Shown here one piece after another: positions 1-64,000 of a DNA stretch of 64,000 nucleotides. The notes beneath the pieces were generated by a model. It was not told the origin of the DNA, did no database searches, and saw only the letters and a list, made by a program, of their open reading frames with translations. The number at the start of each line of letters is the position of its first letter. Positions within the stretch are counted from its first letter, which is position 1. The DNA comes from Patescibacteria group bacterium (GTDB lineage Bacteria; Patescibacteriota; Patescibacteriia; Buchananbacterales; UBA6539): NCBI GenBank assembly GCA_041662625.1, contig JBAZSB010000001.1, positions 855,710-919,709 of the forward strand. The letters are read 5' to 3'. Position numbers and translations under genes: made by a program.

Positions 1-89
1 TAACGGTATAATTGTTATTTTTTTGGCTTATGCTTTAGTTTATGTGATGTTATTTTCAATGGGTGGAGCTATAGGTAGTAAATAAAAAA

Positions 90-494
90 ATGTTTTTAAA
101 AAAAATTAATTTAATAACAATAATTGCCCTTTTACTTTTTAATTTTCTGCTAGCCGATATCAGTCAAGCGAGTGTTTTTGAGCAAATTATGAAAGGATTC
201 TCCACGACTGGTGATAAGGCGGGTTATGCCCTAAGTGGTCAAGCTCCGGCTCAAGAATTTGTTCCAGCTTTTATGGCTTATATCAATAGCTTCTTGGCTA
301 TAATAGCTGCTTTATTCATGGTCTTGATAATTTATGGCGGCTACCTTTGGATGAATGCCCGCGGCCGCGAGGAACAAGTTGAACGGGCAAAAAAATTAAT
401 TCTTGGTGCTGTTATTGGTATGGCTATAATTTTAGGCGGTCGTATGATTGCCGAACTAGCTTTATTTGTCCTGAATAAAACTTTACCAACATAA
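90..494 (+). CDS. Small secreted/membrane protein, paralog 1 of 7 (signal peptide plus C-terminal 2-TM hairpin); TrbC/VirB2-like pilin-type architecture
   Basis: N-terminal hydrophobic signal peptide, hydrophilic segment, then the conserved core IYGGYLWMNARGREEQVERAKK..ILGAVIGMAI shared with the next six ORFs. Confidence 0.55.
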   Translation: MFLKKINLITIIALLLFNFLLADISQASVFEQIMKGFSTTGDKAGYALSGQAPAQEFVPAFMAYINSFLAIIAALFMVLIIYGGYLWMNARGREEQVERAKKLILGAVIGMAIILGGRMIAELALFVLNKTLPT

Positions 495-919
495 TGAAAA
501 AACACCTTAGATTAATCAGCAGTTTCCTTATAATTTCTTTCTTGGTGCTTGTGTTTCTGCCAAACACCGCTTCAGCCGAATCAATCTTCCAAAAGATGCT
601 GGGTGGCTACAAAACCGCTGTCAATAAAGCCTACGGCGGTGAAACCGGCGCTAAAACAAATATCGGCACTTTTTCGGGTGGCTTATTTATCATTGTCAAT
701 TATCTCTTAACATTAGTTGGAATTGCCTTTTTCTTACTTTTAATTTATGCCGGCTACCTTTGGATGACGGCACGTGGTAATGAAGAACATGTTGAACGGG
801 CAAAAAAAATCACTCGCGAAGCCGTAATTGCCTTACTTATCATCCTTTTGGCCAGAATCTTCACCGAGCTTGTTATTTATTACATCGGTAGTGCTGCTAC
901 TTCTACCCCAACCCCATAA
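494..919 (+). CDS. TrbC/VirB2-like small membrane protein, paralog 2
   Basis: Core IYAGYLWMTARGNEEHVERAKK; the start overlaps the previous stop (ATGA); same architecture as paralog 1. Confidence 0.55.
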   Translation: MKKHLRLISSFLIISFLVLVFLPNTASAESIFQKMLGGYKTAVNKAYGGETGAKTNIGTFSGGLFIIVNYLLTLVGIAFFLLLIYAGYLWMTARGNEEHVERAKKITREAVIALLIILLARIFTELVIYYIGSAATSTPTP

Positions 920-924
920 CAAAT

Positions 925-1347
925 ATGACAAAAATCAGAAAACAAATTATTATCTTCACCCTTTTGGCAATAATAGTGACCGGCCTTTTACCAACCAATT
1001 TTTGTTCGGCCGAAACGGTATTTGAAAGGATGAACAAAGCCCTTTCTACTTCAGACTTACCTACTGGCGGATCAAACCCCGATGCCAAAGCTCAAGAAAT
1101 CGTGGGAAAAATTATTGCCACTTTTTTAAGTATTTTCGGTATTATGTTTATGGCCTTAATGATTTATGGCGGCTACAAATGGATGATGGCTTCTGGCCGG
1201 GAAGAAGAAGTAAAAAAAGCCAAGGATACCATCCGGGCCGCCATTATTGGCTTAATTATTGTGATGATGGCCTATGCCATTAGTTACTTCGTGGCCAGCG
1301 GCCTCCAAAGGGCAACTACTGGTACTAGTACTGAATCAACAAAATAA
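925..1347 (+). CDS. TrbC/VirB2-like small membrane protein, paralog 3
   Basis: Core IYGGYKWMMASGREEEVKKAKD..IIGLIIV; signal peptide plus 2 TM. Confidence 0.55.
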   Translation: MTKIRKQIIIFTLLAIIVTGLLPTNFCSAETVFERMNKALSTSDLPTGGSNPDAKAQEIVGKIIATFLSIFGIMFMALMIYGGYKWMMASGREEEVKKAKDTIRAAIIGLIIVMMAYAISYFVASGLQRATTGTSTESTK

Positions 1348-1351
1348 TCTT

Positions 1352-1753
1352 ATGAGCAAAAAAATAACAATTATTCTACTAGCAGTTACTACCTTGATGG
1401 TTTTAACTTCCATTATTGCCCCATCGGTATTGGCTATTGATATTACTAACAAATTACAAAATGTTGGTAATAACGCCGGCTATCCCAAAGATAATGCTAA
1501 TTCTTTACCTCAAATAATTGGTTTAGTAATTAAAGGCTTGCTTTCGCTTCTGGGCATTATCTTCATGTGTTACATTATCTATGGTGGCTATCTTTGGATG
1601 ACTGCGTCCGGCAAAGAAGAAAGTATTACTAAAGCCAAAGCCATTATTAAAGGCAGTATCATCGGCATAATTGTTGTTTTGGGTGCCTATGCTATTACGG
1701 AATTTGTGGTTGGCGCGGTCATCAGCGGCACTGGCTATTCAAAAACCGGATAA
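1352..1753 (+). CDS. TrbC/VirB2-like small membrane protein, paralog 4
   Basis: An in-frame ATG at 1352 (MSKKITIILLAV...) gives a signal peptide. Core IYGGYLWMTASGKEESITKAKA. The ORF-track start at 1274 overlaps paralog 3 and is unlikely. Confidence 0.55.
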   Translation: MSKKITIILLAVTTLMVLTSIIAPSVLAIDITNKLQNVGNNAGYPKDNANSLPQIIGLVIKGLLSLLGIIFMCYIIYGGYLWMTASGKEESITKAKAIIKGSIIGIIVVLGAYAITEFVVGAVISGTGYSKTG

Positions 1754-1772
1754 TAAATAACCCTTAACTAGC

Positions 1773-2183
1773 TTGATAAAAATGATTAAAAAATACCAAA
1801 AAGAAATCCTAAGCGCCATAATTTTAATTTTACTCCTAGCGCCAACCCTGCTTTTAGCGGCTAACCTAGATGCCTCCCGAAGCGACTTAGAAAAAAATTT
1901 AATGGAAGGAGCCAGTAATGCCGGCTACAAAACCACGGGTGGCCAATCATCAATAGCCGTTCTGGCCGGCACCGTAGTCCGCATGTTTCTTTCACTTTTA
2001 GGTATTATTTTTATTGGCTACACCATCTATGCGGGCTATCTTTGGATGACGGCGGGCGGTAATGAAGAAAATGTGACAAAAGCCAAAAATATTTTACGTA
2101 ATGTGGTTATCGGCTTGATTGTTGTTTTGGCTTCTGCTGCAATTTATCTATTTATTAAAACTGCTTTCACTGGTGCTGAGTAA
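1773..2183 (+). CDS. TrbC/VirB2-like small membrane protein, paralog 5
   Basis: Core IYAGYLWMTAGGNEENVTKAKN..VIGLIVVL. Confidence 0.55.
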   Translation: MIKMIKKYQKEILSAIILILLLAPTLLLAANLDASRSDLEKNLMEGASNAGYKTTGGQSSIAVLAGTVVRMFLSLLGIIFIGYTIYAGYLWMTAGGNEENVTKAKNILRNVVIGLIVVLASAAIYLFIKTAFTGAE

Positions 2184-2217
2184 GGCAACAATCAAATTTA
2201 AAAATAAACTAGAACAA

Positions 2218-2634
2218 ATGCCAAAAGCAACAAAAATCCTAACTTTTATCGCCCTCGTTATTTTAGCTAATTTTTTATTAACCAGCCTAAATGTCCAAGC
2301 TGCTACTCAATTAGTTGACCCTAATGTTTTAAATCAAGATACCGAGTTTATTAAAGAAACTGGCCTGGGCACAAAAGTTAGCCTCGGTGATGTGGTGAGT
2401 CGGATAATTAAAATTTTACTTTCCTTTTTAGGTGTTATCTTTTTTCTTTTGATGGTTTATGCTGGTTTCACCTGGATGATGGCCGCCGGCAATGAAGAAA
2501 AGGTAACAAAAGCCAAAAAAATTATGGCTTCCGCCGTTATTGGCTTAGCCATCGTCATTGCCGCCTATACAATTACTTACTTTGTAATTGATAAAATTCT
2601 TGAAGCAACGAAAGGTAGCTCCGGTTTAGACTAA
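2218..2634 (+). CDS. TrbC/VirB2-like small membrane protein, paralog 6
   Basis: An in-frame ATG at 2218 (MPKATKILTFIALV...) gives a signal peptide. Core VYAGFTWMMAAGNEEKVTKAKK. Confidence 0.55.
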   Translation: MPKATKILTFIALVILANFLLTSLNVQAATQLVDPNVLNQDTEFIKETGLGTKVSLGDVVSRIIKILLSFLGVIFFLLMVYAGFTWMMAAGNEEKVTKAKKIMASAVIGLAIVIAAYTITYFVIDKILEATKGSSGLD

Positions 2635-2658
2635 CTATTTATAACCAAATAAAACCTT

Positions 2659-3078
2659 ATGAAAAAGAACCTCTTAACTTTTTTCGGCCTGATTATTATC
2701 ACTAGTCTATTAACTTTGGTCCTAGTCCCCGTTCCGGTTTTGGCTGACGAAGAAATTGGCGATTTGATTGAGAATCAAATGGAGCCGATTCAAAATATTT
2801 ACGGCCAAGAGCAGGTTTCACCGGATACCTTTGCCGTTGCGGTGGCAAAAATTATTTCGATTGTGCTGGGATTTTTAGGCATTATCTTTTTAGTCTTAAT
2901 GATTTATGCTGGTTTCACCTGGATGACAGCAGCCGGTAATGAAGAAAGTATAACGAGAGCAAAAAAAACCATGATCGCCGCCGTCATTGGCGTGGCCATT
3001 GTTTTAGTGGCCTACGCCATCACTGTCTTTGTGATTAATTCTTTGCTAGAAGCTACAGGCGCCGAAGGATTTGAATAA
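2659..3078 (+). CDS. TrbC/VirB2-like small membrane protein, paralog 7
   Basis: Core IYAGFTWMTAAGNEESITRAKK..VIGVAIVLVAYAITVFVI. Confidence 0.55.
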   Translation: MKKNLLTFFGLIIITSLLTLVLVPVPVLADEEIGDLIENQMEPIQNIYGQEQVSPDTFAVAVAKIISIVLGFLGIIFLVLMIYAGFTWMTAAGNEESITRAKKTMIAAVIGVAIVLVAYAITVFVINSLLEATGAEGFE

Positions 3079-3101
3079 ACTAAAATCAATAATTTGTTTT
3101 A

Positions 3102-3128
3102 TCCCGACTTCGTGTCGGGATTTTTTTT
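3102..3128 (+). terminator. Rho-independent terminator ending the paralog array
   Basis: TCCCGAC-ttcgt-GTCGGGA 7-bp stem followed by T8. Confidence 0.7.
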
Positions 3129-3131
3129 AGA

Positions 3132-3240
3132 TTAACCCCCACACCTATTCCACCTATTAAATTTATATTTAAATAATCTTTTAGTAAATAAATAAATTAT
3201 CGATTCAGATGCTAATTAGCAAAATAGGTGTGGGGGTTAA
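3132..3240. mobile_element. 109-bp MITE-like element with perfect 18-bp terminal inverted repeats
   Basis: TTAACCCCCACACCTATT at 3132-3149 and its exact reverse complement at 3223-3240. The core is AT-rich. The element is flanked by TTAA, which could be a target-site duplication or part of the TIR. Confidence 0.5.
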
Positions 3241-3279
3241 TGCCTTGTTTTTGCCCCAAAGGCAAGGTAAAATAACTAC

Positions 3280-5235
3280 ATGAAAAAAGAAAGCTTAATT
3301 AATCATTTTATTACCAAAAAAAGTCGATGGGTAATAATTTTAGCCATCATTTTTTATCTTGTTTTATTTGGCTTTATCAGTCTTTGGAAATATTACAACT
3401 TTGGTTATAACGCCTTAGACTTAGCCATCATTAACCAGGTTTTTTATAATTCAAGCCAGGGGAATTTCTTTGCTTCCAGTATCCATCCGCCAACATACCT
3501 GGGTGATCATTTCTCACCGATTTTATTTCTGCTTCTGCCTTTTTATTGGCTTTGGCGCTCCCCGCAAATTTTGTTGATTTTTCAAACTCTTATTTTAGCC
3601 GCTTGCAGTTGGCCATTATACCTAATCACCAAAAAAGTGCTGGGACAAAGCTGGGCTCTTGGGTTAGTTTTAATCTGGCTACTTAATCCCTTTGTCCAAA
3701 ACATCAATTTGTTCGAATTCCACTTTTTGGCTTTGGGCATCTTTTTTATTTTTTGGGCTTTTTATTTTTACCAAAACAAAAATTTATTTGCTTATTTACT
3801 TATTTGCCTGCTGGCGCTAATGGTTCGGGAGGATTTAGCCCTAGTAATTATACTGTTTGGCCTGGTTGCTTTCTTGGAAAAACGGGGATGGCGCTGGTGG
3901 CTTGTAACAATTCTCCTGAGCGGGCTTTATTTTATAGCGGCTTTAAAAATTACCAGTTTTTTTGCTCCTGGGGAACAATATAAATTCTTAATTTACTATT
4001 CCTGGCTGGGCCAAACTCCGGCCCAAGCCCTGAATCACCTGGTTTTCCAACCCTGGCTTGTCATTCAGCAATTATTCAGATTTAATAATATAATCTTTAC
4101 TTTGGCACTTTTTTTACCCTGGGTATTTCTGCCTCTAATCAATCCTTTTTATCTTTTGCTAGGTTTAGGAATCTTTCTCCAATTGACACTGGGAAGTGGC
4201 GGCGGCTCCACCACAATTTTAGATACTTACTATTCAAGTCTGCTTTTACCGCCAATTTTTATTGCTGCCATTTATTCCTTAAAAAAAATTATTGATAATA
4301 AGTCAGATATTAGCCAAAAAATCCAAAATTATCGAGGGCTAGTCGGCTTAATTTTTGTTACTGGCATTATTTATTCCACCCTAACCCTTGGGCCAATTGT
4401 TGGCAGTCTGAATAAAATTTTTCAAACTGGCTTAATCTCCCCAACCAGCCAAAGTAAAAAAGAATTTATCGAAAAAATTCCTCCTGATGCGGCCGTGGCT
4501 ACAACTTACGATTTTTTGGCTCCCCTTTCTTCCCGGACAAACCTTTATTCATTTAATTACATTTTTTTGGGTAAACAACAATTCCTAACCAAAGACTATG
4601 CCCTACCAGATGACACCAAGTATTTGCTGATTGATTACAATGATTTCATCACTTACCAACTTCAGTATGGTAAAAATTTATTTTATCAGGCTCAATACCA
4701 AAAAGCAGCAAAAAATTGGCCAAAAACGCTATTAGGTTTTGGCCTAGTAGAAATCAAAGATAGCTTGGCTTTATACCAAAAAGGAGTAGCGGATAAATTC
4801 TCCTTAGTGGAAGTGCTACCAGAAATTCCTGCGGGGCTAAAAACAAAAAATTTGGTAATTACACCTGAAATAAAATTTATTGGTTTTAAAAAAATTGACA
4901 TGCAGTACCAACTATTCTGGGAAATCAATTTACCATTAACAAAAGATTACCAGCTTAACCTGTCCTTAGGCGGTGATGGAATCACTGAGACAAAGACTTA
5001 CCCTTTTGCTTATAATTTACTACAAACCGATAACTTGGGGGGTCAAACTATAATTCAAACCAACTATTGGCCAGATTTTATCAAAAAAGTCCCAAGCGGG
5101 ACCTATAATTTAAAAATTGATTTATCTGAAATTCAAGCGGGCGGGATTGAAGTCGATCAAATCCGATCAACGAAAAATGTAGTGGACCGAGAAAAGTTAA
5201 TTGGCGAAGTTTTAATTGGTCCAATTAATCTTTGA
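3280..5235 (+). CDS. Integral membrane protein (DUF2079-like N-terminal multi-TM domain) with a C-terminal extracytoplasmic domain
   Basis: 651 aa. The N-terminal 330 aa are polytopic. YYNFGYNALDLAIINQVFYNSS is reminiscent of DUF2079-family proteins that accompany GT clusters. Confidence 0.4.
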   Translation: MKKESLINHFITKKSRWVIILAIIFYLVLFGFISLWKYYNFGYNALDLAIINQVFYNSSQGNFFASSIHPPTYLGDHFSPILFLLLPFYWLWRSPQILLIFQTLILAACSWPLYLITKKVLGQSWALGLVLIWLLNPFVQNINLFEFHFLALGIFFIFWAFYFYQNKNLFAYLLICLLALMVREDLALVIILFGLVAFLEKRGWRWWLVTILLSGLYFIAALKITSFFAPGEQYKFLIYYSWLGQTPAQALNHLVFQPWLVIQQLFRFNNIIFTLALFLPWVFLPLINPFYLLLGLGIFLQLTLGSGGGSTTILDTYYSSLLLPPIFIAAIYSLKKIIDNKSDISQKIQNYRGLVGLIFVTGIIYSTLTLGPIVGSLNKIFQTGLISPTSQSKKEFIEKIPPDAAVATTYDFLAPLSSRTNLYSFNYIFLGKQQFLTKDYALPDDTKYLLIDYNDFITYQLQYGKNLFYQAQYQKAAKNWPKTLLGFGLVEIKDSLALYQKGVADKFSLVEVLPEIPAGLKTKNLVITPEIKFIGFKKIDMQYQLFWEINLPLTKDYQLNLSLGGDGITETKTYPFAYNLLQTDNLGGQTIIQTNYWPDFIKKVPSGTYNLKIDLSEIQAGGIEVDQIRSTKNVVDREKLIGEVLIGPINL

Positions 5236-6889
5236 TGACTTGATAAATTTGGACTTGGCCAGACTCAAAAACTAATCTTAAGTAATTTTTAGTGGCTGGA
5301 TCAAAACTACCCAGCTTTTTTTCATAATCACTATAAAAAATATAGTCAATCCCTTGCTTGTTTAAAAATTCTTTTTTGGCAGAATCTTGAGTATTATCTT
5401 TCAAAAACCAAATTAAATAAGGCAACTTGGAATCATAAAACAAGGTTTCGTGCAAATGAGCTAGATATACTGGCTGGCCAGAAAAACCGGGAATAAATTT
5501 TGCCGGCATTTCACTGGCCAAAACCACTTGGCCCAAAGGCTGATTTTTCAGCCAAGCCATGGCCGAAAGTACATCTTGGCTAAAATAAAATTTTTCTTTT
5601 ACTTCCTTTGGCTGAGCCGTAAAAAAATATAAATCGCGATAGAGGTTAAATAATGTTGATGGGCTAAGCAAAACAATAAACAAAACGCCCAGTAAAAATG
5701 GGTTTTCCACTAAAAAATTAGAGTAACTAGGTTTAAGTTTTGTTTTCAAGTAATCATATAAATAAAATAAGCCGGCAACGGTAAAAATCACCAAAACTAC
5801 ATGCAAGCCTTGAGTATAACGGCTATGAAAAGGCAGGGGTGAATAAATCAAAGCCAAATCTACCAAAAGCCAAACTAAGAGAAAAATGAAAGAATTGGTA
5901 AATTTTTTATTCCGCCCAAGAAAAACTAAGCCCAAAATCAACCCTAACCAAAGCCAGCCATAGCCCACGAAAACAAAAATTGGCGGCGATATAAAAGTTA
6001 CATTTTGGGCGGCCCGCTGGGCAATTACGGCACTGTTTTGAATCAACCAAAAATGATAAAAAATTGAAGGGGCAGAAAGTAAAAAAACTAAAATTAAATA
6101 CATCGCTTCAGTCCATAAAAATCTTTTGGCTTCTAGCATCAAAATAAAAAGGTACAGCCCCCCCACCCCAAAAATAACCGGGACATAATAAGGATGAAAA
6201 TTAAAATAAAATAAAGCTAAAACTCCACTAACCAAAGCATAACTAAGCTTTCTCTTTTCAAAAGCCAAAAGCATCAATAAAAAAATTAAAAGCATCAAAG
6301 TGATTGAAGCGATAAAATGAGAGGTTTGATATAAAGTGTTAAAGGTATTGGCCTCAGGTATCCATAAATCAATCGGCCAGCGATAAATTGAGGTATCAGC
6401 TAGGCCGAGCTTAAAAACCGGACCGGCAAAATAAAAACCAATGCCTGAGGCAAAAAATAAAAAAATTAAACAGATTTTCCGCTTCAGGACTTCAGGAAAA
6501 ATATAGCTAATAAAAAGATAGGCCACAAAAATAAAAATGGGAATCATTAAAATCCGAGAAAGCTGAAAACCCAATATGAGCGGCACGTGAAAAAATCTTA
6601 CCCCTAAGCCAACCAATGTCCACCAAACATTAAAAGTGCCCAAAGTCTGGGGCTCACTGGTAAATAAATCTTTAACCAAAAACTCACCTGAAGTAACTTG
6701 ATTAATATAAGAATAGTAAACCGGAATATCGCCCGGGCTTAAGGCGTGTAAACCATTATAAGCTGTTTGGCTCGGCGCATTTAAATAACCAACTAAATAA
6801 GGCAGGCCGGTTAAAATAATAATAACCACCGTTAGGATGGCGACAAACTGCCATTCTTTTTTGGAAATTGATTTAATTAGTTCCTTCAT
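5225..6889 (-). CDS. GT-C-fold-like polytopic membrane protein (putative polyprenyl-phosphate-sugar-dependent glycosyltransferase)
   Basis: 554 aa with more than 10 TM segments and a soluble C-terminal domain. Paralogous to 6910-8586: the C-terminal ends are shared (YIFYSDYEKKLGSF..YLRLVFESGQVQIYQV versus FVFYTKYEKSLGNF..YLKLVYKNPEVEIYQAW). Confidence 0.4.
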   Translation of the reverse strand: MKELIKSISKKEWQFVAILTVVIIILTGLPYLVGYLNAPSQTAYNGLHALSPGDIPVYYSYINQVTSGEFLVKDLFTSEPQTLGTFNVWWTLVGLGVRFFHVPLILGFQLSRILMIPIFIFVAYLFISYIFPEVLKRKICLIFLFFASGIGFYFAGPVFKLGLADTSIYRWPIDLWIPEANTFNTLYQTSHFIASITLMLLIFLLMLLAFEKRKLSYALVSGVLALFYFNFHPYYVPVIFGVGGLYLFILMLEAKRFLWTEAMYLILVFLLSAPSIFYHFWLIQNSAVIAQRAAQNVTFISPPIFVFVGYGWLWLGLILGLVFLGRNKKFTNSFIFLLVWLLVDLALIYSPLPFHSRYTQGLHVVLVIFTVAGLFYLYDYLKTKLKPSYSNFLVENPFLLGVLFIVLLSPSTLFNLYRDLYFFTAQPKEVKEKFYFSQDVLSAMAWLKNQPLGQVVLASEMPAKFIPGFSGQPVYLAHLHETLFYDSKLPYLIWFLKDNTQDSAKKEFLNKQGIDYIFYSDYEKKLGSFDPATKNYLRLVFESGQVQIYQVIKD

Positions 6890-6909
6890 AGTAGGTGATA
6901 CTTTTTATT

Positions 6910-8586
6910 TTACCACGCCTGGTAAATTTCAACTTCCGGATTTTTGTAGACTAATTTAAGATAAGATTTTTGGCCGGGCTGAAAATTACCCAGACTTTTT
7001 TCATACTTAGTATAAAAAACAAAATCAATTTTTTGGGCTTTAAGCCAAGCCTCTTTCTGATCGTCGATATCATTTGTACTAAAAAACCATTTTAAATCAG
7101 CCAATTTTTGGTCATAATTAACAGTCTGATGCAAATGACCAATATAAACTTTGTCACCGGTGATGGCCGGCATTGGATTTGCTACCCGAGGGGTGGCTAA
7201 AATTGTTGAGGGTTTTTCCGCTTTCAACCGAAGAGCGGCTTGGTAGTAACTGGCCGGAAAATAAAAAGCTTCATCATGACGCTGGTAAAAAATTAGATTG
7301 GAAACAAGAACCGAAATATTAGATAAAGCCAAAATAAAAAATAAGAAGATAGTAATTAAATAAGGAATAATTTTTAATTTGATTCGAGAAAAAAATAAAT
7401 CTAAAAATTTTACTGCCCCAAGTGACGCAAAGATGACCAAAGGGATAAAAACGGTGCTCAAAACCCGCCGTTGCTGGGAAAATGGTAAATAGGCTAAGAA
7501 TAAGTTAATTAAAAGCCAGCTTAACAAAAAAATAAATTTCCAGTCATTTTTTTTCGGCCAAAAATAGATTCCGGCCAAAGCAAAAATAAAAATTAGACCG
7601 TAACCGGTCAACAACCGAAAAATTGGCGGACTTTCGGTAAAGTTAGTCTGATTCCAAACAGGAAAAAACGGGTCAAACTTAAATAAAATCAGATAATAAA
7701 CAAAAATGGCGCCAAAAGCAGAAAAAATTATTCCTAGCCGTAAAATGAGTGGCTTTAAATCCACGACTTTTTGTTTAGTTAGCAAGTGAAAATACCAAAT
7801 AATCAAAACAAAAAAACTGGAAACAAAAGCAACCGTGATTAAGTCGTAGGGATGAAAAAATCCTAAAAATAAAACTAAGAGAAATAAACCAGTAATCAGC
7901 CAGTAATTCAGCTTAAGCTCGGAATTAATAAATAAATAAAAAATTAGCAATTCAACCAATAAAGCCAACGGTAATAGAGGGGAATGAAAAATATTAACAA
8001 AAACATTAAGCTCGGGCAAAAAAAGGTCAGCGGAAATCTGGTTAATAATCTCTAAGCCATTTAAATGAGAACTGAATTCCACAAACAAAGGATGTAAAAA
8101 GGCCCCAATTCCTGAGCCGAAAGCCAGCAACAAAAAACCAATTTTCCGCTGCCAAACGTCTTTGACAAAATAAGCAAGAAATAAATACAAAAAAATTAAA
8201 AGGCAAAAGCCAAAAACAATCCGGGCCACCTGATAGATAAAAATTTTGGGCAACTGACTTAACTTAACTAGTAAGCCTAAAAACAGCCAAAAAGGCTGAA
8301 CCATTAATGAATAGGCTAAATCGTGAGAGTAAAGATTAGCCAAAAAAAATTTCCCAATACTAGCCTGCTCCATTAAAGATAAATAGACCGTGATATCACC
8401 AACGTTAGTATAATTGCTCCATAAAAAATAATCATTGGAACTAAGATAACCATAAAGATAAGGTAGAGTGGTCAAAATGATCACTACTCCCCCGATAATC
8501 CAAACAAAGCGCCATTCTTTGTCTGAGACGGAATTAAAAATTTTACTTAAAGTCATTTTTTTAATCTTAAAAGCAAAACCTGCCAA
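6910..8586 (-). CDS. GT-C-fold-like polytopic membrane protein, paralog of 5225-6889
   Basis: 558 aa with the same architecture and C-terminal motif. Confidence 0.4.
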   Translation of the reverse strand: MAGFAFKIKKMTLSKIFNSVSDKEWRFVWIIGGVVIILTTLPYLYGYLSSNDYFLWSNYTNVGDITVYLSLMEQASIGKFFLANLYSHDLAYSLMVQPFWLFLGLLVKLSQLPKIFIYQVARIVFGFCLLIFLYLFLAYFVKDVWQRKIGFLLLAFGSGIGAFLHPLFVEFSSHLNGLEIINQISADLFLPELNVFVNIFHSPLLPLALLVELLIFYLFINSELKLNYWLITGLFLLVLFLGFFHPYDLITVAFVSSFFVLIIWYFHLLTKQKVVDLKPLILRLGIIFSAFGAIFVYYLILFKFDPFFPVWNQTNFTESPPIFRLLTGYGLIFIFALAGIYFWPKKNDWKFIFLLSWLLINLFLAYLPFSQQRRVLSTVFIPLVIFASLGAVKFLDLFFSRIKLKIIPYLITIFLFFILALSNISVLVSNLIFYQRHDEAFYFPASYYQAALRLKAEKPSTILATPRVANPMPAITGDKVYIGHLHQTVNYDQKLADLKWFFSTNDIDDQKEAWLKAQKIDFVFYTKYEKSLGNFQPGQKSYLKLVYKNPEVEIYQAW

Positions 8587-9257
8587 AAACTTTCTAAAAT
8601 TATTTTAAGATTAAATTTCGATTTGCCTTCGGCCCGTTCCGTAAAAATGATGGGGATTTCAGCAATTCTAAAACCGGCTTGATAGGCCTTAAAAGTAGTT
8701 TCAATTTGAAAATTATAACCAACTGAACTTAAATCAGCCAAATTAATTTTTTCTAAAACCGCGTGTCGGTAGCATTTAAAACCACCCGTCAAATCTTTAA
8801 GCGGTAAATTCAAAATCAAACGGGCGTAAATATTGCCAAACCGACTAATTAAGCGCCGGACCAAATTCCAATTTTTTGTTCCCCCGCCAAAAATATAGCG
8901 GGAACCTAAAACTAAATCATAATCTTTGATTTTATTCAAAAATTCCGGGATATATCTGGGATCATGGGAAAAATCCGCATCCATTTCAAAAATATAATCC
9001 GCCCCGCGCTTCAAAGCTTCGCTAAACCCAGCCAAATAAGCTTTACCTAAGCCGGCTTTCTGCTGGCGGTGTAAAATATCAAGCTGGGGATTAATCTTTT
9101 TTCGTTCTTCAACTATTCGGCCGGTGCCATCCGGTGAATTATCATCAACGACCAAAATATTCAAGCCCTCAATCCCTAAAGCAAAAATTTGTTCAATCAA
9201 CTTGATAATATTATTTTTTTCATTATAAGTGGGAATAACGATGATAATTTTTGGCAT
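8553..9257 (-). CDS. GT2 glycosyltransferase, polyprenyl/dolichyl-phosphate mannose(sugar) synthase-like (Dpm1/ArnC family)
   Basis: IIIVIPTYNEKNNI...VVDDNSPDGTG...EMDADFSH: the GT-A DXD region is typical of Dpm1-like enzymes. Confidence 0.75.
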   Translation of the reverse strand: MPKIIIVIPTYNEKNNIIKLIEQIFALGIEGLNILVVDDNSPDGTGRIVEERKKINPQLDILHRQQKAGLGKAYLAGFSEALKRGADYIFEMDADFSHDPRYIPEFLNKIKDYDLVLGSRYIFGGGTKNWNLVRRLISRFGNIYARLILNLPLKDLTGGFKCYRHAVLEKINLADLSSVGYNFQIETTFKAYQAGFRIAEIPIIFTERAEGKSKFNLKIILESFWQVLLLRLKK

Positions 9258-9259
9258 AA

Positions 9260-9976
9260 TTATTGGCTCTTAATTCTTTTTCTTAAAGCTAAAACTTCTT
9301 TAAAATAATTCCAACTTAAAGCCAACATGTTAACTCGGCTCTTATCAGTGCCTTCCCGCGGATCCTGCCAACTGATAGGTATTTCTTTAATTTTATAACC
9401 TTTTTTTTCGGCCAAAATCACCAGCTCGGAATCAAAAAACCACTGCTGATTGTTAATTAAATCAAGAAGATTTTCTTTAACTTTTTGGTTGATGGCTTTA
9501 AAACCGCAAGGCGCATCATTGATTTTTAAAGCCAAAATAATTTTTAAAACCAAGCGATAAGCCTGAGAAGTTAATTTCCTACCCAATGAACGGACGACTT
9601 TTGATTTCGGATGAAAGCGTGAACCAATCACTAAATCATTTCCTTCCTTAATCCCCGAGATTAACTGGGGCAAAGCAGCTAAATCAGTGGCTAAATCCGC
9701 ATCCATAAAACAATAAATATCGGCTGAGTCCTGCCGCCAAGCAGTTTTGATCGCTACCCCCTTACCTTTTTGACTAACAAATAAATATTTAACCGCTGGA
9801 AACTTAGCTGCTAAATCTTTGCCAATAACAGAAGTTCGATCTTTGGAATTATTATCGGCAATAATAATTTGCCAATCATCGCTTAAGTTCTGCTGGCAAA
9901 AAGCCAAAAGTTTTAAAACACTTTTTTCTAAGATTGATTCCTCATTGTAAGCCGGGATGGCAATTAAAATTTTCAT
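9260..9976 (-). CDS. GT2 glycosyltransferase (Dpm1/ArnC-like), paralog of 61934-62713
   Basis: ILIAIPAYNEE...IIADNNSKDRT...FMDADL; the C-terminal QWFFDSEL...GYKIKEIPISW is shared with 61934-62713. Confidence 0.75.
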   Translation of the reverse strand: MKILIAIPAYNEESILEKSVLKLLAFCQQNLSDDWQIIIADNNSKDRTSVIGKDLAAKFPAVKYLFVSQKGKGVAIKTAWRQDSADIYCFMDADLATDLAALPQLISGIKEGNDLVIGSRFHPKSKVVRSLGRKLTSQAYRLVLKIILALKINDAPCGFKAINQKVKENLLDLINNQQWFFDSELVILAEKKGYKIKEIPISWQDPREGTDKSRVNMLALSWNYFKEVLALRKRIKSQ

Positions 9977-9980
9977 GAAT

Positions 9981-12131
9981 TTAATCTTCCTGTCTAAATT
10001 TTATTGATTGATTAAAATAGTTCTGAAGTGTTGGTGACCAAAATCGATTATTCTTATAAAGATAATGCTGGTATAAAAATAACTGAGAAACCATTTTGTC
10101 TAGCTGGTTAAACTGGTTTTTTTCTTGATCTTTTACGTCGTTTTCCTCAGCCCGGCCGTCCTTTAAATTATAAAGTAAATTAACATCTTTATAAAACCGC
10201 TTCATCACCTTATAGTCTCCCTGGCGATAAGTTGACATACAACCAAGATAAGGCGAAGTGGCATACATAAACGAGTCTTGATAATTTAACTGATTTGCCA
10301 AGAGATCCTTACCCTGAAAATGATTCATAATTTTTATTCCCAAAAGATCTAAAATAGTTGGGGCGATGTCAATTTGGCTACTGACCATATCATTTTGACC
10401 CTTTAATTTTTCGCCCCCGTTATTAACAATCACCAAAGGAATCCAAAGATTTTCTTCATGCAGAGAAATAAAATTGATGAAATTAAAAATTCTTTCCCCA
10501 ATCGGCTGACTGTTATCGGCCGTAATAATAATGATTGAATTTTTAAACCAATCTTTATCTTTGTTTTGATCAAAAAAATCGCTTAAAACCGAATCAGAAT
10601 AATGCAGCAGATTAAAAATTTGGTGAGCAAAAGTATCATTGGGATAAAGTGCTGGTTCCCCCTCTGGCAAATAAAAAGGATGGTGAACTGCCAAACCGTA
10701 AACTGTCAGAAAGAAGGGTTTTTTATCTAAATTATCAAGTTTTTCCGTGACTTGACTAAATAAAGCCCGGTCGGTAATCCCCCAGGCCGGGCCATTGAGT
10801 CCGCCTAATTCATCTTTACCTAAAACTTCGGCAAATCCAATTTTTTCGAAAAATGGCCGTTTGTCCAAAAATTTCAGGTCACCAGCCTGCATTTCAATAT
10901 TATAATAATCAAACTGCTGCAAAATCTGGGGTAAGCACAATAAATCAGTATTTAAATTATCATTAATCTCTGGTGGCCCGGTCTGAGGATAGAGCGAACA
11001 AAGCGTACTGATGATTGATCGGGTAGTATCGGTTCCATTGCTATAAAAATTGGTAAAAGATAAATTATCCTGTGACAATTGACTAAAAAATGGGGTAATT
11101 TCCGGAGATAAATATTTAGCGCCAAATGATTCTAAAAAAATCAAAATGACGTTTGGTTTAGCATCATCAATTCCATCGCAGTTTTCATCAATTCGATTAT
11201 TTAAAATTTCTTTGGCCCCGGGGCGGATATCAGATTTAGTATCGTCACAATCAAATTTTAAAATATAACCATCATTATCTCGATCTTGCTGGCACTCTTC
11301 CTCAGTAACTAAGCCTAAACGACAAAGGTCACTGGTTGGTGCTTTGGCCAAAGGATAATTATCATCAAAATAACGAAAGTCAGGCGCTAACGGATTAAGT
11401 TGGAAATAATGCTGGTCTAGATCCGTTACTTCCATTTTTTCTATTGCTTGGGATTCGGCTGAACGGTGGCAATAATTACTGTCGGTAGTGGAAATTAAAT
11501 AAACAATAAAATTATTGCTGATACTCTCAACAAAAAAATCAGTGAAAATAATTTTAGGAATAGTTGTAAGCAACCCTACCAATAAAAGTAGGAAAATAAA
11601 AAAAATGGAAACCCGCCATCTAATCGACGGCAAATTCTCCCTTTTAATCCGTGTGACGATGCAATAGCTCGAGCTAAAAAATAAGATGATAAAAAATAAC
11701 AAAAGAACTAAATTGGGCCAAGTAAAAAAAGCTAAAATTGAAGCGGCAAAATTAGCCGTGTAAATGGCAAAGGCAAAAAGAGTATAATGGAGATGCGATC
11801 GGGCCAAGGAGAAATAAACGGTATCAATAAAAGTCAGAGCTAGGATTAAAAGCTCCAAAGAAAAAATAAAGATTAACCCAATCTTAAAAAAAATCAAATT
11901 AGAATTATCCTTTTTCAAGATAAAAGAAAAAAGGAGAAGCAATGCTCCAAAAATTAGCACCACAATTGAATCTTCAAGGGCACCGGTCAAAAGTACCAGC
12001 CAAACTGAATCAAAGCGGTTGATAAAAGACTGAAAACCATTAACATAAATTAAAAAAATTCTCATCAGCGAGAATAAAGCAAAGAAAACGACTAAATTAG
12101 AGAATAGTGAAACCTCAATCTTTCTTCTCAT
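9981..12131 (-). CDS. LtaS-family sulfatase-like membrane enzyme (phosphoglycerol/phosphoethanolamine-transferase-like)
   Basis: N-terminal 5-6 TM segments followed by an alkaline-phosphatase-superfamily domain (ILIFLESFGAKYL, NGTDTTRS, HHPFYLP). Contains an inserted Cys/Asp motif DCDDTKSDIRPGAKEILNNRIDENCDGIDD. Confidence 0.6.
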   Translation of the reverse strand: MRRKIEVSLFSNLVVFFALFSLMRIFLIYVNGFQSFINRFDSVWLVLLTGALEDSIVVLIFGALLLLFSFILKKDNSNLIFFKIGLIFIFSLELLILALTFIDTVYFSLARSHLHYTLFAFAIYTANFAASILAFFTWPNLVLLLFFIILFFSSSYCIVTRIKRENLPSIRWRVSIFFIFLLLLVGLLTTIPKIIFTDFFVESISNNFIVYLISTTDSNYCHRSAESQAIEKMEVTDLDQHYFQLNPLAPDFRYFDDNYPLAKAPTSDLCRLGLVTEEECQQDRDNDGYILKFDCDDTKSDIRPGAKEILNNRIDENCDGIDDAKPNVILIFLESFGAKYLSPEITPFFSQLSQDNLSFTNFYSNGTDTTRSIISTLCSLYPQTGPPEINDNLNTDLLCLPQILQQFDYYNIEMQAGDLKFLDKRPFFEKIGFAEVLGKDELGGLNGPAWGITDRALFSQVTEKLDNLDKKPFFLTVYGLAVHHPFYLPEGEPALYPNDTFAHQIFNLLHYSDSVLSDFFDQNKDKDWFKNSIIIITADNSQPIGERIFNFINFISLHEENLWIPLVIVNNGGEKLKGQNDMVSSQIDIAPTILDLLGIKIMNHFQGKDLLANQLNYQDSFMYATSPYLGCMSTYRQGDYKVMKRFYKDVNLLYNLKDGRAEENDVKDQEKNQFNQLDKMVSQLFLYQHYLYKNNRFWSPTLQNYFNQSIKFRQED

Positions 12132-12134
12132 GAC

Positions 12135-13682
12135 TTAATCTAATTTATAAATCTTAGCCTCCTGGTTTTTAAACACCTCCTGAAAATGAAAATTACTGGC
12201 TAAATTCTGATCAAAAGCCTCATTATCCTGAATATTAACAAAGACATATTTAGCGCCAAAAACTCGTTTAATTATCTCATACAAGTTGGCATTGAATTGA
12301 CCTGTTGTGATCTCAGACCATTGCTGATATAAGCCCGGATTATAAAAATACATAAAAGTCGGATCAAGCCCAACCAGGTAATAATCAAAACTATTATGGA
12401 AAAACAAAATCGGAAATTCGTCCCAGTCACTATGAAAAACGATATCACCAGCCTCAGAATTTTCTTTAAGCCATTGCATTGGCTCGGCAAAGGTATTAAA
12501 GGCAAAACCATTTTGAAAGGAATGCTTAATTGAAGTCAGGTCATGATAAAAAACCGGTGCCAAAACCAAAAAAATTAGCAAGGGAGTCAAAAAAACCAGG
12601 CGAACTGGCATTATTTTAGGCAAATTTTTCTTAATTAAAACAAAAAAATCAGCCAGACTTAAAGCGGAAAAACAAACCGCTAAAGGAACAAAATATTCAA
12701 TGTACCGCCTTGATTTTAAAGTGAGCATAAAAAACAAGAAACTTAATATGAGAAAAAACCAAGAATTCATTGACTGTTTTTTAAAATCAGTAGTAAAAAT
12801 AAAAACTGCTAAAAAATACAAAAGCCATAACGGGGCAGCCGCTAAAAGCAAATGCGAAAATTGGTAAGGATACCACTCCCCACCAACGCCAATGGAGTAT
12901 TGGTAGTTTAAAACCGCAATTTTAAAAGATTGCTGCCAGTAAAAGTCAAGATTCCAAGGAAAATAAGGACTAAAAAATACACCGGCGGCGATCCCAAGCA
13001 AAATACTGACCACTAGTAAAAGATTTTGCCCATAAATCTTTTTTTTCTTGAGCCTTAAAAGAAACCCACCCCGCTTCCAATAAACAAATAAGCTACTCAC
13101 CAGACCATAGATGACGGCTAAAACTAAAAGTAATGGCCAACCGCCATAAAGCCAAACATAAAGACAGGAAACCAAAATCAAAAACAAGTAGCGCCGGGTA
13201 AACAAAAGGTAGATAATTAAAAAAAGAAAAATTAAAACCAAAGCTTGGGCTTTAGCCAAATTCACGCGGAAAATAAAAGGATTGACGGTCAATAAAAACA
13301 AAGCGTACCAAAAAGCCCCTTTGACTTTAAGCTGCCGCAAAAACCAAAAAAACGTTAAAATTAACAGACTGGCAAAAGTTACCGTGGCAATCTTTAAACC
13401 AAAAAGCGGTGAAAACAATTTAACAAAAGGGATTAAAATTAAATGGTAAAGAAAATGGTGGTCAACAAAATTATATTTTAGATTAGTGGCCGTTAGCCAG
13501 GGAAATTCGGTAATGGCACCTTTCTCCGCTAAAATCTCAGCCAGCTTGGCATGATAAAAAGAATCGGGATCAGCAAAGGTCGAATCAAACTGTAAATAAA
13601 TAAATAAGCTGACCGTAATCAAAAAAAGTACGAGGTACTGCCGCTTGGAAAAAAAATTGCTAATTCGATTGATTGAAAGCAT
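12135..13682 (-). CDS. Polytopic membrane protein with a C-terminal soluble domain (glycosylation-associated, unknown)
   Basis: 515 aa with about 10 TM segments; lies in the operon with GT2, GT-C and PMI genes. Confidence 0.35.
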   Translation of the reverse strand: MLSINRISNFFSKRQYLVLFLITVSLFIYLQFDSTFADPDSFYHAKLAEILAEKGAITEFPWLTATNLKYNFVDHHFLYHLILIPFVKLFSPLFGLKIATVTFASLLILTFFWFLRQLKVKGAFWYALFLLTVNPFIFRVNLAKAQALVLIFLFLIIYLLFTRRYLFLILVSCLYVWLYGGWPLLLVLAVIYGLVSSLFVYWKRGGFLLRLKKKKIYGQNLLLVVSILLGIAAGVFFSPYFPWNLDFYWQQSFKIAVLNYQYSIGVGGEWYPYQFSHLLLAAAPLWLLYFLAVFIFTTDFKKQSMNSWFFLILSFLFFMLTLKSRRYIEYFVPLAVCFSALSLADFFVLIKKNLPKIMPVRLVFLTPLLIFLVLAPVFYHDLTSIKHSFQNGFAFNTFAEPMQWLKENSEAGDIVFHSDWDEFPILFFHNSFDYYLVGLDPTFMYFYNPGLYQQWSEITTGQFNANLYEIIKRVFGAKYVFVNIQDNEAFDQNLASNFHFQEVFKNQEAKIYKLD

Positions 13683-13687
13683 AAAAC

Positions 13688-14764
13688 TTAACTGATTTTT
13701 TTCAACTGATCTTTAAAATAATCTACCCACGGAATCAGAGTCGGGTTAGTATTATTAAGGATAGCCAAATAAAAAGTGACATAACTGCTTAAAAGTAAAG
13801 CCTCTAAAACCTGCTCAAATTTAGTTTTGGCACTGAGTTGATAAGAAACTTGTTTGACTTTATTTTGGGTAACTACTTTTTTGGTAATCTGGTAACGAAT
13901 TTGGTTTTTTGGTTGATAAAGTTTAGATTCAAGAAAAATAAATAGCAAACTTTGCTGATTGGTTTTAGGATATTTCAGTCCTTCTAGTAAATGATGGTTT
14001 AACTCCGGGATTAAATAATAGCTGGAAAAAGCCTTGGCAGTTTCATTGGTTTGATTGGCAAAAACATGGGCATTGCCTGCCAAAAATTCTGAAGCCACAA
14101 TCGCCAGACTTTTACCAAAAGCTTTTAAAGCTAAACTTTTGGCGGGATTTTTCGCCTCAGTTTTGGCAAAGCCAAAATTATTATTAAACTGACTAATAGT
14201 TTTCAGCCCCTGGCTAACCTCAGCATCACTCAGCTTAATTAACCCCAATTTTTTAACTAAAGCCAGCTGCGCGCCCAAAGAATAACCAAGACCCAGGCGT
14301 GGCTGAGACGAAGGGTTAAAAATTGGATCAAAAACATAACCCGGAATTTTACCCTGTTTAATTAAACCAGCCAATTTACCGCCAGAAGCAATACCAAACA
14401 GTTTTGCCCCGCGCTTTTTGGCTTCAAGAAAGGTCGAGATGGGCTCTTCGGTATTACCGGAGTAACTGGAAATGATATACAAAGTTTTTTTATCTAAACT
14501 GGCCGGCAGACTATAACTATTGATAATGCTAACGGGTAACTTTAACTGATCAAAAAAAAGCGCTCGTAAAACATGGCTGCCTAAAGCCGATCCGCCCATG
14601 CCATTAATTAAAATTTTATTAATCTGTCGATAATTTTTGGGAATTTTTACTGCTTTAAACTCCTGCCAGGCAGAATTAAGTTGTTCGCCCAGCATCTCAA
14701 TTGACCCTAAAACATCGCTTGGATCTAACTTTTTAATCACTTTTGTATTATCTAGGCTATTCAT
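13688..14764 (-). CDS. Bifunctional phosphoglucose/phosphomannose isomerase (SIS domain)
   Basis: INGMGGSALGSHVL and ISSYSGNTEE SIS motifs; about 358 aa, typical of archaeal-type PGI/PMI. Confidence 0.7.
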   Translation of the reverse strand: MNSLDNTKVIKKLDPSDVLGSIEMLGEQLNSAWQEFKAVKIPKNYRQINKILINGMGGSALGSHVLRALFFDQLKLPVSIINSYSLPASLDKKTLYIISSYSGNTEEPISTFLEAKKRGAKLFGIASGGKLAGLIKQGKIPGYVFDPIFNPSSQPRLGLGYSLGAQLALVKKLGLIKLSDAEVSQGLKTISQFNNNFGFAKTEAKNPAKSLALKAFGKSLAIVASEFLAGNAHVFANQTNETAKAFSSYYLIPELNHHLLEGLKYPKTNQQSLLFIFLESKLYQPKNQIRYQITKKVVTQNKVKQVSYQLSAKTKFEQVLEALLLSSYVTFYLAILNNTNPTLIPWVDYFKDQLKKIS

Positions 14765-14948
14765 ATTCGGTCCGGATTAATTAATGATAACTATCTAATT
14801 ATACCATAGAAACCAAGGCTTTGCTATTGAAAAAAAGCCTAAAAATTGCTAGAATAAAACTGGCGAAAAAGTAAGAAAATGAGAAATTAAGAAAATAAAG
14901 GCTTTAATTTTTTAATTTCTTATTTTCTTAATTTCTTATTCTTGACTT

Positions 14949-15659
14949 ATGTCTGGCCACAGCAAATGGGCAACTACTAAAAGACAAAAGGGCGCGGCTG
15001 ACGTTAAGCGCGGCGCTATTTTTACCAAACTTGGTAATGCCATAACTGTGGCAGCCAAACTGGGCGGCGGTGATCCGGAAAGCAACTTTAGATTGCGGCT
15101 GGCTATTGATCTGGCCAAATCCGCCAACATACCCAAAGACAATATTGAACGTGCCATTAAGCGCGGGACTGGCGAGCTAGGCGGCGGAATAATCGAATCA
15201 ATTACCTATGAAGGATTTGGCCCTTTTGGCACAGCCTTTATCATTGAAGCTTTAACTGATAACCGCAACCGCAGCAGTTCATCAATTAAACATACTCTGA
15301 CCAAATATGGCGGTAGCTTAGGCGTAAGCGGCAGTGTCGGCTGGCTGTTTGAACAAAAAGGCGTGCTCCGCATTAAAAAAATCAATGATGAACTGGAATT
15401 GGAGCTAATCGATGTTGGCCTGCAAGATTTCGCCATTGAAGAAGACGGCGTAACTATTTATACCGCACCAACTGACTTAAAAAAAGTTAAAGACTTTTTA
15501 GAAAAAAAAGAGATTGCTGTTGAATATGCGGAAATTGAACAAGTGGCTAAAGAAAAAAAACAATTAAGCCCTGAAGAAAAAGAAAAACTGGAAAAACTTT
15601 ATGCCGAGCTTGAAGACAATGAAGACGTCAATAACTATTACACCAATGCGGAAATCTAA
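14949..15659 (+). CDS. yebC: YebC/PmpR-family transcriptional regulatory protein
   Basis: MSGHSKWATTKRQKGAADVKRGAIFTKL... canonical N-terminus; 236 aa. Confidence 0.9.
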   Translation: MSGHSKWATTKRQKGAADVKRGAIFTKLGNAITVAAKLGGGDPESNFRLRLAIDLAKSANIPKDNIERAIKRGTGELGGGIIESITYEGFGPFGTAFIIEALTDNRNRSSSSIKHTLTKYGGSLGVSGSVGWLFEQKGVLRIKKINDELELELIDVGLQDFAIEEDGVTIYTAPTDLKKVKDFLEKKEIAVEYAEIEQVAKEKKQLSPEEKEKLEKLYAELEDNEDVNNYYTNAEI

Positions 15660-15684
15660 AGCTACGAACAATGAACTAAGAACT

Positions 15685-16200
15685 TTGAATTCTAAACCAA
15701 AAGTTCGGAGCTCAGAGTTCGGAGTTCAAAGCCAGATTATTCTCGGCATTGATCCAGGGCTGGCTGACACCGGTTTTGGCATAATCCAAAAACAAGGCAG
15801 CAAACTAAAATTGATTGACTATGGCTGTATTAAAACCAGCTCAAAACTGGCCATGGAAAACCGGCTGGAAGAAATTTATCAGTCACTAACTAAATTGATA
15901 AAAAAATACCGCCCGCAGTTGATTGCTGTAGAAAAATTGTTTTTCTGCAAAAATGTTAAAACCGCTTTGGCCGTCGGCCAGGCCCGCGGCGTAGTGATAT
16001 TAACTGCCGGGCAAAATAATCTGCCGCTTTACGAATTTACTCCTTTACAGATCAAACTTGCCCTGACTAGCTACGGTAAAGCTGATAAAAATCAAGTCCA
16101 GCAAATGGTTAAAATAATTTTAGGCTTAAAGCAAATTCCCAAGCCCGATGATGCGGCCGACGCTTTAGCCGCGGCAATCTGCTGTGCTCATTCGCTTTAG
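15685..16200 (+). CDS. ruvC: Crossover junction endodeoxyribonuclease RuvC
   Basis: ILGIDPGLADTGFGII, AVEKLFF, DDAADALAAAICCAH. The start is uncertain: no in-frame ATG precedes the fold, TTG at 15685 is proposed, and the ORF-track start at 15601 overlaps yebC. Confidence 0.8.
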   Translation: MNSKPKVRSSEFGVQSQIILGIDPGLADTGFGIIQKQGSKLKLIDYGCIKTSSKLAMENRLEEIYQSLTKLIKKYRPQLIAVEKLFFCKNVKTALAVGQARGVVILTAGQNNLPLYEFTPLQIKLALTSYGKADKNQVQQMVKIILGLKQIPKPDDAADALAAAICCAHSL

Positions 16201-16280
16201 ATTAGGGAGTAGGTGGTAGGTTGTAGGTTATTAGTTCAGCCTAGCACCTAAATTCCTAGTACCTAATTTCCTAACTTCCT

Positions 16281-17354
16281 ATGAATAACAAGATAAAAAA
16301 ACTTATTGCCAAAAGCCGGGAAGTAATTTCGGATAGCGCTTTGGATAATGGCGCCATTGTGGCGGCTAATTCGGATAAGCCTTATTACCCACGCAAAGCC
16401 CGAGATTATCACTATGTCTGGCCCCGGGATGCCGCCTATATCTGTGTTGCCGCCAAACTGCTTGGCTTAAACAAAATTCAGGAACCATTTTTCGCCTGGC
16501 TTGAGGAAAGGCCGCAGGATTTTAAAAAGGAAGGCAAACTTTTTGGTAACTACTCGGTTAATGGCCCCCATAAAGTTAAACAATTCCAGCCGGATCAAGC
16601 CGGGGCAATGCTTTGGGCAATCTATAATTTTTATCAAGAGAATTTAAGTGGGGCGCAAAAGCAAGAAATTTTAATCCGCCGCTTGGCCGATGGTTTGACT
16701 GATGACTGGCAGGACAGATATTTTTTTACCAATACCGTTGATTTGTGGGAAGAAAAAAATCGGCAGACTTCGACGCAGGTGGAAAATAATCATACTTACT
16801 CCCTGGCTGCTTGTGCTAGCGGCCTAATTACCGCCGCCAAAATTTTTAAAGGTAAAAAATGGGAGGAAGCAGCCCAGCAAATGATCAAACAAATTAATGA
16901 GGCTTATCGAGTGGATAAAAAAATTTTTGTGAGAAACCATGGTAAAATTGACGATCTTAATATCGACGCTTCACTTTTAGGCCTAGTTTATCCTTTTGCT
17001 GTCATTAAAGCCAATGATCCCAAAATGATTAATACCGTCAAACAAATTGAAGAAAAAATTGTCACCGGTGGTGGGGTCCACCGTTATCAATTTGATTATT
17101 ATGATGGCGAGGGCTCAGCCCAAGAAGGTGGCGGCGCTTGGCCGATTTTAAACTTCTGGCTGGCGATTTACTTTGTTTTAGCCGGTGATAAAACTAAAGC
17201 GAAAAAATATTACAACTGGGTAATTGACCGGGTGGGTGATGACTGTTTAATTCCGGAGCAGATTTTTGACGATTTCCGAACCGGAATTAAACCACTGGTT
17301 TGGTCACATGCGATGTTTATTATTGCTTCTCATTATTTAGGCGAACTAAAATAA
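16281..17354 (+). CDS. Glycoside hydrolase family 15 (glucoamylase/glucodextranase-like)
   Basis: YHYVWPRDAAYICVA is a GH15 signature; the alpha/alpha-toroid size fits. Confidence 0.65.
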   Translation: MNNKIKKLIAKSREVISDSALDNGAIVAANSDKPYYPRKARDYHYVWPRDAAYICVAAKLLGLNKIQEPFFAWLEERPQDFKKEGKLFGNYSVNGPHKVKQFQPDQAGAMLWAIYNFYQENLSGAQKQEILIRRLADGLTDDWQDRYFFTNTVDLWEEKNRQTSTQVENNHTYSLAACASGLITAAKIFKGKKWEEAAQQMIKQINEAYRVDKKIFVRNHGKIDDLNIDASLLGLVYPFAVIKANDPKMINTVKQIEEKIVTGGGVHRYQFDYYDGEGSAQEGGGAWPILNFWLAIYFVLAGDKTKAKKYYNWVIDRVGDDCLIPEQIFDDFRTGIKPLVWSHAMFIIASHYLGELK

Positions 17355-18844
17355 TGAAAGGAAAAAAATTACAAATTGTCCATATTGCTTCCGAAGTGGA
17401 GCCATTTTCCAAAACTGGCGGTTTGGCTGATGTGACCAGTTCCCTGCCCAAAGCCATAAAAAAAATCGGCCATCGGGTGATTGTTATTACGCCGTTTTAT
17501 AATGAATTAATTGATCCCAAAAAATATAATTTAAAATTAATCGCCGAAGAAATCGATTTACCATTAAGCGAAGGGGTGACAATGAAGGTTAATTTTTGGC
17601 AAGGCGAACTAGCTGAAGGCTTACCAATTTATTTTGTTGACAATAATAAATATTTTGGGCGGCGCAAAACTATTTACGGTTCGGAGCATGAAAATGCCCG
17701 ATTTTTCTTTTTTGATCTAGCCGCCTTAAAATTGCTGAAAATAATTGATTTTAAGCCGGATTTAATTCACTGCCATGACTGGCATGCCGGCTTGATCCCT
17801 TACTTTATTAAACGGCGCTTTAAAGATGATCCATTTTTTGAAAAAGCTACTACCCTTTTCACTATTCACAATCTTTTATTCCAGTTCGGCCATAATTGGT
17901 GGCAGGTTAAAGGTAAATTGCGCGACAATGGCACCACCCGCCTGCCAAAATTTGAGCACTCCGCCAAATTGGAAAGGATTAATTTTGCCAAAAGAGCCAT
18001 TATTAATGCTGATTTAATTAATACCGTTTCGGAACAATATGCCCAAGAAATTCTGACTAAAAATTTCGGCCAGGACCTTCATCGGATTTTAAAAAATAGA
18101 GAAGATCGAGTTTTTGGCATTGTTAATGGTATTGATTATAAAGACTATAACCCAAAAACTGATCCGGGCTTAGAACAAAACTACGACTTTAACTCTTTGG
18201 AAAAGAAATTAGAAAATAAAAAAGCGCTGCAAAAATATTTTAATCTGCCCGTTGACACTCACATTCCCCTTGTAGGCATGGTTACCCGGATTGCCGAACA
18301 AAAAGGTTTTGATCTACTGATGAAAATTATTGAGGATGTCTTAAAAATGGAAGTCCAATTCGTTATTATGGGTTCGGGCGAAAAAACCTATGAAAGTTTT
18401 TTTAAAAAAATTCAAAAACAATACCCCAAAAAAGTCGGCATTCATTTGGAATTTGAGGCAAAAAAAGCCACGCTGGTTTATGCCGGTACCGACATGTTTT
18501 TAATGCCCTCCCGTTTTGAACCCTGCGGCCTGGGCCAATTAATCAGCCTGCGTTACGGCTCGGTGCCGATTGTCCGCGCCGTCGGCGGCTTGGCCGATAC
18601 GGTAACCAATTTTAACCCCCAAAGGAAATATGGTAATGGCTTTGTTTTTGACAGCTATAATCACCGATCATTATTAATTGCCATTGTCCGGGCAATAGAA
18701 ACTTATAACCACCGCGAAGTTTGGCAAGCACTGGTTAAAAAAGGCATGCAGCAATCTTTTTCCTGGGAAATCCCCGCTAAAAAATATCTGACTTTATACC
18801 GCAAAGCAATTAAACAAAGGCAGTCTAATGCTAATAATAAATAG
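17354..18844 (+). CDS. glgA: Glycogen (starch) synthase, GT5
   Basis: KLQIVHIASEVEPFSKTGGLADVTSSLPKA is the canonical GlgA N-terminus; the ATG at 17354 overlaps the GH15 stop (TAATG). Confidence 0.85.
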   Translation: MKGKKLQIVHIASEVEPFSKTGGLADVTSSLPKAIKKIGHRVIVITPFYNELIDPKKYNLKLIAEEIDLPLSEGVTMKVNFWQGELAEGLPIYFVDNNKYFGRRKTIYGSEHENARFFFFDLAALKLLKIIDFKPDLIHCHDWHAGLIPYFIKRRFKDDPFFEKATTLFTIHNLLFQFGHNWWQVKGKLRDNGTTRLPKFEHSAKLERINFAKRAIINADLINTVSEQYAQEILTKNFGQDLHRILKNREDRVFGIVNGIDYKDYNPKTDPGLEQNYDFNSLEKKLENKKALQKYFNLPVDTHIPLVGMVTRIAEQKGFDLLMKIIEDVLKMEVQFVIMGSGEKTYESFFKKIQKQYPKKVGIHLEFEAKKATLVYAGTDMFLMPSRFEPCGLGQLISLRYGSVPIVRAVGGLADTVTNFNPQRKYGNGFVFDSYNHRSLLIAIVRAIETYNHREVWQALVKKGMQQSFSWEIPAKKYLTLYRKAIKQRQSNANNK

Positions 18845-18846
18845 CC

Positions 18847-21072
18847 ATGATTAAATGGGTTAATTTTTTACATATCTACCAGCCGCCCTACCAAGAACTG
18901 GGATTAATCCAAACTATCGCCCGCGAAAGTTATTGGCCGCTGATTGAAACTTTGAAAGGGAACAAAGAAGCTAAAATTACCTTAAACTTTTCCGGCTGTC
19001 TTTTGGAACACTTGCATAATGTCGGCGAAGAAAAATTAATCGAGGAATTTAAAAATCTGGTGGCGGCTAATCAAATTGAATTAGTCGGTTCCGCCCGCTA
19101 CCACCCAATCCTGCCGCTTCTGCCGACCAAAGAAATTAAAAGGCAAATTTTTCTTAATGAACAGATTTTAAAACGGGATTTTGACCAATACTACAAACCG
19201 ACTGGCTTTTTTCTGCCGGAGATGGCCTATAGCTTAAAAGTAGCAAAAATCATCAAAGAGTTGGGTTATAAATGGATAATTATTGACGAAATCGCTTACC
19301 AGGGACAATTGGGTCTGGTTGATTTTAATCATAAATATAGAATTAAAGGGGTGGGGTTAAACGTGGTTTTTCGCAACCGCAGTATTTCTAAAACTTTCGT
19401 GCCGGAAAAAATTATTGAATTGGCCAAAAAAAGCAACCCACCGGCTTACATTGTTTCCGCCACTGACGGCGAAATGTACGGCCATCACCATCATGATGGT
19501 CAAAATCTTTTTGAGGAAGCCTTAAAAAATCCTCAGATAAAAACTTTAACCATATCAGAATATCTTAATTCATTACCGGCCAAATCAGAACTGATTAATC
19601 CCCTCAGTTCCTCTTGGGAAAGTATACCCCAGGAGCTGAAAAGAAAATTGCCTTTTGCCCTCTGGCAGGACCCAAAAAATAAAATTCACCAAAATCTCTG
19701 GGAACTGAGAAAAATTGCCATTCGCTTAATAAACAAAAGTAAAGAAGAAGGGACTAATTATGATTGGGCAAGACATCATCTTGATCGCGGACTAGCCAGT
19801 TGCGCTTGGTGGTGGGCGGCGGATAAAAAATTGGATATTTTCAATTTTGTAACTTGGAATCCCGATACCATCGAAAAAGGAATTAGGGAATTAATTTCGA
19901 GTATCCGGTCATTAAAAAATGTCTCCCAGAAAACTAAGTTAAAAGCCGAAAAATACTACCATCTTCTGATTAAAGAAATCTGGAAAAAACACTGGAAAAA
20001 ATACCACAAAACCCAAACCGCAGAAACAAAAATGCCAGCGGAAATCAGACGAGGGCTTTCTTTATTAAATCAAAATTCCTTGATTGAACTTTTTCAAAAA
20101 AAATTACCGCCTGAACTGATCGGCAACGAAAAAATCGACTATATCGCCATTAAAGTCTTCAAAGAAAAAATTGGCCGGACCTCTTTTTATCACATTGTCG
20201 GCCGCTACCGCCTCCACTTCAAAAATAATAAAATTAAGCCGCTGACTATTTTTTGTAATGCCAATTCCAAAGAATCGCGCCAAGGCGCTTTTTTGGCCAT
20301 GCAATATCTTTGGGAAAATAATTCCTCCTGGGGCAGGCTAAAATCACCCCGGCCACTTTTTTATAATAAAAAACTGAAAGCCATGTTTTATCTTGAGGCT
20401 TCAGGCAAAAATCTTTACCATTATCTGATTAACCCGCAGACTGAATTCAAAAAACTGGAGCATATCGTTGAACTGACGGCTCGATGGCTTGGCCGTCTTC
20501 ATTCCCTGCCCACAATCGGAATTATCAATTTCAATCCAATCCAAAGCAAAGTGGCAACGGTTTTGCCCGGACCAAAAAAATTCCTAAAAATTATTGAGGA
20601 AAAACATTCCCAATACCCAAAATATTACCAATGGACCAATGAGCTATTCAATAAAATCAACGAGCTGGAGAAAAAAAATAAGAACAAAAGAAAATATATT
20701 ATCCACGGCGATATCCATCCGGAGAACGTCGTCTATAATGAAAATAAAGATACTTTATACCTGATCGATTATACGGACTGCTGCCTGGCAGATTTCACCC
20801 GCGACTTAGGCAATTTCCACCAGCAATTAGGCTATATGGCTCAAAATCATCTAACGCCGGAGCAAATTGAACAGCTCCAAAAAGTATTTCTTGATTCTTA
20901 CCTCCGGGCCAGAAATATGAAACTTTCCGCTCAAGATAAAAAGAATTTTGAATTATACAAAGCCTGGACGGCTTTACGTAGCGCCATTTTCTTTTTAACC
21001 ATCCCGATGTTTGATCGGCCCCGGGCCGACGCTTTATTCATTGAAGCCCGCGCTTATCTGAAAAAAACATAA
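18847..21072 (+). CDS. GH57-family alpha-glucan enzyme fused to a C-terminal APH/Mak-like phosphotransferase domain
   Basis: N-terminal LHIYQPPYQ and GFFLPEMAY (GH57 HQP and G-x-WLPE motifs). C-terminal IIHGDIHPENVV and LIDYTDCCLADFTRDLGNF (protein-kinase-like phosphotransferase motifs). Confidence 0.6.
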   Translation: MIKWVNFLHIYQPPYQELGLIQTIARESYWPLIETLKGNKEAKITLNFSGCLLEHLHNVGEEKLIEEFKNLVAANQIELVGSARYHPILPLLPTKEIKRQIFLNEQILKRDFDQYYKPTGFFLPEMAYSLKVAKIIKELGYKWIIIDEIAYQGQLGLVDFNHKYRIKGVGLNVVFRNRSISKTFVPEKIIELAKKSNPPAYIVSATDGEMYGHHHHDGQNLFEEALKNPQIKTLTISEYLNSLPAKSELINPLSSSWESIPQELKRKLPFALWQDPKNKIHQNLWELRKIAIRLINKSKEEGTNYDWARHHLDRGLASCAWWWAADKKLDIFNFVTWNPDTIEKGIRELISSIRSLKNVSQKTKLKAEKYYHLLIKEIWKKHWKKYHKTQTAETKMPAEIRRGLSLLNQNSLIELFQKKLPPELIGNEKIDYIAIKVFKEKIGRTSFYHIVGRYRLHFKNNKIKPLTIFCNANSKESRQGAFLAMQYLWENNSSWGRLKSPRPLFYNKKLKAMFYLEASGKNLYHYLINPQTEFKKLEHIVELTARWLGRLHSLPTIGIINFNPIQSKVATVLPGPKKFLKIIEEKHSQYPKYYQWTNELFNKINELEKKNKNKRKYIIHGDIHPENVVYNENKDTLYLIDYTDCCLADFTRDLGNFHQQLGYMAQNHLTPEQIEQLQKVFLDSYLRARNMKLSAQDKKNFELYKAWTALRSAIFFLTIPMFDRPRADALFIEARAYLKKT

Positions 21073-21075
21073 GTT

Positions 21076-22095
21076 ATGAAAATCGCTCACCTCCATGTCT
21101 GGGATAAAAAAAATAAAGGTGACCAAAGTATTGTTTTAGCGGTTCAACAATTGCTAAAAAAACACTTAGCCGGGGTTGAAATTATTGATTTGCCCCTGGA
21201 AGTTCTGCGCGACGGGAAAACCAAAGATTTTAAAAGAATTAACCAAGCTGATTTAGTTGTTATTGGCGGCGGCGGGATTTACTACCGCTGGTTTTTGCCT
21301 TTTGACCCAAAAAAAATCAGCCAAATTAAGCCGCCGATTGTTATTTTCGGCGTTGGCTATATCCGCGAAATCGGTTCACCGCCTTTAACTAAAAAAGAGA
21401 TTGAAAGTATTGCTTTTTTGAACCAAAAAGCCGTTTTAAGCTCGGTTCGCGATTATTACACCAAAAAATTTTTGCTTAAAGCCGGAGTAAGACCAAAAAA
21501 AATCCAAGTAATCGGCGATCCCGCCATTTTTTTGACCGAAACTAAACCACCAAAAATCAACTTAAGTAATCGCCCAAAAATCGGTCTTAATCTCAATTAT
21601 TCCGGCTGGCTGGGCTTTGGCCGCTACGAAAAAGATATCATCCGTTCCTACAATGAAACCGGCAATTACTTTCAGAAAAAATACGGGGCGGAGATTTATT
21701 ATCTCCAGCATCACCCGGATGAAAAAAAGATCAGGCCAAAACTCCTAATCCCCCACTTACATTTAATTAACTACTCGGTTGAGCAGCAAAAGTATATTTA
21801 TGGTAAAATGGATTTAGTGATTGGGATGATGCTTCATTCAGCCGTCTTAGCCTTCGGAGCCGGAACCCCAGAAATTAATGTGGCCTATGATTTGCGGAAT
21901 CGCAGTTTTGCCAATTTCATCGGCTGCCCGGATTTAGTAATTAGTTCCAAAAACCTCAAGGGTCAAGCCCTACTTAATAAAGCTAAATTAATTTTTAAAA
22001 ATCGCCAAAAATATCGCCAAAAATTCAAAAGCCGCAAGGAAAAAATTTGGCAAAAGCAGCAAAAATTTTTAAATCAAATGAAAAAATATGATTAA
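21076..22095 (+). CDS. Polysaccharide pyruvyl transferase family protein
   Basis: MKIAHLHVWDKKNKGDQSIVLAV and DLVVIGGGGI resemble the PS_pyruv_trans N-terminal and GGG motifs. Confidence 0.5.
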   Translation: MKIAHLHVWDKKNKGDQSIVLAVQQLLKKHLAGVEIIDLPLEVLRDGKTKDFKRINQADLVVIGGGGIYYRWFLPFDPKKISQIKPPIVIFGVGYIREIGSPPLTKKEIESIAFLNQKAVLSSVRDYYTKKFLLKAGVRPKKIQVIGDPAIFLTETKPPKINLSNRPKIGLNLNYSGWLGFGRYEKDIIRSYNETGNYFQKKYGAEIYYLQHHPDEKKIRPKLLIPHLHLINYSVEQQKYIYGKMDLVIGMMLHSAVLAFGAGTPEINVAYDLRNRSFANFIGCPDLVISSKNLKGQALLNKAKLIFKNRQKYRQKFKSRKEKIWQKQQKFLNQMKKYD

Positions 22096-23026
22096 ATCTG
22101 AACTTCGCAAAGACTATATCCAAGAAAAATATGTTATCATTGCCCCCAAACGCGGCAAACGGCCTCATGATGTTGAGCGGCCCGAACGGCTGGTACCATT
22201 AAAAAAACGAGAGTGCGTTTTTTGCCCGCAGCGGATTGATAAAGCCAGTAAAGTTCTACTCACTGTTTCACAAACTAAAGAAAAAAAAGAACCTTGGGCA
22301 ATAAAAGTGATTGCTAATAAATTCCCTTCCGTCAGTCGAGCTAACTCTAAAGCTTATGGCCAGCAAGAAGTGGTGATTGAAACTCCCGGCCACCAAGAAG
22401 AAATTGAGGATTTAAGCACGGCCCGGGTAGCCGAAATCCTCAAAGTCTATGCTGACCGAACCAAAGTAATTTCACAGGATAAAAAAATAAATTACATTTT
22501 AATTTTTAAAAATAATGGTGGTGCTGCCGGAGCATCGCTAATGCATGCCCACTCCCAAATTTTTGCCACCGAATTTCTCCCGCCTAACCTAAAAGATAAA
22601 TCCCAGCGGGTTCAGGAATATAAACTAAACCATGGCTCTTGTGTTTATTGCGACGTGATTAAAAAAGAAATAAAAGGACCCAGACGGGTATTTGAAGATA
22701 AAAATATGATTGCTTTTTGCCCTTGGGCACCAATGCATAACTACGAAATTTGGTTAATGCCTAAACGGCACTTAGATAATATCACGTTCTTGACTCCGGC
22801 CGAGCGGCTGAGTTTTGCCAAAATCCTAAAAAAGATTTTGAAGAAAATTAACCAACTGGACTTACCTTATAACTACTACTTCCATCAGGTAGTCAAAGAC
22901 CAGGACCAGCACTTGTATATAAAAATCACGCCGCGCGGCAGTGTCTGGGCCGGCGTAGAAATTGGTTCAGGATTAATTATCAACCCAGTTTCACCCGAAG
23001 AAGCCGCCAAGTTTTACCGGAAATAG
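22088..23026 (+). CDS. GalT-like hexose-1-phosphate uridylyltransferase (HIT superfamily)
   Basis: CVFCPQ zinc motif, MHAHSQIF (HxHxQ-type), and a second half with CVYCD. Confidence 0.6.
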   Translation: MIKSELRKDYIQEKYVIIAPKRGKRPHDVERPERLVPLKKRECVFCPQRIDKASKVLLTVSQTKEKKEPWAIKVIANKFPSVSRANSKAYGQQEVVIETPGHQEEIEDLSTARVAEILKVYADRTKVISQDKKINYILIFKNNGGAAGASLMHAHSQIFATEFLPPNLKDKSQRVQEYKLNHGSCVYCDVIKKEIKGPRRVFEDKNMIAFCPWAPMHNYEIWLMPKRHLDNITFLTPAERLSFAKILKKILKKINQLDLPYNYYFHQVVKDQDQHLYIKITPRGSVWAGVEIGSGLIINPVSPEEAAKFYRK

Positions 23027-23045
23027 GGTTATAGTAGATGAGCTA

Positions 23046-23071
23046 AAAAATCGCCTAAGAGGCGATTTTTT
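23046..23071 (+). terminator. Rho-independent terminator
   Basis: AAAATCGCC-taaga-GGCGATTTT followed by a T-run; a TATAAT box follows at 23074-23079 ahead of the ROK gene. Confidence 0.7.
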
Positions 23072-23088
23072 GATATAATGAGGATAAT

Positions 23089-23979
23089 ATGAACTACTAC
23101 ATTGGTGTGGATATTGGCGCCACAAAAATTGCTGCTGGTTTGATCTTGGGTGATAAAATCATTAAGCGGGCACAGCAAAAAACTGACGCTAAAAAGAGTA
23201 AGGCTCAGGTCTTGTCTAATATTGTTTCAGCTATTACTGAGGTTTACTTGCCAAAAGTTAAAGGTATTGGCGTTGGTATTGCTGGTGCAATTGACCCGCA
23301 AAATGGCATTGTTATTTCCAGCCCAAATTTCAACAAAAGTTTCAAAAATGTTGCTTTAGAAAATTACTTAGAGAAAAAATTTCATAAACCGGTCAGGCTT
23401 GAAAATGACACCCATTGTTTTACCTTGGGAGAAACCATTTACGGCCAAGCAAAAAAATATAAGCAAGTGATTGGTTTGACTTTAGGCACTGGCGTGGGTG
23501 GCGGCATTGTTCTGGATAAAAAGATTTATCACGGTAAAAATGGTCTGGCTGGAGAATTAGGCCACATGACCATTAAAGCCGGTGGCCTAACCTGCAGCTG
23601 TGGTCAAAAAGGACATTTAGAAATCTATGCTTCGGGCACCGCTATGGTTAAACTTTATGAGCAGCTAACCGGTCAAAAAAAAGATGCATTTTTTGTTGAA
23701 AAAAAGTTTCTGAAAAAGGATAAAAATGCCATCAAGGTCTGGCAAACTATGAGTGAAGCTTTAGCCACAGGTCTGGCAAATATCATTAACATTTTTAATC
23801 CGGAAATTATTATTTTAGGGGGCGGCTTATCCCGAGTTAATTCATTAGTGAACCCGGCAATTGAACTGGCAAGAAAAAAAGTAGTCTACCCCAAACTTAA
23901 TCAGACAAAAATTGTAATTAGTCGATTAAAAAGTGACGCCGCCCTTTTGGGTGCTGCCGCTTTATTTAAAAAGTTTTGA
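23089..23979 (+). CDS. ROK-family glucokinase
   Basis: YIGVDIGATKIAAGL, LGTGVGGGIV, GELGHMTI..CSCGQKGHLE (ROK zinc motif). Confidence 0.85.
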   Translation: MNYYIGVDIGATKIAAGLILGDKIIKRAQQKTDAKKSKAQVLSNIVSAITEVYLPKVKGIGVGIAGAIDPQNGIVISSPNFNKSFKNVALENYLEKKFHKPVRLENDTHCFTLGETIYGQAKKYKQVIGLTLGTGVGGGIVLDKKIYHGKNGLAGELGHMTIKAGGLTCSCGQKGHLEIYASGTAMVKLYEQLTGQKKDAFFVEKKFLKKDKNAIKVWQTMSEALATGLANIINIFNPEIIILGGGLSRVNSLVNPAIELARKKVVYPKLNQTKIVISRLKSDAALLGAAALFKKF

Positions 23980-23987
23980 GATATCAT

Positions 23988-26903
23988 ATGCCTATTCCTG
24001 GTTTATCGGTCAGAACTAAATCGCCTCAAGATTGGCGGAAGAAAAGTTATTTTCGCCGCCACTTGCCCAAGCGGGGTTTTGGTAAAAAACCAATTTTTAC
24101 CGGCCGCCGGAAAAAATTACCTGCCAATCTAGTTAAAGCTGGCTTAACTTTAGGTGCCTTTGGTATTGCCTTTTTTGGTATTGTCAGTATTATCATGTTG
24201 GCTTGGATTGCCCGCGATTTACCCAATCCCAACCGAATTATTGACCGCTCAATTGCTTTGAGCACCAAAATTTATGACCGCACCGGTGAAACTTTGCTTT
24301 ATGATGTCCATGGCGATGAAAAAAGAACTTTTGTCAGCTTAACTGATATCCCAGAGAGTTTGAAAGAGGCTACACTAACGGCGGAAGACCGAAAATTTTA
24401 TGAGCATGGCGGCATCAGTATTACCGGTATCATCCGGTCCGTCATAAAAAATACTTTAACCGGCAGTAAAGTTGGCGGTTCAACTTTAACCCAACAATTG
24501 GTGAAAAATGCGATTTTAAGTCCGGAGAAAAAATACACCCGGAAAATCAAAGAAGTGATTCTGTCTTACCAGATTGAAAAAAAATTCAGCAAAGATGAAA
24601 TTTTACAGATGTATTTCAATGAAATCCCTTATGGTTCAGTGGCGTATGGGGCCGAAGCCGCCAGCCAAACTTATTTTGGCAAAGGTGTCAAAGGCCTCAG
24701 CTTAGCCGAAACAGCAATTTTAGCCGCCCTGCCCCAGGCCCCGACGTATTATTCGCCTTATGGCGGTCATATTGATGCCTTATTTGCCCGGCAGCACTGG
24801 ATTTTGGACAGTATGGCTGAACTTGGTTATATCACCGAGCAAGAAGCTGAGTTGGCCAAGGCGGAAAAAGTTGAATTCAAGAAACGATCAGAAAACATGA
24901 TGGCTCCCCATTTTGTCATGTACGTTAAGGAATATTTAACCGAAAAATACGGCGACTTGGTGGTTGAACAAGAAGGTTTGCAAGTAATTACCACCCTTGA
25001 TCTATATAAACAAAAAATTGCCGAGGAAGCAGTGGCCGAAGCTATAGAAAAAAATGTTAAAAATTATAACGCCAATAATGCGGCACTGGTGGCCTTAGAC
25101 CCCAAGAACGGCCAAATTTTAGCCATGGTTGGTTCCAAAGACTATTTTGCTGATCCTGCCCCAGAAGGCTGCACTCCGGGCAAAGACTGCGTCTTTGATC
25201 CCCAGGTCAACGCCGTTACCAGCCTGCGCCAGCCCGGTTCTTCCTTTAAACCAATTGTCTATACCGCCGCTTTCAAAAAAGGCTATACCCCAACTACTAT
25301 CCTTTATGATGTAGTAACAAAATTTTTAAATTACGACGGCAGAGACTACGAACCGAAAAACTATGATTTGAAAGAACACGGCCCAGTTACGATGAGGCAG
25401 GCCCTACAGGGTTCTTTAAATATCCCGGCAGTAAAAACCATTTACTTAACCGGGGTTGATAATGTCATTGATTTAGCCGAAGACTTGGGTTACACCAGTT
25501 TCAGAGACCGCAGCCGTTTTGGTCTTTCTTTAGTTTTGGGTGGCGGCGAAGTTAAGCTTTTGGAACATACGAACGCCTATGCGACTTTAGCCCGCGAAGG
25601 CGAATGGCACCCGCCAGTAGCAATTTTAGAAGTTAAAGATAAAGACGGTAATATTTTGGAAGAATACAAAAACAAAGAAAAGAAAGTTTTAGCCACCCAA
25701 ACCGCCCGCCAAATTAATAATGTGCTAACTGATAATGCTAGTCGCGCTTTTATTTTTGGTGAAAGTAATTATTTAACTTTGGGTGGCCGGCCTGTTGCCG
25801 CCAAAACCGGTACCACGAATGATTATCATGATGCCTGGACTTTGGGCTACACTCCATCTTTGGCCGTTGGCGTCTGGGTGGGCAATAATAATAACAGTGA
25901 AATGAAACGGGGCGCCGACGGCAGTATTGTCGCGGCTCCAATTTGGCATACTTTTATGCAACGGGTTTTGGGTGATACTCCGGCTGAAGGTTTTAAAGAA
26001 CCGGACGCGGTCCAAACCGATAAACCGGTTTTAAACGGCAGTATTGCTGAAGGCGTAAAAGTTAAAATTGATAAAACTACCGGTTTACTGGCCACTAATC
26101 TCACCCCGGAAAGCCAGGTGGAAGAAAAAACTTTCCGCCAAGTCCATTGTATTCTTTATTACATCAACAAAGACGACCCGCAAGGTAATTCAGCACCTGA
26201 CCTGAATGACCCACAATATCCACGCTGGGAGGAAGCGGTCCAACGCTGGGCCAAGGAAAATAATATCGTGTCCGAAAACCCGCCAACTGAATATGATACC
26301 ACTCATACCACGGCTGATCAGCCAAAAATTGAAATTGTTGCACCCGACTCTAACCAAACCATTACCAGTCGGGATTTCAAAGCTACAGTTACCACTTCGG
26401 CTCCCCGCGGCGTAACCCGAGTTGAATATTACCTCAATGATCAATTGCTGAAAAATGTCACCACTTCCCCTTTCAATCTTGAGGTGTTCCTCGAAGACCC
26501 TGGTCTCCGCAGCGGGTTTTATACTCTGAAAGCAATTGCCTATGATGATGTTGATAATAATAAAAGCGACCAGATTGAATTAAATTTTCAGCTCAAAGCC
26601 CTGCCTGCCGTCTTAGACTGGGTTAAGCCAACTGATAACCAAGACATAAAGACGAAAGATTTTCCTTACCCAATCAAAGTTAATTTAAATAATTCTTCAA
26701 ACATTCAAAAAATTGACCTTTATTATGAAACTACAGACGGTCAGGCCAACTACATTAATACTGTCCGCCAATTTTCCGATAGTCAATTAAATACCCAGTG
26801 GCTTTCCCCTCCCCCGGCTGGCACTTACAAGCTCTACGCCGAAATCACCAATAACGACGGCTACACCTACCGCGGCGGGGAAATCACGGTGACGGTTAAA
26901 TAA
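23988..26903 (+). CDS. Class A penicillin-binding protein (GT51 transglycosylase plus transpeptidase) with a C-terminal Ig-like extension
   Basis: EDRKFYEHGGI (GT51), SSFKP, SLN, KTGT; TM anchor after a basic N-terminus. An in-frame ATG at 23988 is preferred over the TTG at 23976. Confidence 0.85.
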   Translation: MPIPGLSVRTKSPQDWRKKSYFRRHLPKRGFGKKPIFTGRRKKLPANLVKAGLTLGAFGIAFFGIVSIIMLAWIARDLPNPNRIIDRSIALSTKIYDRTGETLLYDVHGDEKRTFVSLTDIPESLKEATLTAEDRKFYEHGGISITGIIRSVIKNTLTGSKVGGSTLTQQLVKNAILSPEKKYTRKIKEVILSYQIEKKFSKDEILQMYFNEIPYGSVAYGAEAASQTYFGKGVKGLSLAETAILAALPQAPTYYSPYGGHIDALFARQHWILDSMAELGYITEQEAELAKAEKVEFKKRSENMMAPHFVMYVKEYLTEKYGDLVVEQEGLQVITTLDLYKQKIAEEAVAEAIEKNVKNYNANNAALVALDPKNGQILAMVGSKDYFADPAPEGCTPGKDCVFDPQVNAVTSLRQPGSSFKPIVYTAAFKKGYTPTTILYDVVTKFLNYDGRDYEPKNYDLKEHGPVTMRQALQGSLNIPAVKTIYLTGVDNVIDLAEDLGYTSFRDRSRFGLSLVLGGGEVKLLEHTNAYATLAREGEWHPPVAILEVKDKDGNILEEYKNKEKKVLATQTARQINNVLTDNASRAFIFGESNYLTLGGRPVAAKTGTTNDYHDAWTLGYTPSLAVGVWVGNNNNSEMKRGADGSIVAAPIWHTFMQRVLGDTPAEGFKEPDAVQTDKPVLNGSIAEGVKVKIDKTTGLLATNLTPESQVEEKTFRQVHCILYYINKDDPQGNSAPDLNDPQYPRWEEAVQRWAKENNIVSENPPTEYDTTHTTADQPKIEIVAPDSNQTITSRDFKATVTTSAPRGVTRVEYYLNDQLLKNVTTSPFNLEVFLEDPGLRSGFYTLKAIAYDDVDNNKSDQIELNFQLKALPAVLDWVKPTDNQDIKTKDFPYPIKVNLNNSSNIQKIDLYYETTDGQANYINTVRQFSDSQLNTQWLSPPPAGTYKLYAEITNNDGYTYRGGEITVTVK

Positions 26904-27021
26904 CTCGGGTATAAATGGGTTATAGTAAGCTATTTATTCAAAAAATATCTGGCATTTTAGCCAAAAAATCAACAGGTTCGTATAACCCTAGTTAGACGAA
27001 ATTTTTGGCCACTAACCAATC

Positions 27022-27738
27022 ATGGCAAACAAAATCATCAAAAAATATAAGGTAACAAAAAAAGGTCTTGGCGGTACTATAGACAGACTAGCTGATGATT
27101 TATTACCTTTTGTGGCCAATGGCACAATTATCAACGGCGGCAACTTCCAAATCAGAGAAGGCATCTATAAAACTCATTATCTCGCCACCGCTACTTTTGA
27201 GGCTGCAACTTTATTGTATAAAAAATCTAAGACAAAAAATAAAAAAGTAACTCTGTCTTTTCTGATTGATAACTTCAGCATCCGCAATAAGGGCTTTAAG
27301 ATGCCAAAAGAGTACCTGAAAATTCAAAAAAAGTATAACATCAACCCTAAAAAAATTTTATATTTTAAAGAAAACCAACTTAGAAACCGAGCAGCTAGGA
27401 TTTTACTTAAACAACTTACCAAAAAAGAAGTTAACCAAGGTAGTATATTCATAAAAAGTAAACTACCGAAACAAAAGTTTGAAGTCGCAAGAATACATAA
27501 AATGCTTAAAATTTTTACACCACTTGGAACAGCACTATTGGCTCAACAACTTTTTGATAGTGAAAAACAAGGAAATAAAGTTGCCGTCAATTTAATGCAT
27601 GAAGGTTCTTATGAATCTAAGGGTGGTGCCAATGCTTTTGTTTATCACTTACTTGGCGGCAAAATGAAAGTGTTAAATGTATACTTTAGAGAAAAGGCAA
27701 AAAAGATTGAAATTGAGGTTACTTTTCATGATAAATAA
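27022..27738 (+). CDS. Hypothetical protein
   Basis: 238-aa ORF, Lys-rich, no recognised motif. Confidence 0.3.
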   Translation: MANKIIKKYKVTKKGLGGTIDRLADDLLPFVANGTIINGGNFQIREGIYKTHYLATATFEAATLLYKKSKTKNKKVTLSFLIDNFSIRNKGFKMPKEYLKIQKKYNINPKKILYFKENQLRNRAARILLKQLTKKEVNQGSIFIKSKLPKQKFEVARIHKMLKIFTPLGTALLAQQLFDSEKQGNKVAVNLMHEGSYESKGGANAFVYHLLGGKMKVLNVYFREKAKKIEIEVTFHDK

Positions 27739-27759
27739 GTAGGCGGCCAAAAACTCCAT

Positions 27760-27895
27760 CTAACACGTTTTATGTGGCTCGCCCTTTATTAAGAAATTCA
27801 GCTCGCCTACATCGCTCGTTTGTTTGTGTGGTTGCGCATCCGCGCAATTGTACCACACCACAAACGTCACGACGTCACATAAAACGGTAACGTTA
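27760..27895. mobile_element. MITE-like inverted-repeat element, family B copy 1
   Basis: 5' CTAACACGTTTTATGTGG ... 3' CACATAAAACGGTAACGTTAG form terminal inverted repeats around an internal GC-rich stem. The element is shared with 28256-28425. Confidence 0.5.
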
Positions 27896-27978
27896 GGTGA
27901 AATTGACTTTCCTAACTTAAAGAAAAAAGCCCGCCGATCAGAGTCCGTCGAGCTTGTATAATTGCATGGTACGAAAAA

Positions 27979-28167
27979 TCAGCTAAATAGCTTAATGAGC
28001 AAAATCACAAATATGAACGTGGCTGACCCTACTCCAGCCAGAATGCCAGCCCATGCAGTCCAAGGATTACTTTTTCTGGCAATATAACCAAGACGGAACA
28101 TGAGAAGACTCGCAATCAACTCAAGAATCCATTGCCCGGTAGTCAATGGCAATAACTGATCTTCCAT
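27979..28167 (-). CDS. Small 2-TM membrane protein (62 aa), higher GC, strong SD
   Basis: AAGGAGGTG lies 7 nt upstream of the ATG. Two hydrophobic helices. Sits between two family-B repeat copies. Confidence 0.4.
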   Translation of the reverse strand: MEDQLLPLTTGQWILELIASLLMFRLGYIARKSNPWTAWAGILAGVGSATFIFVILLIKLFS

Positions 28168-28255
28168 CTCACACCTCCTTTACCATGTTGGTACTTAGCT
28201 GAAGTTAATCACAAAATACCACTCTTGTCAACTATAAAACGGAAGGTCAATATCA

Positions 28256-28425
28256 CCTAACACGTTTTATGTGGTTCCCCTCTCGACTCACTTAAATTAA
28301 CCTGAAACATCGCTCGAGGTTCACCCAAATCGCTTGTCGTCTTAGGTGGTTGACTCCGTCAGATTATACCACCACGACGACTGCGCGACGTCACATAAAC
28401 CGGTAACGTTGTCGGAAATTGGGTT
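28256..28425. mobile_element. MITE-like inverted-repeat element, family B copy 2
   Basis: Same termini as copy 1. The internal stem differs but keeps base-pairing (GTCGTCTTAGGTGGT / ACCACCACGACGAC). Confidence 0.5.
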
Positions 28426-28479
28426 GTTTTCCCCAACCACTATATACTATATAATCCACTTATAATTACTTAAATTGCT

Positions 28480-29094
28480 ATGGAACAAAAAAACAATGTA
28501 TGGACCATTACCCTCGCCATCATCATTGCTGCAGTTATTGTCGGCGGTGGATTTTATTATTGGCAACAATCACAGTTAGAATTAATGGATGAAGCGATTA
28601 CAGATTTAAAAAATGAAAATCAGGCCCTAACAAATAAGGCGACTCCAATAGAAAATGAAAATAATAATATTAGAATAAACCAACTCTTAACTTTAGATGC
28701 TAGTAGCACGTTATGTACTAAAAGTCCAACTACAGAATCAAGTGATATTGGTGGAGATTATACTATCTATCCGGTAGCAGATGAATACAAAACTACAGCT
28801 GACGATTATCATAATATTGCTGGTTTATTTACTGCTGCTGCTTGCGGTAAAGCACGCCTAAATGAACTTTTTGGTTCAAAAACTTTTCGCGATGTCGCAA
28901 TATTTACCCAAGATCCTAGCAGCAGTTTAATTGAGTACTTAAACAAAAATGGCTTTGCGTGCGATGATGATAAAATACCAGATAATCGTTGCAGTCGCTG
29001 GCATAATAATGGCCCAGTTCCCCTTGAGGTCCTGGTCGGGCTTAGAGAGTGGGCTACAATGATATACGGCTCAGATTGCACAGATTGCGGATAG
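28480..29094 (+). CDS. Hypothetical membrane-anchored Cys-rich protein
   Basis: N-terminal TM helix, coiled-coil segment, and 8 Cys in the C-terminal half. Confidence 0.3.
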   Translation: MEQKNNVWTITLAIIIAAVIVGGGFYYWQQSQLELMDEAITDLKNENQALTNKATPIENENNNIRINQLLTLDASSTLCTKSPTTESSDIGGDYTIYPVADEYKTTADDYHNIAGLFTAAACGKARLNELFGSKTFRDVAIFTQDPSSSLIEYLNKNGFACDDDKIPDNRCSRWHNNGPVPLEVLVGLREWATMIYGSDCTDCG

Positions 29095-29105
29095 TAAACA
29101 GCCCA

Positions 29106-29130
29106 ACAATCCGACAACACGTTTTGTGTG
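29106..29130. repeat. Solo terminal-repeat fragment of family B element
   Basis: CGACAACACGTTTTGTGTGCC versus the 5' TIR TCTAACACGTTTTATGTGGC. Confidence 0.35.
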
Positions 29131-29159
29131 CCATTGGCGAATAAATTATCTAATAACAT

Positions 29160-29630
29160 ATGACTACAAAACTCACTTTAGCCGAAAAAAAACTAATTAA
29201 TCATGCAAAAAAAGCGGCAGTGAAATATAACAAAACCCGCAAATCTAAGGGCGGCATTGATACGCTGTATTCTTTTTTGTTGTCTGACAGCGGCAAAATC
29301 TATGACGGTGCCTGCCTGGAATCAAATGTTGGCCACGCGAATATCTGCGGCGAAAGACATGCGATTGCCAACCTGATTATGAATGAATCCTACAAAGCAA
29401 AAATAAAAAGCATAGTCGTGGCCGATCCGGTGCCGAAAGCCCAAAAGCACGGCACCATGCCTTGCGGCACTTGTCGGCATTTGATCTGGCAATTTGGCTC
29501 ACCAAAAACCACAGTACTTTGCCTGCAATATATCAAAAAAGAAAATGGCTGGATATTTCTGCCTAAAATTGAAAAATATACCATCAAGAAAATCTATCCC
29601 AATGCTTACGAACCGGTAAAGTGGGACTAA
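29160..29630 (+). CDS. cdd: Cytidine deaminase, tetrameric (Cys-ligand) type
   Basis: CGERHAI ... MPCGTCRHLIWQF is the zinc-binding C-[AG]-E and PCxxC signature of T-CDA / blasticidin-S-deaminase-like enzymes. Confidence 0.7.
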   Translation: MTTKLTLAEKKLINHAKKAAVKYNKTRKSKGGIDTLYSFLLSDSGKIYDGACLESNVGHANICGERHAIANLIMNESYKAKIKSIVVADPVPKAQKHGTMPCGTCRHLIWQFGSPKTTVLCLQYIKKENGWIFLPKIEKYTIKKIYPNAYEPVKWD

Positions 29631-29692
29631 TTTATTCACCAGCAACACACCACACGCTTTATCCGGTTCGCGCTTGCTAAATAAAATTATTT

Positions 29693-30202
29693 ATGCAGAT
29701 AAAACGATTGAATGCCAATCAAATAATCACGCTTACTGACTTTCCTGTTTACAACGAACAGATATTGAAAATATTTTTTCTGATATTTAGAAAAAAATGT
29801 TCCAAAATCATTCCACCTTGCCCTATAATGGCCATATCTTTAGTGGTTCCTTATTTCTCCGGCAAACTAAAAATAGTTTTTTCTAAATTTGCAAGTCGAA
29901 ACCCCCAAGCCAAATATTTTTTACTCGATGGCAGTCACAAAACGACCGCGGCGACACTAACTGGATCAAAAATCGCCGTGATGATCTTTCAAAACAACAA
30001 AGACATACAAATAGCGAAAAACATGGTAAAAACTGGTGATTTATTTAGCTTAATGGTAGACAATACCATTAAAGATAATGCCATTGAATTAAAACGTCAT
30101 TTCAACAAGAAAAAATGTTTTCAAACAGTAGAGGAAAAAACTAAATTAATGGTAAAGAAGAAAGTTATTCCCCAATACATGATTAACTACTATAACAGGT
30201 GA
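29693..30202 (+). CDS. Hypothetical protein
   Basis: 169 aa; weak LLDGSHKTTAA resemblance to the ParB/Srx-fold motif; unassigned. Confidence 0.25.
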   Translation: MQIKRLNANQIITLTDFPVYNEQILKIFFLIFRKKCSKIIPPCPIMAISLVVPYFSGKLKIVFSKFASRNPQAKYFLLDGSHKTTAATLTGSKIAVMIFQNNKDIQIAKNMVKTGDLFSLMVDNTIKDNAIELKRHFNKKKCFQTVEEKTKLMVKKKVIPQYMINYYNR

Positions 30203-30261
30203 CATTTTATCAGATTCGCGAGCTGAATAAAATTTTAACCTGCAAGAACTAAGCAAATGAT

Positions 30262-30699
30262 ATGAAAGTAGGAAAAGACTATATTGGTGTTGGTTGCGGC
30301 GCCATTATAATAAATGACAAAAACGAAGTATTGTTAATGAAACGGGCCAAAGATTCCCGGGTAGATGCCGGAATGTGGTGTCGGCCTGGCGGCAAAGTCG
30401 AATTTGATGAATCAGCACCTGAAGCGGTCGAAAGAGAAGTTAAAGAAGAAACCGGCCTTATAATAAAGGTAATTCGAACTTTAGATTTTAGTGAAAAAAT
30501 ATCTGAAGATAAAACCACCCACTGGGTTTCTTTGGGTTTTTTGGCCAAACTTATTTCCGGAGAACTTAAAAATGTAGAGCCTGATAAACATGATGAGATT
30601 AAATGGTTCCCGCTAAATAATCTGCCAAATGGTCTTGCGGAAAATACGAAAAAATCTATTGATTTTTACTTAACACGAGCAGCCGGTTCGCATAATTAA
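30262..30699 (+). CDS. NUDIX hydrolase
   Basis: Nudix box GGKVEFDESAPEAVEREVKEETGL. Confidence 0.85.
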   Translation: MKVGKDYIGVGCGAIIINDKNEVLLMKRAKDSRVDAGMWCRPGGKVEFDESAPEAVEREVKEETGLIIKVIRTLDFSEKISEDKTTHWVSLGFLAKLISGELKNVEPDKHDEIKWFPLNNLPNGLAENTKKSIDFYLTRAAGSHN

Positions 30700-30706
30700 T
30701 CGGGCT

Positions 30707-31204
30707 ATGAGCTTTTACATAATAATCCGTGGACCACTTGGCTGTGGAAAATCTACAATATCTGAAAAATTATCTAAAATTTTAAACGCGGAATACTTTG
30801 CCGTGGATAGAGTCTTAGATGAATACGATTTAACCAAAGATAAAGAAGATGGGTATATCTCGCAAAAAAGCTTTATCAAAGCAAACGAAATAATTACCCA
30901 AAGGGCTGAAAAAATTTTAGCTAATAATCGTTCAGTAATATTTGACGGTAATTTCTACTGGAAATCGCAAGTTGATGACCTGATTAAAAGACTTGGTTTC
31001 CCACACTATGTTTTCACTTTAAAAGCGCCTTTGGAAATCTGCATTGAACGAGATAGTAAAAGGGATAAAATCCACGGCAGTGATGCGGCAGAAGCAGTCT
31101 ACAAAAAATCAACTGAGTTTGATTACGGGATAGTCGTTGATATATCTAAATCTTTAGATGAAGCCGCAAGAAAAATTATTTCTCATTTACCTAAGTCCGA
31201 TTAA
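30707..31204 (+). CDS. P-loop NTPase / small nucleoside(nucleotide)-kinase-like protein
   Basis: Walker A IIRGPLGCGKST; 165 aa, the size of a shikimate/gluconate/deoxynucleoside-kinase fold. Confidence 0.5.
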   Translation: MSFYIIIRGPLGCGKSTISEKLSKILNAEYFAVDRVLDEYDLTKDKEDGYISQKSFIKANEIITQRAEKILANNRSVIFDGNFYWKSQVDDLIKRLGFPHYVFTLKAPLEICIERDSKRDKIHGSDAAEAVYKKSTEFDYGIVVDISKSLDEAARKIISHLPKSD

Positions 31205-31233
31205 TTATTTAACGCGCTCACCCAAATAAAATT

Positions 31234-31629
31234 ATGCTTACAAAAAATGATAAAAAATTAATAAAAGAGGCAAAAGCTCTCGTCAGAGCGAAAAAAATTC
31301 GAGGCGGGGCCACAAAAGAAGTCGGCTGTGTTTTGCTGACTGCAAAAGGGAAAATTTTTAAAGGCGTTTCTATGGATTTGGCGTGTGGCATTGGATTTTG
31401 CGCAGAACATACTGCCATCTCCGCCATGATCACATATACTAACGAAACCCATATTAAAACTATAGTAGCCCATAATAATAAAAAGGTTATCCCGCCTTGC
31501 GGTCGATGCCGAGAACTGCTGAACCTGATTGACAAGAAAAATCTTGAGACCGAAGTAATAATTTCCGATAATAAAAAAATTAAATTACAAGAGCTTTTGC
31601 CTTTTGCCTGGGATGTTAAAAGAGGATAA
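31234..31629 (+). CDS. Cytidine deaminase / blasticidin-S-deaminase-like, second paralog
   Basis: GFCAEHTAI ... PPCGRCRELL; 131 aa. Confidence 0.7.
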   Translation: MLTKNDKKLIKEAKALVRAKKIRGGATKEVGCVLLTAKGKIFKGVSMDLACGIGFCAEHTAISAMITYTNETHIKTIVAHNNKKVIPPCGRCRELLNLIDKKNLETEVIISDNKKIKLQELLPFAWDVKRG

Positions 31630-31664
31630 CATTTTTTTATTCTTTATTAATTAATCAAAAAAAT

Positions 31665-32006
31665 ATGTCGGATCTTACATTTAAAGAAGTGATACAAAAA
31701 ACCAACGAGGTTATTAAGGCCTTTCAAGAAGTCGAGCAACGTAAATGGGGCATTGAGGGTAATATGATTGAACTTACAAAACAGATAGGCGAACTTGGCA
31801 AAAACGTCATGATGATAGAGAATTACTACCTGGCTGAGAGAAAAAATGATCCAAACTACAATACGGCCTCAAAAGAAGAGATTGGCAACGAGCTGTCTGA
31901 CATATTTTTTATACTTATCAGGATTGCAAATCATTATGGGATTGACCTTGAAAAAGTACACCTAAAAGAATTGGAAATTGCCTTAACTTCACTGAAAGGA
32001 AATTAA
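31665..32006 (+). CDS. MazG-like nucleotide pyrophosphohydrolase
   Basis: All-alpha, 113 aa, with EExxE-type metal motifs (KEEIGNELSD). Confidence 0.5.
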   Translation: MSDLTFKEVIQKTNEVIKAFQEVEQRKWGIEGNMIELTKQIGELGKNVMMIENYYLAERKNDPNYNTASKEEIGNELSDIFFILIRIANHYGIDLEKVHLKELEIALTSLKGN

Positions 32007-32032
32007 AAAAATAAAATTTAACATCACCTAAT

Positions 32033-32530
32033 ATGCTAACGGGGAAAAATAAGATGAGAAAAATATTTTACTTTATTATTGGTTTATTATTAGCAATTCC
32101 GACAGAATCTTTTAGATTTTTTATAGTGGAAAAACGGCCAGCCCCGTGGATATCAATGACAATCGCCTATATAATTCTGCTTGGGATAGGCTACGTTGCT
32201 TCAAAATACATCAAAAATAATCTCATCTACTACATCATCTTTGGAATTTTTGGACTATTCATTGAAGTATTTGTTTGGAAAGTGCTCCCCCAAATTGCTG
32301 CCGTTGGGATCTTGGGCTGGATAATGTGGTTTAGTTTCTGGGGATCGCTATTTTTGATCCCAAGGCTGTATCTTAAAGGTGAACTGCATTCACCCACCAT
32401 AATATTTTTTTGCGGTTCCCTGATATTTTTCATACTATTTTATTTGACCACAAAAAATACTGGGGCGGGTGGTTTGTTTTTTACTAGTTTAAACCTTCCG
32501 TATTTCTTATGGCATTTTAAACATAAATAA
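32033..32530 (+). CDS. Polytopic membrane protein, unknown
   Basis: 165 aa with 4-5 TM helices. Confidence 0.35.
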   Translation: MLTGKNKMRKIFYFIIGLLLAIPTESFRFFIVEKRPAPWISMTIAYIILLGIGYVASKYIKNNLIYYIIFGIFGLFIEVFVWKVLPQIAAVGILGWIMWFSFWGSLFLIPRLYLKGELHSPTIIFFCGSLIFFILFYLTTKNTGAGGLFFTSLNLPYFLWHFKHK

Positions 32531-32548
32531 AATTATTCTAATTAAACT

Positions 32549-33037
32549 ATGACATCAAAACAATTTATTGAGGGACAATTGAAGGGTTGTAAACAAAACC
32601 GTTGCGAGGATACTTGCTGCGATGATGACCAAGTTGAGGAATGGGTAAATGAGTATTTTGCTTTCCACGAACGACTCAAAGACTATATCACCTCATTAGG
32701 AATTAAGATAAAATTTATAAAGGACAGAGTTCAATTTACAAATTGTTCAGATGGCAAAAAATGTAAATTTCTAATACACTCCTTAAATAAGGACATTGAC
32801 CCCAGACCAATCGACTGTAAAATATATCCTTTCTGCGTAGACTGGGATTCAATCGATTTTAATGAAAAGATTGTAAGGTTATATTATTGGGATAATTCTT
32901 GTCCTTTGGTCAAAAGTAAATCTATTCCTAACGATTTCAGAAAAGAAGTTGAGGCTATAATTAGACGTGATTTTGCGGTATTATTCTATGGCGCCAGATT
33001 TAAAGTAAAATTCATTAATAAAGTATATAAGGGATAA
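32549..33037 (+). CDS. Cysteine-cluster protein (YkgJ/UPF0153-like Zn/Fe-chelating motif?)
   Basis: CKQNRCEDTCCDD plus further Cys pairs. Confidence 0.3.
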   Translation: MTSKQFIEGQLKGCKQNRCEDTCCDDDQVEEWVNEYFAFHERLKDYITSLGIKIKFIKDRVQFTNCSDGKKCKFLIHSLNKDIDPRPIDCKIYPFCVDWDSIDFNEKIVRLYYWDNSCPLVKSKSIPNDFRKEVEAIIRRDFAVLFYGARFKVKFINKVYKG

Positions 33038-33058
33038 TTTTATTACTAACAAAACCAG

Positions 33059-33601
33059 ATGAATACCATACTCATCCTTCCAGGCTGGCAAGACTCTGGG
33101 CCGACGCATTGGCAAAGCCTTTGGCTTAAAAAATATCCAGGTGCTGTTAAAGTAATGCAAAAAGACTGGATGTGCCCCAAAAAACAAGACTGGGTCAAAA
33201 CCCTCAATGACTATATCGAAAAATATAAGGAAAGCGATATTGTTTTGGTCGGCCACAGTTTAGCCTGCGCCACCATTGCTTACTGGTCAAATGAATTCTT
33301 TTCTAAAACTTCGGCTAGAATTAAGGGGGCACTCTTGGTTAGCCCAAGCGACATGGATGCACCAAATTTTCCCAAAGAAATTAATGGCTTTGCGCCGATG
33401 CCTTTAGAACCGCTCAAGTTTAAAACAATAGTTGTAGCCAGCTCAAATGATCCTTGGGTAAGCCTCCAAAGGGCAGAATACTTTGCACAATGCTGGCAGG
33501 CGGAATTAGTAAATATTGGGCCGCATGGGCACATTAATGCTGACGCCGGCTATGGGCAATGGCCAAAGGGTGAAGAATTGCTACAAAAGCTATTAAAATA
33601 A
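33059..33601 (+). CDS. Alpha/beta-fold serine hydrolase of the YdeN/RBBP9 family
   Basis: LVGHSLA nucleophile elbow; 180 aa begins MNTILILPGW. Confidence 0.65.
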   Translation: MNTILILPGWQDSGPTHWQSLWLKKYPGAVKVMQKDWMCPKKQDWVKTLNDYIEKYKESDIVLVGHSLACATIAYWSNEFFSKTSARIKGALLVSPSDMDAPNFPKEINGFAPMPLEPLKFKTIVVASSNDPWVSLQRAEYFAQCWQAELVNIGPHGHINADAGYGQWPKGEELLQKLLK

Positions 33602-33841
33602 ATGAAAAATAAACTTACAACAATTATTAAACTGGCTTTATTAGCATTTTTCTCTTTGGTTTGGTTTCTTTTTATACAGGCAGAGTACGAAATGGTAACA
33701 AAACCAGAGCTACAGAATGATTTTCCGATCATCAAGGGGATTTATGCGGTTTTATTTTTGGGTTCTATTTTATTAATTATAGGCGTAATCATTGTTTTTT
33801 TATTATATTCAATCAAAAAATCATGTACGGCAAAAAACTGA
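33602..33841 (+). CDS. Small membrane protein
   Basis: 79 aa with 2 TM. Confidence 0.3.
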   Translation: MKNKLTTIIKLALLAFFSLVWFLFIQAEYEMVTKPELQNDFPIIKGIYAVLFLGSILLIIGVIIVFLLYSIKKSCTAKN

Positions 33842-34227
33842 AAAATGTAATAATGGTTGCTATAATCTCGGCTGTCATCTCAGCTCTGATCGGTTTTGTC
33901 ATATTTGAAATGGATTGGCCATTTCTGCCCTTCCCGCTTTTGGCCGGAGTGGCGATAATTTTGGTCCAAAAAGAAACAACCAGTTTAAAATTTTTAGATA
34001 AGCTGCTATTGGGCGCCTTGCTGTTTGGATTTTTGACTTCGCTTTTGATATTTACCAGAACTTATCTTGGCGCCCATTTTATTGTTCAAACAAATGACTT
34101 CCCTTGGTGGCCACTATCCAACCCCAAAGAATTTCTGCTTGTTTCTTTAGTTTTTTCCTTTGTCTGTTTTATGGGCGGACTGGTTGGAATTGTAATCAAA
34201 GGCTTTTACTCGATTATTAAAAAATAA
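33823..34227 (+). CDS. Membrane protein
   Basis: 134 aa with 4 TM. Confidence 0.3.
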   Translation: MYGKKLKNVIMVAIISAVISALIGFVIFEMDWPFLPFPLLAGVAIILVQKETTSLKFLDKLLLGALLFGFLTSLLIFTRTYLGAHFIVQTNDFPWWPLSNPKEFLLVSLVFSFVCFMGGLVGIVIKGFYSIIKK

Positions 34228-34365
34228 TCAAAAAAATTCAAATAAACATACTACCCGCTTCGCAAGTACAAGAATGCTTGACTTAATCCCATAAATAATA
34301 TAAATTGACATACCATAATAGCAAAACAAATATTTTTAGGAGGTCAACTTAGTGGAGGACCACAG

Positions 34366-34515
34366 ATGAAAGTAAGAAAGGGTGTGAAGGTAATCACCGG
34401 CATCACCTGGGTGGCTGCCCTGGTAATCGCTTCTGCGACCGGCTCGCTTTGGTGGATAGTCGGAACAGGCCTCGGGTCAATACCTGCGTACGCCATCTGC
34501 TTCCGCTGGAAGTAG
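34366..34515 (+). CDS. 49-aa hydrophobic peptide, high GC, canonical SD (not in ORF track)
   Basis: TTAGGAGGTCAACTTAGTGGAGGACCACAGATG. Encodes MKVRKGVKVITGITWVAALVIASATGSLWWIVGTGLGSIPAYAICFRWK. A TTGACT..TATAAA-like promoter lies upstream and a G-rich hairpin downstream. Confidence 0.35.
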   Translation: MKVRKGVKVITGITWVAALVIASATGSLWWIVGTGLGSIPAYAICFRWK

Positions 34516-34602
34516 CGGCGGAAAGTAGAACTACGTTCTTCAGGGGGAAGGGCGAGAAAACACTTCTTGTCTCTTCCCCACTTCCTAAAAATATTTGTTT
34601 AA

Positions 34603-35136
34603 ATGAACAAAAAACAACATCATATTATGAAACAACAAGTTGTTCTTGTTGATAAAAACAATCGGCAAATCGGGATTGAGGAAAAACTAAAAGCCCATCA
34701 GGCAGGCAAGCTCCATCGGGCTTTTTCGATTTTTGTCTTCAATTCAAAAGGAGAATTACTGATCCAACAAAGAGCCAAAACCAAATACCATTCCGGCTCT
34801 TTATGGGCTAATACCGTCTGCAGTCACCCAAAACCAAAGGAAACTTATACTCAAGCAATTCATCGGCGCTTAAAAGAAGAAATGGGGTTTGACTGCAAAT
34901 TAAAAAAACTATTTTGTTTTATCTACAAAGCCCGTTTCCAAAATGGTTTAACAGAACACGAATATGACTGGGTTTTTATTGGGAAATTTGAGGGAAAACC
35001 TAAGCCAAATTCTGGGGAGGTCAAAAATTATAAATGGATTGCGGTGAAAAAATTAAAACAGGATATAATTAAAAATCCAAATAAATATTCAGTTTGGCTA
35101 AAAATAGCATTAGCAAAAATGAAGTCTTTGAACTAG
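34603..35136 (+). CDS. idi: Isopentenyl-diphosphate delta-isomerase type 1 (Nudix fold)
   Basis: HRAFSIFVFNSKGELLIQQRAKTKYHSGSLWANTVCSHP ... RLKEEMGF; the start may be at M-9 (MKQQVVLVD). Confidence 0.7.
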   Translation: MNKKQHHIMKQQVVLVDKNNRQIGIEEKLKAHQAGKLHRAFSIFVFNSKGELLIQQRAKTKYHSGSLWANTVCSHPKPKETYTQAIHRRLKEEMGFDCKLKKLFCFIYKARFQNGLTEHEYDWVFIGKFEGKPKPNSGEVKNYKWIAVKKLKQDIIKNPNKYSVWLKIALAKMKSLN

Positions 35137-35161
35137 CCAAAATTTTTCTCAATACATCAGC

Positions 35162-36784
35162 ATGGAGCAAATCAAAAAATATCTCATCTTGATTCTAACA
35201 TTTATCGTGATTTTTTCTGTCTACGAAGAGTTATCACGTCTTTGGTCAGAGTGCGGCCAACTATCAGCTAGGCTATTTTTGTTCGAATATCCCCTGCTAA
35301 TTTTGGTTGGCAGTCTTTTTTATTTTCCCACCAAAGGTAACTTTAAAAAAAATGTTATTGCTTCACTTGCCGCCATAACCCCGATAATTGCTGCTTATAT
35401 CCTATTTGATTCTTTTTACTATTTCCGCCACCGGACTTTCCGTTTTTCCGATCTCCACAATATTCTAACTATCCGGGATTTTTCTCCTACTCTGCTGGCC
35501 GGCATAATAGCCCTAACGGTCTTTTCCTTTCTCCCAATTCTTATCTTATTTTTTAAAGACATAAAAGATAAAAAAAGTACCGACCCTAATATTGCTCAGA
35601 AAGTCGCTTTAAGATTCCTACTAATCATTATTTTATTCTTTCTGATATTTTCTCCAAGCGTTATCTCCCTCTACCAAAAGAAAACTTTGGAGTTTAGCGG
35701 CTGGTCAGGTAACCAAAATATTGAAACCTATGGCCGGATTGCCTCAATATTCTATTACAGCCAGCAGAGTGCCAATATTACGACTAGACTAGACATGTTT
35801 AATCACCAAAATAGCGTTAAAAATCCGCTAGCCGTAGAAGTTTTGGAAAAACGCAATGTCTATATTATTATTTTAGAGAGTTTTATAGATCCGCAATATA
35901 TCCAAAATGTTTCCTTTACTAAATCGCCGCTCTACGAAAAAATACCCGATATTTTGGGCAATTCTTCTTTTGACGTGGCAATTGCACCGGTCTATGGCGG
36001 CGGCACGGCCCAGTCGGAATTTGAAATTTTTTGCGGTGTGCCGGCGCTGGCAAAAATAGACAGCATTGAATTTAATGTATTTAATGGCAGAGAAGTTAAT
36101 ACTTTAGTGACCGCTTTAAAAAAATATGGCTATTTGGCCATTGCTTCAATTGCGACCAAAGAAAATTTTTACAACGGCACTTTAGCCTACAAGAGTTTAG
36201 GCTTTGACCAGCTGCGTTTAATTGATAAAGTTGATATCCCGGGAGAAAAAAGAAAAGATTATATCTTTGATGGTGACTTGTTGGATCAAAACCTCGAATA
36301 TCTCCAAACTAATTATCTTGGGGCAAAAAAACCTTTTATTACTTATATCTTGGGGATGTATGGGCATATGCCTTTTGAACGTGACAAAACAAGACACCCG
36401 GATGTTTTACAAGCCTATATAAGTAATAAACCAGCTTATGAAATCGAACAAATTGCTAACCAATTCTATCACCGAACCAAGGGGATTTATGATTTTTTAA
36501 TGAAGCTGCGCGCAGCCGACCCAAGTGCGATTGTCCTGGTTATTGCTGATCACCTGCCGCCGGTATTAAATGGTAATACTCACTACGCAATGAGTGATAA
36601 AGAAAACATATTCATTCTGCTTGATGGCCCCACCCGCTACCAACCAACCGAACCAATCCACTATTTTGAAATCCCCTATTTGATTATGGGAATGCTTTCC
36701 GGCCATCAGATTAAAACACCCAATGCAGGTGAACTGAGAAATATGTATTTTAATATTTTAGCCACGGGTAACCAACAACCTTAG
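35162..36784 (+). CDS. LtaS-family sulfatase-like membrane enzyme
   Basis: 5 TM segments then YIIILESFIDPQY and GGGTAQSEFEIFCG (LtaS catalytic-Thr region), ADHLPP. Confidence 0.65.
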   Translation: MEQIKKYLILILTFIVIFSVYEELSRLWSECGQLSARLFLFEYPLLILVGSLFYFPTKGNFKKNVIASLAAITPIIAAYILFDSFYYFRHRTFRFSDLHNILTIRDFSPTLLAGIIALTVFSFLPILILFFKDIKDKKSTDPNIAQKVALRFLLIIILFFLIFSPSVISLYQKKTLEFSGWSGNQNIETYGRIASIFYYSQQSANITTRLDMFNHQNSVKNPLAVEVLEKRNVYIIILESFIDPQYIQNVSFTKSPLYEKIPDILGNSSFDVAIAPVYGGGTAQSEFEIFCGVPALAKIDSIEFNVFNGREVNTLVTALKKYGYLAIASIATKENFYNGTLAYKSLGFDQLRLIDKVDIPGEKRKDYIFDGDLLDQNLEYLQTNYLGAKKPFITYILGMYGHMPFERDKTRHPDVLQAYISNKPAYEIEQIANQFYHRTKGIYDFLMKLRAADPSAIVLVIADHLPPVLNGNTHYAMSDKENIFILLDGPTRYQPTEPIHYFEIPYLIMGMLSGHQIKTPNAGELRNMYFNILATGNQQP

Positions 36785-36848
36785 AAAAAATCCCCTGCAT
36801 TAAATAAAAAAGGTCCGTTAGGGTGGAACCATACCCAAAATCCAATGT

Positions 36849-37031
36849 TCAGAGCTTTTTCCCACAATGGGGACAAAATGTTCGCCCCCAGCTCCGAGAG
36901 TCATCATGACTGTCGCGACAACGCGATTCGATCGGAATTCTGTTGTTAGTCAACACTCCACATTTAGCACAGTACCTGACCGAACCCATACTTTTGTGGT
37001 CATTTGTGCATTGGCTGCCTTGTTCCAACAT
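36849..37031 (-). CDS. Small zinc-ribbon protein (60 aa), high GC, canonical SD
   Basis: AAGGAGG lies 8 nt upstream of the ATG at 37031; contains CAKCG ... CPHCGKK. Confidence 0.4.
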   Translation of the reverse strand: MLEQGSQCTNDHKSMGSVRYCAKCGVLTNNRIPIESRCRDSHDDSRSWGRTFCPHCGKKL

Positions 37032-37130
37032 TTCCGGCACCTCCTTTTTCCTGAGCTCAGCTTATCATAGGCTAAATAAAAAAACAATTCAATTTAAACT
37101 ATCCTAAAAAATAACAAAAACAGCTTCCTT

Positions 37131-37158
37131 TAAGCTGTCTTTTTAATTAAGAAATATA
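37131..37158 (-). terminator. Rho-independent terminator of the nitroreductase gene
   Basis: ACAGCTT-cctttaa-AAGCTGT hairpin followed by a T-run on the minus strand. Confidence 0.55.
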
Positions 37159-37160
37159 AT

Positions 37161-37631
37161 TTACTTTTTATAACCAACCGGAATAATCACAACTGGTCTC
37201 AGGTTATCAGTTAGATTTAAAACTTCTCTAGTTTTATTTTCATCAAAGGCTCCAACCCAGCAAGCACCCAGCCCCAAAGCGGTTGTGGCTAAAAGCAAAT
37301 TTTGGGTGGCAGCCGCAGTATCTTGGATTGAATATAAATCATGGCCGCGTTCACCATAATGGTCCTTGGTTTTATTGGAATCAACACAAACCACAATTAC
37401 GATTGGCGCTTTGGCCACAAAACTTTGCCGAAAAGAAATTGCCTGTTCAATCAACTGCTGCTTCTTTTCTTTTTCTTTGACAACCACAAATTCCCAATCC
37501 TGACAATTACCGGCTGAAGGTGCCATCTTAGCCGCATTGATAAGTTTTTCAATCTGCTCATCAGCCACCGGTTTATTAGAATCAAAACTTCGAACGCAGT
37601 GGCGGCTTTTTAGAACCTTCCAAAAATCCAT
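37161..37631 (-). CDS. Nitroreductase-family protein
   Basis: WKVLKSRHCVRSFDS ... APSAGNCQDWEFVVV. Confidence 0.75.
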   Translation of the reverse strand: MDFWKVLKSRHCVRSFDSNKPVADEQIEKLINAAKMAPSAGNCQDWEFVVVKEKEKKQQLIEQAISFRQSFVAKAPIVIVVCVDSNKTKDHYGERGHDLYSIQDTAAATQNLLLATTALGLGACWVGAFDENKTREVLNLTDNLRPVVIIPVGYKK

Positions 37632-37663
37632 AGATTATTTAGTAACTAAAACCTACTCACTAA

Positions 37664-38818
37664 TTATTGTTTGATCGGCATGATGATATAAAGATAATCA
37701 CTACCTTTACCTGCTGGTTTTAGAACACAAGGACTGCTGCTATCAATCACACTAACTTCCACTTGTTCAGTACTAATATTTTGTAGCCCATCTAAAAGAT
37801 AACGATAATTAATAACGATGCTGTTATTGTCACCAGACAGTTCCCCACCCAGCCGAGAAATATTTTCTCCCAGTTGATTATTGGCTGAAGAAATAGTGAC
37901 TTCTTTTTTTTCTGGATTAACTTCTAAACTAACATCATAAATTCCGCTGCGGGTAAAAAGACTGGTGGTTTTGGTGGCGGCAATAAATTCCGAAACACTT
38001 AAAGTCGCTTTGGTGTTAGATTGCTGGGGAATAATTTGTTGGTAATCGGGATACTGGCCTTCCACCAAGCGAGAAATTAATTCGATATTTCCTAAAATAA
38101 ATAAAATTTGATTTTCCGCCAGATAAATTTCCACTTCTTCAATTTCGGAAATTGCCGCCGGGTCTTTAAAACTCCCTAAAATCCGCTGGAGTTCCTGCAA
38201 GGTCCGGGTGGGGACAATTACTCTTTGGGGAATACTGCTTGATTTTTTGGCTAAACTGACTGATTTTTCCGCTAACCGATAACTATCGGTAGCCGCTAAA
38301 ACTAAAGAATTACCCACAAAATTAAACAAGACCCCGTTAATTTCCGGCCGGGTTTCACTGATTGAAACGGCAAAAATTACCTGGTTAATTGCCTGGCGTA
38401 ATTTTTGGCTGGATAAAACATAGGGATTTTTTTTGTTGATCTGGGGAATTAAAGGAAAATCAGTGGCGGGCTGACCTTTAATTTTAGTTGAATTATTCTT
38501 GCAGCGAAGACTCAAACTTTGGTCCTGTCCTTCTTTGATTTCTTTTGCCACCACCAAATCAACTCGTTCTTTGGGCAGGAGCCCAACATAATCAGCTAAA
38601 AGTCGGGAGTGGATGGTAAAATCACCTTCTTCTTCCACCTTCCCCCGAATAATACAACTAACGCCAATTTCTAAATTTGTTGCCGAAAGTTTAATAGTAT
38701 TTTCTTGGGCTTGAATTAAAACGTTGTTTAAAATTGGCAAGGCCGTATTTTTTGAAGCGATATGGCTGACAACAAACAAGCCTTGATTTAAGTTTTCTTG
38801 GGTGCAGGATATTTTCAT
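37664..38818 (-). CDS. dnaN: DNA polymerase III beta sliding clamp
   Basis: MKISCTQENLNQGL ... ALPILNNVLI; 384 aa; adjacent to dnaA. Confidence 0.85.
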   Translation of the reverse strand: MKISCTQENLNQGLFVVSHIASKNTALPILNNVLIQAQENTIKLSATNLEIGVSCIIRGKVEEEGDFTIHSRLLADYVGLLPKERVDLVVAKEIKEGQDQSLSLRCKNNSTKIKGQPATDFPLIPQINKKNPYVLSSQKLRQAINQVIFAVSISETRPEINGVLFNFVGNSLVLAATDSYRLAEKSVSLAKKSSSIPQRVIVPTRTLQELQRILGSFKDPAAISEIEEVEIYLAENQILFILGNIELISRLVEGQYPDYQQIIPQQSNTKATLSVSEFIAATKTTSLFTRSGIYDVSLEVNPEKKEVTISSANNQLGENISRLGGELSGDNNSIVINYRYLLDGLQNISTEQVEVSVIDSSSPCVLKPAGKGSDYLYIIMPIKQ

Positions 38819-39099
38819 AACTTTTAGTTTATATATTTATTAATAATATTAATAAGGGGGGTGGATAAGTGGGAAAGATTAAAATTTATTTTAATTTAGT
38901 AATTTTATTAAGGTCAAATTTTTCAAAAGTTGGGGAAAGACTTGTGAATAAGGTTGTGGTAACTTCCACCCTTATTTTCAGTTGATTTTTTTCCACCACT
39001 ACCCTTAAGTTTGTCCGGTGGGTTTTCCTAAAAGTTACCCCCACTAGCCTAAAAATTATCAACAGCTTTCAGATCCTAAAATAGCTTTTATACCCTTGA
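38819..39099. promoter_or_regulatory. Candidate oriC / DnaA-box cluster (dnaA-dnaN intergenic)
   Basis: AT-rich with DnaA-box-like 9-mers at 1 mismatch or fewer: GGTGGATAA, TGTGAATAA, TTATCAACA. Confidence 0.5.
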
Positions 39100-40464
39100 T
39101 TAGATATAAAGTTTTTCTCTAATCAGTTTGATATCCTGATTAATTTTTTCATCCTCGTCGATTGCTGTAGTGATCTTAAAGTGGGCATGCATGGCAGTGG
39201 TGTGATCGCGGTTACCAATTTCTTGGCCAATGGCTGGATAAGAGCTTCTTAATTCCTCGCGCATCAAATACATCACAATCTGTCGGGGTAAAGCCAGATT
39301 TTTTTTGCGGCAGGCACCCAACAAATCTTCTAGTTTGATATCATAAAATTCCGCCACTAAATTGATAATTTGTTTAGGGGTGACTGATTTTCTGCGTTGG
39401 CCTGAGCTAATGGAAGTTAAAACCTTTTTTATGTTGTCTAAAACCGGTTCAGTTCCATTCAACTGATGGTAAGCAATGATTCTATTCAAAGCCCCTTCCA
39501 ATTCTCTAATGTTATTTTGAATATTAGCGGCGATATAGGTAATAATTTCATCATTAAGCTGATAATTTTTCTCTTTACATTTAGTCTTTAAAATTGCGGC
39601 CCGGGTTTCCAGGTCAGGAGCCGAGATATCAGCAATCATTCCCCATTCAAAGCGAGAGACCAAGCGGCTTTCCAGGGCCGGGATGGCCTTCGGTGGCCGA
39701 TCGGAAGTGATTACCACTTGTTTATTGGCTTGGTGTAAGTCATTGAAAGTATAGAAAAAGGCTTCCTGGGTTCCTTCTTTACCAGCCAAGAACTGGATAT
39801 CGTCCACTAATAAAACATCAACCGAGCGATAAATATTTTTAAAATGATCAGCTCGGTTACTGGAAATTGATTTAATAAAATCATTGGTAAATTTTTCGCA
39901 AGAAACGTAAAGGACTTTCTTTTGGGGGTTGGTCTGAAGAATTTGATTGCCGATTGCTTGGATTAAATGAGTTTTACCTAAACCAACGCCGCCGTAGATA
40001 AATAAAGGATTATAGACCTGCCCTGGTTTTTGGGCCACCGCCATACTGGCCGCTTGAGCTAATTCATTACCTTTACCAATGACGAAATTATTGAAAGTAT
40101 AACGGGGGTTAAGGCCGAATTCATTAAGGGCTGGTGCTTCTGTCCCTACCGTAAGCATTACTTTAGCGGTTTTTTCCTGGATTTTTTTCTCAGTTTGTTC
40201 CTCTTCAGCTTTAAATTTCGTTTCCACTTGGTAAATAATGATTTTTATTCGATTATTGGTAATTTTTTGTAAAGCCCGAAGAATAGCAGAGTGGTACTTC
40301 TTTTCTAGCCAAGCCTTGGTAAAGGTATTAGGTACGCCAATAGTAATAGTTTCTTCTTGATAAGAAGAAATAAAGGTATTTTTGAACCAAGTAGTAAAAT
40401 TTGCTCGGCTAAGAGTCAATTCCAGTTCACCCAGAGTCGCTTGCCAAATTTTTTGCTCCTCCAT
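39100..40464 (-). CDS. dnaA: Chromosomal replication initiator DnaA
   Basis: GGVGLGKTHL (Walker A), DDIQFLAGKE, and the C-terminal DnaA signature QEIGNRDHTTAMHA. Confidence 0.95.
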   Translation of the reverse strand: MEEQKIWQATLGELELTLSRANFTTWFKNTFISSYQEETITIGVPNTFTKAWLEKKYHSAILRALQKITNNRIKIIIYQVETKFKAEEEQTEKKIQEKTAKVMLTVGTEAPALNEFGLNPRYTFNNFVIGKGNELAQAASMAVAQKPGQVYNPLFIYGGVGLGKTHLIQAIGNQILQTNPQKKVLYVSCEKFTNDFIKSISSNRADHFKNIYRSVDVLLVDDIQFLAGKEGTQEAFFYTFNDLHQANKQVVITSDRPPKAIPALESRLVSRFEWGMIADISAPDLETRAAILKTKCKEKNYQLNDEIITYIAANIQNNIRELEGALNRIIAYHQLNGTEPVLDNIKKVLTSISSGQRRKSVTPKQIINLVAEFYDIKLEDLLGACRKKNLALPRQIVMYLMREELRSSYPAIGQEIGNRDHTTAMHAHFKITTAIDEDEKINQDIKLIREKLYI

Positions 40465-40788
40465 TTTTTTGGTTTTTTAATTTCTTAAATTATAATCAAA
40501 GTTTTTACTTGGGGTTTTTGGTGACCATCACATTATAGCATAAACTATTTATCCCCAACACTAGCTTTGTCTAATGATAATGTTAATAAGCTGTTGATGG
40601 AATGTGTATAATAATTTAACCCTTTTAAAGATTTTGGTCAATCCCCTACCCCTAGATTATTTTTGATTTATTTCAGCTATTCCCTTTGACGTTTAAAGGA
40701 AATTCTGATATTATAAATGGGTCAATCCCAAAATAATTCAGTAAAATGGGAAATATAATAATTAAAAAAGGGTAATTTTTAACGAGAT
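40465..40788. promoter_or_regulatory. dnaA upstream region / second oriC candidate (rpmH-dnaA intergenic)
   Basis: AT-rich; TTATCCCCA (1 mismatch to the DnaA box); direct repeats GGTCAATCCC twice; gene-strand polarity switches here. Confidence 0.45.
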
Positions 40789-40926
40789 ATGCCAAAAAGA
40801 ACTTATCAACCCAAGAAACGTCGGGCTAAAAGGAAACATGGTTTCCGGAAAAGAGCTGCCAGTGCCAGCGGGCGTAAGGTTTTGAAGCGTCGGAGAGACA
40901 AAAAGAGAAAAAAGTTGTCTCTTTAA
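40789..40926 (+). CDS. rpmH: 50S ribosomal protein L34
   Basis: [45 protein letters not shown] (not in ORF track; 45 aa). Confidence 0.9.
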
Positions 40927-40998
40927 AGGTACCCCGTTAGAAATTTAAGAAAATAACGGGATAACTTTAAATATTGCCGGTGTTTCTAACGGGATTAT

Positions 40999-41340
40999 AT
41001 GTTAGCCTTTAGAAGTCGTTTAACTAAAGAGAAAGATTTTAAAAAGATTAATAGGCTCGGCCGGCCTTTTTTTTCTCCGGGTTTCAGGGTGAAATTTTTG
41101 GCTAATAATTTAAAGTCAAGCCGTTTTGCCATCGTGATTTCGACCAAAGTGAGCAAAAAAGCCACCCAGCGCAATCGAACTCGGCGCCAACTCCAGGAGA
41201 TTATCCGGTTGAATCAGACCAAAGTTAAACCAGGTTATGATATTGTCATTTCTGTTCAGCCCCAGGTCTTGGGTAAAAGTTATCAGGAATTAGAGGCAAA
41301 AATTTTTGCCGCATTAAACAAAAGTAAACTTTTACAATGA
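40999..41340 (+). CDS. rnpA: RNase P protein component
   Basis: [11 protein letters not shown] ... [13 protein letters not shown]; conserved position after rpmH. Confidence 0.85.
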
Positions 41341-41591
41341 CTTTTTTTTCGGCTCAAATTAGATTTTTTGTTTTACAACTGATTAGAATTTACCAGAAAA
41401 CCCTATCTTTTGATCATGGGATTTTCCGTCACCTTTTCCCGAATGGTTTTTGTCGGTTTCACCCAACTTGCTCTGAATATGGTTATCAGGCAATTGAAAA
41501 ATACGGGGTAATTAAAGGTGGCAGGATGGCGCTTTGGCGGGTAATACGTTGTAACCCCTGGAATAAAGGTGGGTACGATCCGTTACGATAA
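41337..41591 (+). CDS. yidD: Membrane protein insertion efficiency factor YidD
   Basis: [33 protein letters not shown]. Confidence 0.9.
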
Positions 41592-41659
41592 CGAATAAGA
41601 AATTAAAAAATTAAAAAAATAAGGCATTTTCTTAACTTCTTAATTTTTTATTAATTACA

Positions 41660-42391
41660 ATGGCACAATTTTTCACCACAATTTTGTATCAACCCCTGCT
41701 TAATCTTTTGGTCTTTTTGTATAATATTATCCCGGGGCATGATTTGGGGTTAGCAATTATTCTTTTGACGGTTTTAATCAAACTTGTTTTATATCCCTTC
41801 GCCCGTCAGTCAATCAAGTCACAGAAAGCTTTACAAGATTTACAACCTAAAGTCGAAGCCTTAAAAAAACAATACAAAGACGACAAGGAAAAAATGGCTA
41901 AAGAGATGATGGTGCTTTATAAGGCAGAAAAAGTTAATCCCCTTTCTTCTTGCCTACCTTTGTTAATCCAGCTGCCATTTTTAATTGCAGTTTATCAAGT
42001 GTTTCGGACTGGTTTAGATTCCAGCAGCTTAAGTCTGCTTTATCCTTTTGTTCAAAACCCCGGTCAGCTTAATGCCATTTCTTTTGGTTTTCTTGATTTA
42101 GCCAAAGTAAACTTAGTTTTAGCCGGTCTAACCGGTTTGGCTCAGTTTTGGCAAACCAAAATGCTGATGGCCAAAAAGCAGCCGAAGATTGAAGGAGCCA
42201 AAGATGAAAATATGATGGCGATGATGAATAAGCAAATGCTTTATTTTATGCCGGTTTTCACCGTCATTATTGGAGCGAGTTTGCCCGCCGGGCTGGTGTT
42301 ATATTGGTTAGTAATGACGGTTCTCACCGCCTTGCAACAACTGCTAATGTTTAGACATAATAAAAAACAAGAGGCCGAAGCCAAACCATGA
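41660..42391 (+). CDS. yidC: YidC/Oxa1-family membrane protein insertase (short form)
   Basis: GLAIILLTVLIKLVLYPF ... VNPLSSCLPLLIQLPFLIAVYQVF. Confidence 0.9.
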   Translation: MAQFFTTILYQPLLNLLVFLYNIIPGHDLGLAIILLTVLIKLVLYPFARQSIKSQKALQDLQPKVEALKKQYKDDKEKMAKEMMVLYKAEKVNPLSSCLPLLIQLPFLIAVYQVFRTGLDSSSLSLLYPFVQNPGQLNAISFGFLDLAKVNLVLAGLTGLAQFWQTKMLMAKKQPKIEGAKDENMMAMMNKQMLYFMPVFTVIIGASLPAGLVLYWLVMTVLTALQQLLMFRHNKKQEAEAKP

Positions 42392-42663
42392 TTATTTTAA
42401 GCAGCGATTTAACGAATCTGCCGGTCTATACTCAAGGTGGCCAGTACTTGGGCCGGATTGATTCTTTTGAAGTTGATATCGATACTAATACTATTACCTG
42501 TTATCACATCCGGACTGGTTTAATTAAAGGTTTATGGCACCAGCAATTAATGATTAATCAAAACCAAGTTATTTCTATCAGCAAAGAAAAGATGATTGTT
42601 GAAGATAATGTTAGTCGCCAGCCAATTGGTGAAGTGGAATTAGCCACTCCAATAGCGAAGTAA
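42388..42663 (+). CDS. PRC-barrel-like small protein
   Basis: 91 aa; G..LG.ID.FEVDIDTN.I pattern. Confidence 0.35.
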   Translation: MIILSSDLTNLPVYTQGGQYLGRIDSFEVDIDTNTITCYHIRTGLIKGLWHQQLMINQNQVISISKEKMIVEDNVSRQPIGEVELATPIAK

Positions 42664-42715
42664 AAAAGATTAGATTTATTAAATTAGCCCGCCGAAGCGG
42701 GCCTAGATAATGTCA

Positions 42716-42743
42716 GCCCAGGGTTTTTGCCCTGGGTATTTTT
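42716..42743. terminator. Bidirectional rho-independent terminator between convergent genes
   Basis: CCCAGGG-ttttt-GCCCTGGG followed by TATTTTTT; a second hairpin GCCCGC-cgaa-GCGGGC lies just upstream. Confidence 0.7.
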
Positions 42744-42748
42744 TAGTT

Positions 42749-43522
42749 TTAAAACCAGCGAGTCTTGCCAACAATTAATTTCAGTTTACCCGGAACAATT
42801 TCAATCCGCACCGGCGTTTTGAGAACATGATGGCCATCGGTGGTGATTGGAATTGATTCTTTGCTTTTGATAAAAATCTTTTTAATGGGAATAACGCTAT
42901 TTTTTATCAGATCAGTTTTTTTAAACATTGACCAAAAGCCAGTTGCTAGCGGCTGGATGAGAATTTCCAAAAAACCATCTTTGGGGTTGAAATAATTTAC
43001 TTGCCCCCACCCGGCGGCAAAAAGTGGCCGCAAGTTACAAATACTGATTTGATCTTTAAGTTGGGGTGTCACTTGGTATTTATTTTCGCATTCAATTGTT
43101 ACCGGGCCATTGGCTATTTTAATATTGGACAGAAAGTAAGTGTTATTGGCCCGGCCCAAGTCAATTTTTTCAATGATTCTGGCGGCCAAAATATTGCAGG
43201 CTTCTTCAGGCGTGGTAATACCAAGAATTTGGGCAATTTTGTTGTCTGGGCCAATTGGGATCAGCGCTAAAGTTGCATCAAGTTTAGCGGCAATATTAAT
43301 TACTTGGCCTAAAGTTTTATCATTGCCGACAACAACTATAGTTTTGGCCCCACTTTTGGTTTCATCAGTGAGGAGCTCATTGAGATTTCTTAACGGGGAA
43401 AGACGAAAGATTTTTCCGCCGATACCTAAATCAGTTAGCCGCGTTTCAATTTTAGCTAACAAATTACTGTATTTTTTGTTATTTAAAAACGAGTCGTAAA
43501 GGTAAAGATACATAAAAACCAA
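42749..43522 (-). CDS. Diacylglycerol-kinase catalytic-domain lipid kinase (YegS/DgkA-like)
   Basis: VVVGNDKTLGQVIN ... LALIPIGPDNKIAQ matches the DAGK_cat pattern GGDGT...iPlGTgNdfa. Confidence 0.5.
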   Translation of the reverse strand: MVFMYLYLYDSFLNNKKYSNLLAKIETRLTDLGIGGKIFRLSPLRNLNELLTDETKSGAKTIVVVGNDKTLGQVINIAAKLDATLALIPIGPDNKIAQILGITTPEEACNILAARIIEKIDLGRANNTYFLSNIKIANGPVTIECENKYQVTPQLKDQISICNLRPLFAAGWGQVNYFNPKDGFLEILIQPLATGFWSMFKKTDLIKNSVIPIKKIFIKSKESIPITTDGHHVLKTPVRIEIVPGKLKLIVGKTRWF

Positions 43523-43525
43523 AAG

Positions 43526-43978
43526 CTATTTTACTTTTTCAACAATCGAATCACTCTCCGACTTAGTATTTAGCGCTAGTTTATTTTTTTGTTTTTCTAT
43601 CTTTTCAAAATCTTCAATTTTTTCTAGTTTGGCTTTTCTCTCTTCACCGACGCTACATTTACCCTGGAGGCAGGCACCGGCGGCCATCGTTAAAATTTGA
43701 GTTTTGACATCGCCGAAAATTTTAGCGGTGTTGGTCAATTCCAGATTTTCTTTAATTTTAATATTACCTTGGACTTCGCCGGCAATCAAAGCATTAGCGG
43801 CTGAGATTTGGGCAAAGACTTTTGCTCCGCCGCCAACGCGAAGATTTTTTTCCGTTCTGATACTGCCCGAGACCGTCCCTTCGATAACAATATCACCATT
43901 GGCAACAAAATTTCCTTCGACTTGGACAGAAGGACCAATTACAGTTTCAATTTCGTCGCCACCTTCTTTTTTAAACAT
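43526..43978 (-). CDS. Bactofilin
   Basis: Beta-helical repeats V.G....V.G.I....L.V.G.AKV.A.I.A....I.GEV.G.I. Confidence 0.65.
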   Translation of the reverse strand: MFKKEGGDEIETVIGPSVQVEGNFVANGDIVIEGTVSGSIRTEKNLRVGGGAKVFAQISAANALIAGEVQGNIKIKENLELTNTAKIFGDVKTQILTMAAGACLQGKCSVGEERKAKLEKIEDFEKIEKQKNKLALNTKSESDSIVEKVK

Positions 43979-44268
43979 AGGATTAAAGTTATTTATTAGG
44001 TATTACCTCTTTATTTTAGGGGGTTTTAGGGAGAGTGTCAATCTGGTAAAAATCGCAAATTACAAATCTCAAATTCCAAACAAATTCAAAATCTCAAATT
44101 CAAAATTCAAAACGTTAATTCCAAGAAGTTTGTAATTTTAGATTTTGAATATTGTAATTTGTTTGATATTTGTAATTTGGAATTTGGTGCTTATACTTTA
44201 ATTCCCTCTTGCCTTTTTAAATCACTCATGCTATCCTTATTTTTGTTACTTAATTAATTCAAATTACT

Positions 44269-44538
44269 ATGCCCATAAAAAAATCAGCTTTTAAAGCACT
44301 GCGACAAGGTAAAAAACGAGCCGAGCAGAATAAGAAAGTTAAAAGTGACCTGGTTGCTTTGATTAGAAAAGTGAGGAAATCTGTAGAAAAAAAAGATGAA
44401 GCTAAAGCGGTTGAATGGCTGAAGCAGGCAATCAAAAAAATTGATAAAGCCGCTCAAAAAGGAATAGTTAAAAAAAATACCGCGGCCCGGAAAAAGTCGC
44501 GACTAGCTAAAGCCGTGGGAATGCTGAAGAAAAAATAA
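44269..44538 (+). CDS. rpsT: 30S ribosomal protein S20
   Basis: MPIKKSAFKALRQGKKRAEQNKK ... KNTAARKKSRLAK. Confidence 0.85.
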   Translation: MPIKKSAFKALRQGKKRAEQNKKVKSDLVALIRKVRKSVEKKDEAKAVEWLKQAIKKIDKAAQKGIVKKNTAARKKSRLAKAVGMLKKK

Positions 44539-44548
44539 AACGATAAAA

Positions 44549-44590
44549 ACATCGAGGTGCTCTGCTAGGACACCTCTATGTTTTTATCAC
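44549..44590. terminator. Bidirectional terminator between rpsT and holA
   Basis: AAAAACATCGAGGTG-ctctgctagga-CACCTCTATGTTTTT. Confidence 0.6.
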
Positions 44591-45562
44591 CAGCAAGTCA
44601 AATAAGACCTCAGGATCAATTTGGCTTGTTTTTATTTTATAGTCAATTGTAATCAGATTTTGGTAGATTTTTTTTAAAGTGGGTAATTGATGAAAGTGGG
44701 CCTGAGCCATGGTTTTTTTAATCACAAACGGATGAAGACCCAAGGTATAGGTTAGGCGGGAAGAAGAATAGCCGCTGCCATGGCTTTCCATAAAGCTTTT
44801 GACTAGCAGCAGATTTTTGAATTGCCAGGTGATTTTGGTTAAAAGTTCAGTTGGGCTGGTGCCACCCCGCAGCTGATCGGAGATTAATTTTAACGCCAAT
44901 TTTTTGTTTTTTTGGCCCAAAGCATCGGTGAGTTTAAAAATATCAGCCTCTAATTTATTTTTAACCAGTTCATTAACGTCCGCTACTGTAATCAGTTGAT
45001 TGGGGCGAAAAGCCAAAAGCTTATCAATTTCTGAATTCAGCTGCCATAAGTCATTGCCGGTTAGATCAGCCAAAAGATTTAAGGCAGAGGGTTCAATTTT
45101 ACCGCCCCGCTTTTTAATTTGTTCACTGGCAAAGCGGCAGACTTCTTGTTCAGTCAAAAGATCAAATTCCTGGGCATATTTTTCTTTTTTCAGCCGGCTG
45201 AAAAGCAGGTTGCTGCGTTTTTGGGAAATTTTGGAGCGTGATTTGCCCCCGTCCAGCCCGCTTTCCCAAAAAACAATAATTGTATCTTTTAAACCATTTT
45301 TGTCCAAAGCCTCAAGAATTTCTTTTTGAATTTTTTGGCCTTTGTTTTTGGAAATTAAGTCTTCAATAATTACCAGTCGTTTTTTGGCCAAAAAAGGAGG
45401 GGTCGAAACAGCCTTTTCAAACTCTGGCGTTTCTAGAGTATCCCCTTTTAAAATCTCAATATTCAAACTCGACTTATCAAGTTCTTTGACAAATTTTTCT
45501 TTAATCTCCTTAAGTTTTTGCCTAGAGCGGAAAGTGTCTGGGCCCCAAAGGAAGAAAATCAT
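44576..45562 (-). CDS. holA: DNA polymerase III delta subunit
   Basis: 328 aa, MIFFLWGPDTF..; the size and N-terminal pattern fit HolA. Confidence 0.55.
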   Translation of the reverse strand: MIFFLWGPDTFRSRQKLKEIKEKFVKELDKSSLNIEILKGDTLETPEFEKAVSTPPFLAKKRLVIIEDLISKNKGQKIQKEILEALDKNGLKDTIIVFWESGLDGGKSRSKISQKRSNLLFSRLKKEKYAQEFDLLTEQEVCRFASEQIKKRGGKIEPSALNLLADLTGNDLWQLNSEIDKLLAFRPNQLITVADVNELVKNKLEADIFKLTDALGQKNKKLALKLISDQLRGGTSPTELLTKITWQFKNLLLVKSFMESHGSGYSSSRLTYTLGLHPFVIKKTMAQAHFHQLPTLKKIYQNLITIDYKIKTSQIDPEVLFDLLVIKT

Positions 45563-45702
45563 GTAGAGTAGTTGGTAAGTTTATAAGTTGGTAAGTTGAA
45601 AAGTTGGCGTAGTTATTTTAACAAAGATTAAGTTTTTTAGAAAGGAAAGAGCGCCTCGGCTGGGGAAGTCGAGGCGCTCGGTTTCGATGTTGATGTCAGA
45701 GG

Positions 45703-47274
45703 TTACCGTCTGGCTTTGTGGGCAGAGGCAATCTCTTCCATACGGGCTCGCAGGGAGCCAGCATCCCGGGCCGGAGCGGCCTGGGAGCGTTCATTGTGGT
45801 GGGAGCGGCCGTTGCCGCCTTTGTGGTCCTGCCGTTGGGGGCGAGTCCGGGGGCGGTCGTCGTGATGCTGGTCGCGGCGTTGGCTGATTTTCACCTGGCG
45901 GCGAACAGCGCAGCAGCGGGGCAGACCCAGCCAGTACATCGGGCAGGTACCACCCGACTGGTCTGGCAGGCGGCACATCCTGCCAGTGGCGCACTGCTCT
46001 TGGCCCCGATGCCACTTGGTCTCATCCAAGGCCAAGGTGATTGCCGCCACGATCTCCTGGGTCGTCAGCAGGGTGGGCTCCACCTCTGGGTGGCTCAGGG
46101 AGCCATTCAGGAGGTTGATGCCGATTGTGATAACGATTGGACCCTTGCCGCGGCGGACCGTGATTTCCTTCTTGGGGTAATGCCAGGCCGGGGCGTCATC
46201 GATCGTGCCTTCGGCAGAGAGGTCTTGCCAGTCTTGGAAGGTGGCCTGCGTCATCTTGCCGGTCCTGATGCGGGCTGCAATCTCGTAGTAGCGGATGGCC
46301 CGGACTACGCTATCGAAGTCGATGTGGCGGTTCCGGCGGTAGAAGATCTGGGTCTGACCGCCTTGCCACCGCATTACCACGATATCGGCCTCGTCGCCAT
46401 ATTTGCTCATGGCCGCACTCGGCATCTGGGCTGCCAACTGCGCCAAAGGCGAGAGCTGATCGCCACGAGGCATGGGTTCGGGCAGCTCGATCACGACGAG
46501 CCGGTACATCAGTCGAACCCACTGGTCTTCACCCTTGGTACGCTTCTTGACCATTGGGCCGGGGATCTCGGCGACTTTGCTGGCCAACTCGCGGTACTTG
46601 CTGACCACTTGGGTCATGAAAGACTCTCGTTGACCGAGATGGGTTGTCAGTAGGAACCGGCCGATTCTGATCGCGGCCAGGGATCCGAACTGACGACCCG
46701 TGCCTTTGCCCATGGCACTCGGTCCAAGCGGATTGCGGTCGCCATTCCGGTCTTCCCACTGGATGTACCCCAGCATGCGGGTGAATACCGGGTCATCCTT
46801 GATACCAAGGATTCCCGCCATCAGACTGGTGGCGCACTCGTGGCGAAATCCGCTCTGGTGTTCGTCCACCGGTCCCTTGGCGATTCCGATCGGCAAAGTG
46901 CCTTCGTGGAGGTGGGCTTCGATGGGCCGACTGTCCGGGGTTTCTTGCGCCGTACCCCAGAATTGAATCAGGTCTGGATCCTTCCTGCCTTTTGTCTTCC
47001 CGCCATCATCAAGGGCCATTTTGATCAGCTTTTCGATGCCCGGGAATACCACCTCTCCCCGATGCTCAAGGAGCACAAGGGCTCCAACTTCGTCAAGGTG
47101 AGGAAAGTGGTGGGTGGCAAGCCGTTTTACCAGCTTACCTTTCCCGCTCGGGTGGGGGGGGAGGAGATCAAGCAAAGCTTGCATCCTTTTCACCTGCTCC
47201 TGATAAGCCGGTGGCTTGCCCCTCTCACTTGTTGCTGCCGGTGTTACTTTCGGTGCTGTGGTGCTTGCTACCAT
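45703..47274 (-). CDS. Hypothetical 523-aa protein on a high-GC (about 60%) foreign island
   Basis: SD AAAGGAGCGGAACC upstream of the ATG; a 10-bp GC hairpin terminator at 45649-45679; strong GC contrast with the flanks; basic disordered C-terminus. Confidence 0.5.
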   Translation of the reverse strand: MVASTTAPKVTPAATSERGKPPAYQEQVKRMQALLDLLPPHPSGKGKLVKRLATHHFPHLDEVGALVLLEHRGEVVFPGIEKLIKMALDDGGKTKGRKDPDLIQFWGTAQETPDSRPIEAHLHEGTLPIGIAKGPVDEHQSGFRHECATSLMAGILGIKDDPVFTRMLGYIQWEDRNGDRNPLGPSAMGKGTGRQFGSLAAIRIGRFLLTTHLGQRESFMTQVVSKYRELASKVAEIPGPMVKKRTKGEDQWVRLMYRLVVIELPEPMPRGDQLSPLAQLAAQMPSAAMSKYGDEADIVVMRWQGGQTQIFYRRNRHIDFDSVVRAIRYYEIAARIRTGKMTQATFQDWQDLSAEGTIDDAPAWHYPKKEITVRRGKGPIVITIGINLLNGSLSHPEVEPTLLTTQEIVAAITLALDETKWHRGQEQCATGRMCRLPDQSGGTCPMYWLGLPRCCAVRRQVKISQRRDQHHDDRPRTRPQRQDHKGGNGRSHHNERSQAAPARDAGSLRARMEEIASAHKARR

Positions 47275-47522
47275 GGTTCCGCTCCTTTGCCAGGCCTATC
47301 CTGGCCGGATCTTCTCTGAGACCCGTAATGTAGATTGAACGCAAAAAATGAGCTTACAGCCGCTCCAACATGATGGGTTGGTTCGGACTGGTCAAATAGA
47401 CTTTAAAGGATAGCATAATTGGGCTATTTTGTCAAGAAAAACCAAAAAATAGCCTAAATGGGCTATTCTTAAGTGGGTGGTTAATTGGTTAAGCTGGCAA
47501 AACTTGTTTTGTCCTAGGTATT

Positions 47523-50273
47523 TTAGATTTTTTTCAGTTCTCCCCAGTTCTCCCCGACTTCTACCTCCACGGCAATTGGTGCCCGCAGTTCATAGATTTT
47601 TTCCATAGTCTTTTGGACAAACTCAGCGACTTTTTTCAGATCATTTTGGGGCACTTCAAAAACCAGTTCATCATGAACTTGTAAAATCATTTTGGTTTTG
47701 GGAGAAATGGTTTCTAACTCTTGATGAATTTTAATCATGGCAAGTTTCATCAGATCAGCAGCCGTACCTTGAATAGGATGGTTAATAGCCATGCGTTCGG
47801 CCGAAGAAGCAATCGGCTGAATGTTGGAATTAATTTCTGGTAAATAGCGGCGGCGGCCAAAGAAAGTTTCTACATAACCTTTTTTTCTGGCTAATTCTTT
47901 GGTCTGTTCGAGGTAATTATAAATGTCGCGATGAATGGTAAAATAGCGATCAATGAAATCACGGGCTTGGCCATAAGTTATGCCGGTACCGGCAGCCAAA
48001 CCATGCGGTCCTTGGCCATAGATAATGCCAAAGTTTACCGCTTTTGCGGCATAGCGCATTTGTTTTGTGACTTTTTCTAAAGGTACCTGGTTGATTTCCG
48101 CTGCTGTTCGGGAATGGATATCCTCATTTTTTTTGAAGCTTTCAATCATTCTTTTGTCGTTGGCAAGCGAAGCAATAATCCGCAGTTCAATTTGGGAGTA
48201 ATCAGCTGCCAGAATTTTAAAGCCGCGTGGGGCCACAAAAGCTTTACGGATTTGCTGGCCCAGTTCGGTTCGGATCGGAATATTTTGTAAATTAGGTTCA
48301 GAAGAAGAAAGTCGGCCGGTGGCAGTTATCGTTTGGTTAAAGCTGGTGTGAATCCGGCCGGACAGATCAACCAGTTTAGGCAAAGCATCAAGGTAAGTTG
48401 ATTTCAGTTTAGCCAGTTCGCGGTATTTAATGATTAAATCAATAATTTTATGCTGGCCCCTTAATTTTTCCAGTTCATCGGCAGCGGTAGAAATTCCGGT
48501 TTTGGTGTGGCCAAGGCCTTGGGTGGAAATTTTTAATTTATTAAAAAGGATTTCTTTGAGTTGCAAGGGGGAGGCAATATTAAATTTGGTGCTGGCCAGC
48601 TGGTAAATCTTTTTTTCGAGTTCAACTAAATCCTGATCAACGTGGCGACTCATTTTTTTCAAAAAAGTGGTATCAACCAAAATGCCGTCTTTTTCCATTT
48701 GGGCTAAAACCGGAATTAAGGGCACTTCAATTTTTTGCAAAAGACCCAAATTGTTTTTTTCTTCGAGTTGCTTGGTTAAAGGTTTAACCAGGCGCCAGGT
48801 GAAATCAGCGTCTTCGCCAGAGTACCAAGCGACTTTTTCCAGCGGGACTTCTTTGAGAGTAATTTGATCCTTACCTTTTTTGCCGATTAGGTCGGTGATG
48901 GGCTGCATTTGGTAACCTAGTTCAGTGAAAACCAGCCCGTCTAAATTATGCTGCCGGCTGCCGGGGTTAATTAAGTAAGAGGCAATCATGGTGTCAAAAA
49001 CAACGCCTTTTAATTCCAGGCCAGCCGTCTGCAGGGTTTCCAGATCAAATTTAATATTATGCCCGACTTTTTTAATTTGGGGATCAGCTAAAATTGGTTT
49101 AATAATTTCTAGCCAGGCTCGTTGAGCCGGTAAATAGTAGGCAATCCCCGCTTGCCAGCAAAAACTGATGCCTAAAAGTTCGGCGTTAAACTGGTCCAGG
49201 CCGGAAGTTTCCGTATCCAAAGCGAAGATTTTTTGTTTTTTTAGTTCGCTAACAAATTTTTTGAAATCAGCTTCAGCTTTGATTAATTGGTAGTTGGCAT
49301 TTGCAGGCCTGGCGCCGCCATCGCGTTTTCCCGCTCGGTCTTGGTCACTAAATTCAAACCGGCCTTGGCCCGGGATGGTGCCTTTTTGCAAATCCTTTGG
49401 TAATTTGTTAATTAGAGACTTAAATTCTAATTCCTGAAAAAGCGGAATGACTTTACCCACGTCATAGGGGCGGACTTTGGCGTCTTCCAGCTTAAATTTG
49501 ATTGGCACGTCAAAAATCAGCTGGCTGAGCTTTTTTGACATCAAAGCTTCTTTTTTTTGCTCTGAAAGCAAAGCGCGGTAGCGGTCCGGGATTTTTTTTG
49601 CTTCTAAATTTTTATATAAATTATCCAAAGTTTTAAATTCTTTAAGCAGGGTAATTGCCCCTTTTTCACCAATTCCTTTAACCCCGGGAATGTTATCTGA
49701 GGGGTCGCCGCGCAAAGCTTTGTAATCAACCATTTGCTCTGGCGTCAAACCTTCAAACCGGCGTTTAACTTCGGCGATATCGTAAGTCAGGGTGTCGGAG
49801 ATTCCTTTATGCATGGTATAAACTTCAGTGTTTTGGTCAACCAGTTGTAAAGTGTCCAAGTCACCGGTGACAATAATAGTCAGTAAGTCTTGGACTGATT
49901 TATCTTTAACCAAAGTGGCAATCACATCATCAGCTTCAAAACCTTCTTTTTCGTAAATTGGCAGGTTAAAAGCTTTGACCACTTCTTTGACTTTAGGAAT
50001 TTGAGCGTAGAGTTCGTCGGGTTGTTTTATCCGGGTCGCTTTGTATTCTTTGTATTCTTTATGGCGAAATGTCGGGGCTTTCAAATCAAAAGTCACGGCT
50101 AAATAATCCGGCTTTAAATCTTTTAGGACTTTAAGCAGAATCATGGTAAAGCCGTAGACCGCATTAACAATTTCGCCGGACTTAGTCTGCAAAGTCGGTG
50201 GCAAAGCGTGCCAGGCGCGGTGGAGCAAAGCATTGCCATCAATGATGATAAATTTATCCTTTTTTGAGCTCAT
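47523..50273 (-). CDS. polA: DNA polymerase I (5'-3' exonuclease, 3'-5' exonuclease, polymerase)
   Basis: 916 aa; FIIIDGNALLHRAWHA, motif A DYSQIELR, motif C HDE. Confidence 0.9.
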   Translation of the reverse strand: MSSKKDKFIIIDGNALLHRAWHALPPTLQTKSGEIVNAVYGFTMILLKVLKDLKPDYLAVTFDLKAPTFRHKEYKEYKATRIKQPDELYAQIPKVKEVVKAFNLPIYEKEGFEADDVIATLVKDKSVQDLLTIIVTGDLDTLQLVDQNTEVYTMHKGISDTLTYDIAEVKRRFEGLTPEQMVDYKALRGDPSDNIPGVKGIGEKGAITLLKEFKTLDNLYKNLEAKKIPDRYRALLSEQKKEALMSKKLSQLIFDVPIKFKLEDAKVRPYDVGKVIPLFQELEFKSLINKLPKDLQKGTIPGQGRFEFSDQDRAGKRDGGARPANANYQLIKAEADFKKFVSELKKQKIFALDTETSGLDQFNAELLGISFCWQAGIAYYLPAQRAWLEIIKPILADPQIKKVGHNIKFDLETLQTAGLELKGVVFDTMIASYLINPGSRQHNLDGLVFTELGYQMQPITDLIGKKGKDQITLKEVPLEKVAWYSGEDADFTWRLVKPLTKQLEEKNNLGLLQKIEVPLIPVLAQMEKDGILVDTTFLKKMSRHVDQDLVELEKKIYQLASTKFNIASPLQLKEILFNKLKISTQGLGHTKTGISTAADELEKLRGQHKIIDLIIKYRELAKLKSTYLDALPKLVDLSGRIHTSFNQTITATGRLSSSEPNLQNIPIRTELGQQIRKAFVAPRGFKILAADYSQIELRIIASLANDKRMIESFKKNEDIHSRTAAEINQVPLEKVTKQMRYAAKAVNFGIIYGQGPHGLAAGTGITYGQARDFIDRYFTIHRDIYNYLEQTKELARKKGYVETFFGRRRYLPEINSNIQPIASSAERMAINHPIQGTAADLMKLAMIKIHQELETISPKTKMILQVHDELVFEVPQNDLKKVAEFVQKTMEKIYELRAPIAVEVEVGENWGELKKI

Positions 50274-50355
50274 AGTAAATTAAGCGAGTTCAGTAAATTA
50301 AGCGAGTTAAGTCCACTTAATTTACTGAACTCGCTGAACTCGCTTAATTTACTTA
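50274..50355. repeat. Composite palindromic repeat immediately upstream of the polA start
   Basis: Units A=AGTAAATTAA and B=GCGAGTTC are arranged A-B-A-B / gtccac / A'-B'-B'-A'. Confidence 0.6.
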
Positions 50356-50463
50356 TTATATTATACCATTTTCCTTTTAATAAATCCTTGGCTAAATAAA
50401 AACCCCTGGTGGGCTTGCGCACGCACCAGGAGGTGAATACAGTTCGAGTTCAGCGGACTTGGT

Positions 50464-50811
50464 TCAGCCCACTTGTCTAATCCTCCGCAGCAAAGCTTGG
50501 GGGTGATAGGGCTTCCAGACGATAGCCTGCACTCCGGCTTGCTGACAACGATCGGCCAGCGATCTATCCACCCCTTTATCTAGGGTGACAATCACTGGAT
50601 AGTTCGGCCAGGCTGCCTTGACTAGTTCCAGGTTACCAATACCTTGGTCATCCGGAACGTGTAGGACTATGACCGTTGGTCCGTCAGTCGTCAGGTTAAC
50701 ATCACTGACTTTCTGGTTCAGCGAAACCGGAAAACCCGCCGCCTGAAGGGTATTGGCCACGCCACCCAGACTAAGGCTTTCGCCAATGAACACTACTTTT
50801 GGTTTTTCCAT
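50464..50811 (-). CDS. Stand-alone degenerate receiver (REC-like) domain protein, high GC
   Basis: Matches the REC pattern around VIVLHVPDDQGIG and KPY, but the N-terminal acidic pair is replaced (FIGES). A terminator hairpin on the minus strand at 50405-50440. Confidence 0.4.
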   Translation of the reverse strand: MEKPKVVFIGESLSLGGVANTLQAAGFPVSLNQKVSDVNLTTDGPTVIVLHVPDDQGIGNLELVKAAWPNYPVIVTLDKGVDRSLADRCQQAGVQAIVWKPYHPQALLRRIRQVG

Positions 50812-50832
50812 CGCTGTTTCCTCCGCGATGAT

Positions 50833-51801
50833 TTAGTTCGGGATCAGCCCCAGTTCGTCCAGCACCCGCTTCAGAATCGCAGTGTTGGCCGGTTGCATCG
50901 GGACCAGCGGTAGTCTGAAACAGGCTTTCTCGATCACTTTCCTCTGGGCAAGAGCCTCTTTCACGCCCAACGGGTTGGTCTCGATGAAAAGACCTCCTTT
51001 ACCGAAGAGTGTTTCCAGTCGGTGGTGGATGGCAAAGCCAGCCGCTCGGTCATCACATATTTGGCCGTTAGCCGCAGCGAAGTGGTCAACCATAACCTTG
51101 ACTTGGTCAGTGATGCAGGATGCGACTGAAATCACACCGTTGCAGTCGCCAGTCGCCATGACTTGAGCCGTGATGCCGTCATCACCAGACCAGATGACAA
51201 AGTCCGCTGGGCATTGTTTCCGTAAGGCAGCGAAGCGAGCCGGGTCACCTTCAGCTTCTTTGTGGCCGATGTAATGGGGGAATTCCCGAGCCAGTTCGAC
51301 AATCACCTCGACTGGAATGGGTCCGCCGCCGGTCCGTGCCGAAACCGAGTAGCTGATGAAGGGGATACCGAGTTTGGCGATGGCTCGGAAATGCGCCAGC
51401 ACACCCTCCGGCGTGGGGTTGTTGTAGTACGGCTTTACGATCAAAACCGCATTGGCGCCAGCTTCGGCCGCTCTCCTGGTTAGCCAGATCGCCTCCTTGG
51501 TGCTGTTGGCACCAGTGCCAGCGATAACCGGAACGCGACCGTCGACCGTACCGATGGTCCAGGAAATGTAGGCGAGTTGTTCTTCATGACTCATGGTCGC
51601 CGGCTCGCCCGTGGTGCCGGCCGCCAGGATGGCGTCGTTGCGGCATGGGTCGATGAGATGGTCAATCAGTTTGGCCTGCTGCGCAAAATCGATTGGCGCA
51701 TCATCTGGTCCCAAGCCATTACTGGCATAGACCGTGGGCATTGCTGGGATACAGCGCAAAGCCCTGGCTGTCTTTCTGGTCAGTAGCTCATGTGGTTTCA
51801 T
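50833..51801 (-). CDS. DapA/NAL-family class I aldolase (dihydrodipicolinate-synthase-like), high GC
   Basis: AAGTTGE, YYN, IGHKEAEG (Schiff-base Lys region); GC about 58%. Confidence 0.6.
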   Translation of the reverse strand: MKPHELLTRKTARALRCIPAMPTVYASNGLGPDDAPIDFAQQAKLIDHLIDPCRNDAILAAGTTGEPATMSHEEQLAYISWTIGTVDGRVPVIAGTGANSTKEAIWLTRRAAEAGANAVLIVKPYYNNPTPEGVLAHFRAIAKLGIPFISYSVSARTGGGPIPVEVIVELAREFPHYIGHKEAEGDPARFAALRKQCPADFVIWSGDDGITAQVMATGDCNGVISVASCITDQVKVMVDHFAAANGQICDDRAAGFAIHHRLETLFGKGGLFIETNPLGVKEALAQRKVIEKACFRLPLVPMQPANTAILKRVLDELGLIPN

Positions 51802-51927
51802 CGTTTACTACTCCTTCTCGGTTACTGGGATTTACTCCCAATCTAAGTCCAATTGTCAATATTACCTGGTAATTTAGTTTAGACTATTTTGTTGTTTTTA
51901 GTCAATATTTCTGTTAAAATTAGATTA

Positions 51928-51993
51928 AGTAAATCAAGCTGGCAAGTTAGTAAGCAGCTTGATTTACTGATTAACTTGCTAGCTTGATTTACT
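51928..51993. repeat. Palindromic repeat cluster immediately upstream of smc
   Basis: AGTAAATCAAGCT / AGCTTGATTTACT is a perfect 13-bp inverted repeat, plus a third direct copy; related to the 50274 repeat units. Confidence 0.6.
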
Positions 51994-52000
51994 AACCAAA

Positions 52001-54373
52001 ATGTTTCTTCAGAAAATCGAAATTCACGGCTTCAAATCGTTTGCTCAAAAAACTATTTTAGAATTTCCACGGCCCGGCCAGGGCTGTCCTTTAGTTAGAA
52101 ACACCGGGCGAAGCGGCGAACCTAACCAGTTAGGCCAGGGACTGTGTGGTATCGCCTGTATTGTCGGTCCCAACGGTTCAGGCAAATCCAATATTGTCGA
52201 TTCCATCCGCTGGGTTTTGGGCGAGCAAAGTTTAAAAAGCCTGCGCGGCAAAAAATCCCAGGATATAATTTTTGCCGGTTCGGAAAAAAAGGCCAAACTT
52301 GGGTTAGCCCAGGTGTCTTTACATATCAATAATGAAGACGGCGCTATGCCGTTTGATTACCCGGAAGTGGTAATTTCCCGCAAACTTTACCGGAGCGGCG
52401 AAAGTGAATATTGGATCAATAAAAGCCGGGTGCGGCTCCAGGATATTTTACTTTTGGTGGCTAAAGCAAATTTTGGTCAGAAAAGTTACAGCATTGTTTC
52501 TCAGGGTTCGATTGATCAAGTGATTATGGCTAACCCCAATGAACGCAAAGATTATTTTGATGAAGCGGTTGGGGTCAAAGAGTTTCAGCTCAAGCGGGAC
52601 CAGTCTTTGAATAAATTGGAGAGTGCTTGGAACAATTTACGGCAAGTTGATGCTTTGTTAACCGAGATTAAACCCCGCTTAAATTCTTTAACGCGGCAGG
52701 TGCGCCGACTCGAAAAGCGGGAAAAGATTGAAGCCGAACTTAAAACCGTCCAGCAGCAATATTACGGCTGGCTTTGGCAGGAGTTGAATAATAAAATTAA
52801 AAAACTTAAGCCCGAGCTAGAAAACGGTGAATCAAACCTGGCCGCTTTTATCAAGGAATTAAAAGAAGTCCAGGCCCAGCTTCAGTCTTTGGAAAAAGAA
52901 GATTCAAGAAGTAAAATTTTTAATGACTTGCAGCAAAAATACCAGCAGGCTTTGGACCAAAAAAATAAACTGCGGGAAGAGCAGCTGATTTTACAAAATA
53001 AAATTGAACTAGCCCAGCAGCGCCTGATTGAAAAAGCCGTGCCAATGAGCCTAGCGGAAATCATTTCTAAATTAAAGGAAATTGATGAAACTGAGCAGAA
53101 GATTTTGGCTAATTTGGAGAGTAAAGAACCGGCTCAATTAGCTCAGCTTAAAGAAGATATCCGGGAGCTTGGTCGGCTGATTAAAGATTTGCGGCAGCAA
53201 TTAGAAGATCCCAAAATTAAAGAAAAAGTTAAAGCCGAAGTTGATCAAGATTTAGTTAACGATTTAAAAGAAGTGGAAACAGATTTAATAGACGTCACTA
53301 AACGACTGGAAACCAGTCGGCAAGATATTGAAAATTTCAATCAGCAAGAAGAAAAGAAAAAAGGTAAATTTTTTGAACTGCAGCGCCAAATTACCAGTAA
53401 ACAAAATCAGTATAATCAGTTGGCCGGCCAAGTTTCTGAACTGCGGGTGGAAATGGCTAAACTGGAAACTCGTCAGCAGGATTTAAAACAGGAAATCAAA
53501 GGTGAAATGCAGGATTTACAATGGCTCGATAGTTTTGCCGCTGGCAAAATCAATGAGCCAGAACTTCATACCGAAATGATCCATCTCAAGCGGCAGCTGG
53601 AATTGATTGGCGGAGTTGATCCCGAAACCGTCAAAGAGTATCAGGAAACCAAAGAGCGCCATGATTTCTTGGCCGAGCAAGCTGAAGATTTAAGGCAATC
53701 GATTAATTCTTTGGAAAAAGTCATCAATGATTTGGATGATAAAATCCAGCTTCAGTTTGATACGGCTTTTAAACACATTAATCAGGAATTTTCTAAATTC
53801 TTCAAGGTTTTATTTGGTGGCGGCAAGGCTGAGTTGTTCTTGATAAAAGAAGATTTAAGTAATGAGAGCGATCAGCGATCAGTAAGCAGCGATCAGCCAG
53901 CCGAAACCGAATCAGATGGTGAGCAACAGCCCGGCATTTTAGACAAGCTGATGGCAGCCGAAGAAAATTTAAGTCTCAAGAGATTTTTGAAAAAAAAGAC
54001 CGGCAAAGTCATTACTGGCATTGATATCACGGCAACTCCGCCGGGCAAAAAAGTTTCTTCAATTAATATGCTTTCCGGCGGTGAACGGTCGCTGGCTTCC
54101 ATTGCCTTGATTTGTGCGGTGATTGCCAATAACCCTTCACCCTTTGTGATTCTTGATGAAGTTGACGCGGCTTTAGATGAAGCCAATTCTCAGCGCTTTT
54201 CCCAAATCATCACTGAGCTTTCTCATAAAACTCAGTTTATTGTTATTACTCACAATCGTTCAACCATGCATCAGGCTAATATTTTGTATGGTGTGACTAT
54301 GGGCGAAGATGGGATTTCAAAACTAATCAGTTTGAAAATGGAAGAAGCTCAGAGGATGGTCAGGCCGAATTGA
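52001..54373 (+). CDS. smc: SMC-like chromosome-segregation ATPase (short, no obvious hinge)
   Basis: Walker A GPNGSGKSN; long coiled coil; C-terminal LSGGERSLASIAL signature and DEVDAALD Walker B. Confidence 0.7.
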   Translation: MFLQKIEIHGFKSFAQKTILEFPRPGQGCPLVRNTGRSGEPNQLGQGLCGIACIVGPNGSGKSNIVDSIRWVLGEQSLKSLRGKKSQDIIFAGSEKKAKLGLAQVSLHINNEDGAMPFDYPEVVISRKLYRSGESEYWINKSRVRLQDILLLVAKANFGQKSYSIVSQGSIDQVIMANPNERKDYFDEAVGVKEFQLKRDQSLNKLESAWNNLRQVDALLTEIKPRLNSLTRQVRRLEKREKIEAELKTVQQQYYGWLWQELNNKIKKLKPELENGESNLAAFIKELKEVQAQLQSLEKEDSRSKIFNDLQQKYQQALDQKNKLREEQLILQNKIELAQQRLIEKAVPMSLAEIISKLKEIDETEQKILANLESKEPAQLAQLKEDIRELGRLIKDLRQQLEDPKIKEKVKAEVDQDLVNDLKEVETDLIDVTKRLETSRQDIENFNQQEEKKKGKFFELQRQITSKQNQYNQLAGQVSELRVEMAKLETRQQDLKQEIKGEMQDLQWLDSFAAGKINEPELHTEMIHLKRQLELIGGVDPETVKEYQETKERHDFLAEQAEDLRQSINSLEKVINDLDDKIQLQFDTAFKHINQEFSKFFKVLFGGGKAELFLIKEDLSNESDQRSVSSDQPAETESDGEQQPGILDKLMAAEENLSLKRFLKKKTGKVITGIDITATPPGKKVSSINMLSGGERSLASIALICAVIANNPSPFVILDEVDAALDEANSQRFSQIITELSHKTQFIVITHNRSTMHQANILYGVTMGEDGISKLISLKMEEAQRMVRPN

Positions 54374-54440
54374 GGAAGAAGTGAATAAAGTTGATATAGC
54401 GATAAAGCGATAGAGTGAATAGAGCGATCGGCGATCAAGT

Positions 54441-54468
54441 CAGCTTTGTGGAGCTGACTTTTTGAAAA
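54441..54468 (+). terminator. Rho-independent terminator of smc
   Basis: GTCAGCT-ttgtgg-AGCTGAC followed by TTTTT. Confidence 0.7.
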
Positions 54469-54517
54469 AAGAAGTTGAAAATGGTTTTAAAAAAATAAGG
54501 CACCTCCGCAGAAGCGC

Positions 54518-54847
54518 CTATATTGGCTGGAGTTCGAAGACGAGAACACCGAGTCGACTAACATCACCCTTAAGTACTTCCCTCAGAGCAGCCAGAAGGG
54601 CATCCTGCTCCGTATCAGGATTAGGATAGATGCGTCGATAGTCCTCTGTTTTGAGGGCATCTTCTAGTGTGGGATACTCCCGGATGCCCGTGACTTTTCT
54701 TCCGTGTCTATTGTTAAAGATTATGGTATCTCCAACTTTAACCTCCCTGAAGATACGGTGTCCAAGTCGGATCTCCAAATCTTTGCTGCCGTCCTCGATG
54801 AACGGCAGCACAAGACGCATCACGAACCAACTGTGCGTTGCCGACAT
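54518..54847 (-). CDS. ASCH (PUA-like) domain protein, elevated GC
   Basis: 109 aa; SD AAGGAGG lies 8 nt upstream of the ATG. Confidence 0.4.
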   Translation of the reverse strand: MSATHSWFVMRLVLPFIEDGSKDLEIRLGHRIFREVKVGDTIIFNNRHGRKVTGIREYPTLEDALKTEDYRRIYPNPDTEQDALLAALREVLKGDVSRLGVLVFELQPI

Positions 54848-55146
54848 CTTAAGCCCTCCTTGTTGAAATGGATTGCAGTAAAAGAGATTATCATTTTTTA
54901 TCTAGGTTGTCAATTGAAATATGATTGGATCTTGACTATTCTATTGGGGTATGTAATAATGTCATTACTTAATTACCTGTGGTAATTAGGGCAAAGGTTG
55001 AAAAGCTCACCGCCCCGGCTTTAAATGGGACGACTAATTAATTCATAGGTTATTTTTTTTACGCAAATGTTGCAAATTAATGCGAATAACACCGATAAGC
55101 AATTCGCATAATTTGCAGGTATTCGTGTAATTAGCATCCTAAAACT

Positions 55147-55656
55147 ATGTTAAAAATCAGACTTGCCAGAATTGGCAAAAAGAAAAAACCAACTTACCGC
55201 TTTATTGTTTCCGAAGCCGGCCGAGATACTTATGGCAAAGCTTTGGAGATTTTGGGTTCTTATAATCCATTTTCCAAAGTCTGCGACGTCAAAAAAGACC
55301 GGATTTTGTACTGGATTTCTAAAGGTGCTCAAGCTTCACCAACCGCCCACAATCTGTTAGTTGACCAAAATGTGATTAGTGGTGCCAAACTAAAAGCTTC
55401 CAAGGGTGGCAAAAAGAAAGACGCGGAAGTAGCCGCGGAAAAAAACGCAGAAGGAAACGCGCCTTTCGACTCCGCTCAAGGCGCCTCGAGCGCAGTCGAG
55501 ATGGCGGAAAGTAAAGCTGAAGTTAAGGTAGCCGCGGAAACCGCGGAAAAGCCTGCCGAAAAAGTTGCAGAAAATACAGAAGTCAAAGTGGAAGAAAAGA
55601 AAGAAGAAAAGGTGGAAGAGAAAACTGAAGCTAAACCGGCTGAACCAGCAGCTTAG
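55147..55656 (+). CDS. rpsP: 30S ribosomal protein S16 with a KAE-rich C-terminal extension
   Basis: MLKIRLARIGKKKKPTYRFIVSE ... ILGSYNP ... ILYWISKGAQ. Confidence 0.9.
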   Translation: MLKIRLARIGKKKKPTYRFIVSEAGRDTYGKALEILGSYNPFSKVCDVKKDRILYWISKGAQASPTAHNLLVDQNVISGAKLKASKGGKKKDAEVAAEKNAEGNAPFDSAQGASSAVEMAESKAEVKVAAETAEKPAEKVAENTEVKVEEKKEEKVEEKTEAKPAEPAA

Positions 55657-55754
55657 CAAAAACATTTCATTAAATTGAAGGCGGCATCTTGCGATGCTGT
55701 CTTTTTTTAGTCTCGTTTGACATTATTATTAGTCGTGCTAAGATAGGAATATGA

Positions 55755-55877
55755 CCCGGTAGTGATCCCCCCACTTTTATATGTGGGATCACAAACGGGT
55801 GAGATATAAAAAATTATAATTAATATTATTAATAGATAACTCCCATAATTAAAAAAGTGGGGGGGACTACTACCGGG
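55755..55877. mobile_element. 123-bp MITE, family C copy A, with 24-bp TIRs and a TATGA target duplication
   Basis: CCCGGTAGTGATCCCCCCACTTTT ... AAAAGTGGGGGGGACTACTACCGGG; flanked by TATGA on both sides. Confidence 0.8.
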
Positions 55878-56003
55878 TATGAAAATTAACCTTAGCCAAA
55901 ATTCAAGCTGGTCAAATGGTTCAAGCTCAAGCAGTTCATCATGCTGCCGCTTTTTTGGTGGAAGGTTAATTTCTGGCTAAATCATAGACCAATTCAGATA
56001 GAA

Positions 56004-56033
56004 ACCAACCTTTCACCAGAAAGGTTGTTTGTT
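56004..56033 (+). terminator. Rho-independent terminator ahead of the serA cassette
   Basis: AACCTTTC-acca-GAAAGGTT followed by a T-run. Confidence 0.6.
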
Positions 56034-56076
56034 TTTTAGGGAGGAATAGTTCTTCAACAAACAAGGAGTTGGTGCC

Positions 56077-57384
56077 ATGACGAGAAGAATAGAAGGAAGG
56101 GCAGTATTACTGCTCGACAATATTGGCCCGGAGGCTGTACCAATCCTGGAGCAAGTGGGTGTCAGAGTCATTGATGCCAAGCGAGGTTTTGACAAAGATG
56201 CTGAAGCTGCTTTGTGTCAGTACATTACCGTGAATTTCCAAACCGGCGAATTAGCTGCCATCTGCCTGCGTAGTTCGACTACACTGGGAGCAGCGATCAT
56301 GCCGTTTCTGCGAGAAATGGGCGTCGAACTCATTGTCCGGTTTGGCTCAGGAACGGATAACATTGATGAGACAGCCGCCAGTGAAGTCGGGATCATCGTG
56401 GAGAACACGGCTGGCCAGAATGCCAATGGCGTAGCCGAGCTCGTGCCCGCTTTCATGGTTGCCTTGACTCGAAATGTTGATAAGGCCATCAAGGCGATGC
56501 TTGCCCGAGAAATATTGCCCAAGCTGTTGGCTGCTAGAGCACAGTTGAGCGATTGCCCGAGTGCTATTGATGAGCTGGTCACCCAGTTGCAAGGTTATGC
56601 TAAGGCTGAGAAGACCGGCTTTAAGGGTACCGAGATCGAAGGCAAGACGGTAGGCATCATCGGCTTGGGCCGAATTGGCTCAAAGGTAGCCAGAAAACTG
56701 CTCGGTATGGGGATGAAGGTTTTGGCTTATGACCCGAAATCCGAGCTGGAAATTACTGGTGTCACTCGAGTTGAACTGGCAACGCTTCTGGCCGAGTCAG
56801 ACTTCATCACCATCCACGCCAGTGGCAGCCAGCAGTTGATTGGTCAAGAAGAGATTCAGCAGATGGCAAAAAGACCATATCTGTTTAACCTCGCGCGGCG
56901 TGGGGTCGTGGATTTGGCGGCAGTTATGGCGGCACTGCAGGCCGATCAACTAGCCGGCTTTGCGTCAGACCTGGACGATCCGGCACATCCCGTATTTGGT
57001 TTGGCTCATACGATCATCACGCCTCACATCGGTGCCACCACTAAAGAGTCAGAAGCACGCTGTGCTCAAGTAGGTGCTCAACACGTGGTCGACTGGCTGA
57101 CTGACGGTTTCATCTGTGATGGCGTCAATATTCCGGACACGGCTATCAAGCGACGTCAGAATGGCCGGTTGGTGGTCTTGAACCGGAATGAGCCGGGAGC
57201 ACTTGGCGCAGTTACTGACTGCGTGAGAGATCGAGGCCTCAATATTCATTCCTTGGCGAATGAAGGTCGGGAACGGGGTGGACTGGCCTACACCGTCATG
57301 GACCTAGATGATCCTTTTGGTGAAGACCTGATTGCTGCCCTGGCAGCGTTGCCTCAGGTCGTGAGGGTTATTGGTTTGAAGTAA
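56077..57384 (+). CDS. serA: D-3-phosphoglycerate dehydrogenase-like 2-hydroxyacid dehydrogenase with a C-terminal ACT domain, high GC
   Basis: GIIGLGRIGSKVA NAD-binding motif, catalytic-domain pattern, C-terminal ACT (RLVVLNRNEPGALGAV); SD AAGGAG; GC about 55%. Confidence 0.75.
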   Translation: MTRRIEGRAVLLLDNIGPEAVPILEQVGVRVIDAKRGFDKDAEAALCQYITVNFQTGELAAICLRSSTTLGAAIMPFLREMGVELIVRFGSGTDNIDETAASEVGIIVENTAGQNANGVAELVPAFMVALTRNVDKAIKAMLAREILPKLLAARAQLSDCPSAIDELVTQLQGYAKAEKTGFKGTEIEGKTVGIIGLGRIGSKVARKLLGMGMKVLAYDPKSELEITGVTRVELATLLAESDFITIHASGSQQLIGQEEIQQMAKRPYLFNLARRGVVDLAAVMAALQADQLAGFASDLDDPAHPVFGLAHTIITPHIGATTKESEARCAQVGAQHVVDWLTDGFICDGVNIPDTAIKRRQNGRLVVLNRNEPGALGAVTDCVRDRGLNIHSLANEGRERGGLAYTVMDLDDPFGEDLIAALAALPQVVRVIGLK

Positions 57385-57411
57385 CCTGGCGTAAGCTAGA
57401 GTTCTTAGTTC

Positions 57412-57444
57412 GCCTCTGTCTTTAACCGGACAGAGGCATTTTTT
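57412..57444 (+). terminator. Rho-independent terminator of serA
   Basis: GCCTCTGTC-tttaaccg-GACAGAGGC followed by T7. Confidence 0.75.
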
Positions 57445-57517
57445 TAATATTTTTTTGCTTTAATATTTGTTTGTAATTTCCTGGATTAATTTTTTACAAA
57501 TTGGCAAGGCGGGTTGA

Positions 57518-57639
57518 CCCGGTAGTGATCCCCCCACTTTTATATGTGGGATCACAAACGGGTGAGATATAAAAAATTATAATTAATATTATTAATAGAT
57601 AACTCCCATAATTAAAAAAGTGGGGGGACTACTACCGGG
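57518..57639. mobile_element. MITE, family C copy B, with a TTGA target duplication
   Basis: Differs from copy A only by a one-base G-run length; flanked by (G)TTGA on both sides. Confidence 0.8.
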
Positions 57640-57668
57640 TTGACAAAGCTATTATTTGTTGTATAATA
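57640..57668 (+). promoter_or_regulatory. Sigma-70-like promoter of khpA
   Basis: TTGACA-17 bp-TATAAT; the -35 box incorporates the MITE target duplication. Confidence 0.55.
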
Positions 57669-57807
57669 TTTTAAGTTCCTCAAAACAGGAACTGGTACCA
57701 GACTGTTTTTCAGCAACCTCTCGGTTGCCTGGAAGGTCGGCAGACTGGTTGTTAATGTAAGTAATTCATTCCGACTTTCTTGAGTCGGAGTGACACGGTA
57801 TTGTTCT

Positions 57808-58122
57808 ATGGCAGCAAAAGAAGCTGATCAAGAGTTTGTCGAACACCTTGTCAAAGCCATTGTGGCTAACCCAAGTGATGTGAAGACAGAACGAACAGTT
57901 GACGAGATGGGAGTATTAATTACTCTTCATCTAAACCCATCAGACATGGGCTATGTCATTGGCCGCCAAGGCCAAACTGCTCGGGCAATCCGCACCCTCC
58001 TTAAAATTGTTGGTGCTAAACACAATGCCCGGGTCAACCTCAAAATTCATGAACCTGAAGGTTCAAGACGAGGCCGAGCTGCTGAAGCTGATACTTCAGT
58101 AGTCGACGATTTAAAAATCTAA
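57808..58122 (+). CDS. khpA: KH-domain RNA-binding protein (KhpA/YlqC, UPF0109)
   Basis: GYVIGRQGQTARAIRTLLKIVGAKHNARVNLKI; ATG at 57808 preferred (the track start at 57790 is GTG). Confidence 0.75.
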   Translation: MAAKEADQEFVEHLVKAIVANPSDVKTERTVDEMGVLITLHLNPSDMGYVIGRQGQTARAIRTLLKIVGAKHNARVNLKIHEPEGSRRGRAAEADTSVVDDLKI

Positions 58123-58321
58123 CTAGGATTTTCCCCCCTCACCTTCTGCACGTCATCAAACTAATTGACCAAGTTTTTCAAGAGTTTGCATCAATTAGTT
58201 TATGAAGATAATGATGGATAGAAGGTGAGGGGGGTTTGTTTACCAAAAGTTAGACAAAAGTGGCGATAATTGTTAAATTTAAGTATATAAGTCTATTTAA
58301 AATAGCTCTGTTTCATAGAAT

Positions 58322-59857
58322 ATGAAGGGAAATTTAAGCAAGGGACGGATAATTTTACTAGCCATGGTTTTAGGCTTTGTTTTTATATTTGTTTATAGTC
58401 CTCATTTTAGTTATCCTTTCCCGTTTCATATTGATGAGTGGCATCATATTTCTCAGTCAATTAGGCTAGGAAATTATGGTGATTATTTTCAAATGATGCA
58501 ACTTGAGAATGCCAGAAGGGCGCCCGGGATGGAGATTGGCTTTCATTTCTTTTTGTTTTTAATTTCTTGGTTATTTAATTTAGTTTCCACTTATCAATTT
58601 TTACCAGCATTTTGGGCAGTAATTTCCGCCCTAGTTTTGTTTTTTGTTGTTTACAAAAAAACCGATCGGAATTTTTTTCTGGCCTTGCTAGCTATTATTT
58701 TTTTTGGTTCGCTTAAATCCAACACCAATCTGACTGGACTGTGGTTTTTTACGCCCCTAACTTTTTCTATCCCCTTAATTTTTCTTTATTTTTATTTATT
58801 TAGTGAAGGCGTGGAAAAACAAAATAATAAACTAATTTTAGCCAGCCTGGCTTTGATGATAATTTTGATTCCAACCCATTCTATCTCTTTACTTTTTGCC
58901 CTGCCTGCCCTCATCATTTATTTAATTTTTAATTTTAAGTATGTTTTTAAAAATAGTCTTTTATTTTTGACCTTTTTGATCATCCCAATTTTTGGCGTTT
59001 TGTTTTACAAGTATATTTTGGATGTTCCGTGGGGGCAATTAATTAGCCATCTGGCGCAGACTTTGCAATTCCCGCATGGCTGGGGAGTATTAGAATTAAA
59101 AAATTCACCGTTCGAAATTTATAACTGGGCTGGTTATTTTTTTGCTTTGGTTGGTGTCGCCGCAATTGTTCTGAGCCATAAAACTAAAAAATACCTTATC
59201 TATCTCCTTTGGCCGGCAACTATTATTATCTCAATAATTATTTACCGGACAACTGGCATTTCTTATCTTAGCCCTTATCAAAGGAATTTTTATTATTTAG
59301 CCATTAGCCTGCCATTTTTAAGTGCCTTTGGTCTTTATACTTTTATCATTTTAACCAGAAAATATTTGCAGCGATTTGTTTTTCTTCCTCCCAACCAATC
59401 AGTTGGTGCTGTCACGATTAATATTAAAGTCAACCCCAAATATGAAAGGTTGACTCTCAATTTGGTTACTACCATTATTTTTTGTGTTGTTTTAATTCTA
59501 ACCTTTGCCAATTATTATTCTATCCCTAAGCAACTCGGGCTTTATCAAGTGATTGATTCTGACGATTATCAAGTCTTAACTTATTTGTCATCGTTGCCAA
59601 AAGGGAAAGTGATGTCTAATCCATTTCTGGCTTCAGCTATTTTCCCTGTCACCGGTAATGAAACTGTAGCGGATGTTAGTTTTTATGGTGATCGAAAAAT
59701 AATTGAGGAGTTTTTCTTATTTTCCGAGTGTCCAAGAAAAGATGAAATTATTAAGGAACAAAACGTCAGGTACATAATCTCTCCGGCTCCTTTAAGCTGT
59801 GATTTTAAGGTTATTTATGCCCAAAAGAATAATATTGTCTACGAAGTTGTGCAGTAA
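58322..59857 (+). CDS. Polytopic membrane protein (glycosylation-associated)
   Basis: 511 aa with more than 10 TM segments. Confidence 0.35.
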   Translation: MKGNLSKGRIILLAMVLGFVFIFVYSPHFSYPFPFHIDEWHHISQSIRLGNYGDYFQMMQLENARRAPGMEIGFHFFLFLISWLFNLVSTYQFLPAFWAVISALVLFFVVYKKTDRNFFLALLAIIFFGSLKSNTNLTGLWFFTPLTFSIPLIFLYFYLFSEGVEKQNNKLILASLALMIILIPTHSISLLFALPALIIYLIFNFKYVFKNSLLFLTFLIIPIFGVLFYKYILDVPWGQLISHLAQTLQFPHGWGVLELKNSPFEIYNWAGYFFALVGVAAIVLSHKTKKYLIYLLWPATIIISIIIYRTTGISYLSPYQRNFYYLAISLPFLSAFGLYTFIILTRKYLQRFVFLPPNQSVGAVTINIKVNPKYERLTLNLVTTIIFCVVLILTFANYYSIPKQLGLYQVIDSDDYQVLTYLSSLPKGKVMSNPFLASAIFPVTGNETVADVSFYGDRKIIEEFFLFSECPRKDEIIKEQNVRYIISPAPLSCDFKVIYAQKNNIVYEVVQ

Positions 59858-59995
59858 CTGGGGGCGGAAATGATCGATCAACTAATTTTGGTAATGGCAA
59901 AGTGGCTTGAGCGAACTGAGTGAAATCAAAATTCGTTTTTAACCTTAATCGTTTCAGACGATTTTTTCTTCTTTAATAGGGATTAAAGAAAAATA

Positions 59996-61921
59996 ATGAT
60001 GCCATTAAATAAAGATTTGTTTTGCAAGTTCAAAAAGGTTATTGCTAATGAGTATTTTATTATTGCCGCTATTATTTTTTTAGCTTACCTTTTGCGCGTC
60101 CTGCCTTATTTGTTGGGTTATCCCCTGCCTTTCACGGAAAACGGGATAATGGATTTTGACCAAGTTAAATATTTAATTTCTAACCACAAAATCAATTTTA
60201 CCGATAGCTATTATTATTATGGCTCATTTCCAGTTGTCCATTTAATCATTTTTTTTATTTCCCTTTTTGGTTTTGACGCCTTAAAGACTTTTTTGTTTGT
60301 CCCCCAAATTTTTGCCAGCCTAGGGATTTTATTTTTTTATCTATTTCTTAGGAGGTATTTTTCAGTCAAGCAAAGTTTATTTGCTTGTTTTTTAATTGCG
60401 GTTTTTGGTCCGCATATTCATTGGAGTGCCCAACCCGGCCGGGAAAGTTTGGGCTTATTTTTCTTCCCCCTAGTTATTTATTTGTTTGATCGAGAGTTTG
60501 TTGGTGTCACCAAAAAATCTGTTTGGAATAAAATCCTTTTGGTAACCAGTTTGATTTTAATGATTTTATCTCATCATTGGTCGACGATAATGCTGGCTGG
60601 TTGGCTGTTGATTTTCAGTTTTTTATTTATTAAGGAAAAGAAAAAACTTTCAACGGTACTTTTGGTGATTAGTTATTTTGTTGTTTTTGCCATTATTTAT
60701 TGGTATCTGTGTTTTCCTATGGCATTTACTTTAATAAATAATAGAATATATCTTAACTCAATAATTCCTTTAGTTGTCATATTATTAGTTTTTCTTATTT
60801 GGTTAAAGCTTAAAAAATTTAGCCAATTTAATTTAAACCAGCTAAAAATCAGGTATTTACAAGAGTTATCTTATCTTTCCATTGCAATCTTAGTTATTAT
60901 TTTGGCAATGAAAATATTACCCATGCTTTATCCACTTCAGCTTTGGTTGATGTTTATTTTTTTCGCCTTGTTCATTTTGGTTGGATTTTTTAGCAGTCGG
61001 GATAACAACTTGAATAAATTAATGGTCATTAATATTTTTTACCTATCATTTTGGGTAATTACTGTTTTTTATATTATCAACGGTAAACGAATTATTTCTA
61101 TGCCGTTTGACCCTTTCCGAACACTTGAATTTATGATTTTCCCTTCAGCAATTGCCGCGGCTGTTGGTTTCCTTAAATTAACTAGTAACAAAAAATCTTT
61201 GATATTTGGTAGTATCGGTATTCTAATTTTTTTAGCTACCTTAACTTATCCACCCATTTTTATCTATAAAAATAAATTTCAAAATACAATTTTTTATGAT
61301 ATTCGGAGTGAAATTCGGTATCTGCCGTCCGGCATCCCCGAACTGGTTAAATGGGCTAATAATCATGGTTATGGTGTTAAATCGATTATTCCGGAAGTGA
61401 ATGCTTATCAAAGAGTGTTTTTCCCTGCCAAAGAGGATAGTTTGACCCTAGTAACTAATCAGGAAAAATTTATTGCTGATTATTATGATTTGATTAAAGA
61501 TCCGATCCTGAAAATTCCTAATCCAAAATTTTGGGTGGTTGAACGAGATAATCAGGTGGTAGCCTTCGAAAATGATAGCGGTAAGTTGATTCGGCCGCTG
61601 TATGATGCCAGATTTATTTCTTTTGATTACCCCTCGGTTGTAAGTGTGGGTGAAAAACTAGTTATTAAAATTAGATTCAAAAATACCGGCAGTGCCACCT
61701 GGCTACCTAATGAAGTAAAATTGATTGGGGGTAAAACTTTATTTGCCCGTATTGATAAAGCTGTTTTACCTGATGAAGTGGGCGAGTTTATTTTTAGCAG
61801 AACTGTTCCGGCTTTATCCGGCGACGGCATTATTAATTGGTATCCCTATCATCTAAGTGTTGGACTTTTTGGTGATTGGCCTCAGGAAACTAGAATTACA
61901 GTGGTGGGATCAGAACAATAA
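59996..61921 (+). CDS. Polytopic membrane protein with a C-terminal beta-rich extracytoplasmic domain
   Basis: 641 aa, N-terminal multi-TM region. Confidence 0.35.
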   Translation: MMPLNKDLFCKFKKVIANEYFIIAAIIFLAYLLRVLPYLLGYPLPFTENGIMDFDQVKYLISNHKINFTDSYYYYGSFPVVHLIIFFISLFGFDALKTFLFVPQIFASLGILFFYLFLRRYFSVKQSLFACFLIAVFGPHIHWSAQPGRESLGLFFFPLVIYLFDREFVGVTKKSVWNKILLVTSLILMILSHHWSTIMLAGWLLIFSFLFIKEKKKLSTVLLVISYFVVFAIIYWYLCFPMAFTLINNRIYLNSIIPLVVILLVFLIWLKLKKFSQFNLNQLKIRYLQELSYLSIAILVIILAMKILPMLYPLQLWLMFIFFALFILVGFFSSRDNNLNKLMVINIFYLSFWVITVFYIINGKRIISMPFDPFRTLEFMIFPSAIAAAVGFLKLTSNKKSLIFGSIGILIFLATLTYPPIFIYKNKFQNTIFYDIRSEIRYLPSGIPELVKWANNHGYGVKSIIPEVNAYQRVFFPAKEDSLTLVTNQEKFIADYYDLIKDPILKIPNPKFWVVERDNQVVAFENDSGKLIRPLYDARFISFDYPSVVSVGEKLVIKIRFKNTGSATWLPNEVKLIGGKTLFARIDKAVLPDEVGEFIFSRTVPALSGDGIINWYPYHLSVGLFGDWPQETRITVVGSEQ

Positions 61922-61933
61922 TGATTTTGGTCA

Positions 61934-62713
61934 ATGGCTAGCAATTTTTGGCTAGCAGCAGTTAAGATGATTAATAAAATGTTGATAAAAGATAAAATTA
62001 ATATCGAAGTTGATTTGCCGGTTTTTAATGAGCAGGATTGTTTGCAAAAAAATGCCGAGAGGTTGATTGATTTTTTAAAGTCGAGTGATTTTAATTATTC
62101 TTGGCGAATCGTTATCATTGATAATGGCTCCACTGATAACACTCTAGCAATCGCCGAACAGTTGAAGGAGAGATATCCCGAGGTTGACTATCTTAAACTA
62201 ACTCAAAAAGGCCGGGGCCGAGCTTTATGTCAAGCCTGGTTAAAAAGCCAAGCCGACATTGTCAGTTATATGGACATTGATTTAGCTACTGATCTAGCAG
62301 CTTTCCCCGCTTTAATTGATGTAGTTGCTAACCAGGGATTTGATCTTGCCACTGGTTCACGAATGATGAAAGAATCTAAAGTCAAAAGGTCATTCAAAAG
62401 AGAAGTTCTGTCTCGAGGATATATTTTTTTGCTAAGGCATTTTTTACACGTTAATTTTTTAGATGCTCAGTGTGGTTTTAAAGCTTTAAACCGAAAAGTA
62501 ATTGAAAATATTCTACCTCAGGTTTTGGATCAGCAGTGGTTTTTTGATTCCGAGCTTTTAATCAAATGCCAGCGTTATGGTTATAGAATTAAAGAAATTC
62601 CGATACAATGGACTGAAGATAAAGGCAGTAAAGTAGAAATTTTTAAAACTGTGGGTAATTATATATTTTCCGTCTTAAGGTTGAAGAAAGAATTTAAAAA
62701 TTATGAAAAATAA
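61934..62713 (+). CDS. GT2 glycosyltransferase (Dpm1/ArnC-like)
   Basis: VIIDNGSTDNT ... MDIDLATD ... QWFFDSELLIKCQRYGYRIKEIPIQW. Confidence 0.75.
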   Translation: MASNFWLAAVKMINKMLIKDKINIEVDLPVFNEQDCLQKNAERLIDFLKSSDFNYSWRIVIIDNGSTDNTLAIAEQLKERYPEVDYLKLTQKGRGRALCQAWLKSQADIVSYMDIDLATDLAAFPALIDVVANQGFDLATGSRMMKESKVKRSFKREVLSRGYIFLLRHFLHVNFLDAQCGFKALNRKVIENILPQVLDQQWFFDSELLIKCQRYGYRIKEIPIQWTEDKGSKVEIFKTVGNYIFSVLRLKKEFKNYEK

Positions 62714-64000
62714 GTTTGATTATCACGTCAATAATTACCTAGGTGTTTTAGGGGTAATAATTTTAATGGGAATTTTTTTAAGATTAGTCTTCCTGTCAAA
62801 TTTAGGAGGGATGGGCTGGGATGAGGCTTCTCATTCTTTAGCCGGGGTGCTGTTGGCCCGTCTGGTTCATAATGGCTTTGATATCGGCTATTTGCATAAA
62901 TTTATTAGTAATTATTGGGCTAGCGCGGGCAGTCTTTTCTTTTTTCCCTGGGGCTACTCAATTTTAACTGCTCTTTCTTTTCTTTTTTTTGGCTTTAATG
63001 AGTTGGCTGCCCGGCTGCCCAGCTGGGTTTTTAGTGTGCTATTAATTTTTGTTACTTATCTTTTAGCCGAAAAATTGTTTGATAAAAAAATTGGATTACT
63101 TGCAGCTTTTATTACTGCTGTTAACCCCTGGATTATTTTATGGGGTAGCCAAGCCTTAGCCGATGTACCAATGGTTTGTTTAATGATTTTAGCGATTTAT
63201 TTTTGTCTTCAAGGTATTGAAAAACCCGGGATGAAATATTGGATTTGGTCAGGCCTGGCAGGGGGTTTAGCCGGCTTAATGAAGCCACCCGGCTTCATTA
63301 TTTTTCCCTTTTTGGCATTTACCGTCAGTTATTTCCAAGGTTTAAATTATCTAATGAAAAAACAATTTTTAGTTTTGGCTTTGATTGGATTTATATGTTT
63401 TCTTTCGTATTTCGGTTTTGGGCTACTAGCAATTTTGGTTTTGCCAAGGTTAGGAATAATTAATGCCGAGTCCGGCCTTTTAATTTTTAAAAGTATTTTT
63501 CAGTGGTTTGGCCGGTTCCTGCCGTCGAATTTTTTTCAATGGTTTGGTAAAGATTTGATTTACGCCGATTTGGGCGATCCAAATTTTAAAAGCTTAGAAG
63601 GCTGGCTTTATTATTTAAAATTAATTCCGGCGCAGATGGGCGGTTATCTGGTTGTTATTCTTTCAATAATTGGTGCCATCAAACTTTTTCTTGATAAAAA
63701 TTTTAAGAGAAATTTGTATTTGATTTTTACTTTTGTCATTTCTATTTATTTGATTTTTACTTTTATCGCCAATAAAGATACACGCTTTACCCTACCTTAC
63801 TTGCCGTTTTTTTGCATTTTAGCCGGTATTGGTGTTAGCTTTCTAATTTCTATTTTCAAAACAAAACTTCGGGTAGTATTTCTAGTTTTAATTTTGGCGG
63901 TTATTCTAGTAGTTTCAACCCAGCAATTGAACGAGTTCGCCGGGGGAAGTGATATCAGAGTTTATTTGGTAGATGCTATTAATACCATTATTAATTCAAA
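62703..64000 (+). CDS. GT-C glycosyltransferase of the ArnT/PMT (GT39/GT83-like) family, 3'-truncated by the window end
   Basis: ATG at 62703 in a different frame from the upstream GT2 stop; reads through to the window end. Motif SNLGGMGWDEASHSLAG. Confidence 0.6.
   Translation, partial: MKNKFDYHVNNYLGVLGVIILMGIFLRLVFLSNLGGMGWDEASHSLAGVLLARLVHNGFDIGYLHKFISNYWASAGSLFFFPWGYSILTALSFLFFGFNELAARLPSWVFSVLLIFVTYLLAEKLFDKKIGLLAAFITAVNPWIILWGSQALADVPMVCLMILAIYFCLQGIEKPGMKYWIWSGLAGGLAGLMKPPGFIIFPFLAFTVSYFQGLNYLMKKQFLVLALIGFICFLSYFGFGLLAILVLPRLGIINAESGLLIFKSIFQWFGRFLPSNFFQWFGKDLIYADLGDPNFKSLEGWLYYLKLIPAQMGGYLVVILSIIGAIKLFLDKNFKRNLYLIFTFVISIYLIFTFIANKDTRFTLPYLPFFCILAGIGVSFLISIFKTKLRVVFLVLILAVILVVSTQQLNEFAGGSDIRVYLVDAINTIINS

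Follow-up and report, generated by a model that had tools for sequence, protein, structure and literature searches.

An old, gene-by-gene conserved array of ten putative VirB2/TrbC-like pilin paralogs on a Patescibacteria chromosome

The Patescibacteria MAG studied here carries on its chromosome a tandem array of ten small genes of the PF18895 family. We consider it probable that they form an operon of VirB2/TrbC-like pilin paralogs, whose products would act together as a fixed repertoire in a VirB4-dependent surface filament or channel. A large part of bacterial diversity belongs to the Patescibacteria, which seem to live attached to other cells. The DNA analysed is a stretch of 64 kb (the window) whose source bears the NCBI name "Patescibacteria group bacterium", confirming the host proposed in an earlier note on the same DNA. 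Its setting is chromosomal, with dnaA, dnaN, polA and smc all inside the window, and the nearest relatives bear the names Candidatus Buchananbacteria, Falkowbacteria and Magasanikbacteria.

Results

Extent of the array

Seven ORFs of 133–141 aa lie in tandem on the + strand of the window, all of them present where the earlier note had placed them. That note had counted an array of seven, and this number has to be raised. The window edge cuts the array, and bases 1–85 (+ strand) are the 3' end of a further copy, array gene 3 of 10, in which frame 2 reads NGIIVIFLAYALVYVMLFSMGGAIGSK followed by a stop (27 codons and the stop codon, bases 2–85). Contig L001, which is identical to window bases 1–6890, adds three PF18895 genes upstream, so the array has ten genes. 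Gene 3 is complete on L001 (9583–9996, 137 aa, PF18895 39.5 bits), and its end matches the window fragment exactly. The window genes, g1–g7, are array genes 4–10 and complete the chromosomal array of ten. Their NCBI locus tags are WC675_04265–04295, and all are annotated "hypothetical".

The first of them on the + strand, g1 (array gene 4, 90–494, 134 aa, WC675_04265, PF18895 25.3 bits), encodes a signal peptide and two hydrophobic helices and is 78% identical to its orthologue in the related genome L004. The start of g2 (array gene 5, 494–919, 141 aa, 31.0 bits; orthologues 76% identical in L004 and 57% in L007) shares 1 nt with the stop codon of g1. Then come g3 (array gene 6, 925–1347, 140 aa, 41.7 bits, with 43.1 bits against NF045849) and g4 (array gene 7, 1352–1753, 133 aa, WC675_04280, 30.6 bits, 82% identical to its L004 orthologue). 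The ATG of g5 (array gene 8, 1782–2183, 39.4 bits) at 1782 gives 133 aa, and an alternative TTG at 1773 would give 136 aa. The closest paralogs, at 48% identity, are g6 (array gene 9, 2218–2634, ATG at 2218, 138 aa, 36.8 bits) and the last gene, g7 (array gene 10, 2659–3078, 139 aa, WC675_04295, 30.2 bits), which is 85% identical to its L004 orthologue.

From g1 to g7 the intergenic gaps are −1, 5, 4, 28, 34 and 24 bp, a tight packing as had been claimed, with a range slightly wider than the 0–25 bp given before. The single terminator reported for the array end was found again: an intrinsic terminator at 3101–3128 (+ strand), ATCCCGAC-TTCGT-GTCGGGAT then TTTTTTT, with a G+C-rich stem of 8 bp (3101–3121) and a T run, also seen in the predicted RNA fold. 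The tight packing and the one common terminator therefore suggest co-transcription, not switching.

The neighbours of the array are envelope genes: DUF2079, polytopic membrane proteins, GT2 genes and a solute-binding protein (SBP) lipoprotein. L001, L004 and L009 have ten array genes each and L007 has 9+1, and in all four the array is flanked by an SBP_bac_1 gene on one side and a DUF2079 gene on the other. A secreted protein of 748–761 aa adjoins the extra pilin genes in L007 and L009; no homologue of it occurs in the window. Scans of the 64-kb window with Rfam and for tRNAs gave no matches, and window ORFs without a Pfam match had no NCBIfam match either.

Protein architecture

All seven window proteins share the architecture described earlier, in which a signal peptide is followed by a variable segment and then by the conserved C-terminal hairpin. 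The core motif [IV]Y[GA]G[YF].WM.A.G.EE.[VI]..AK occurs in all seven genes and nowhere else in a six-frame scan of the window; the tail that had been appended to it beyond AK is one residue out of register and does not fit g2 and g5. The first 10 residues of g1–g7 hold 2–4 Lys/Arg, followed by a hydrophobic signal-peptide core and, in most copies, an AxA-like cleavage site near residues 23–30. From hydropathy and N-terminal charge, a signal peptide and two hydrophobic or transmembrane helices are predicted for all ten array proteins. An AF2 model of g3 is a helical hairpin (H52–88 and H93–132, pLDDT >90). As had been noticed before, the core is kept while the rest diverges: the ten paralogs have a mean pairwise identity of 41% for the core but of about 20% for the N-terminal and C-terminal regions. 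The variable regions are a 30–45-residue N-terminal segment, predicted to be extracytoplasmic, and Ser/Thr-rich C-terminal tails.

This is the layout of a VirB2-type pilin, that is, a Sec signal peptide, two hydrophobic helices and a short polar loop in about 100–140 aa. The defining features of type IV pilins (T4P, PilA-like) are a prepilin peptidase site, G|F/M-x-x-x-E, in a class III signal peptide and one hydrophobic helix only, at the N-terminus. That identity was rejected, as the array proteins have Sec-type signal peptides with AxA-like sites, two further hydrophobic helices and no T4P Pfam match.

Family membership

The proposed kinship with VirB2/TrbC pilins was borne out by a Pfam search. 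PF18895 (T4SS_pilin; gathering cutoff 26.6 bits) matches all seven window genes at 25.3–41.7 bits, with six above the cutoff (30.2–41.7) and g1 slightly below it. For the three genes upstream the scores are 28.6, 48.7 and 39.5 bits. Array gene 2, outside the window, in addition passes the cutoff of the TrbC/VirB2 family PF04956 (29.9 bits; gathering 27.9), and its orthologues score 32.3 and 20.8 bits; the seven window genes have no PF04956 match at E up to 1. With hhalign, a gene-2-type profile aligns to A. tumefaciens VirB2 (sequence checked against PDB entry 8cue) at E = 2.2e-4 and in the correct register, matching helix 1, Trp, loop and helix 2, and a general paralog profile reaches E = 0.057. 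The gene-2 type is conserved far more widely than the other paralog types. Profile-to-sequence searches of the PDB with the two profiles detected no solved T4SS pilin, and fold searches do not discriminate, because the helical hairpin resembles hundreds of unrelated chains. A tblastn search with array gene 2 against 72,556 plasmids gave no match. The profile matches support membership of the array proteins in the VirB2/TrbC-like T4SS pilin superfamily.

T4SS machinery near the arrays

VirB2-type pilins are expected together with, or at least in one genome with, a VirB4 ATPase and a VirB6/VirB3-type translocon, and close linkage is not seen at the locus. No VirB4, VirB6, VirD4, TrsD or PrgI was found from 10 kb upstream to 61 kb downstream of the array, nor within 10 kb of 80 related arrays. 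P-loop ORFs of at least 300 aa near the related arrays were considered as VirB4 candidates, and those examined with Pfam are all housekeeping or unrelated ATPases (DnaA, FtsH, ClpB, UvrA, RuvB, Mg-chelatase-like and, at one locus, a PilT-like T2SSE). Arrays of this clade can be fully detached from T4SS ATPase genes.

This detachment, together with the setting among envelope genes, speaks for an alternative that we regard as possible but doubtful. Instead of being filament subunits, the products may reside in the membrane as two-helix components of a channel in the cytoplasmic membrane, either as its building blocks or as its gate, and would work with a T4SS or the adjacent envelope machinery. 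They would then resemble the small "pilin-like" proteins found in conjugation systems of monoderm and wall-less bacteria. The NCBIfam results point the same way. For nine of the ten genes the best NCBIfam match, covering the two-helix core, is NF045849, the Mbov_0395 pilin-like conjugal transfer protein of Mycoplasma ICEs, at 19.4–39.1 bits in eight genes and 43.1 in g3 (equivalog cutoff 40 bits), and array gene 1 has no match to it. Weaker matches are the conjugation membrane proteins pLS20_p028 and MMCAP2_0566. The array proteins are related to the NF045849 equivalog but are not members of it. Against a membrane-embedded role, the paralog-variable N-terminal segment and the Ser/Thr-rich tails fit surface exposure better than burial, array gene 2 stands above the TrbC/VirB2 cutoff, and ten co-expressed subunits are many for one channel.

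Orthology and selection

Each of the ten paralogs has a one-to-one positional orthologue in three related genomes (L004, L007 and L009). Orthologues are 76–96% identical in L004 and 47–85% in L007, compared with 26–48% between paralogs, at which synonymous sites are saturated; orthologues were therefore chosen for dN/dS. Orthologue dN/dS is 0.04–0.17 per gene, against 0.06–0.13 for flanking housekeeping genes, and split by region it is 0.12 for the N-terminal variable segment and 0.095 for the core. All these values are rough because dS (about 0.9–1.7) is close to saturation. We saw no sign of long DNA repeats or gene conversion tracts among the copies. DNA similarity between copies is confined to the core (60–78%), which indicates no recent duplication. 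Each paralog is old, conserved and under purifying selection, and positive selection at a few sites is still compatible with these data.

These results speak against the proposal of the earlier note that the array is under diversifying selection or is a reservoir of alternative major subunits. In such a model the copies would be used singly or shuffled to vary the surface, which has been proposed for the VirB2 paralogs of Bartonella and Anaplasma. We consider this very unlikely. Divergence among the paralogs is indeed greatest in the regions that are predicted as exposed, and the same regions also change faster between orthologues (pN 0.12 for the N-terminal variable segment, 0.23 for the C-terminal tail and 0.08 for the core); host-range versatility has been raised as a possibility in the literature (PMC12102498). 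Interchangeable copies, however, are hard to reconcile with positional orthologues retained gene by gene, housekeeping-like dN/dS, the lack of repeats or conversion tracts, and an arrangement that suggests co-transcription.

The upstream solute-binding lipoprotein

In 22 of 80 related loci the array is preceded, at a distance of no more than 55 bp, by an SBP_bac_1 gene, whose stop codon overlaps the array start as ATGA in nine of the 22. The SBP is of a sugar-binding type with a lipoprotein-like Cys after its signal peptide, and no ABC permease or ATPase gene adjoins the SBP gene in L001. The least likely reading takes these features to mean that array and lipoprotein form a T4SS-independent nutrient-capture device, with the pilin resemblance due to shared ancestry only, but such a device is without precedent, about 100 bp separate the SBP gene from the first pilin gene in the source organism, close linkage is confined to the 22 loci, and the Saccharibacteria pilin array sits inside a T4SS cluster (PMC10633639).

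Discussion

The multi-subunit pilin reading accounts for the array as follows. Each product would be exported by Sec and would then lose its N-terminal signal peptide. In the membrane it would form an α-helical hairpin with N-terminus and C-terminus outward, leaving the conserved charged loop G-N/R-E-E-x-V-x-K-A-K on the cytoplasmic side. If VirB2 is a guide, a VirB4 machine of the monoderm type, encoded at another locus, would extract the subunits and stack them into a surface filament or channel. In the assembled structure the conserved loop may line the lumen, and the variable N-terminal segment and C-terminal tail may form the outer surface. The ten paralogs are an old, fixed repertoire rather than a quickly changing set of alternatives, and it is likely that they function jointly as distinct subunits. 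Natural fusions, single proteins that contain two pilin domains (P0001, P0002 and P0009), support co-assembly, because co-assembling subunits would produce such fusions. Ten ancient, individually conserved and probably co-transcribed members argue for a structure of several subunits and against antigenic variation.

The frequent coupling of the array to an SBP lipoprotein gene fits published speculation of an uptake conduit. An extension of the pilin reading, which we offer as speculative and rather improbable, is that in Buchananbacteria-like Patescibacteria the array left the T4SS locus and became its own operon, with a sugar-type SBP first, then a broadly conserved core pilin of the gene-2 type and nine lineage-specific subunits, beside GT-C-like/GT2 glycosylation genes. 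The products would then assemble into a surface filament or conduit that is heteropolymeric and perhaps glycosylated, and that serves to capture or import sugars derived from the host.

Several known systems resemble the array. Like the VirB2/TrbC conjugative pilins (PF04956; A. tumefaciens T-pilus, PDB 8cue and 8exh), the array proteins are small, with a signal peptide predicted to be cleaved, two hydrophobic helices, a short charged loop and a conserved Trp ending helix 1, and array gene 2 falls within the family by score. Unlike them, they have a loop about 8 residues longer and a longer N-terminal extension, the window genes miss PF04956, the host is monoderm and no virB operon is adjacent. 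Nothing seen here points to cyclisation of the array proteins or to a pilus. The Mycoplasma ICE protein Mbov_0395/MMCAP2_0565 (NF045849) shares the two-helix core and a monoderm-type T4SS lineage. Scores against its model, however, stay under 40 bits except for g3, and the Mycoplasma protein comes from one gene carried by a mobile element, where the present genes form a chromosomal array of ten.

The T4SS of Bartonella, Anaplasma and Rickettsiales likewise have duplicated virB2 genes, several diverged paralogs in tandem in a host-dependent bacterium. Their VirB2 paralogs are thought to vary the surface antigenically. Those systems are Gram-negative and translocate effectors, whereas the orthologues here are conserved under purifying selection.

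The closest parallel is found within Patescibacteria, where 441 arrays of 2–11 VirB2-like genes have been described in 383 assemblies (Quinonero-Coronel et al. 2025, PMC12102498), with a mean paralog identity of 25% and a maximum of 54%. virB4 is reported in most Patescibacteria genomes in that study, whose supplements do not contain the locus tag WC675. For ABY1, a VirB4/TrsD/PrgI cluster has been reported close to comF, recG or radA. The present array agrees with the published definition, at least two tandem, strongly diverged VirB2-like genes on a Patescibacteria chromosome: its PF18895/PF04956 genes are in tandem, its paralogs are 26–48% identical and its ten genes lie within the published range. 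A six-gene pilin array of Ca. Southlakia epibionticum ML1 is essential (Wang et al. 2023, PMC10633639). Both the T4SS and its pilin array are essential in the single species examined by genetics. A review regards a VirB2-type T4SS pilus in Patescibacteria as no more than a possibility so far (PMC12857230). A 2026 preprint on CPR Pam pili (Ig-like fold, donor-strand exchange) concerns a different system and leaves T4SS pilins unmentioned.

The S. epibionticum array lies inside a T4SS cluster (PMC10633639, PMC12857230); by contrast, no virB4 cluster surrounds or adjoins the present one, judged from −10 to +61 kb. Published arrays are most abundant in Microgenomatia and Saccharimonadia (PMC12102498), in contrast to the Buchananbacteria, Falkowbacteria and Magasanikbacteria that are nearest here, and neither the upstream SBP gene nor strict one-to-one orthology is mentioned for the arrays of PMC12102498 and PMC10633639. 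Arrays of this kind are already published, and our locus adds a further case that leaves the general picture unchanged.

Array structure and family assignment

The window opens inside a tandem array of ten genes for small pilin-like proteins. Seven of them (g1 to g7, array genes 4 to 10) lie on the + strand at 90-494, 494-919, 925-1347, 1352-1753, 1782-2183, 2218-2634 and 2659-3078, taking the most plausible start codons, with intergenic distances of -1, 5, 4, 28, 34 and 24 bp in that order. The array ends in a terminator at 3101-3128, where a hairpin with a G+C-rich stem of 8 bp precedes a T run. The seven products (133-141 aa) are alignable end to end and have 13 invariant columns, every one in the C-terminal two-thirds. 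Every copy has positive charge at its N-terminus, a signal peptide with a hydrophobic core and, beyond it, two more hydrophobic helices; most have an AxA-like cleavage site, around residues 23-30 where present. Within the 64-kb window, read in six frames, the core motif [IV]Y[GA]G[YF].WM.A.G.EE.[VI]..AK is confined to the seven copies, each of which has it. The ORF list, alignment, motif and hairpin thus confirm an earlier note's description of consecutive same-strand small ORFs with a shared architecture and a single terminator, but not its array size of seven. Window bases 2-85 encode NGIIVIFLAYALVYVMLFSMGGAIGSK*, the end of another copy. In addition, an exact-protein look-up showed that the contig L001, identical to window bases 1-6890, carries three extra family genes upstream, which brings the array to ten: gene 1 (180 aa, with a Cys-rich N-terminal part), gene 2 (L001 9116-9475, outside the window; 119 aa) and gene 3 (137 aa, ending within the window). 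The array's neighbours are nucleotidyl-transferase and SBP_bac_1 (solute-binding protein) genes upstream and a DUF2079 membrane-protein gene downstream. The window proteins (NCBI locus tags WC675_04265 to WC675_04295, from a Patescibacteria group bacterium MAG with a 922,082-bp contig) are annotated as hypothetical.

Membership of the Pfam T4SS_pilin family, PF18895, is solid. All seven window proteins match it at 25.3-41.7 bits, six of them above the 26.6-bit cutoff, and array genes 1-3 match it too. Array gene 2 alone exceeds the cutoff of the TrbC/VirB2 family PF04956 (29.9 vs 27.9 bits). Among NCBIfam models, the pilin-like conjugal transfer protein Mbov_0395 of Mycoplasma ICEs comes out best, with scores mostly under cutoff. 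A gene-2-type profile matches Agrobacterium VirB2 (sequence confirmed against PDB 8cue) at E = 2.2e-4, and a broader family profile does so more weakly (E = 0.057). The gene-2-type alignment is in register over the mature pilin start, helix 1, a conserved Trp, the loop and helix 2, with the loop 8 residues longer than in VirB2. Profile-to-sequence searches gave no pilin among PDB matches. From 112 sequences, AlphaFold2 models a hairpin with high confidence (helices 52-88 and 93-132, pLDDT >90). The VirB2/TrbC-like reading proposed earlier is supported by the PF18895 matches, the PF04956 score of gene 2 and the VirB2 alignment, and the profiles indicate a relation to classical VirB2/TrbC that is real yet distant.

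Orthology and selection

Three other genomes have this ten-gene array between the same neighbours (loci L004, L007, where it is split 9+1, and L009). A scan of one genome per species found 80 further loci. The best are titled Candidatus Buchananbacteria, and after them come Falkowbacteria, Magasanikbacteria and Veblenbacteria, all of which we take to be ABY1-class lineages in GTDB. In a local HMM count of the largest same-strand array per locus, 24 loci have six genes, 14 have seven, 12 have nine and nine have ten, so long arrays are the rule in the clade. Many array-bearing records, including L012, L016 and L017, are TPA assemblies titled "uncultured Gammaproteobacteria bacterium", which from their gene content looks like a labelling artefact.

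Positional orthologues of the window organism are 76-96% identical in L004 and 47-85% in L007, whereas paralogs are only 26-48% identical. By these identities, the ten copies are older than the species split and have not been homogenised. At the DNA level, the repeat (period ~430 nt) is recognisable between copies in the core only, at 60-78% identity, so none of the copies arose by recent duplication. Nei-Gojobori dN/dS against the L004 orthologues is 0.04-0.17 per gene, 0.12 for the N-terminal variable segment and 0.095 for the core, compared with 0.06-0.13 for six flanking housekeeping genes. With dS at 0.9-1.7, close to saturation, these values are rough, and a few sites may be under positive selection. 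The exposed parts evolve 1.5-3x faster than the core, still far from neutral. Diversifying selection, which the earlier note had suggested, is at odds with these ratios, and its other suggestion, a reservoir of alternative subunits, with positional orthologues kept across species. The data are better explained by a fixed set of distinct, co-transcribed subunits.

Two more findings favour this view. Clear orthologues of array gene 2 occur in 47 of the 80 loci, against 4-9 loci for each of the other nine types, which suggests one core subunit accompanied by lineage-specific ones. Gene 2 may itself be this core subunit, as it is by far the most conserved paralog (96% identical in L004, 85% in L007, dN/dS 0.04), has the broadest orthologues and alone passes PF04956. 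In addition, the best-scoring database homologues, P0001 (239 aa), P0002 (224 aa) and P0009 (229 aa; a locus example of such fusions is L008 4645-5364), are natural fusions in which one signal peptide precedes two complete pilin hairpins; their topology is consistent, with four helices and an outside linker. Such fusions are what one would expect of paralogs lying side by side, and suggest that a single assembly may contain different paralogs as neighbours.

Genomic surroundings

No VirB4, VirB6, VirD4 or any other T4SS gene was found in the 61 kb downstream and 10 kb upstream of the array, nor a VirB4-like ATPase within 10 kb in any of the 80 loci. Window ORFs lacking a Pfam match have no NCBIfam match either. 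Beyond the array, the window is ordinary chromosome, with envelope glycosylation and glycogen genes, PBP1, dnaN and dnaA (37.7-40.5 kb), yidC, polA and smc. In four relatives, dnaA lies 5-6 kb from the array (L015 2497-3843, L028 1941-3308, L043 2318-3664, L067 2268-3623), and ~36 kb away in the window; T4SS genes have been noted in print to lie often near the replication origin, which this proximity echoes.

Shortly before the window begins, L001 6947-8323 encodes a sugar-type SBP_bac_1 protein of ~458 aa whose signal peptide is followed by a lipoprotein-like Cys; ~100 bp separate this gene from array gene 1. In 22 related loci (L010 6479-7855, L011 5779-7158, L013 1044-2414 and others) such a gene immediately precedes the pilin array, with gaps of <=55 bp and an ATGA stop/start overlap in nine. 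No ABC permease or ATPase gene is beside the L001 copy.

Envelope-glycosylation genes surround the array at 3280-9976 and 59996-62713: DUF2079, two ~555-aa polytopic membrane proteins without family match, two GT2 genes and, farther off, a PMT_2-like protein. Several pilins have Ser/Thr-rich C-terminal tails (for example SAATSTPTP and TTGTSTESTK), which makes pilin glycosylation conceivable. The spacer to the DUF2079 gene (3079-3279) is unusually well folded (-64.7 kcal/mol, z = -8.2). It holds the terminator, a perfect 19-nt inverted repeat (arms 3131-3149 and 3223-3241, 73 nt apart) and a third hairpin immediately before the DUF2079 start codon; the repeat is unique within the window and, among fetched loci, confined to the same-organism contigs L001 and L002. 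Elsewhere, a 523-aa ORF at 45706-47274 (- strand), with a very Arg/His/Gln-rich C-terminus, matches nothing in Pfam or NCBIfam. Its stretch has 53% G+C against a 35-40% background and overlapping long ORFs on the opposite strand, and further G+C-rich stretches lie at ~50-52 kb and ~56-58 kb.

In L007 and L009, solitary pilin genes additional to the array, one or two per locus, lie ~6-8 kb upstream of it. They flank a gene for a mechanosensitive channel and another for a conserved secreted protein (748-761 aa) that has no confident family match (extra pilins and secreted protein: L007 351-716 and 866-3112; L009 359-724, 1775-2137 and 2278-4563). The secreted protein has no homologue in the window.

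Discussion

VirB2-type pilins, as seen in F-pilus and T-pilus structures, provide the model for a mechanism. The pilins would be exported by Sec and their signal peptides cleaved, leaving a pool of membrane hairpins whose two termini face outwards and whose charged loop faces inwards. The subunits would then be extracted in a VirB4-dependent step and stacked helically, so that the loop lines the lumen and the termini are exposed at the surface. The chief alternative is for the pilin-like proteins to remain in the membrane as channel components, a role that may likewise apply to their relatives in Mycoplasma ICEs. Pilin-type assembly fits the conservation pattern, since paralog identity is 41% in the core and ~20% in the N- and C-terminal parts. 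By analogy, we infer an extracellular pilus built from these proteins in a monoderm.

Arrays of this type are already published, and this one adds a ten-gene case from an unannotated MAG. Predicted pilin subunits, essential ones, stand in series inside the T4SS cluster of Ca. Southlakia epibionticum (Wang et al. 2023, PMC10633639). Using PF18895 and PF04956, Quinonero-Coronel et al. (2025, PMC12102498) reported, across 383 assemblies, 441 arrays holding 2-11 VirB2-like genes each, whose identity averages 25% and reaches 54% at most; they suggested adaptation to different hosts. In their data, most Patescibacteria genomes have virB4, and the pilin gene is away from it in ~40% of assemblies having both. 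A 2025 review speculates that the T4SS and pilus could be an uptake conduit (PMC12857230). We found no mention of the SBP-array linkage in these three papers. Compared with the arrays they describe, the present one is fully detached from virB4 (within 10 kb upstream and 61 kb downstream), shows strict one-to-one orthology under purifying selection, and belongs to a group in which coupling to an SBP gene is frequent.

Follow-up and report, generated by a model that had tools for sequence, protein, structure and literature searches.

Bacteria capture genes chiefly by means of integrons, whose definition rests on two features – an additional domain specific to the integrase IntI, and extrahelical bases in the attC site. 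In the structure of the integrase VchIntIA with the VCR site, the additional domain contacts these extrahelical bases. The extrahelical bases of the attC L box set the choice of strand, and the integrase recombines the folded bottom strand. The elements known as IMEX, for example the CTX phage, integrate at dif through a folded single-stranded hairpin, and a Xer-type enzyme that lacks the IntI domain can recombine such a hairpin with a duplex site. A large part of bacterial diversity belongs to the CPR radiation. The searchable literature yielded no description of integrons from CPR/Patescibacteria (a report elsewhere is possible), and the word 'integron' has zero occurrences in the CPR reviews that were found. 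Integrons have been described in archaea; their IntIs retain the additional domain specific to IntI, and their attCs fold in the canonical way (Ghaly et al. 2022, PMC9668308).

The window – the whole stretch of DNA analysed here – is a 64-kb chromosome segment from a Patescibacteria MAG, with dnaA, dnaN, polA and holA as well as a gene for PBP1a and one resembling smc. The initial annotation of this window had reported two direct copies of a structured element bracketing an ORF of 62 aa, and a single structured element is indeed present twice in direct orientation, at 27758–27898 (copy 1) and 28255–28414 (copy 2). The element stood as reported, but the second copy had been drawn as far as 28425, and the GAAATTG at that end already belongs to the following cassette, as its conserved start. 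The two repeats are very probably attC-type recombination sites that close gene cassettes in an integron-like array. What was observed comprises membership in a site family, conserved structure, array organisation, linkage to a recombinase, homology of an attI-like region, cassettes delimited at GTT, and the lack of the recombinase in the window. A scan with the covariance model R1, described below, found two intact copies in the 64 kb, both within the array. The arrangement of the repeats was assembled independently in four metagenomes, and is therefore not an assembly artefact. None of these four assemblies of the locus contained an excised or empty form.

The copies share an 18-nt 5' arm, CTAACACGTTTTATGTGG, and a 25-nt 3' arm, CGACGTCACATAAA(A/C)CGGTAACGTT. 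A 19-mer of the 3' arm occurs twice at three or fewer mismatches, compared to 0.02 occurrences expected by chance. The inner stems of the copies pair despite having different sequences (CGTTTGTTTGTGTGGT/ACCACACCACAAACG versus GTCGTCTTAGGTGGT/ACCACCACGACGAC). The folding energy of copy 1 is well below that of shuffled sequences, with z of -5.4 on the plus strand and -6.1 on the minus strand. That of copy 2 is not better than shuffles (z of -1.3 and -1.4 on the two strands), so the structure of copy 2 rests on covariation and comparative evidence.

Each site is an imperfect palindrome whose single strand would fold to a hairpin, laid out as an outer R stem ending in AAC/GTT, a fixed asymmetric spacer, an 11-bp L stem, and a variable interior. 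Site 1 (27758–27898, plus strand) was delimited from its sequence, folds, a score of 140.6 bits with R1, the family alignment and pair counts. From the 5' end, it consists of R'' ATCTAAC (27758–27764), a spacer A (27765), L'' CGTTTTATGTG (27766–27776), a variable arm (27777–27811), a long inner stem with a capped loop (27812–27872), L' CACATAAAACG (27876–27886), a spacer GTAAC (27887–27891), and R' GTTAGGT (27892–27898). Site 2 (28255–28414, plus strand), delimited from its sequence, an R1 score of 159.4 bits and the alignment, has the same order – R'' ACCTAAC (28255–28261), spacer A (28262), L'' (28263–28273), a hairpin arm and the junction TTCACCCAAAT followed by the inner stem, L' CACATAAACCG (28392–28402), spacer GTAAC (28403–28407), and the GTT at 28408–28410. 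The full R pairs are ATCTAAC/GTTAGGT in site 1 and ACCTAAC/GTTGTCG in site 2. The L stem of site 2 has one T.C mismatch, which is compensated in one other member of the family.

This family was assembled in steps of increasing reach. An exact scan with the 3' arm over one genome per species gave two more members, both in MAGs of Patescibacteria, and the same scan of JGI metagenomes gave ca. 20 more; these members retain both arms, while their inner stems are unrelated. When 17 distinct members were aligned, the consensus fold had double changes at 12 of its pairs, and the covariance model R1 was built from this alignment. The R1 scan found 86 sites in 23 sources. Among these 86 sites, 91.3% of the cells pair, compared to 69.8% when shuffled and 32–43% when the partners are slid, and 27 of the 29 pairs have changed on both sides; the alignment of the 86 sites was fitted to the model, which inflates the pairing somewhat, but the margin is still large. 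The L stem covaries in distant arrays as well, where it can have a wholly different sequence with the pairing kept (e.g. CCGAATATGAG/CTCATATTCGG and GCGTATATCTG/CAGATATACGC). The covariation agrees with the initial annotation, which had proposed a structure conserved through compensatory change.

Strong covariation is also a property of structured RNAs, and a cis-acting RNA was one of two natures that had been suggested for the element. The repeats would then be transcribed along with the gene upstream, as regulatory, terminator or 3'-UTR elements; their position 10–30 nt past stop codons on the coding strand would suit such a role, as would an architecture of several stems whose junctions carry conserved motifs (TCACCCAAAT and ATTATACC). 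In a transcribed structure, however, G-U pairs build up on one strand, and the opposite strand shows them as A-C. Mispairs on the coding strand are G-T in 38 cases and A-C in 55, about equally rare once two doubtful pairs are set aside, so that neither strand is favoured. Wobble pairs without a strand bias indicate a palindrome that is symmetric at the DNA level, which fits a DNA structure and not a strand-specific RNA; either strand can fold. In addition, the repeats have no Rfam match at the gathering score and no Rfam hit overlaps either of them at E<=10, no known RNA family, tRNA or tmRNA was found, and there is no T-tract 3' of the structure. The short members of the family (46–90 nt) lack the junction motifs. 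Two features of the arrays described below, an exact cassette duplication that stops at GTT and the linkage to a recombinase and an attI-like site in 12 of 12 loci, also count against an RNA, and this reading is highly improbable. A retron RNA of the msr/msd type, with outer pairing and a short and a long hairpin, was considered and rejected, given that there is no adjacent reverse transcriptase, that the sites are arrayed, and that the symmetry is at the DNA level.

The anatomy of an attC-type site could be followed in 60 analysable sites. The AAC and GTT triplets are conserved across the family alignments. The full 7-nt consensus, RYYYAAC/GTTRRRY, is fitted by only 16 of 60 and 17 of 60 sites (ca. 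27%), and the match of copy 1 to this consensus, which first hinted at attC, was partly luck. The L stem has a median length of 11 bp and is uninterrupted Watson-Crick in 60 of 60 sites, with no extrahelical bases in any of them. The spacers between R and L are unpaired and asymmetric, with 1 nt in the 5' arm and 4–5 nt in the 3' arm in 52 of the 60. From AAC to GTT the sites measure 46 to 192 nt, with a variable interior that is often branched or forms three-way junctions; the junction motifs are conserved in the multi-stem members. The best-conserved stretch of the family is the 3' arm together with the first 11 nt of the next cassette.

In the larger loci (L016, L025, L015, L019, L029 and others), all the sites of an array point the same way, the median spacing being 727 nt, and arrays in related Patescibacteria have up to 10 or more cassettes. 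There is usually one ORF per cassette, stopping 10–30 nt short of the site, and the longest ORF is on the strand of the site in 45 of 57 cassettes. The opposite assignment, with the minus strand as the attC 'top' strand, was considered on account of the extra bases in the 3' arm and the minus-strand 62-aa ORF; it was rejected, as ORFs and sites share the plus orientation of the model in L025, L016 and L015. The layout of repeat, small cargo gene and repeat that the initial annotation had pointed out is thus that of a true cassette. The parallel it drew with a serA cassette did not hold – the repeats around serA (55754–55879 and 57517–57640) are a different, unrelated repeat of 125 nt. Neither these nor a hairpin at 58117–58255 could be placed in the family, having no match to the model and no copy elsewhere.

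MITE hairpins were the other suggested nature of the element. The repeats would in that case be non-autonomous transposons with terminal inverted repeats, inserted by chance on either side of a small gene. Terminal inverted repeats, a size of 140–160 nt and multiple copies in related genomes are all in keeping with this, but no target-site duplication, seen as a direct repeat, flanks either copy. All copies of a locus have one orientation and a spacing of one gene, the linked enzyme is a tyrosine recombinase and no transposase is associated, and the only two intact copies in 64 kb are both in the array. Chance insertion of this kind deserves next to no credence.

Two comparisons bear on the movement of whole cassettes bounded at GTT. 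In locus L040, a unit of 872 nt is present twice at 98.4% identity. The identity starts just past the GTT of two different preceding sites and runs as far as the ...ACACGTT of the unit itself; the flanks beyond are divergent. In terms of the sequences, this pattern is what would be produced by site-specific insertion of a cassette at GTT. The second comparison is with a relative whose DnaA is at least 90% identical and whose backbone has ca. 82% nucleotide identity. The two are syntenic from polA to a nitroreductase gene beside dnaN. Beyond the nitroreductase gene, up to the end of its contig, the relative has a different, larger array of at least 10 sites. The only cassette common to the relative and the window is one with a 169-aa ORF, 89.6% identical and in another position.

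A tyrosine recombinase resembling IntI adjoins the array in all 12 of the loci examined. At the head of the L016 array it is a divergent gene encoding 275 aa, with PF00589 and PF13495, and homologues with 45–75% identity are in the equivalent position in L010, L027, L029, L033, L019 and L035. In seven of nine loci with a close homologue (58–75% identity), the recombinase is upstream and divergent, with a conserved attI-like region between it and the array. A recombinase of 270–290 aa is upstream and divergent in L016, L010, L027, L029, L033, L019, L035, L037, L039, L040 and L041, while in L042 the array is downstream of the recombinase and co-oriented with it. Five further homologues (52–67% identity) were picked solely on the length of their contigs, and all five adjoin R1 sites. 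There are ca. 8000 homologues at E<=1e-20, most of them of 270–290 aa and from Patescibacteria where named, annotated as 'site-specific tyrosine recombinase/integron integrase' or 'XerD'.

The residues R131, K156, H221, R224, H247 and Y256 of the catalytic site are invariant in 22 members and align with the motifs of VchIntIA. The best solved relative is the Vibrio integron integrase, with a profile score of 227 bits compared to 211 for XerA and 137 for XerD, and the linked recombinase shares with it a C-terminal SPLD tail. The IntI-specific additional domain (ca. 42 aa, near patch III) is missing, however – where VchIntIA has 54–56 residues, the linked recombinase has 12–14. The gap is defined by residues 180–193 of the query (14 aa) against 184–239 of VchIntIA (56 aa) in one alignment, and by 180–191 against 185–238 in the profile alignment. 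TIGR02249 matches the linked recombinase with 229 bits, under its cut-off of 265, and the match is split in two. The longer homologues are extended at the N-terminus only.

Between the start codon of the recombinase and the first cassette is a conserved region of ca. 110 nt that ends in ...TCAACAAGTTCGTATAAT..TAGTT, after which comes RNNNGAAAT. Aligned over nine integrase-bearing loci, this attI-like region reads ...TTTTAG..AAAA.TCAACAGGTTCGTATAA...TAGTT with RNNNGAAAT directly after it. The same RNNNGAAAT is found after the GTT in all attC-like sites.

An enzyme of this build, colinear with the archaeal XerA and without the IntI domain, might instead use duplex modules of the dif/pdif or IMEX kind. 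It would read the double-stranded 3' end of the site (CGGTAACGTT plus RNNTGAAAT), and the palindrome would have a different function, for example in transcription termination or insulation between cassettes. Conservation is highest in the 3' arm and the first 11 nt of the next cassette, and in L040 the recombinase gene is 1.8 kb from ftsK, both of which would be in line with such modules. The L stem covaries between arrays with its pairing kept, however, for which a duplex binding site has no need. The dif modules are not known to form arrays of 10 or more units, and the attI-like site of the window is ca. 12 kb from dnaA/dnaN at the minimum of the cumulative GC skew, which places it at the origin and not at a terminus dif. 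Duplex modules of a Xer-type recombinase are accordingly very unlikely, and the attC-type reading is retained in what follows.

In the window, the attI-like region is at 26905–26993 on the plus strand, beginning 2 nt past the stop codon of the PBP1a gene (26901–26903), and it aligns with the region from recombinase start codon to first cassette in the nine integrase-bearing loci. Its crossover triplet GTT is at 26991–26993. The window retains the attI-proximal 70–90 nt of this region; the recombinase gene and its start are missing. Cassette 1 (26994–27894, plus strand) has the GTT of the attI-like site and that of site 1 as its limits, and consists of a 238-aa ORF (27022–27738), which has no Pfam match, and attC-like site 1. 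Cassette 2 (27895–28410, plus strand), with the 62-aa ORF and attC-like site 2, lies between the GTT at 27892–27894 and that at 28408–28410; its boundaries were set by analogy with the duplicated cassette of L040, whose identity starts and stops at GTT.

The cassettes further from the attI-like site have decayed sites. Cassette 3 (28411–29140, plus strand) contains a 204-aa ORF with an N-terminal membrane anchor (28480–29094) and then a scar, CCGACAACACGTTTTGTGTGCCATTGG (29106–29140), in which the 5' arm is joined to the 3'-flank motif GTTGTGTGCCATTG (GTGTGCCATTG) that is seen after intact sites in L021 and L031. The scar reached only E=0.74 in the R1 scan. Its hairpin was probably lost between the short repeats TT(A/G)TGTG. 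The solo terminus that had been noticed here, AACACGTTTTGTGTG at 29116–29130 with one mismatch, is thus a genuine relic of a third site. A cytidine-deaminase-like ORF follows cassette 3, and after it comes a decayed half-site (29645–29721, plus strand) made up of the 5' arm CACACGCTTTATCCGG and then GGTTCGCGCTTGCTAAATAAAATTATTTATG, running into the start of the 169-aa ORF. It scores E=0.11 with R1 and E=0.72 with nhmmer. The same module precedes a different ORF in L037, and the relative, L043, has kept both the module and the 169-aa ORF. Further relic motifs are found in the intergenic sequences between co-oriented small genes at 30203–31227 on the plus strand, with AAC followed by AGGTGACATTTT at 30205–30220 and the junction motif GCTCACCCAAAT at 31216–31227. 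The motif GYTCRCCYAMAT has four matches compared to 0.11 expected, three of the four being in this array on the plus strand. Read as an integrase-less and partly fossilised cassette array, the region accounts for the ORFan gene and the repeats, and for the series of small unrelated genes that extends from 27 kb to 31 kb or beyond.

Neither a recombinase nor a remnant was found in the 64-kb window when 20 ORFs were scanned with Pfam and the DNA was searched with tblastn and, in six frames, with the family profile, so activity at this locus cannot be assumed. With two sites scoring 140–159 bits and no recombinase, the array has the composition by which a CALIN is recognised, namely two or more attC sites that lack an integrase in their vicinity. 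An attI-like region, two intact cassettes and several decayed sites without a recombinase make it an integrase-less remnant comparable to a CALIN, and judging from its sequence the array appears to be frozen, or dependent on a recombinase acting in trans. The attI-like site kept at its head suggests that the integrase gene was deleted recently, and speaks against an orphan cluster. That the intact sites are near attI and the decayed ones distal is consistent with new cassettes having been inserted at attI.

The ORF in cassette 2 (27979–28167, minus strand) encodes 62 aa with two hydrophobic segments, lies between the copies, and is oriented against the array. It is unannotated by NCBI. As had been noted in the initial annotation, it has a Shine-Dalgarno sequence, AAGGAGGTG, at 28172–28180, 4 nt ahead of the ATG, and a raised GC content (0.44–0.46, versus 0.27–0.35 in the neighbouring genes). 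It has no promoter-like site, and its peptide is an ORFan, with no Pfam match and no homologue except itself among 5.8 billion proteins. Its antisense position puts cassette 2 in a minority of 21%, the 12 of 57 family cassettes in which the longest ORF is on the strand opposite to the site. The hallmark of a type I toxin is a small hydrophobic peptide with an overlapping antisense RNA that is toxic on expression. Such a toxin, raised in the initial annotation, was not supported; what was observed of the peptide is its hydrophobicity and its ORFan status.

In the mechanism proposed for this family, the recombinase would excise cassettes by recombination from site to site and insert them at attI, with the crossover at GTT as in integrons. 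We infer that the linked recombinase acts on these sites and that a folded single strand is its substrate, and likewise which of the strands is used. The stretch 27895–28410 would be one cassette, the second in an array that starts at the attI-like site at 26991. The recombinase gene of the window would have been deleted, with the two cassettes nearest to attI keeping intact sites while the distal ones decayed. The joint absence of the additional domain and of the extrahelical bases would be coherent.

More tentatively, and with the balance tilted slightly against it, the CPR may have a widespread integron class of their own. Its integrase would be a sister of IntI without the IntI-specific domain, and its sites would use a fixed asymmetry of spacers in place of extrahelical bases – a second solution to the recognition of hairpins, possibly an intermediate between Xer and IntI, and one missed by criteria of the IntegronFinder type that require the domain. 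If this is true, CPR bacteria would join the cassette-capturing organisms, and the turnover of accessory genes would matter in genomes that are very small. It would also mean that hairpin recombination needs no additional domain, which bears on the origin of integrons from Xer-like recombinases, and that current integron detection has a blind spot. The compact pair of enzyme and site could then be of use in recombination assays.

Among known systems, the likeness is closest to the attC sites of integrons and the sedentary chromosomal arrays, such as those of V. cholerae with the VCR and VchIntIA. Both have imperfect palindromes with AAC...GTT ends, nested R and L stems and a variable interior, whose sequence varies while the structure is kept, with one site after each of a series of mostly promoterless, co-oriented ORFs. 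As in chromosomal integrons, a divergent tyrosine recombinase and attI are found alongside, cassette boundaries are at GTT, and the content is hypervariable between relatives with many ORFan cassette genes. The window itself resembles a CALIN, having two intact sites and relics with the recombinase absent within 64 kb, but differs in that its array is still headed by an attI-like site. The archaeal integrons (PMC9668308) likewise widen the range of integrons past the classical bacterial phyla; they come from MAGs, most of them being CALINs. They keep the additional domain, which the family described here lacks. IMEX are single elements at the terminus dif; here there are arrays of many cassettes with a dedicated attI-like site near the replication origin. 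Palindromes of the MITE or REP type are also short, repeated and intergenic, but the sites of this family occur in strict arrays linked to a tyrosine recombinase and have no target-site duplications. Compared to classical integrons, the recombinase is of ca. 275 aa without the IntI-specific additional domain of ca. 42 aa, the L stem has no extrahelical bases, and the R–L spacer is of 1 nt on the 5' side versus 4–5 nt on the 3' side. The sites reach ca. 190 nt, often with three-way junctions, the start of the cassette is extended to TTRNNNGAAAT, about a quarter of the sites fit RYYYAAC/GTTRRRY, and the host phylum is Patescibacteria. With these likenesses and differences, the wider system looks like an undescribed variant of the integron.

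The 62-aa ORF between the two attC-like sites (27979–28167) has no annotation at NCBI, since the genes on either side of it, WC675_04385 and WC675_04390, have consecutive accessions in the source MAG record. JGI annotates it as a hypothetical protein.

A module made of a half-site and a start codon, GGTTCGCGCTTGCTAAATAAAATTAT(TT)ATG, lies 5' of different ORFs in different genomes (29663–29695 in the window, 7757–7838 in locus L037, and 14162–14712 in L043, from a related genome). In L043 this module moves together with the cassette of the 169-aa ORF, which has a similarity of 89.6% between the window and L043, above the backbone similarity of 82%. At locus L007, a structured GC-rich element of ca. 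170 nt (2062–2235; AATGCGCCGCGG...CCGCGGCGCATT) starts immediately 3' of the GTT of an attC-like site, and looks as if it had been inserted at the crossover point.

The initial annotation drew a parallel between the attC-like pair and two direct repeats of 125 nt (55754–55879 and 57517–57640) that flank a GC-rich serA-like gene (56077–57384, GC 0.52). These repeats are 99–100% identical to each other, and each forms a hairpin, ACCCGGTAGTGATCCCCCCACTTTT...AAAAGTGGGGGGACTACTACCGGGT. However, they are a distinct element: they lack the AAC/GTT ends and were not matched by R1, the covariance model of the attC-like family. No copy was found in any comparison locus retrieved.

A very stable hairpin of 139 nt directly follows a KH-domain ORF (58117–58255). 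Its termini, ATCTAAC...GTTAGAC, agree with the classical core-site consensus RYYYAAC/GTTRRRY, but the hairpin does not belong to the R1 family (E=5.4, with the match on the wrong strand). It may be a terminator, or else a solitary site of a different attC type.

Other regions of the window are GC-rich or rich in palindromes. A 523-aa ORF (45644–47235, GC 0.60) with no Pfam match stands in place of a 546-aa ORF in L043 (3062–4769). Its flanks, polA and holA, are both syntenic with L043 at ca. 82%. Foreign DNA appears to have replaced the gene here. A GC-rich (0.52) gene of the dihydrodipicolinate synthase family (50833–51801) has long AT-rich palindromes on either side (50274–50353, AGTAAATTAAGCGAGTT...; 51928–51993, AGTAAATCAAGCTGGCAAGTTAGTAAG...). 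AT-rich inverted repeats are densely clustered at 44050–44199 (CAAATTACAAATCTCAAATTCC...), between the region of a bactofilin-like gene and holA and ca. 4 kb from dnaA, and may be linked to the replication origin.

Among the homologues of the array-linked recombinase, P0055, P0056, P0069, P0072, P0074 and P0102 are 347–408 aa long, with a conserved N-terminal extension (FPYNP..KGxxWHP..KxWxxP) and no insertion where the IntI additional domain would sit.

Genes of defence type are cassettes or array neighbours in L039 (1–9711), L041 (1–9739) and L042 (11401–16636): reverse transcriptase, AAA_15/AAA_21 ATPase, ResIII helicase, N6_N4 methyltransferases, SMODS cyclase and an anti-Pycsar-like protein. 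In this respect the three loci resemble chromosomal integrons, for which a content of defence genes has been reported.

Follow-up and report, generated by a model that had tools for sequence, protein, structure and literature searches.

A six-gene block of small nucleoside- and nucleotide-handling proteins in a Patescibacteria genome, probably a lineage-specific juxtaposition around a recurring ParB/Srx-fold protein and P-loop kinase

Introduction

A metagenome-assembled genome of a Patescibacteria (CPR) bacterium, a tiny symbiotic organism, carries six successive small genes, five of which encode nucleotide-handling folds. The question that this locus raises is whether these genes constitute a dedicated system, serving salvage, detoxification or defence, or were brought together in one lineage from separately distributed parts. 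We addressed it in a window of 64,000 nucleotides, the whole stretch of DNA that was analysed. We suspect, at a probability of about 0.6, that the block brings together, in one lineage, small nucleoside and nucleotide enzymes whose distributions are otherwise independent, and is not a dedicated conserved system.

Block layout and genomic setting

The block occupies positions 29160-32006, where a sequence-only reading had placed it, and consists of six open reading frames:

29160-29630, + strand: CDA1, 156 aa, divergent deaminase, Zn-dependent and of tetrameric CDA class
29693-30202, + strand: UNK, 169 aa, small stand-alone protein with a predicted ParB/Srx (ParB-CTPase) fold
30262-30699, + strand: NUDIX, 145 aa, MutT/NUDT15-like hydrolase
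30707-31204, + strand: kinase (KIN), 165 aa, P-loop kinase, AAA_33/AAA_18/KTI12-PSTK-like
31234-31629, + strand: CDA2, 131 aa, BSD-like Zn deaminase
31665-32006, + strand: MazG-like, 113 aa, all-alpha NTP pyrophosphohydrolase-fold protein

The gaps between them measure, in block order, 62, 59, 7, 29 and 35 nt, so that the six co-directional, adjoining genes described earlier stand, with gaps of 7-62 nt rather than 8-60. Within the block no terminator is convincing, the sole plus-strand match being inside the CDA1 reading frame, and promoter-like sites occur within it at background level. The six genes are probably co-transcribed.

The block lies ~6-10 kb from the replication origin, in a variable region with many small genes, and a search of ~14 kb on its upstream side and ~10 kb on its downstream side found no defence genes, integrases or transposases. 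Clustered at 90%, each of the six proteins remains a singleton. Between 14949 and 36784 all genes share the plus strand, and co-directionality is thus not special to this block. By a rough estimate, which is not a computed figure, five nucleotide-handling folds in six successive genes are unlikely to have met by chance.

Upstream of the block is a structured intergenic element in two copies:

27757-27913 and 28254-28430, + strand: structured element of ~170 nt, two copies

A 15-nt box of this element has a third occurrence, 30 nt ahead of the CDA1 start codon (29116-29130). The repeats noticed here in the sequence-only reading are therefore a local two-copy element with an extra box, not a dispersed family. 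Copy 1 folds with z = -5.9; copy 2 has z = -0.9, for which the overall fold is not significant. An Rfam search gave no match, and none of the related loci in which it was sought contains the element. It may be regulatory, and any tie to the six-gene block is conjectural.

Two divergent deaminases

NCBI annotates both CDA1 and CDA2 as cytidine deaminase, and the Zn/Glu catalytic sites are intact in both. CDA1 scores 26.3 bits against PF00383, barely over the gathering cutoff of 25, with the site residues C63-G-E65...P-C102-G-T-C105-R, and in the PDB it comes closest to mouse and human CDA (~1.5e-5). It represents a rare lineage (35 representative clusters at E<=1e-10 among 1.84e9) in which the catalytic core is conserved and which, unlike Cdd and BSD, has its own C-terminal tail, LYPxPY..WD. 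CDA2 scores 35.7 bits against PF00383 and carries C56-A-E58-H...P-C89-G-R91-C92-R-E...LLPxxW126; its 556 homologs form a tight family of ~129 aa, in whose alignment the invariant motifs are visible. The CDA/BSD-like label given to it earlier agrees with its best PDB matches, the T-CDA 2d30 (6.5e-12) and the BSD 1wn5 (1.3e-6). Judging from their sequences (36% identical across 107 aa, E 4e-10), CDA1 and CDA2 are distant paralogs rather than the outcome of a recent duplication.

Like Cdd (TIGR01354) and BSD, both proteins have a single-domain fold of ~130-150 aa in which three Cys bind zinc and one Glu is catalytic. They differ from Cdd in falling under every equivalog cutoff in NCBIfam, CDA1 far under all of them (e.g., 42 vs 113.65), and in one diagnostic segment. 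Where bona fide Cdd has its canonical ribose-contact motif, G-x-N-x-E-N, CDA2 reads G-V-S-M-D-L and CDA1 G-A-C-L-E-S. Given this difference and the sub-cutoff Cdd scores of both proteins, plain cytidine salvage is not assured.

The lack of the ribose-contact motif would suit a role in nucleoside-antibiotic or xenobiotic detoxification, in which CDA2, and perhaps CDA1, would deaminate blasticidin S-type cytosine nucleosides. CDA2 shares with BSD both PCGRCR and a C-terminal Trp, and aligns end to end with the Aspergillus terreus enzyme at 30% identity (E 4e-12); BSD residues R90 and W128 are in register with PCGRCR and the C-terminal LLPxxW. Against this, the CDA2 profile scores T-CDAs (57 bits) over BSDs (39-45 bits). 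The CDA2 family is moreover widespread, with neighbours that are not of resistance type, and a search for a recurrent gene partner across 80 loci found none.

The P-loop kinase

The kinase scores 50.9 bits against AAA_33 and displays a Walker A motif (RGPLGCGKST), D34, FDGNFYW and the lid R115-D-xx-R119. With AAA_33, PSTK and KTI12 proteins and with gluconate and APS kinases it has in common the Walker A motif, a substrate-side Asp after strand 2, an R-x-x-x-R lid and a Walker B-like hhhhDG strand. Its best PDB sequence match is PSTK (2e-5), but it is without the C-terminal tRNA-binding domain of PSTK and KTI12. The AF2 model (pLDDT 91) finds generic gluconate, APS, NMP and shikimate kinases, with a Foldseek TM of 0.70-0.76 for the gluconate and APS kinases. 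Matches to the dNK and uridine-kinase Pfam families span the P-loop only. The protein is not recognisable as a nucleoside or NMP kinase. It reaches no equivalog cutoff, and it belongs to a tight family of its own (~164 aa, mostly DPANN and Thermoplasmata), which is highly conserved (883 homologs, 67-84% identity). Among 80 species-representative kinase loci, 61 are archaeal, and the top match is a Woesearchaeota gene at 76%.

For detoxification, the kinase would have to transfer phosphate to some toxic small molecule in the manner of chloramphenicol phosphotransferase (CPT), while NUDIX and MazG-like proteins cleared toxic nucleotide analogues. A weak CPT likeness (Pfam 1.5e-4; Foldseek match to 1qhs) is consistent with this, as are APH-family kinases beside relatives of UNK or the kinase in loci L019, L020 and L181, in the last of which NTase, HD, methyltransferase, APH and acetyltransferase genes follow one another. 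The similarity of the kinase is at superfamily level only, however, and the block has no efflux or regulator gene. Taken with the deaminase profile scores, this makes detoxification improbable.

UNK, a predicted ParB/Srx-fold protein

UNK has no sequence match in Pfam, NCBIfam, PHROG, PADLOC or PDB. Its family comprises 86 members in CPR and DPANN, in which the motif D79-G-S-H82-K-T-T-A86 is invariant; the C-terminal part consists of three helices. In Foldseek the AF2 model (pLDDT 96.3) has ParB, Noc, KorB, sulfiredoxin or PadC as each of its top 29 matches (probability up to 0.93, E 0.03-0.7). This unbroken run upholds the weak ParB/Srx-like motif noticed in the sequence-only reading, and on the model the N-terminal ~110 residues are of ParB/Srx fold, with predicted NTP binding.

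The ParB/Srx fold binds CTP, ATP or GTP, and enzymes that possess it include SerK, SbnI and Srx (PMC12704722; PMC5120207). In ParB-fold proteins without the DNA-clamp architecture it serves as an ATP-/NTP-binding enzymatic or scaffold module (PMC12704722). UNK resembles SerK, SbnI, Srx and PadC in being small and stand-alone and in its DGxH[KR]xxA-type phosphate-binding motif. It differs from them in its helical C-terminal part, in the lack of detectable sequence similarity to Pfam or PDB families, in its restriction to CPR and DPANN, and in its linkage to AAA_33 kinase and MazG-like genes. The text of a 2025 survey of ParB-fold proteins mentions neither MazG nor Patescibacteria nor DPANN (PMC12704722).

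NUDIX and MazG-like proteins

Profile and PDB matches agree with the earlier calls of NUDIX, Walker-A kinase and MazG-like proteins, weakly so for the last. NUDIX scores 87.4 bits against PF00293, has an intact Nudix box (G44-x5-E-x7-R-E-V-x-E-E-x-G-L) and matches 4dyw best in the PDB (8.7e-23). The MazG-like protein scores 20.4 bits in Pfam, under the cutoff of 27, with PDB matches to 5ie9 (8.4e-6) and Bacillus subtilis YpjD (2gta, 1.6e-4). It is of the same size and all-alpha fold family as these two and retains the second metal motif (E76-x-x-D79), whereas the first is degenerate, reading K-Q-x-x-E where theirs is E-E-x-x-E. With two acidic residues lost, it may be inactive or altered in metal binding.

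Conservation of the block among relatives

The complete block is absent from every relative in the sample, which consists mostly of short contigs. Relatives share single genes only, at 83-91% nucleotide identity and in other contexts, and blastn homology to the window covers single genes ± 10-35 nt. The locus with the closest UNK (L094, 90% aa) has the order NYN-UNK-dn162 without NUDIX, kinase, CDA2 or MazG-like genes, and in L096 UNK stands alone, near PBP1a and YebC. In loci with the closest CDA2 (85% aa), CDA2 is the only gene in common. In the regions available from one relative, L124, whose core genes are 74-80% identical to this genome at the nucleotide level, dn162 and a truncated CDA2 sit on an island of 5.5 kb, at a point where this genome has an 83-nt spacer. 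The proposal that the region is accessory rather than core is borne out.

A conserved housekeeping operon for pyrimidine salvage, with cdd paralogs, a nucleoside kinase and house-cleaning hydrolases kept in core synteny, would account for the tight spacing on one strand and for the NCBI annotations, and CPR bacteria do rely on salvage (PMC7304191). Core synteny is refuted in the relatives sampled, however, and the singleton status of all six proteins, the Cdd scores and the dNK-, Udk- and Cmk-likeness of the kinase at the P-loop only also speak against such an operon, which we regard as very improbable. The salvage genes of CPR are themselves patchy and shaped by lateral transfer (PMC7304191).

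Antiphage defence was the other suggestion, from an echo of AvcD that the sequence-only reading saw in the adjoining kinase and deaminase. AvcD/DcdV of Vibrio cholerae VSP-1 is one polypeptide of ~532 aa that has the H-A-E...PCxxC site of dCMP deaminases and is paired with a 5' ncRNA as antitoxin (10.1101/2021.03.31.437871). A split version of it would use kinase and deaminase, with NUDIX and MazG-like proteins, to deplete dC nucleotides on infection. The two arrangements have in common a kinase-type P-loop domain, a cytosine-family deaminase that depends on Zn, and action on the nucleotide pool, which for the block is a prediction; kinase and CDA2 are 29 nt apart, the region varies among relatives and there is a structured repeat on the upstream side. 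In PADLOC, NUDIX matches candidate PDC-S07 (1.6e-18), a similarity generic to NUDIX proteins, and the kinase matches VakA weakly (1.2e-5).

Here, however, the two are separate proteins of 165 and 131 aa, the deaminases have C-A-E and C-G-E rather than H-A-E sites and are of T-CDA/BSD class, and PADLOC gave no dCTP-deaminase or AvcD model for the block at E<=0.1. The adjacency of kinase and deaminase is unique to this genome among those sampled: no CDA lies within 10 kb in any of the 80 kinase loci, even at E<=1, and a kinase occurs near CDA2 in 2/80 CDA2 loci, which are near-identical and have the two genes 4.4 kb apart. Among the 2.9 M viral contigs of IMG/VR, the kinase and UNK have no relatives and CDA2 has one distant relative at 42%. 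The flanks hold no defence or mobility genes, and the repeat is 0.7-1.4 kb from CDA1 rather than 5' of the kinase-CDA2 pair. The echo of AvcD is not sustained, and we give a split antiphage module very little credence.

Of the two findings that the sequence-only reading named as refuting its proposal, a kinase grouping with housekeeping nucleoside kinases and a block kept as core synteny, neither is seen in the loci sampled, and salvage and sanitation therefore remain a reading by default only.

Linkage of UNK and the kinase

One association does recur. UNK lies near the kinase in 6/80 kinase loci, as the only recurrent neighbour (P~4e-6 under a generous null), and from the UNK side the kinase is linked in 3/8 independent contexts, one of them archaeal. 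The two adjoin in L004, L008, L019, L020, L025, L055, L091 and L179, and both families extend over CPR bacteria as well as DPANN archaea. Of the 8 UNK contexts 3 include a MazG-like gene, and in L091 and L183 UNK or the kinase is followed by a small gene of this kind. In L091, UNK (76%), kinase and MazG-like genes are contiguous, with no CDA or NUDIX, and RtcB and Archease lie two genes upstream. No NUDIX ortholog adjoins UNK or the kinase in other loci, and the order UNK-NUDIX-kinase occurs in this genome only. While the earlier gene and fold calls stand, this association, which extends loosely to the MazG-like gene and is the one conserved link of the block, had been overlooked.

It is conceivable that UNK, the kinase and at times the MazG-like protein are the sole real unit, outside pyrimidine salvage, with deaminases and NUDIX as unrelated passengers. 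Candidate roles would be an NTP-dependent switch on the kinase, in line with switch or enzyme roles of ParB-fold proteins (PMC12704722), or end-healing or phosphotransfer on RNA or a small metabolite. Besides the linkage statistics and the RtcB-Archease context, the closest sequence relatives of the kinase, the tRNA-acting PSTK and KTI12, point this way. So may extra N-terminal domains on some kinase homologs, which may be phosphatase-like (a CX5RS motif with no Pfam match in L055; a weak HAD/LNS2 match at 3.7e-5 in P0105). These assignments are weak, however, and a UNK-kinase fusion was not seen. Since most loci on either side are without the partner (74/80 kinase loci and 5/8 UNK contexts), the pairing is not obligate, and the thematic match of deaminases and NUDIX would be coincidence. 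We consider this possibility unlikely, though worth keeping in mind.

A probable juxtaposition around a recurring nucleus

Under the preferred reading, that of a lineage-specific juxtaposition, the nucleus of the block would be the recurring pair or trio of UNK, AAA_33 P-loop kinase and, in many cases, a small MazG-like protein. Here NUDIX stands between UNK and the kinase, and CDA2 between the kinase and the MazG-like gene, with CDA1 upstream. The thematic clustering nevertheless suggests some functional link and sits uneasily with mere juxtaposition.

We suspect that the block most likely processes scavenged or non-canonical pyrimidine nucleosides and nucleotides. CDA1 and CDA2 would carry out deamination and the kinase phosphorylation, possibly assisted or regulated by UNK, while NUDIX, plus the MazG-like protein if still active, would contribute pyrophosphohydrolysis. 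The net role would be salvage and pool sanitation in a bacterium without de novo nucleotide synthesis.

Gene content and genomic setting

The six plus-strand open reading frames spanning 29160-32006 encode two zinc deaminases, a 169-aa protein (UNK), a NUDIX protein, a small P-loop kinase and a MazG-like protein. They lie where a sequence-only reading had placed them, and its family calls hold in Pfam, NCBIfam and PDB searches. The best-supported reading, with a probability of roughly 0.6, is that the block is a lineage-specific and probably co-transcribed set of salvage and pool-sanitation enzymes, arranged around a recurring core of UNK, the kinase and in some cases the MazG-like protein.

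Genes of the block

29160-29630, + strand: CDA1, zinc deaminase; PF00383 at 26.3 bits, barely above cutoff
29693-30202, + strand: UNK, no sequence-level family
30262-30699, + strand: NUDIX; PF00293 at 87.4 bits (gathering cutoff 21.1), Nudix box intact
30707-31204, + strand: kinase, 165 aa; AAA_33 at 50.9 bits, top PDB sequence match the PSTK kinase domain (2e-5)
31234-31629, + strand: CDA2, second zinc deaminase; PF00383 at 35.7 bits, T-CDA 2d30 (6.5e-12) and BSD 1wn5 (1.3e-6)
31665-32006, + strand: MazG-like; below cutoff in Pfam, resembles the single-domain MazG-like 5ie9 (8.4e-6) and YpjD

The intergenic gaps are 62, 59, 7, 29 and 35 nt in gene order. Its interior has no convincing terminator, and promoter-like matches stay at background level (34 versus 26.5 ± 5.2), which is compatible with co-transcription and does not prove it. 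All genes from 14949 to 36784 are on the plus strand, so co-directionality is not peculiar to the block. The window derives from a metagenome-assembled genome of a Patescibacteria (CPR) bacterium, and the six proteins are identical to NCBI entries MFA6255236-241, encoded on a contig of 922 kb; at 90% clustering each is a singleton, with one near-identical mate in the case of CDA2.

The genes dnaN and dnaA (minus strand) diverge from rnpA and yidC (plus strand) at 37664-42391, and the cumulative GC-skew minimum falls at about 36-38 kb, placing the block some 6-10 kb from the replication origin. Transcription of the 22-kb plus-strand run at 14949-36784, block included, would oppose the leftward replication fork head-on. 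Upstream are core genes (YebC, RuvC, glycogen genes, GalT, ROK, PBP1a) that are syntenic with those of a related locus, L124; downstream are small membrane proteins, a 162-aa gene (dn162), Ser_hydrolase, an Idi-like NUDIX and a sulfatase-family protein. GC3 differs between genes (0.29-0.31 versus about 0.40), a shift of only about 2-3 SD at such short gene lengths that is not taken as a sign of transfer. Elsewhere in the window, GC content reaches 0.49-0.53 at 46000-52000 and 56000-58000, versus about 0.38 in the remainder; these high-GC stretches include PolA and a DHDPS-family gene, and a 523-aa open reading frame (45703-47274, minus strand) has no Pfam match.

Deaminases and the comparison with AvcD

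CDA1 and CDA2 are only 36% identical over 107 residues and are thus old paralogs from separate lineages. Each has a three-Cys zinc site plus a catalytic glutamate, kept across its family: C63, E65, C102 and C105 in CDA1 (C-G-E...PCGTC), and C56, E58, C89 and C92 in CDA2 (C-A-E...PCGRC). In structure, both are closest to tetrameric CDA and BSD. Neither deaminase reaches an NCBIfam Cdd equivalog cutoff, with scores of 58.6 (CDA2) and 42.0 (CDA1) for TIGR01354 (cutoff 113.65) and 57.9 and 40.8 for NF004064 (cutoff 74). The G-x-N-x-E-N segment, which contacts ribose in the B. subtilis and human CDA structures, is swapped at the aligned positions for G-V-S-M-D-L in CDA2 and G-A-C-L-E-S in CDA1. Judged by their residues, both enzymes look catalytically competent; given the sub-cutoff Cdd scores and the replaced segment, cytidine is not assured as the substrate of either.

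The CDA2 family is tight (about 129 aa; 556 matches at 57-85% identity), and three motifs do not vary within it: CGIGFCAEH, PCGRCRE and LLPxxW. In BSD, Arg90 (in P-C-G-R-C-R) and the C-terminal Trp128 (LLP..W) are functional residues. The family-invariant R91 and W126 of CDA2 are in register with R90 and W128 of A. terreus BSD, the length (130) and numbering of the BSD sequence used agreeing with PDB 1wn5_A. By overall profile score, T-CDAs (57 bits) rank slightly higher than BSDs (39-45 bits). Detoxification of nucleoside antibiotics by a BSD-like CDA2 and its partners, which the sequence-only reading had raised, is in our view a minor possibility. CDA1 reads PCGTCR and hence does not have the BSD-type P-C-G-R-C-R. 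Its lineage is rare (35 representative clusters at E ≤ 1e-10 among 1.84 billion), with a conserved C-[AG]-E...PCGxCR core and its own C-terminal LYPxPY..WD tail.

A P-loop kinase next to a deaminase had also been read as an echo of the antiphage protein AvcD. As first described (10.1101/2021.03.31.437871), AvcD/DcdV is a fusion of 532 aa whose dCMP-deaminase site reads H-A-E...PCxxC and which is inhibited by a 5' ncRNA. Whereas AvcD joins P-loop kinase and deaminase in a single chain of about 530 aa, the proteins here are separate (165 and 131 aa, with a 29-nt gap between their genes), and both CDA1 and CDA2 have C-x-E in place of the H-A-E...P-C-x-x-C zinc site. The resemblance is therefore a likeness of parts only. 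PADLOC gave no dCTP-deaminase or AvcD match at E ≤ 0.1.

Linkage tests gave a similar picture. No CDA-like open reading frame (E ≤ 1) was found beside the kinase at any of 80 loci with about 1.2 Mb of flanks. Among 80 metagenomic loci with CDA2 relatives (502 kb), two near-identical contigs carry the kinase, at a distance of 4.4 kb from the CDA2 relative; UNK or MazG-like proteins were found near CDA2 relatives at none of the 80, and neighbour clustering gave no recurrent partner. For an ncRNA antitoxin like AvcI, which is encoded directly 5' of the toxin gene, there was no Rfam match, and the structured two-copy element of this region is 0.7-1.4 kb upstream of CDA1, away from the kinase and CDA2. 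Fusion, zinc site, PADLOC and linkage tests all fail, and the AvcD-like reading was rejected on them. A tempting false positive is thereby averted: a kinase beside a deaminase does not amount to AvcD-type defence unless the two are fused, the deaminase has H-A-E, or the linkage is conserved.

The kinase family

The kinase belongs to an unusually conserved family (883 homologs, 67-84% identity). Its loci are archaeal in 61 of 80 species-representative genomes (Woese-, Pace-, Nanoarchaeia and Thermoplasmata), and the nearest relative of the window kinase is a Woesearchaeota gene (76%). Bacterial and archaeal members are interleaved by identity, implying that this small enzyme, under strong constraint, has crossed between the domains repeatedly. 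The 164-aa family members at L003-L082 spread over DPANN, Thermoplasmata and scattered CPR at 50-76% identity.

The AF2 model of the kinase (pLDDT 91) matches in fold gluconate, APS, NMP and shikimate kinases, PSTK and chloramphenicol phosphotransferase. These Foldseek matches are generic small-molecule kinases that favour no substrate class, and AvcD is not among the top 50. That the protein might be a housekeeping nucleoside kinase, as had been considered, is not borne out, since the dNK (20.3 bits over residues 5-40), PRK (E 0.041) and Cytidylate_kin (0.006) matches all cover the P-loop only; over its full length the protein matches AAA_33 best (50.9 bits). A PADLOC match to VakA (24 bits), a name not traceable in the literature, was judged superfamily-level noise.

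Two homologs carry additional N-terminal segments. One (L055, 6980-7864) has an extra 130 aa with a CX5RS motif, for which an LMW-phosphatase label was rejected, there being no Pfam support and the CX5RS motif alone; the other (protein P0105) has 115 aa with a weak LNS2/HAD match (3.7e-5). From their sequences, both segments may be phosphatase-like, a hint of kinase-phosphatase bifunctionality in parts of the family.

UNK, NUDIX and MazG-like proteins

The UNK family has 86 members, in CPR and DPANN only. Sequence searches of Pfam, NCBIfam, PADLOC, PHROG and the PDB, including searches with the family profile, returned nothing. The AF2 model (pLDDT 96.3) has as its top 29 PDB matches in Foldseek only ParB/Srx-fold proteins (CTP-bound ParB, Noc, KorB, sulfiredoxin and PadC), at probabilities of up to 0.93, yet with E-values of just 0.03-0.7. 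An invariant D79-G-S-H82-K-T-T-A86 motif appears to occupy the position of the ParB-like phosphate-binding motif. The weak ParB/Srx-like signal noticed in this protein from sequence was thus upheld by the model, its matches and the DGxH[KR]-type motif; with no Pfam PF02195 match, membership is at the fold level only. The ParB/Srx fold can bind CTP, ATP or GTP, and in SerK, SbnI and Srx it acts as an enzymatic module (PMC12704722; PMC5120207). MazG, CPR and DPANN are absent from the text of a 2025 survey of the fold (PMC12704722).

The NUDIX protein has a Nudix box, GKVEFDESAPEAVEREVKEETGL, that fits G-x5-E-x7-R-E-U-x-E-E-x-G-U. The MazG-like protein scores 20.4 in Pfam (gathering cutoff 27) and matches PDB 5ie9 at 8.4e-6. 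Its second metal motif, E76-L-S-D79, is intact, and its first reads K-Q-I-G-E; that is, K-Q-x-x-E in contrast to the E-E-x-x-E of 5ie9, YpjD and the proteins at two related loci (L183 and L091). The MazG-like protein at a third locus (L032) has S-E-x-x-E. By its motifs, the window protein may be inactive or have altered chemistry.

A recurring association of UNK and kinase

UNK is the sole neighbour family that recurs beside the kinase, at six of 80 loci and in both convergent and tandem arrangements (P ~4e-6, even assuming UNK in every genome). From the side of UNK, the sample comprised eight independent contexts (the window, L091, L094, L096, L179, L181, L183 and L185). A kinase of the same family is adjacent to UNK or one gene away in three of these: the window, L091 and L179, an archaeal locus whose kinase is 48% identical. 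Small MazG-like genes also occur in three, directly after UNK or the kinase at L091 and L183 and two genes past the kinase in the window. The locus in Patescibacteria GCA_028710985.1 (L091; UNK 76%) has the order RtcB, a 390-aa protein, UNK, kinase, MazG-like, PRTase and PRPP synthase, with no CDA or NUDIX gene. The window order UNK-NUDIX-kinase-CDA2-MazG-like looks like this trio with two interleaved enzymes.

APH-type kinases flank UNK or the kinase at L019, L020 and L181. At L181 (1-6726), the UNK homolog is inside an overlapping co-directional run that includes Exo_endo_phos, Metallophos, a Pol-beta nucleotidyltransferase, HD, two methyltransferases, a PEMT/ICMT-like protein, APH and an acetyltransferase. 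With so many enzymes that modify small molecules, the locus is reminiscent of an island for resistance or detoxification.

A tentative alternative, less probable in our view than the salvage and sanitation reading, is that UNK and the AAA_33 kinase, often with a small MazG-like protein, form an undescribed nucleotide-processing or NTP-switch module exchanged between CPR and DPANN, to which NUDIX and a BSD-like deaminase were recruited here. In this scenario, UNK would be a minimal NTP-binding protein of the ParB/Srx fold that teams with a P-loop kinase.

Gene-by-gene mosaicism

A conserved core-synteny salvage operon was rejected on gene order in relatives (L091, L094, L096 and L124), none of which shows the block in the sequence compared. 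The locus with the nearest UNK (L094, 90% aa) reads NYN-UNK-(gap)-dn162-162aa-GreA, and CDA1, NUDIX, kinase, CDA2, MazG-like and dn165 are all missing from it; at L096 a lone UNK lies between YebC and PBP1a homologs. Homology of related loci to the window in blastn covers single genes give or take 10-35 nt: UNK at 29659-30197, CDA2 at 31225-31639 and dn162 at 32518-33044.

The core genes of L124 (Ga0265297_10002771) are 74-80% identical in nucleotides to window 14051-20673, which marks it as a true relative. It carries a 5.5-kb island (2105-7614) of about nine small genes, among them a HExxH protein, dn162, Cys-rich secreted proteins, a truncated CDA2 and a methyltransferase. The window equivalent is an 83-nt spacer (16199/16245 junction). 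Along with the island comes a second copy of 166 bp from the 3' end of the RuvC-like gene upstream. From this island and the gene-sized homology, we infer that small genes populate variable islands and that the block is a lineage-specific mosaic, in keeping with the accessory character that had been suspected for the region. The sequence-only reading thus stands in its observation and its accessory setting, but not in its AvcD-type interpretation, which fails on the defining features.

The Cys-rich 162-aa protein dn162 is conserved at 84-88% nucleotide identity (>90% aa) over at least three unrelated contexts: in one it separates the ATP synthase beta and epsilon genes, in another it directly follows UNK, and in the third it is part of the 5.5-kb island. 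It has no Pfam, PHROG or PADLOC match.

Copies of dn162

Window: 32549-33037
L083: 10001-10489
L094: 2658-3146
L124: 3387-3872

The homology stops within about 30 nt of the open reading frame, so dn162 behaves as a mobile single gene. Strictly gene-sized homology among co-directional, tightly packed genes also brought an integron-type cassette array into consideration; it was rejected, as there is no integrase nearby and attC sites, at about 55-140 nt, would hardly fit, if at all, into gaps of 7-62 nt. No integrase, transposase or recombinase is among the open reading frames annotated from 14.9 to 42.4 kb. IMG/VR viral contigs held no relatives of the kinase or UNK families and one distant CDA2 match (42%), and PHROGs matched generic NUDIX and kinase families only, so a phage or prophage origin was set aside. 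CPR salvage repertoires are patchy and shaped laterally (PMC7304191), and the reading of the block as lineage-specific salvage and sanitation enzymes fits this pattern.

A structured element upstream of the block

A structured element of about 170 nt, described earlier from sequence as repeat family B, has two copies upstream of the block (27757-27913 and 28254-28430) but is absent from all 184 other-genome loci (186 in total). It is closed by an 11-nt inverted repeat, CGTTTTATGTG / CACATAAAACG, and its inner hairpin is preserved through compensatory changes; copy 1 has a folding z of -5.9. An extra copy of a 15-nt box lies at 29116-29130, 30 nt ahead of the CDA1 start. Rfam gave nothing at the gathering threshold across the window, nor at E ≤ 1 over 27.7-29.2 kb, and no tRNAs were found. 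It could represent a small RNA or have a regulatory role.

Directly upstream of the block are two open reading frames, 27022-27738 (238 aa) and 28480-29094 (204 aa, with an N-terminal TM helix), that match no family in any library and have no homolog in the fetched loci except in the same organism. Both appear to be orphans specific to this lineage.

Implications for nucleotide metabolism in CPR bacteria

The block is a concrete case of CPR bacteria building their nucleotide-handling sets one gene at a time within variable islands, with families common to DPANN archaea as the source. Two uncharacterized families are flagged by this analysis, the 86-member ParB/Srx-fold proteins and the very conserved 164-aa kinases. 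That members of the two recur side by side suggests that they work together, in organisms that depend on scavenged nucleotides for survival. If the pair is functional, it would represent a new class of partner for the ParB-CTPase fold, whose roles beyond DNA segregation are only now being charted.
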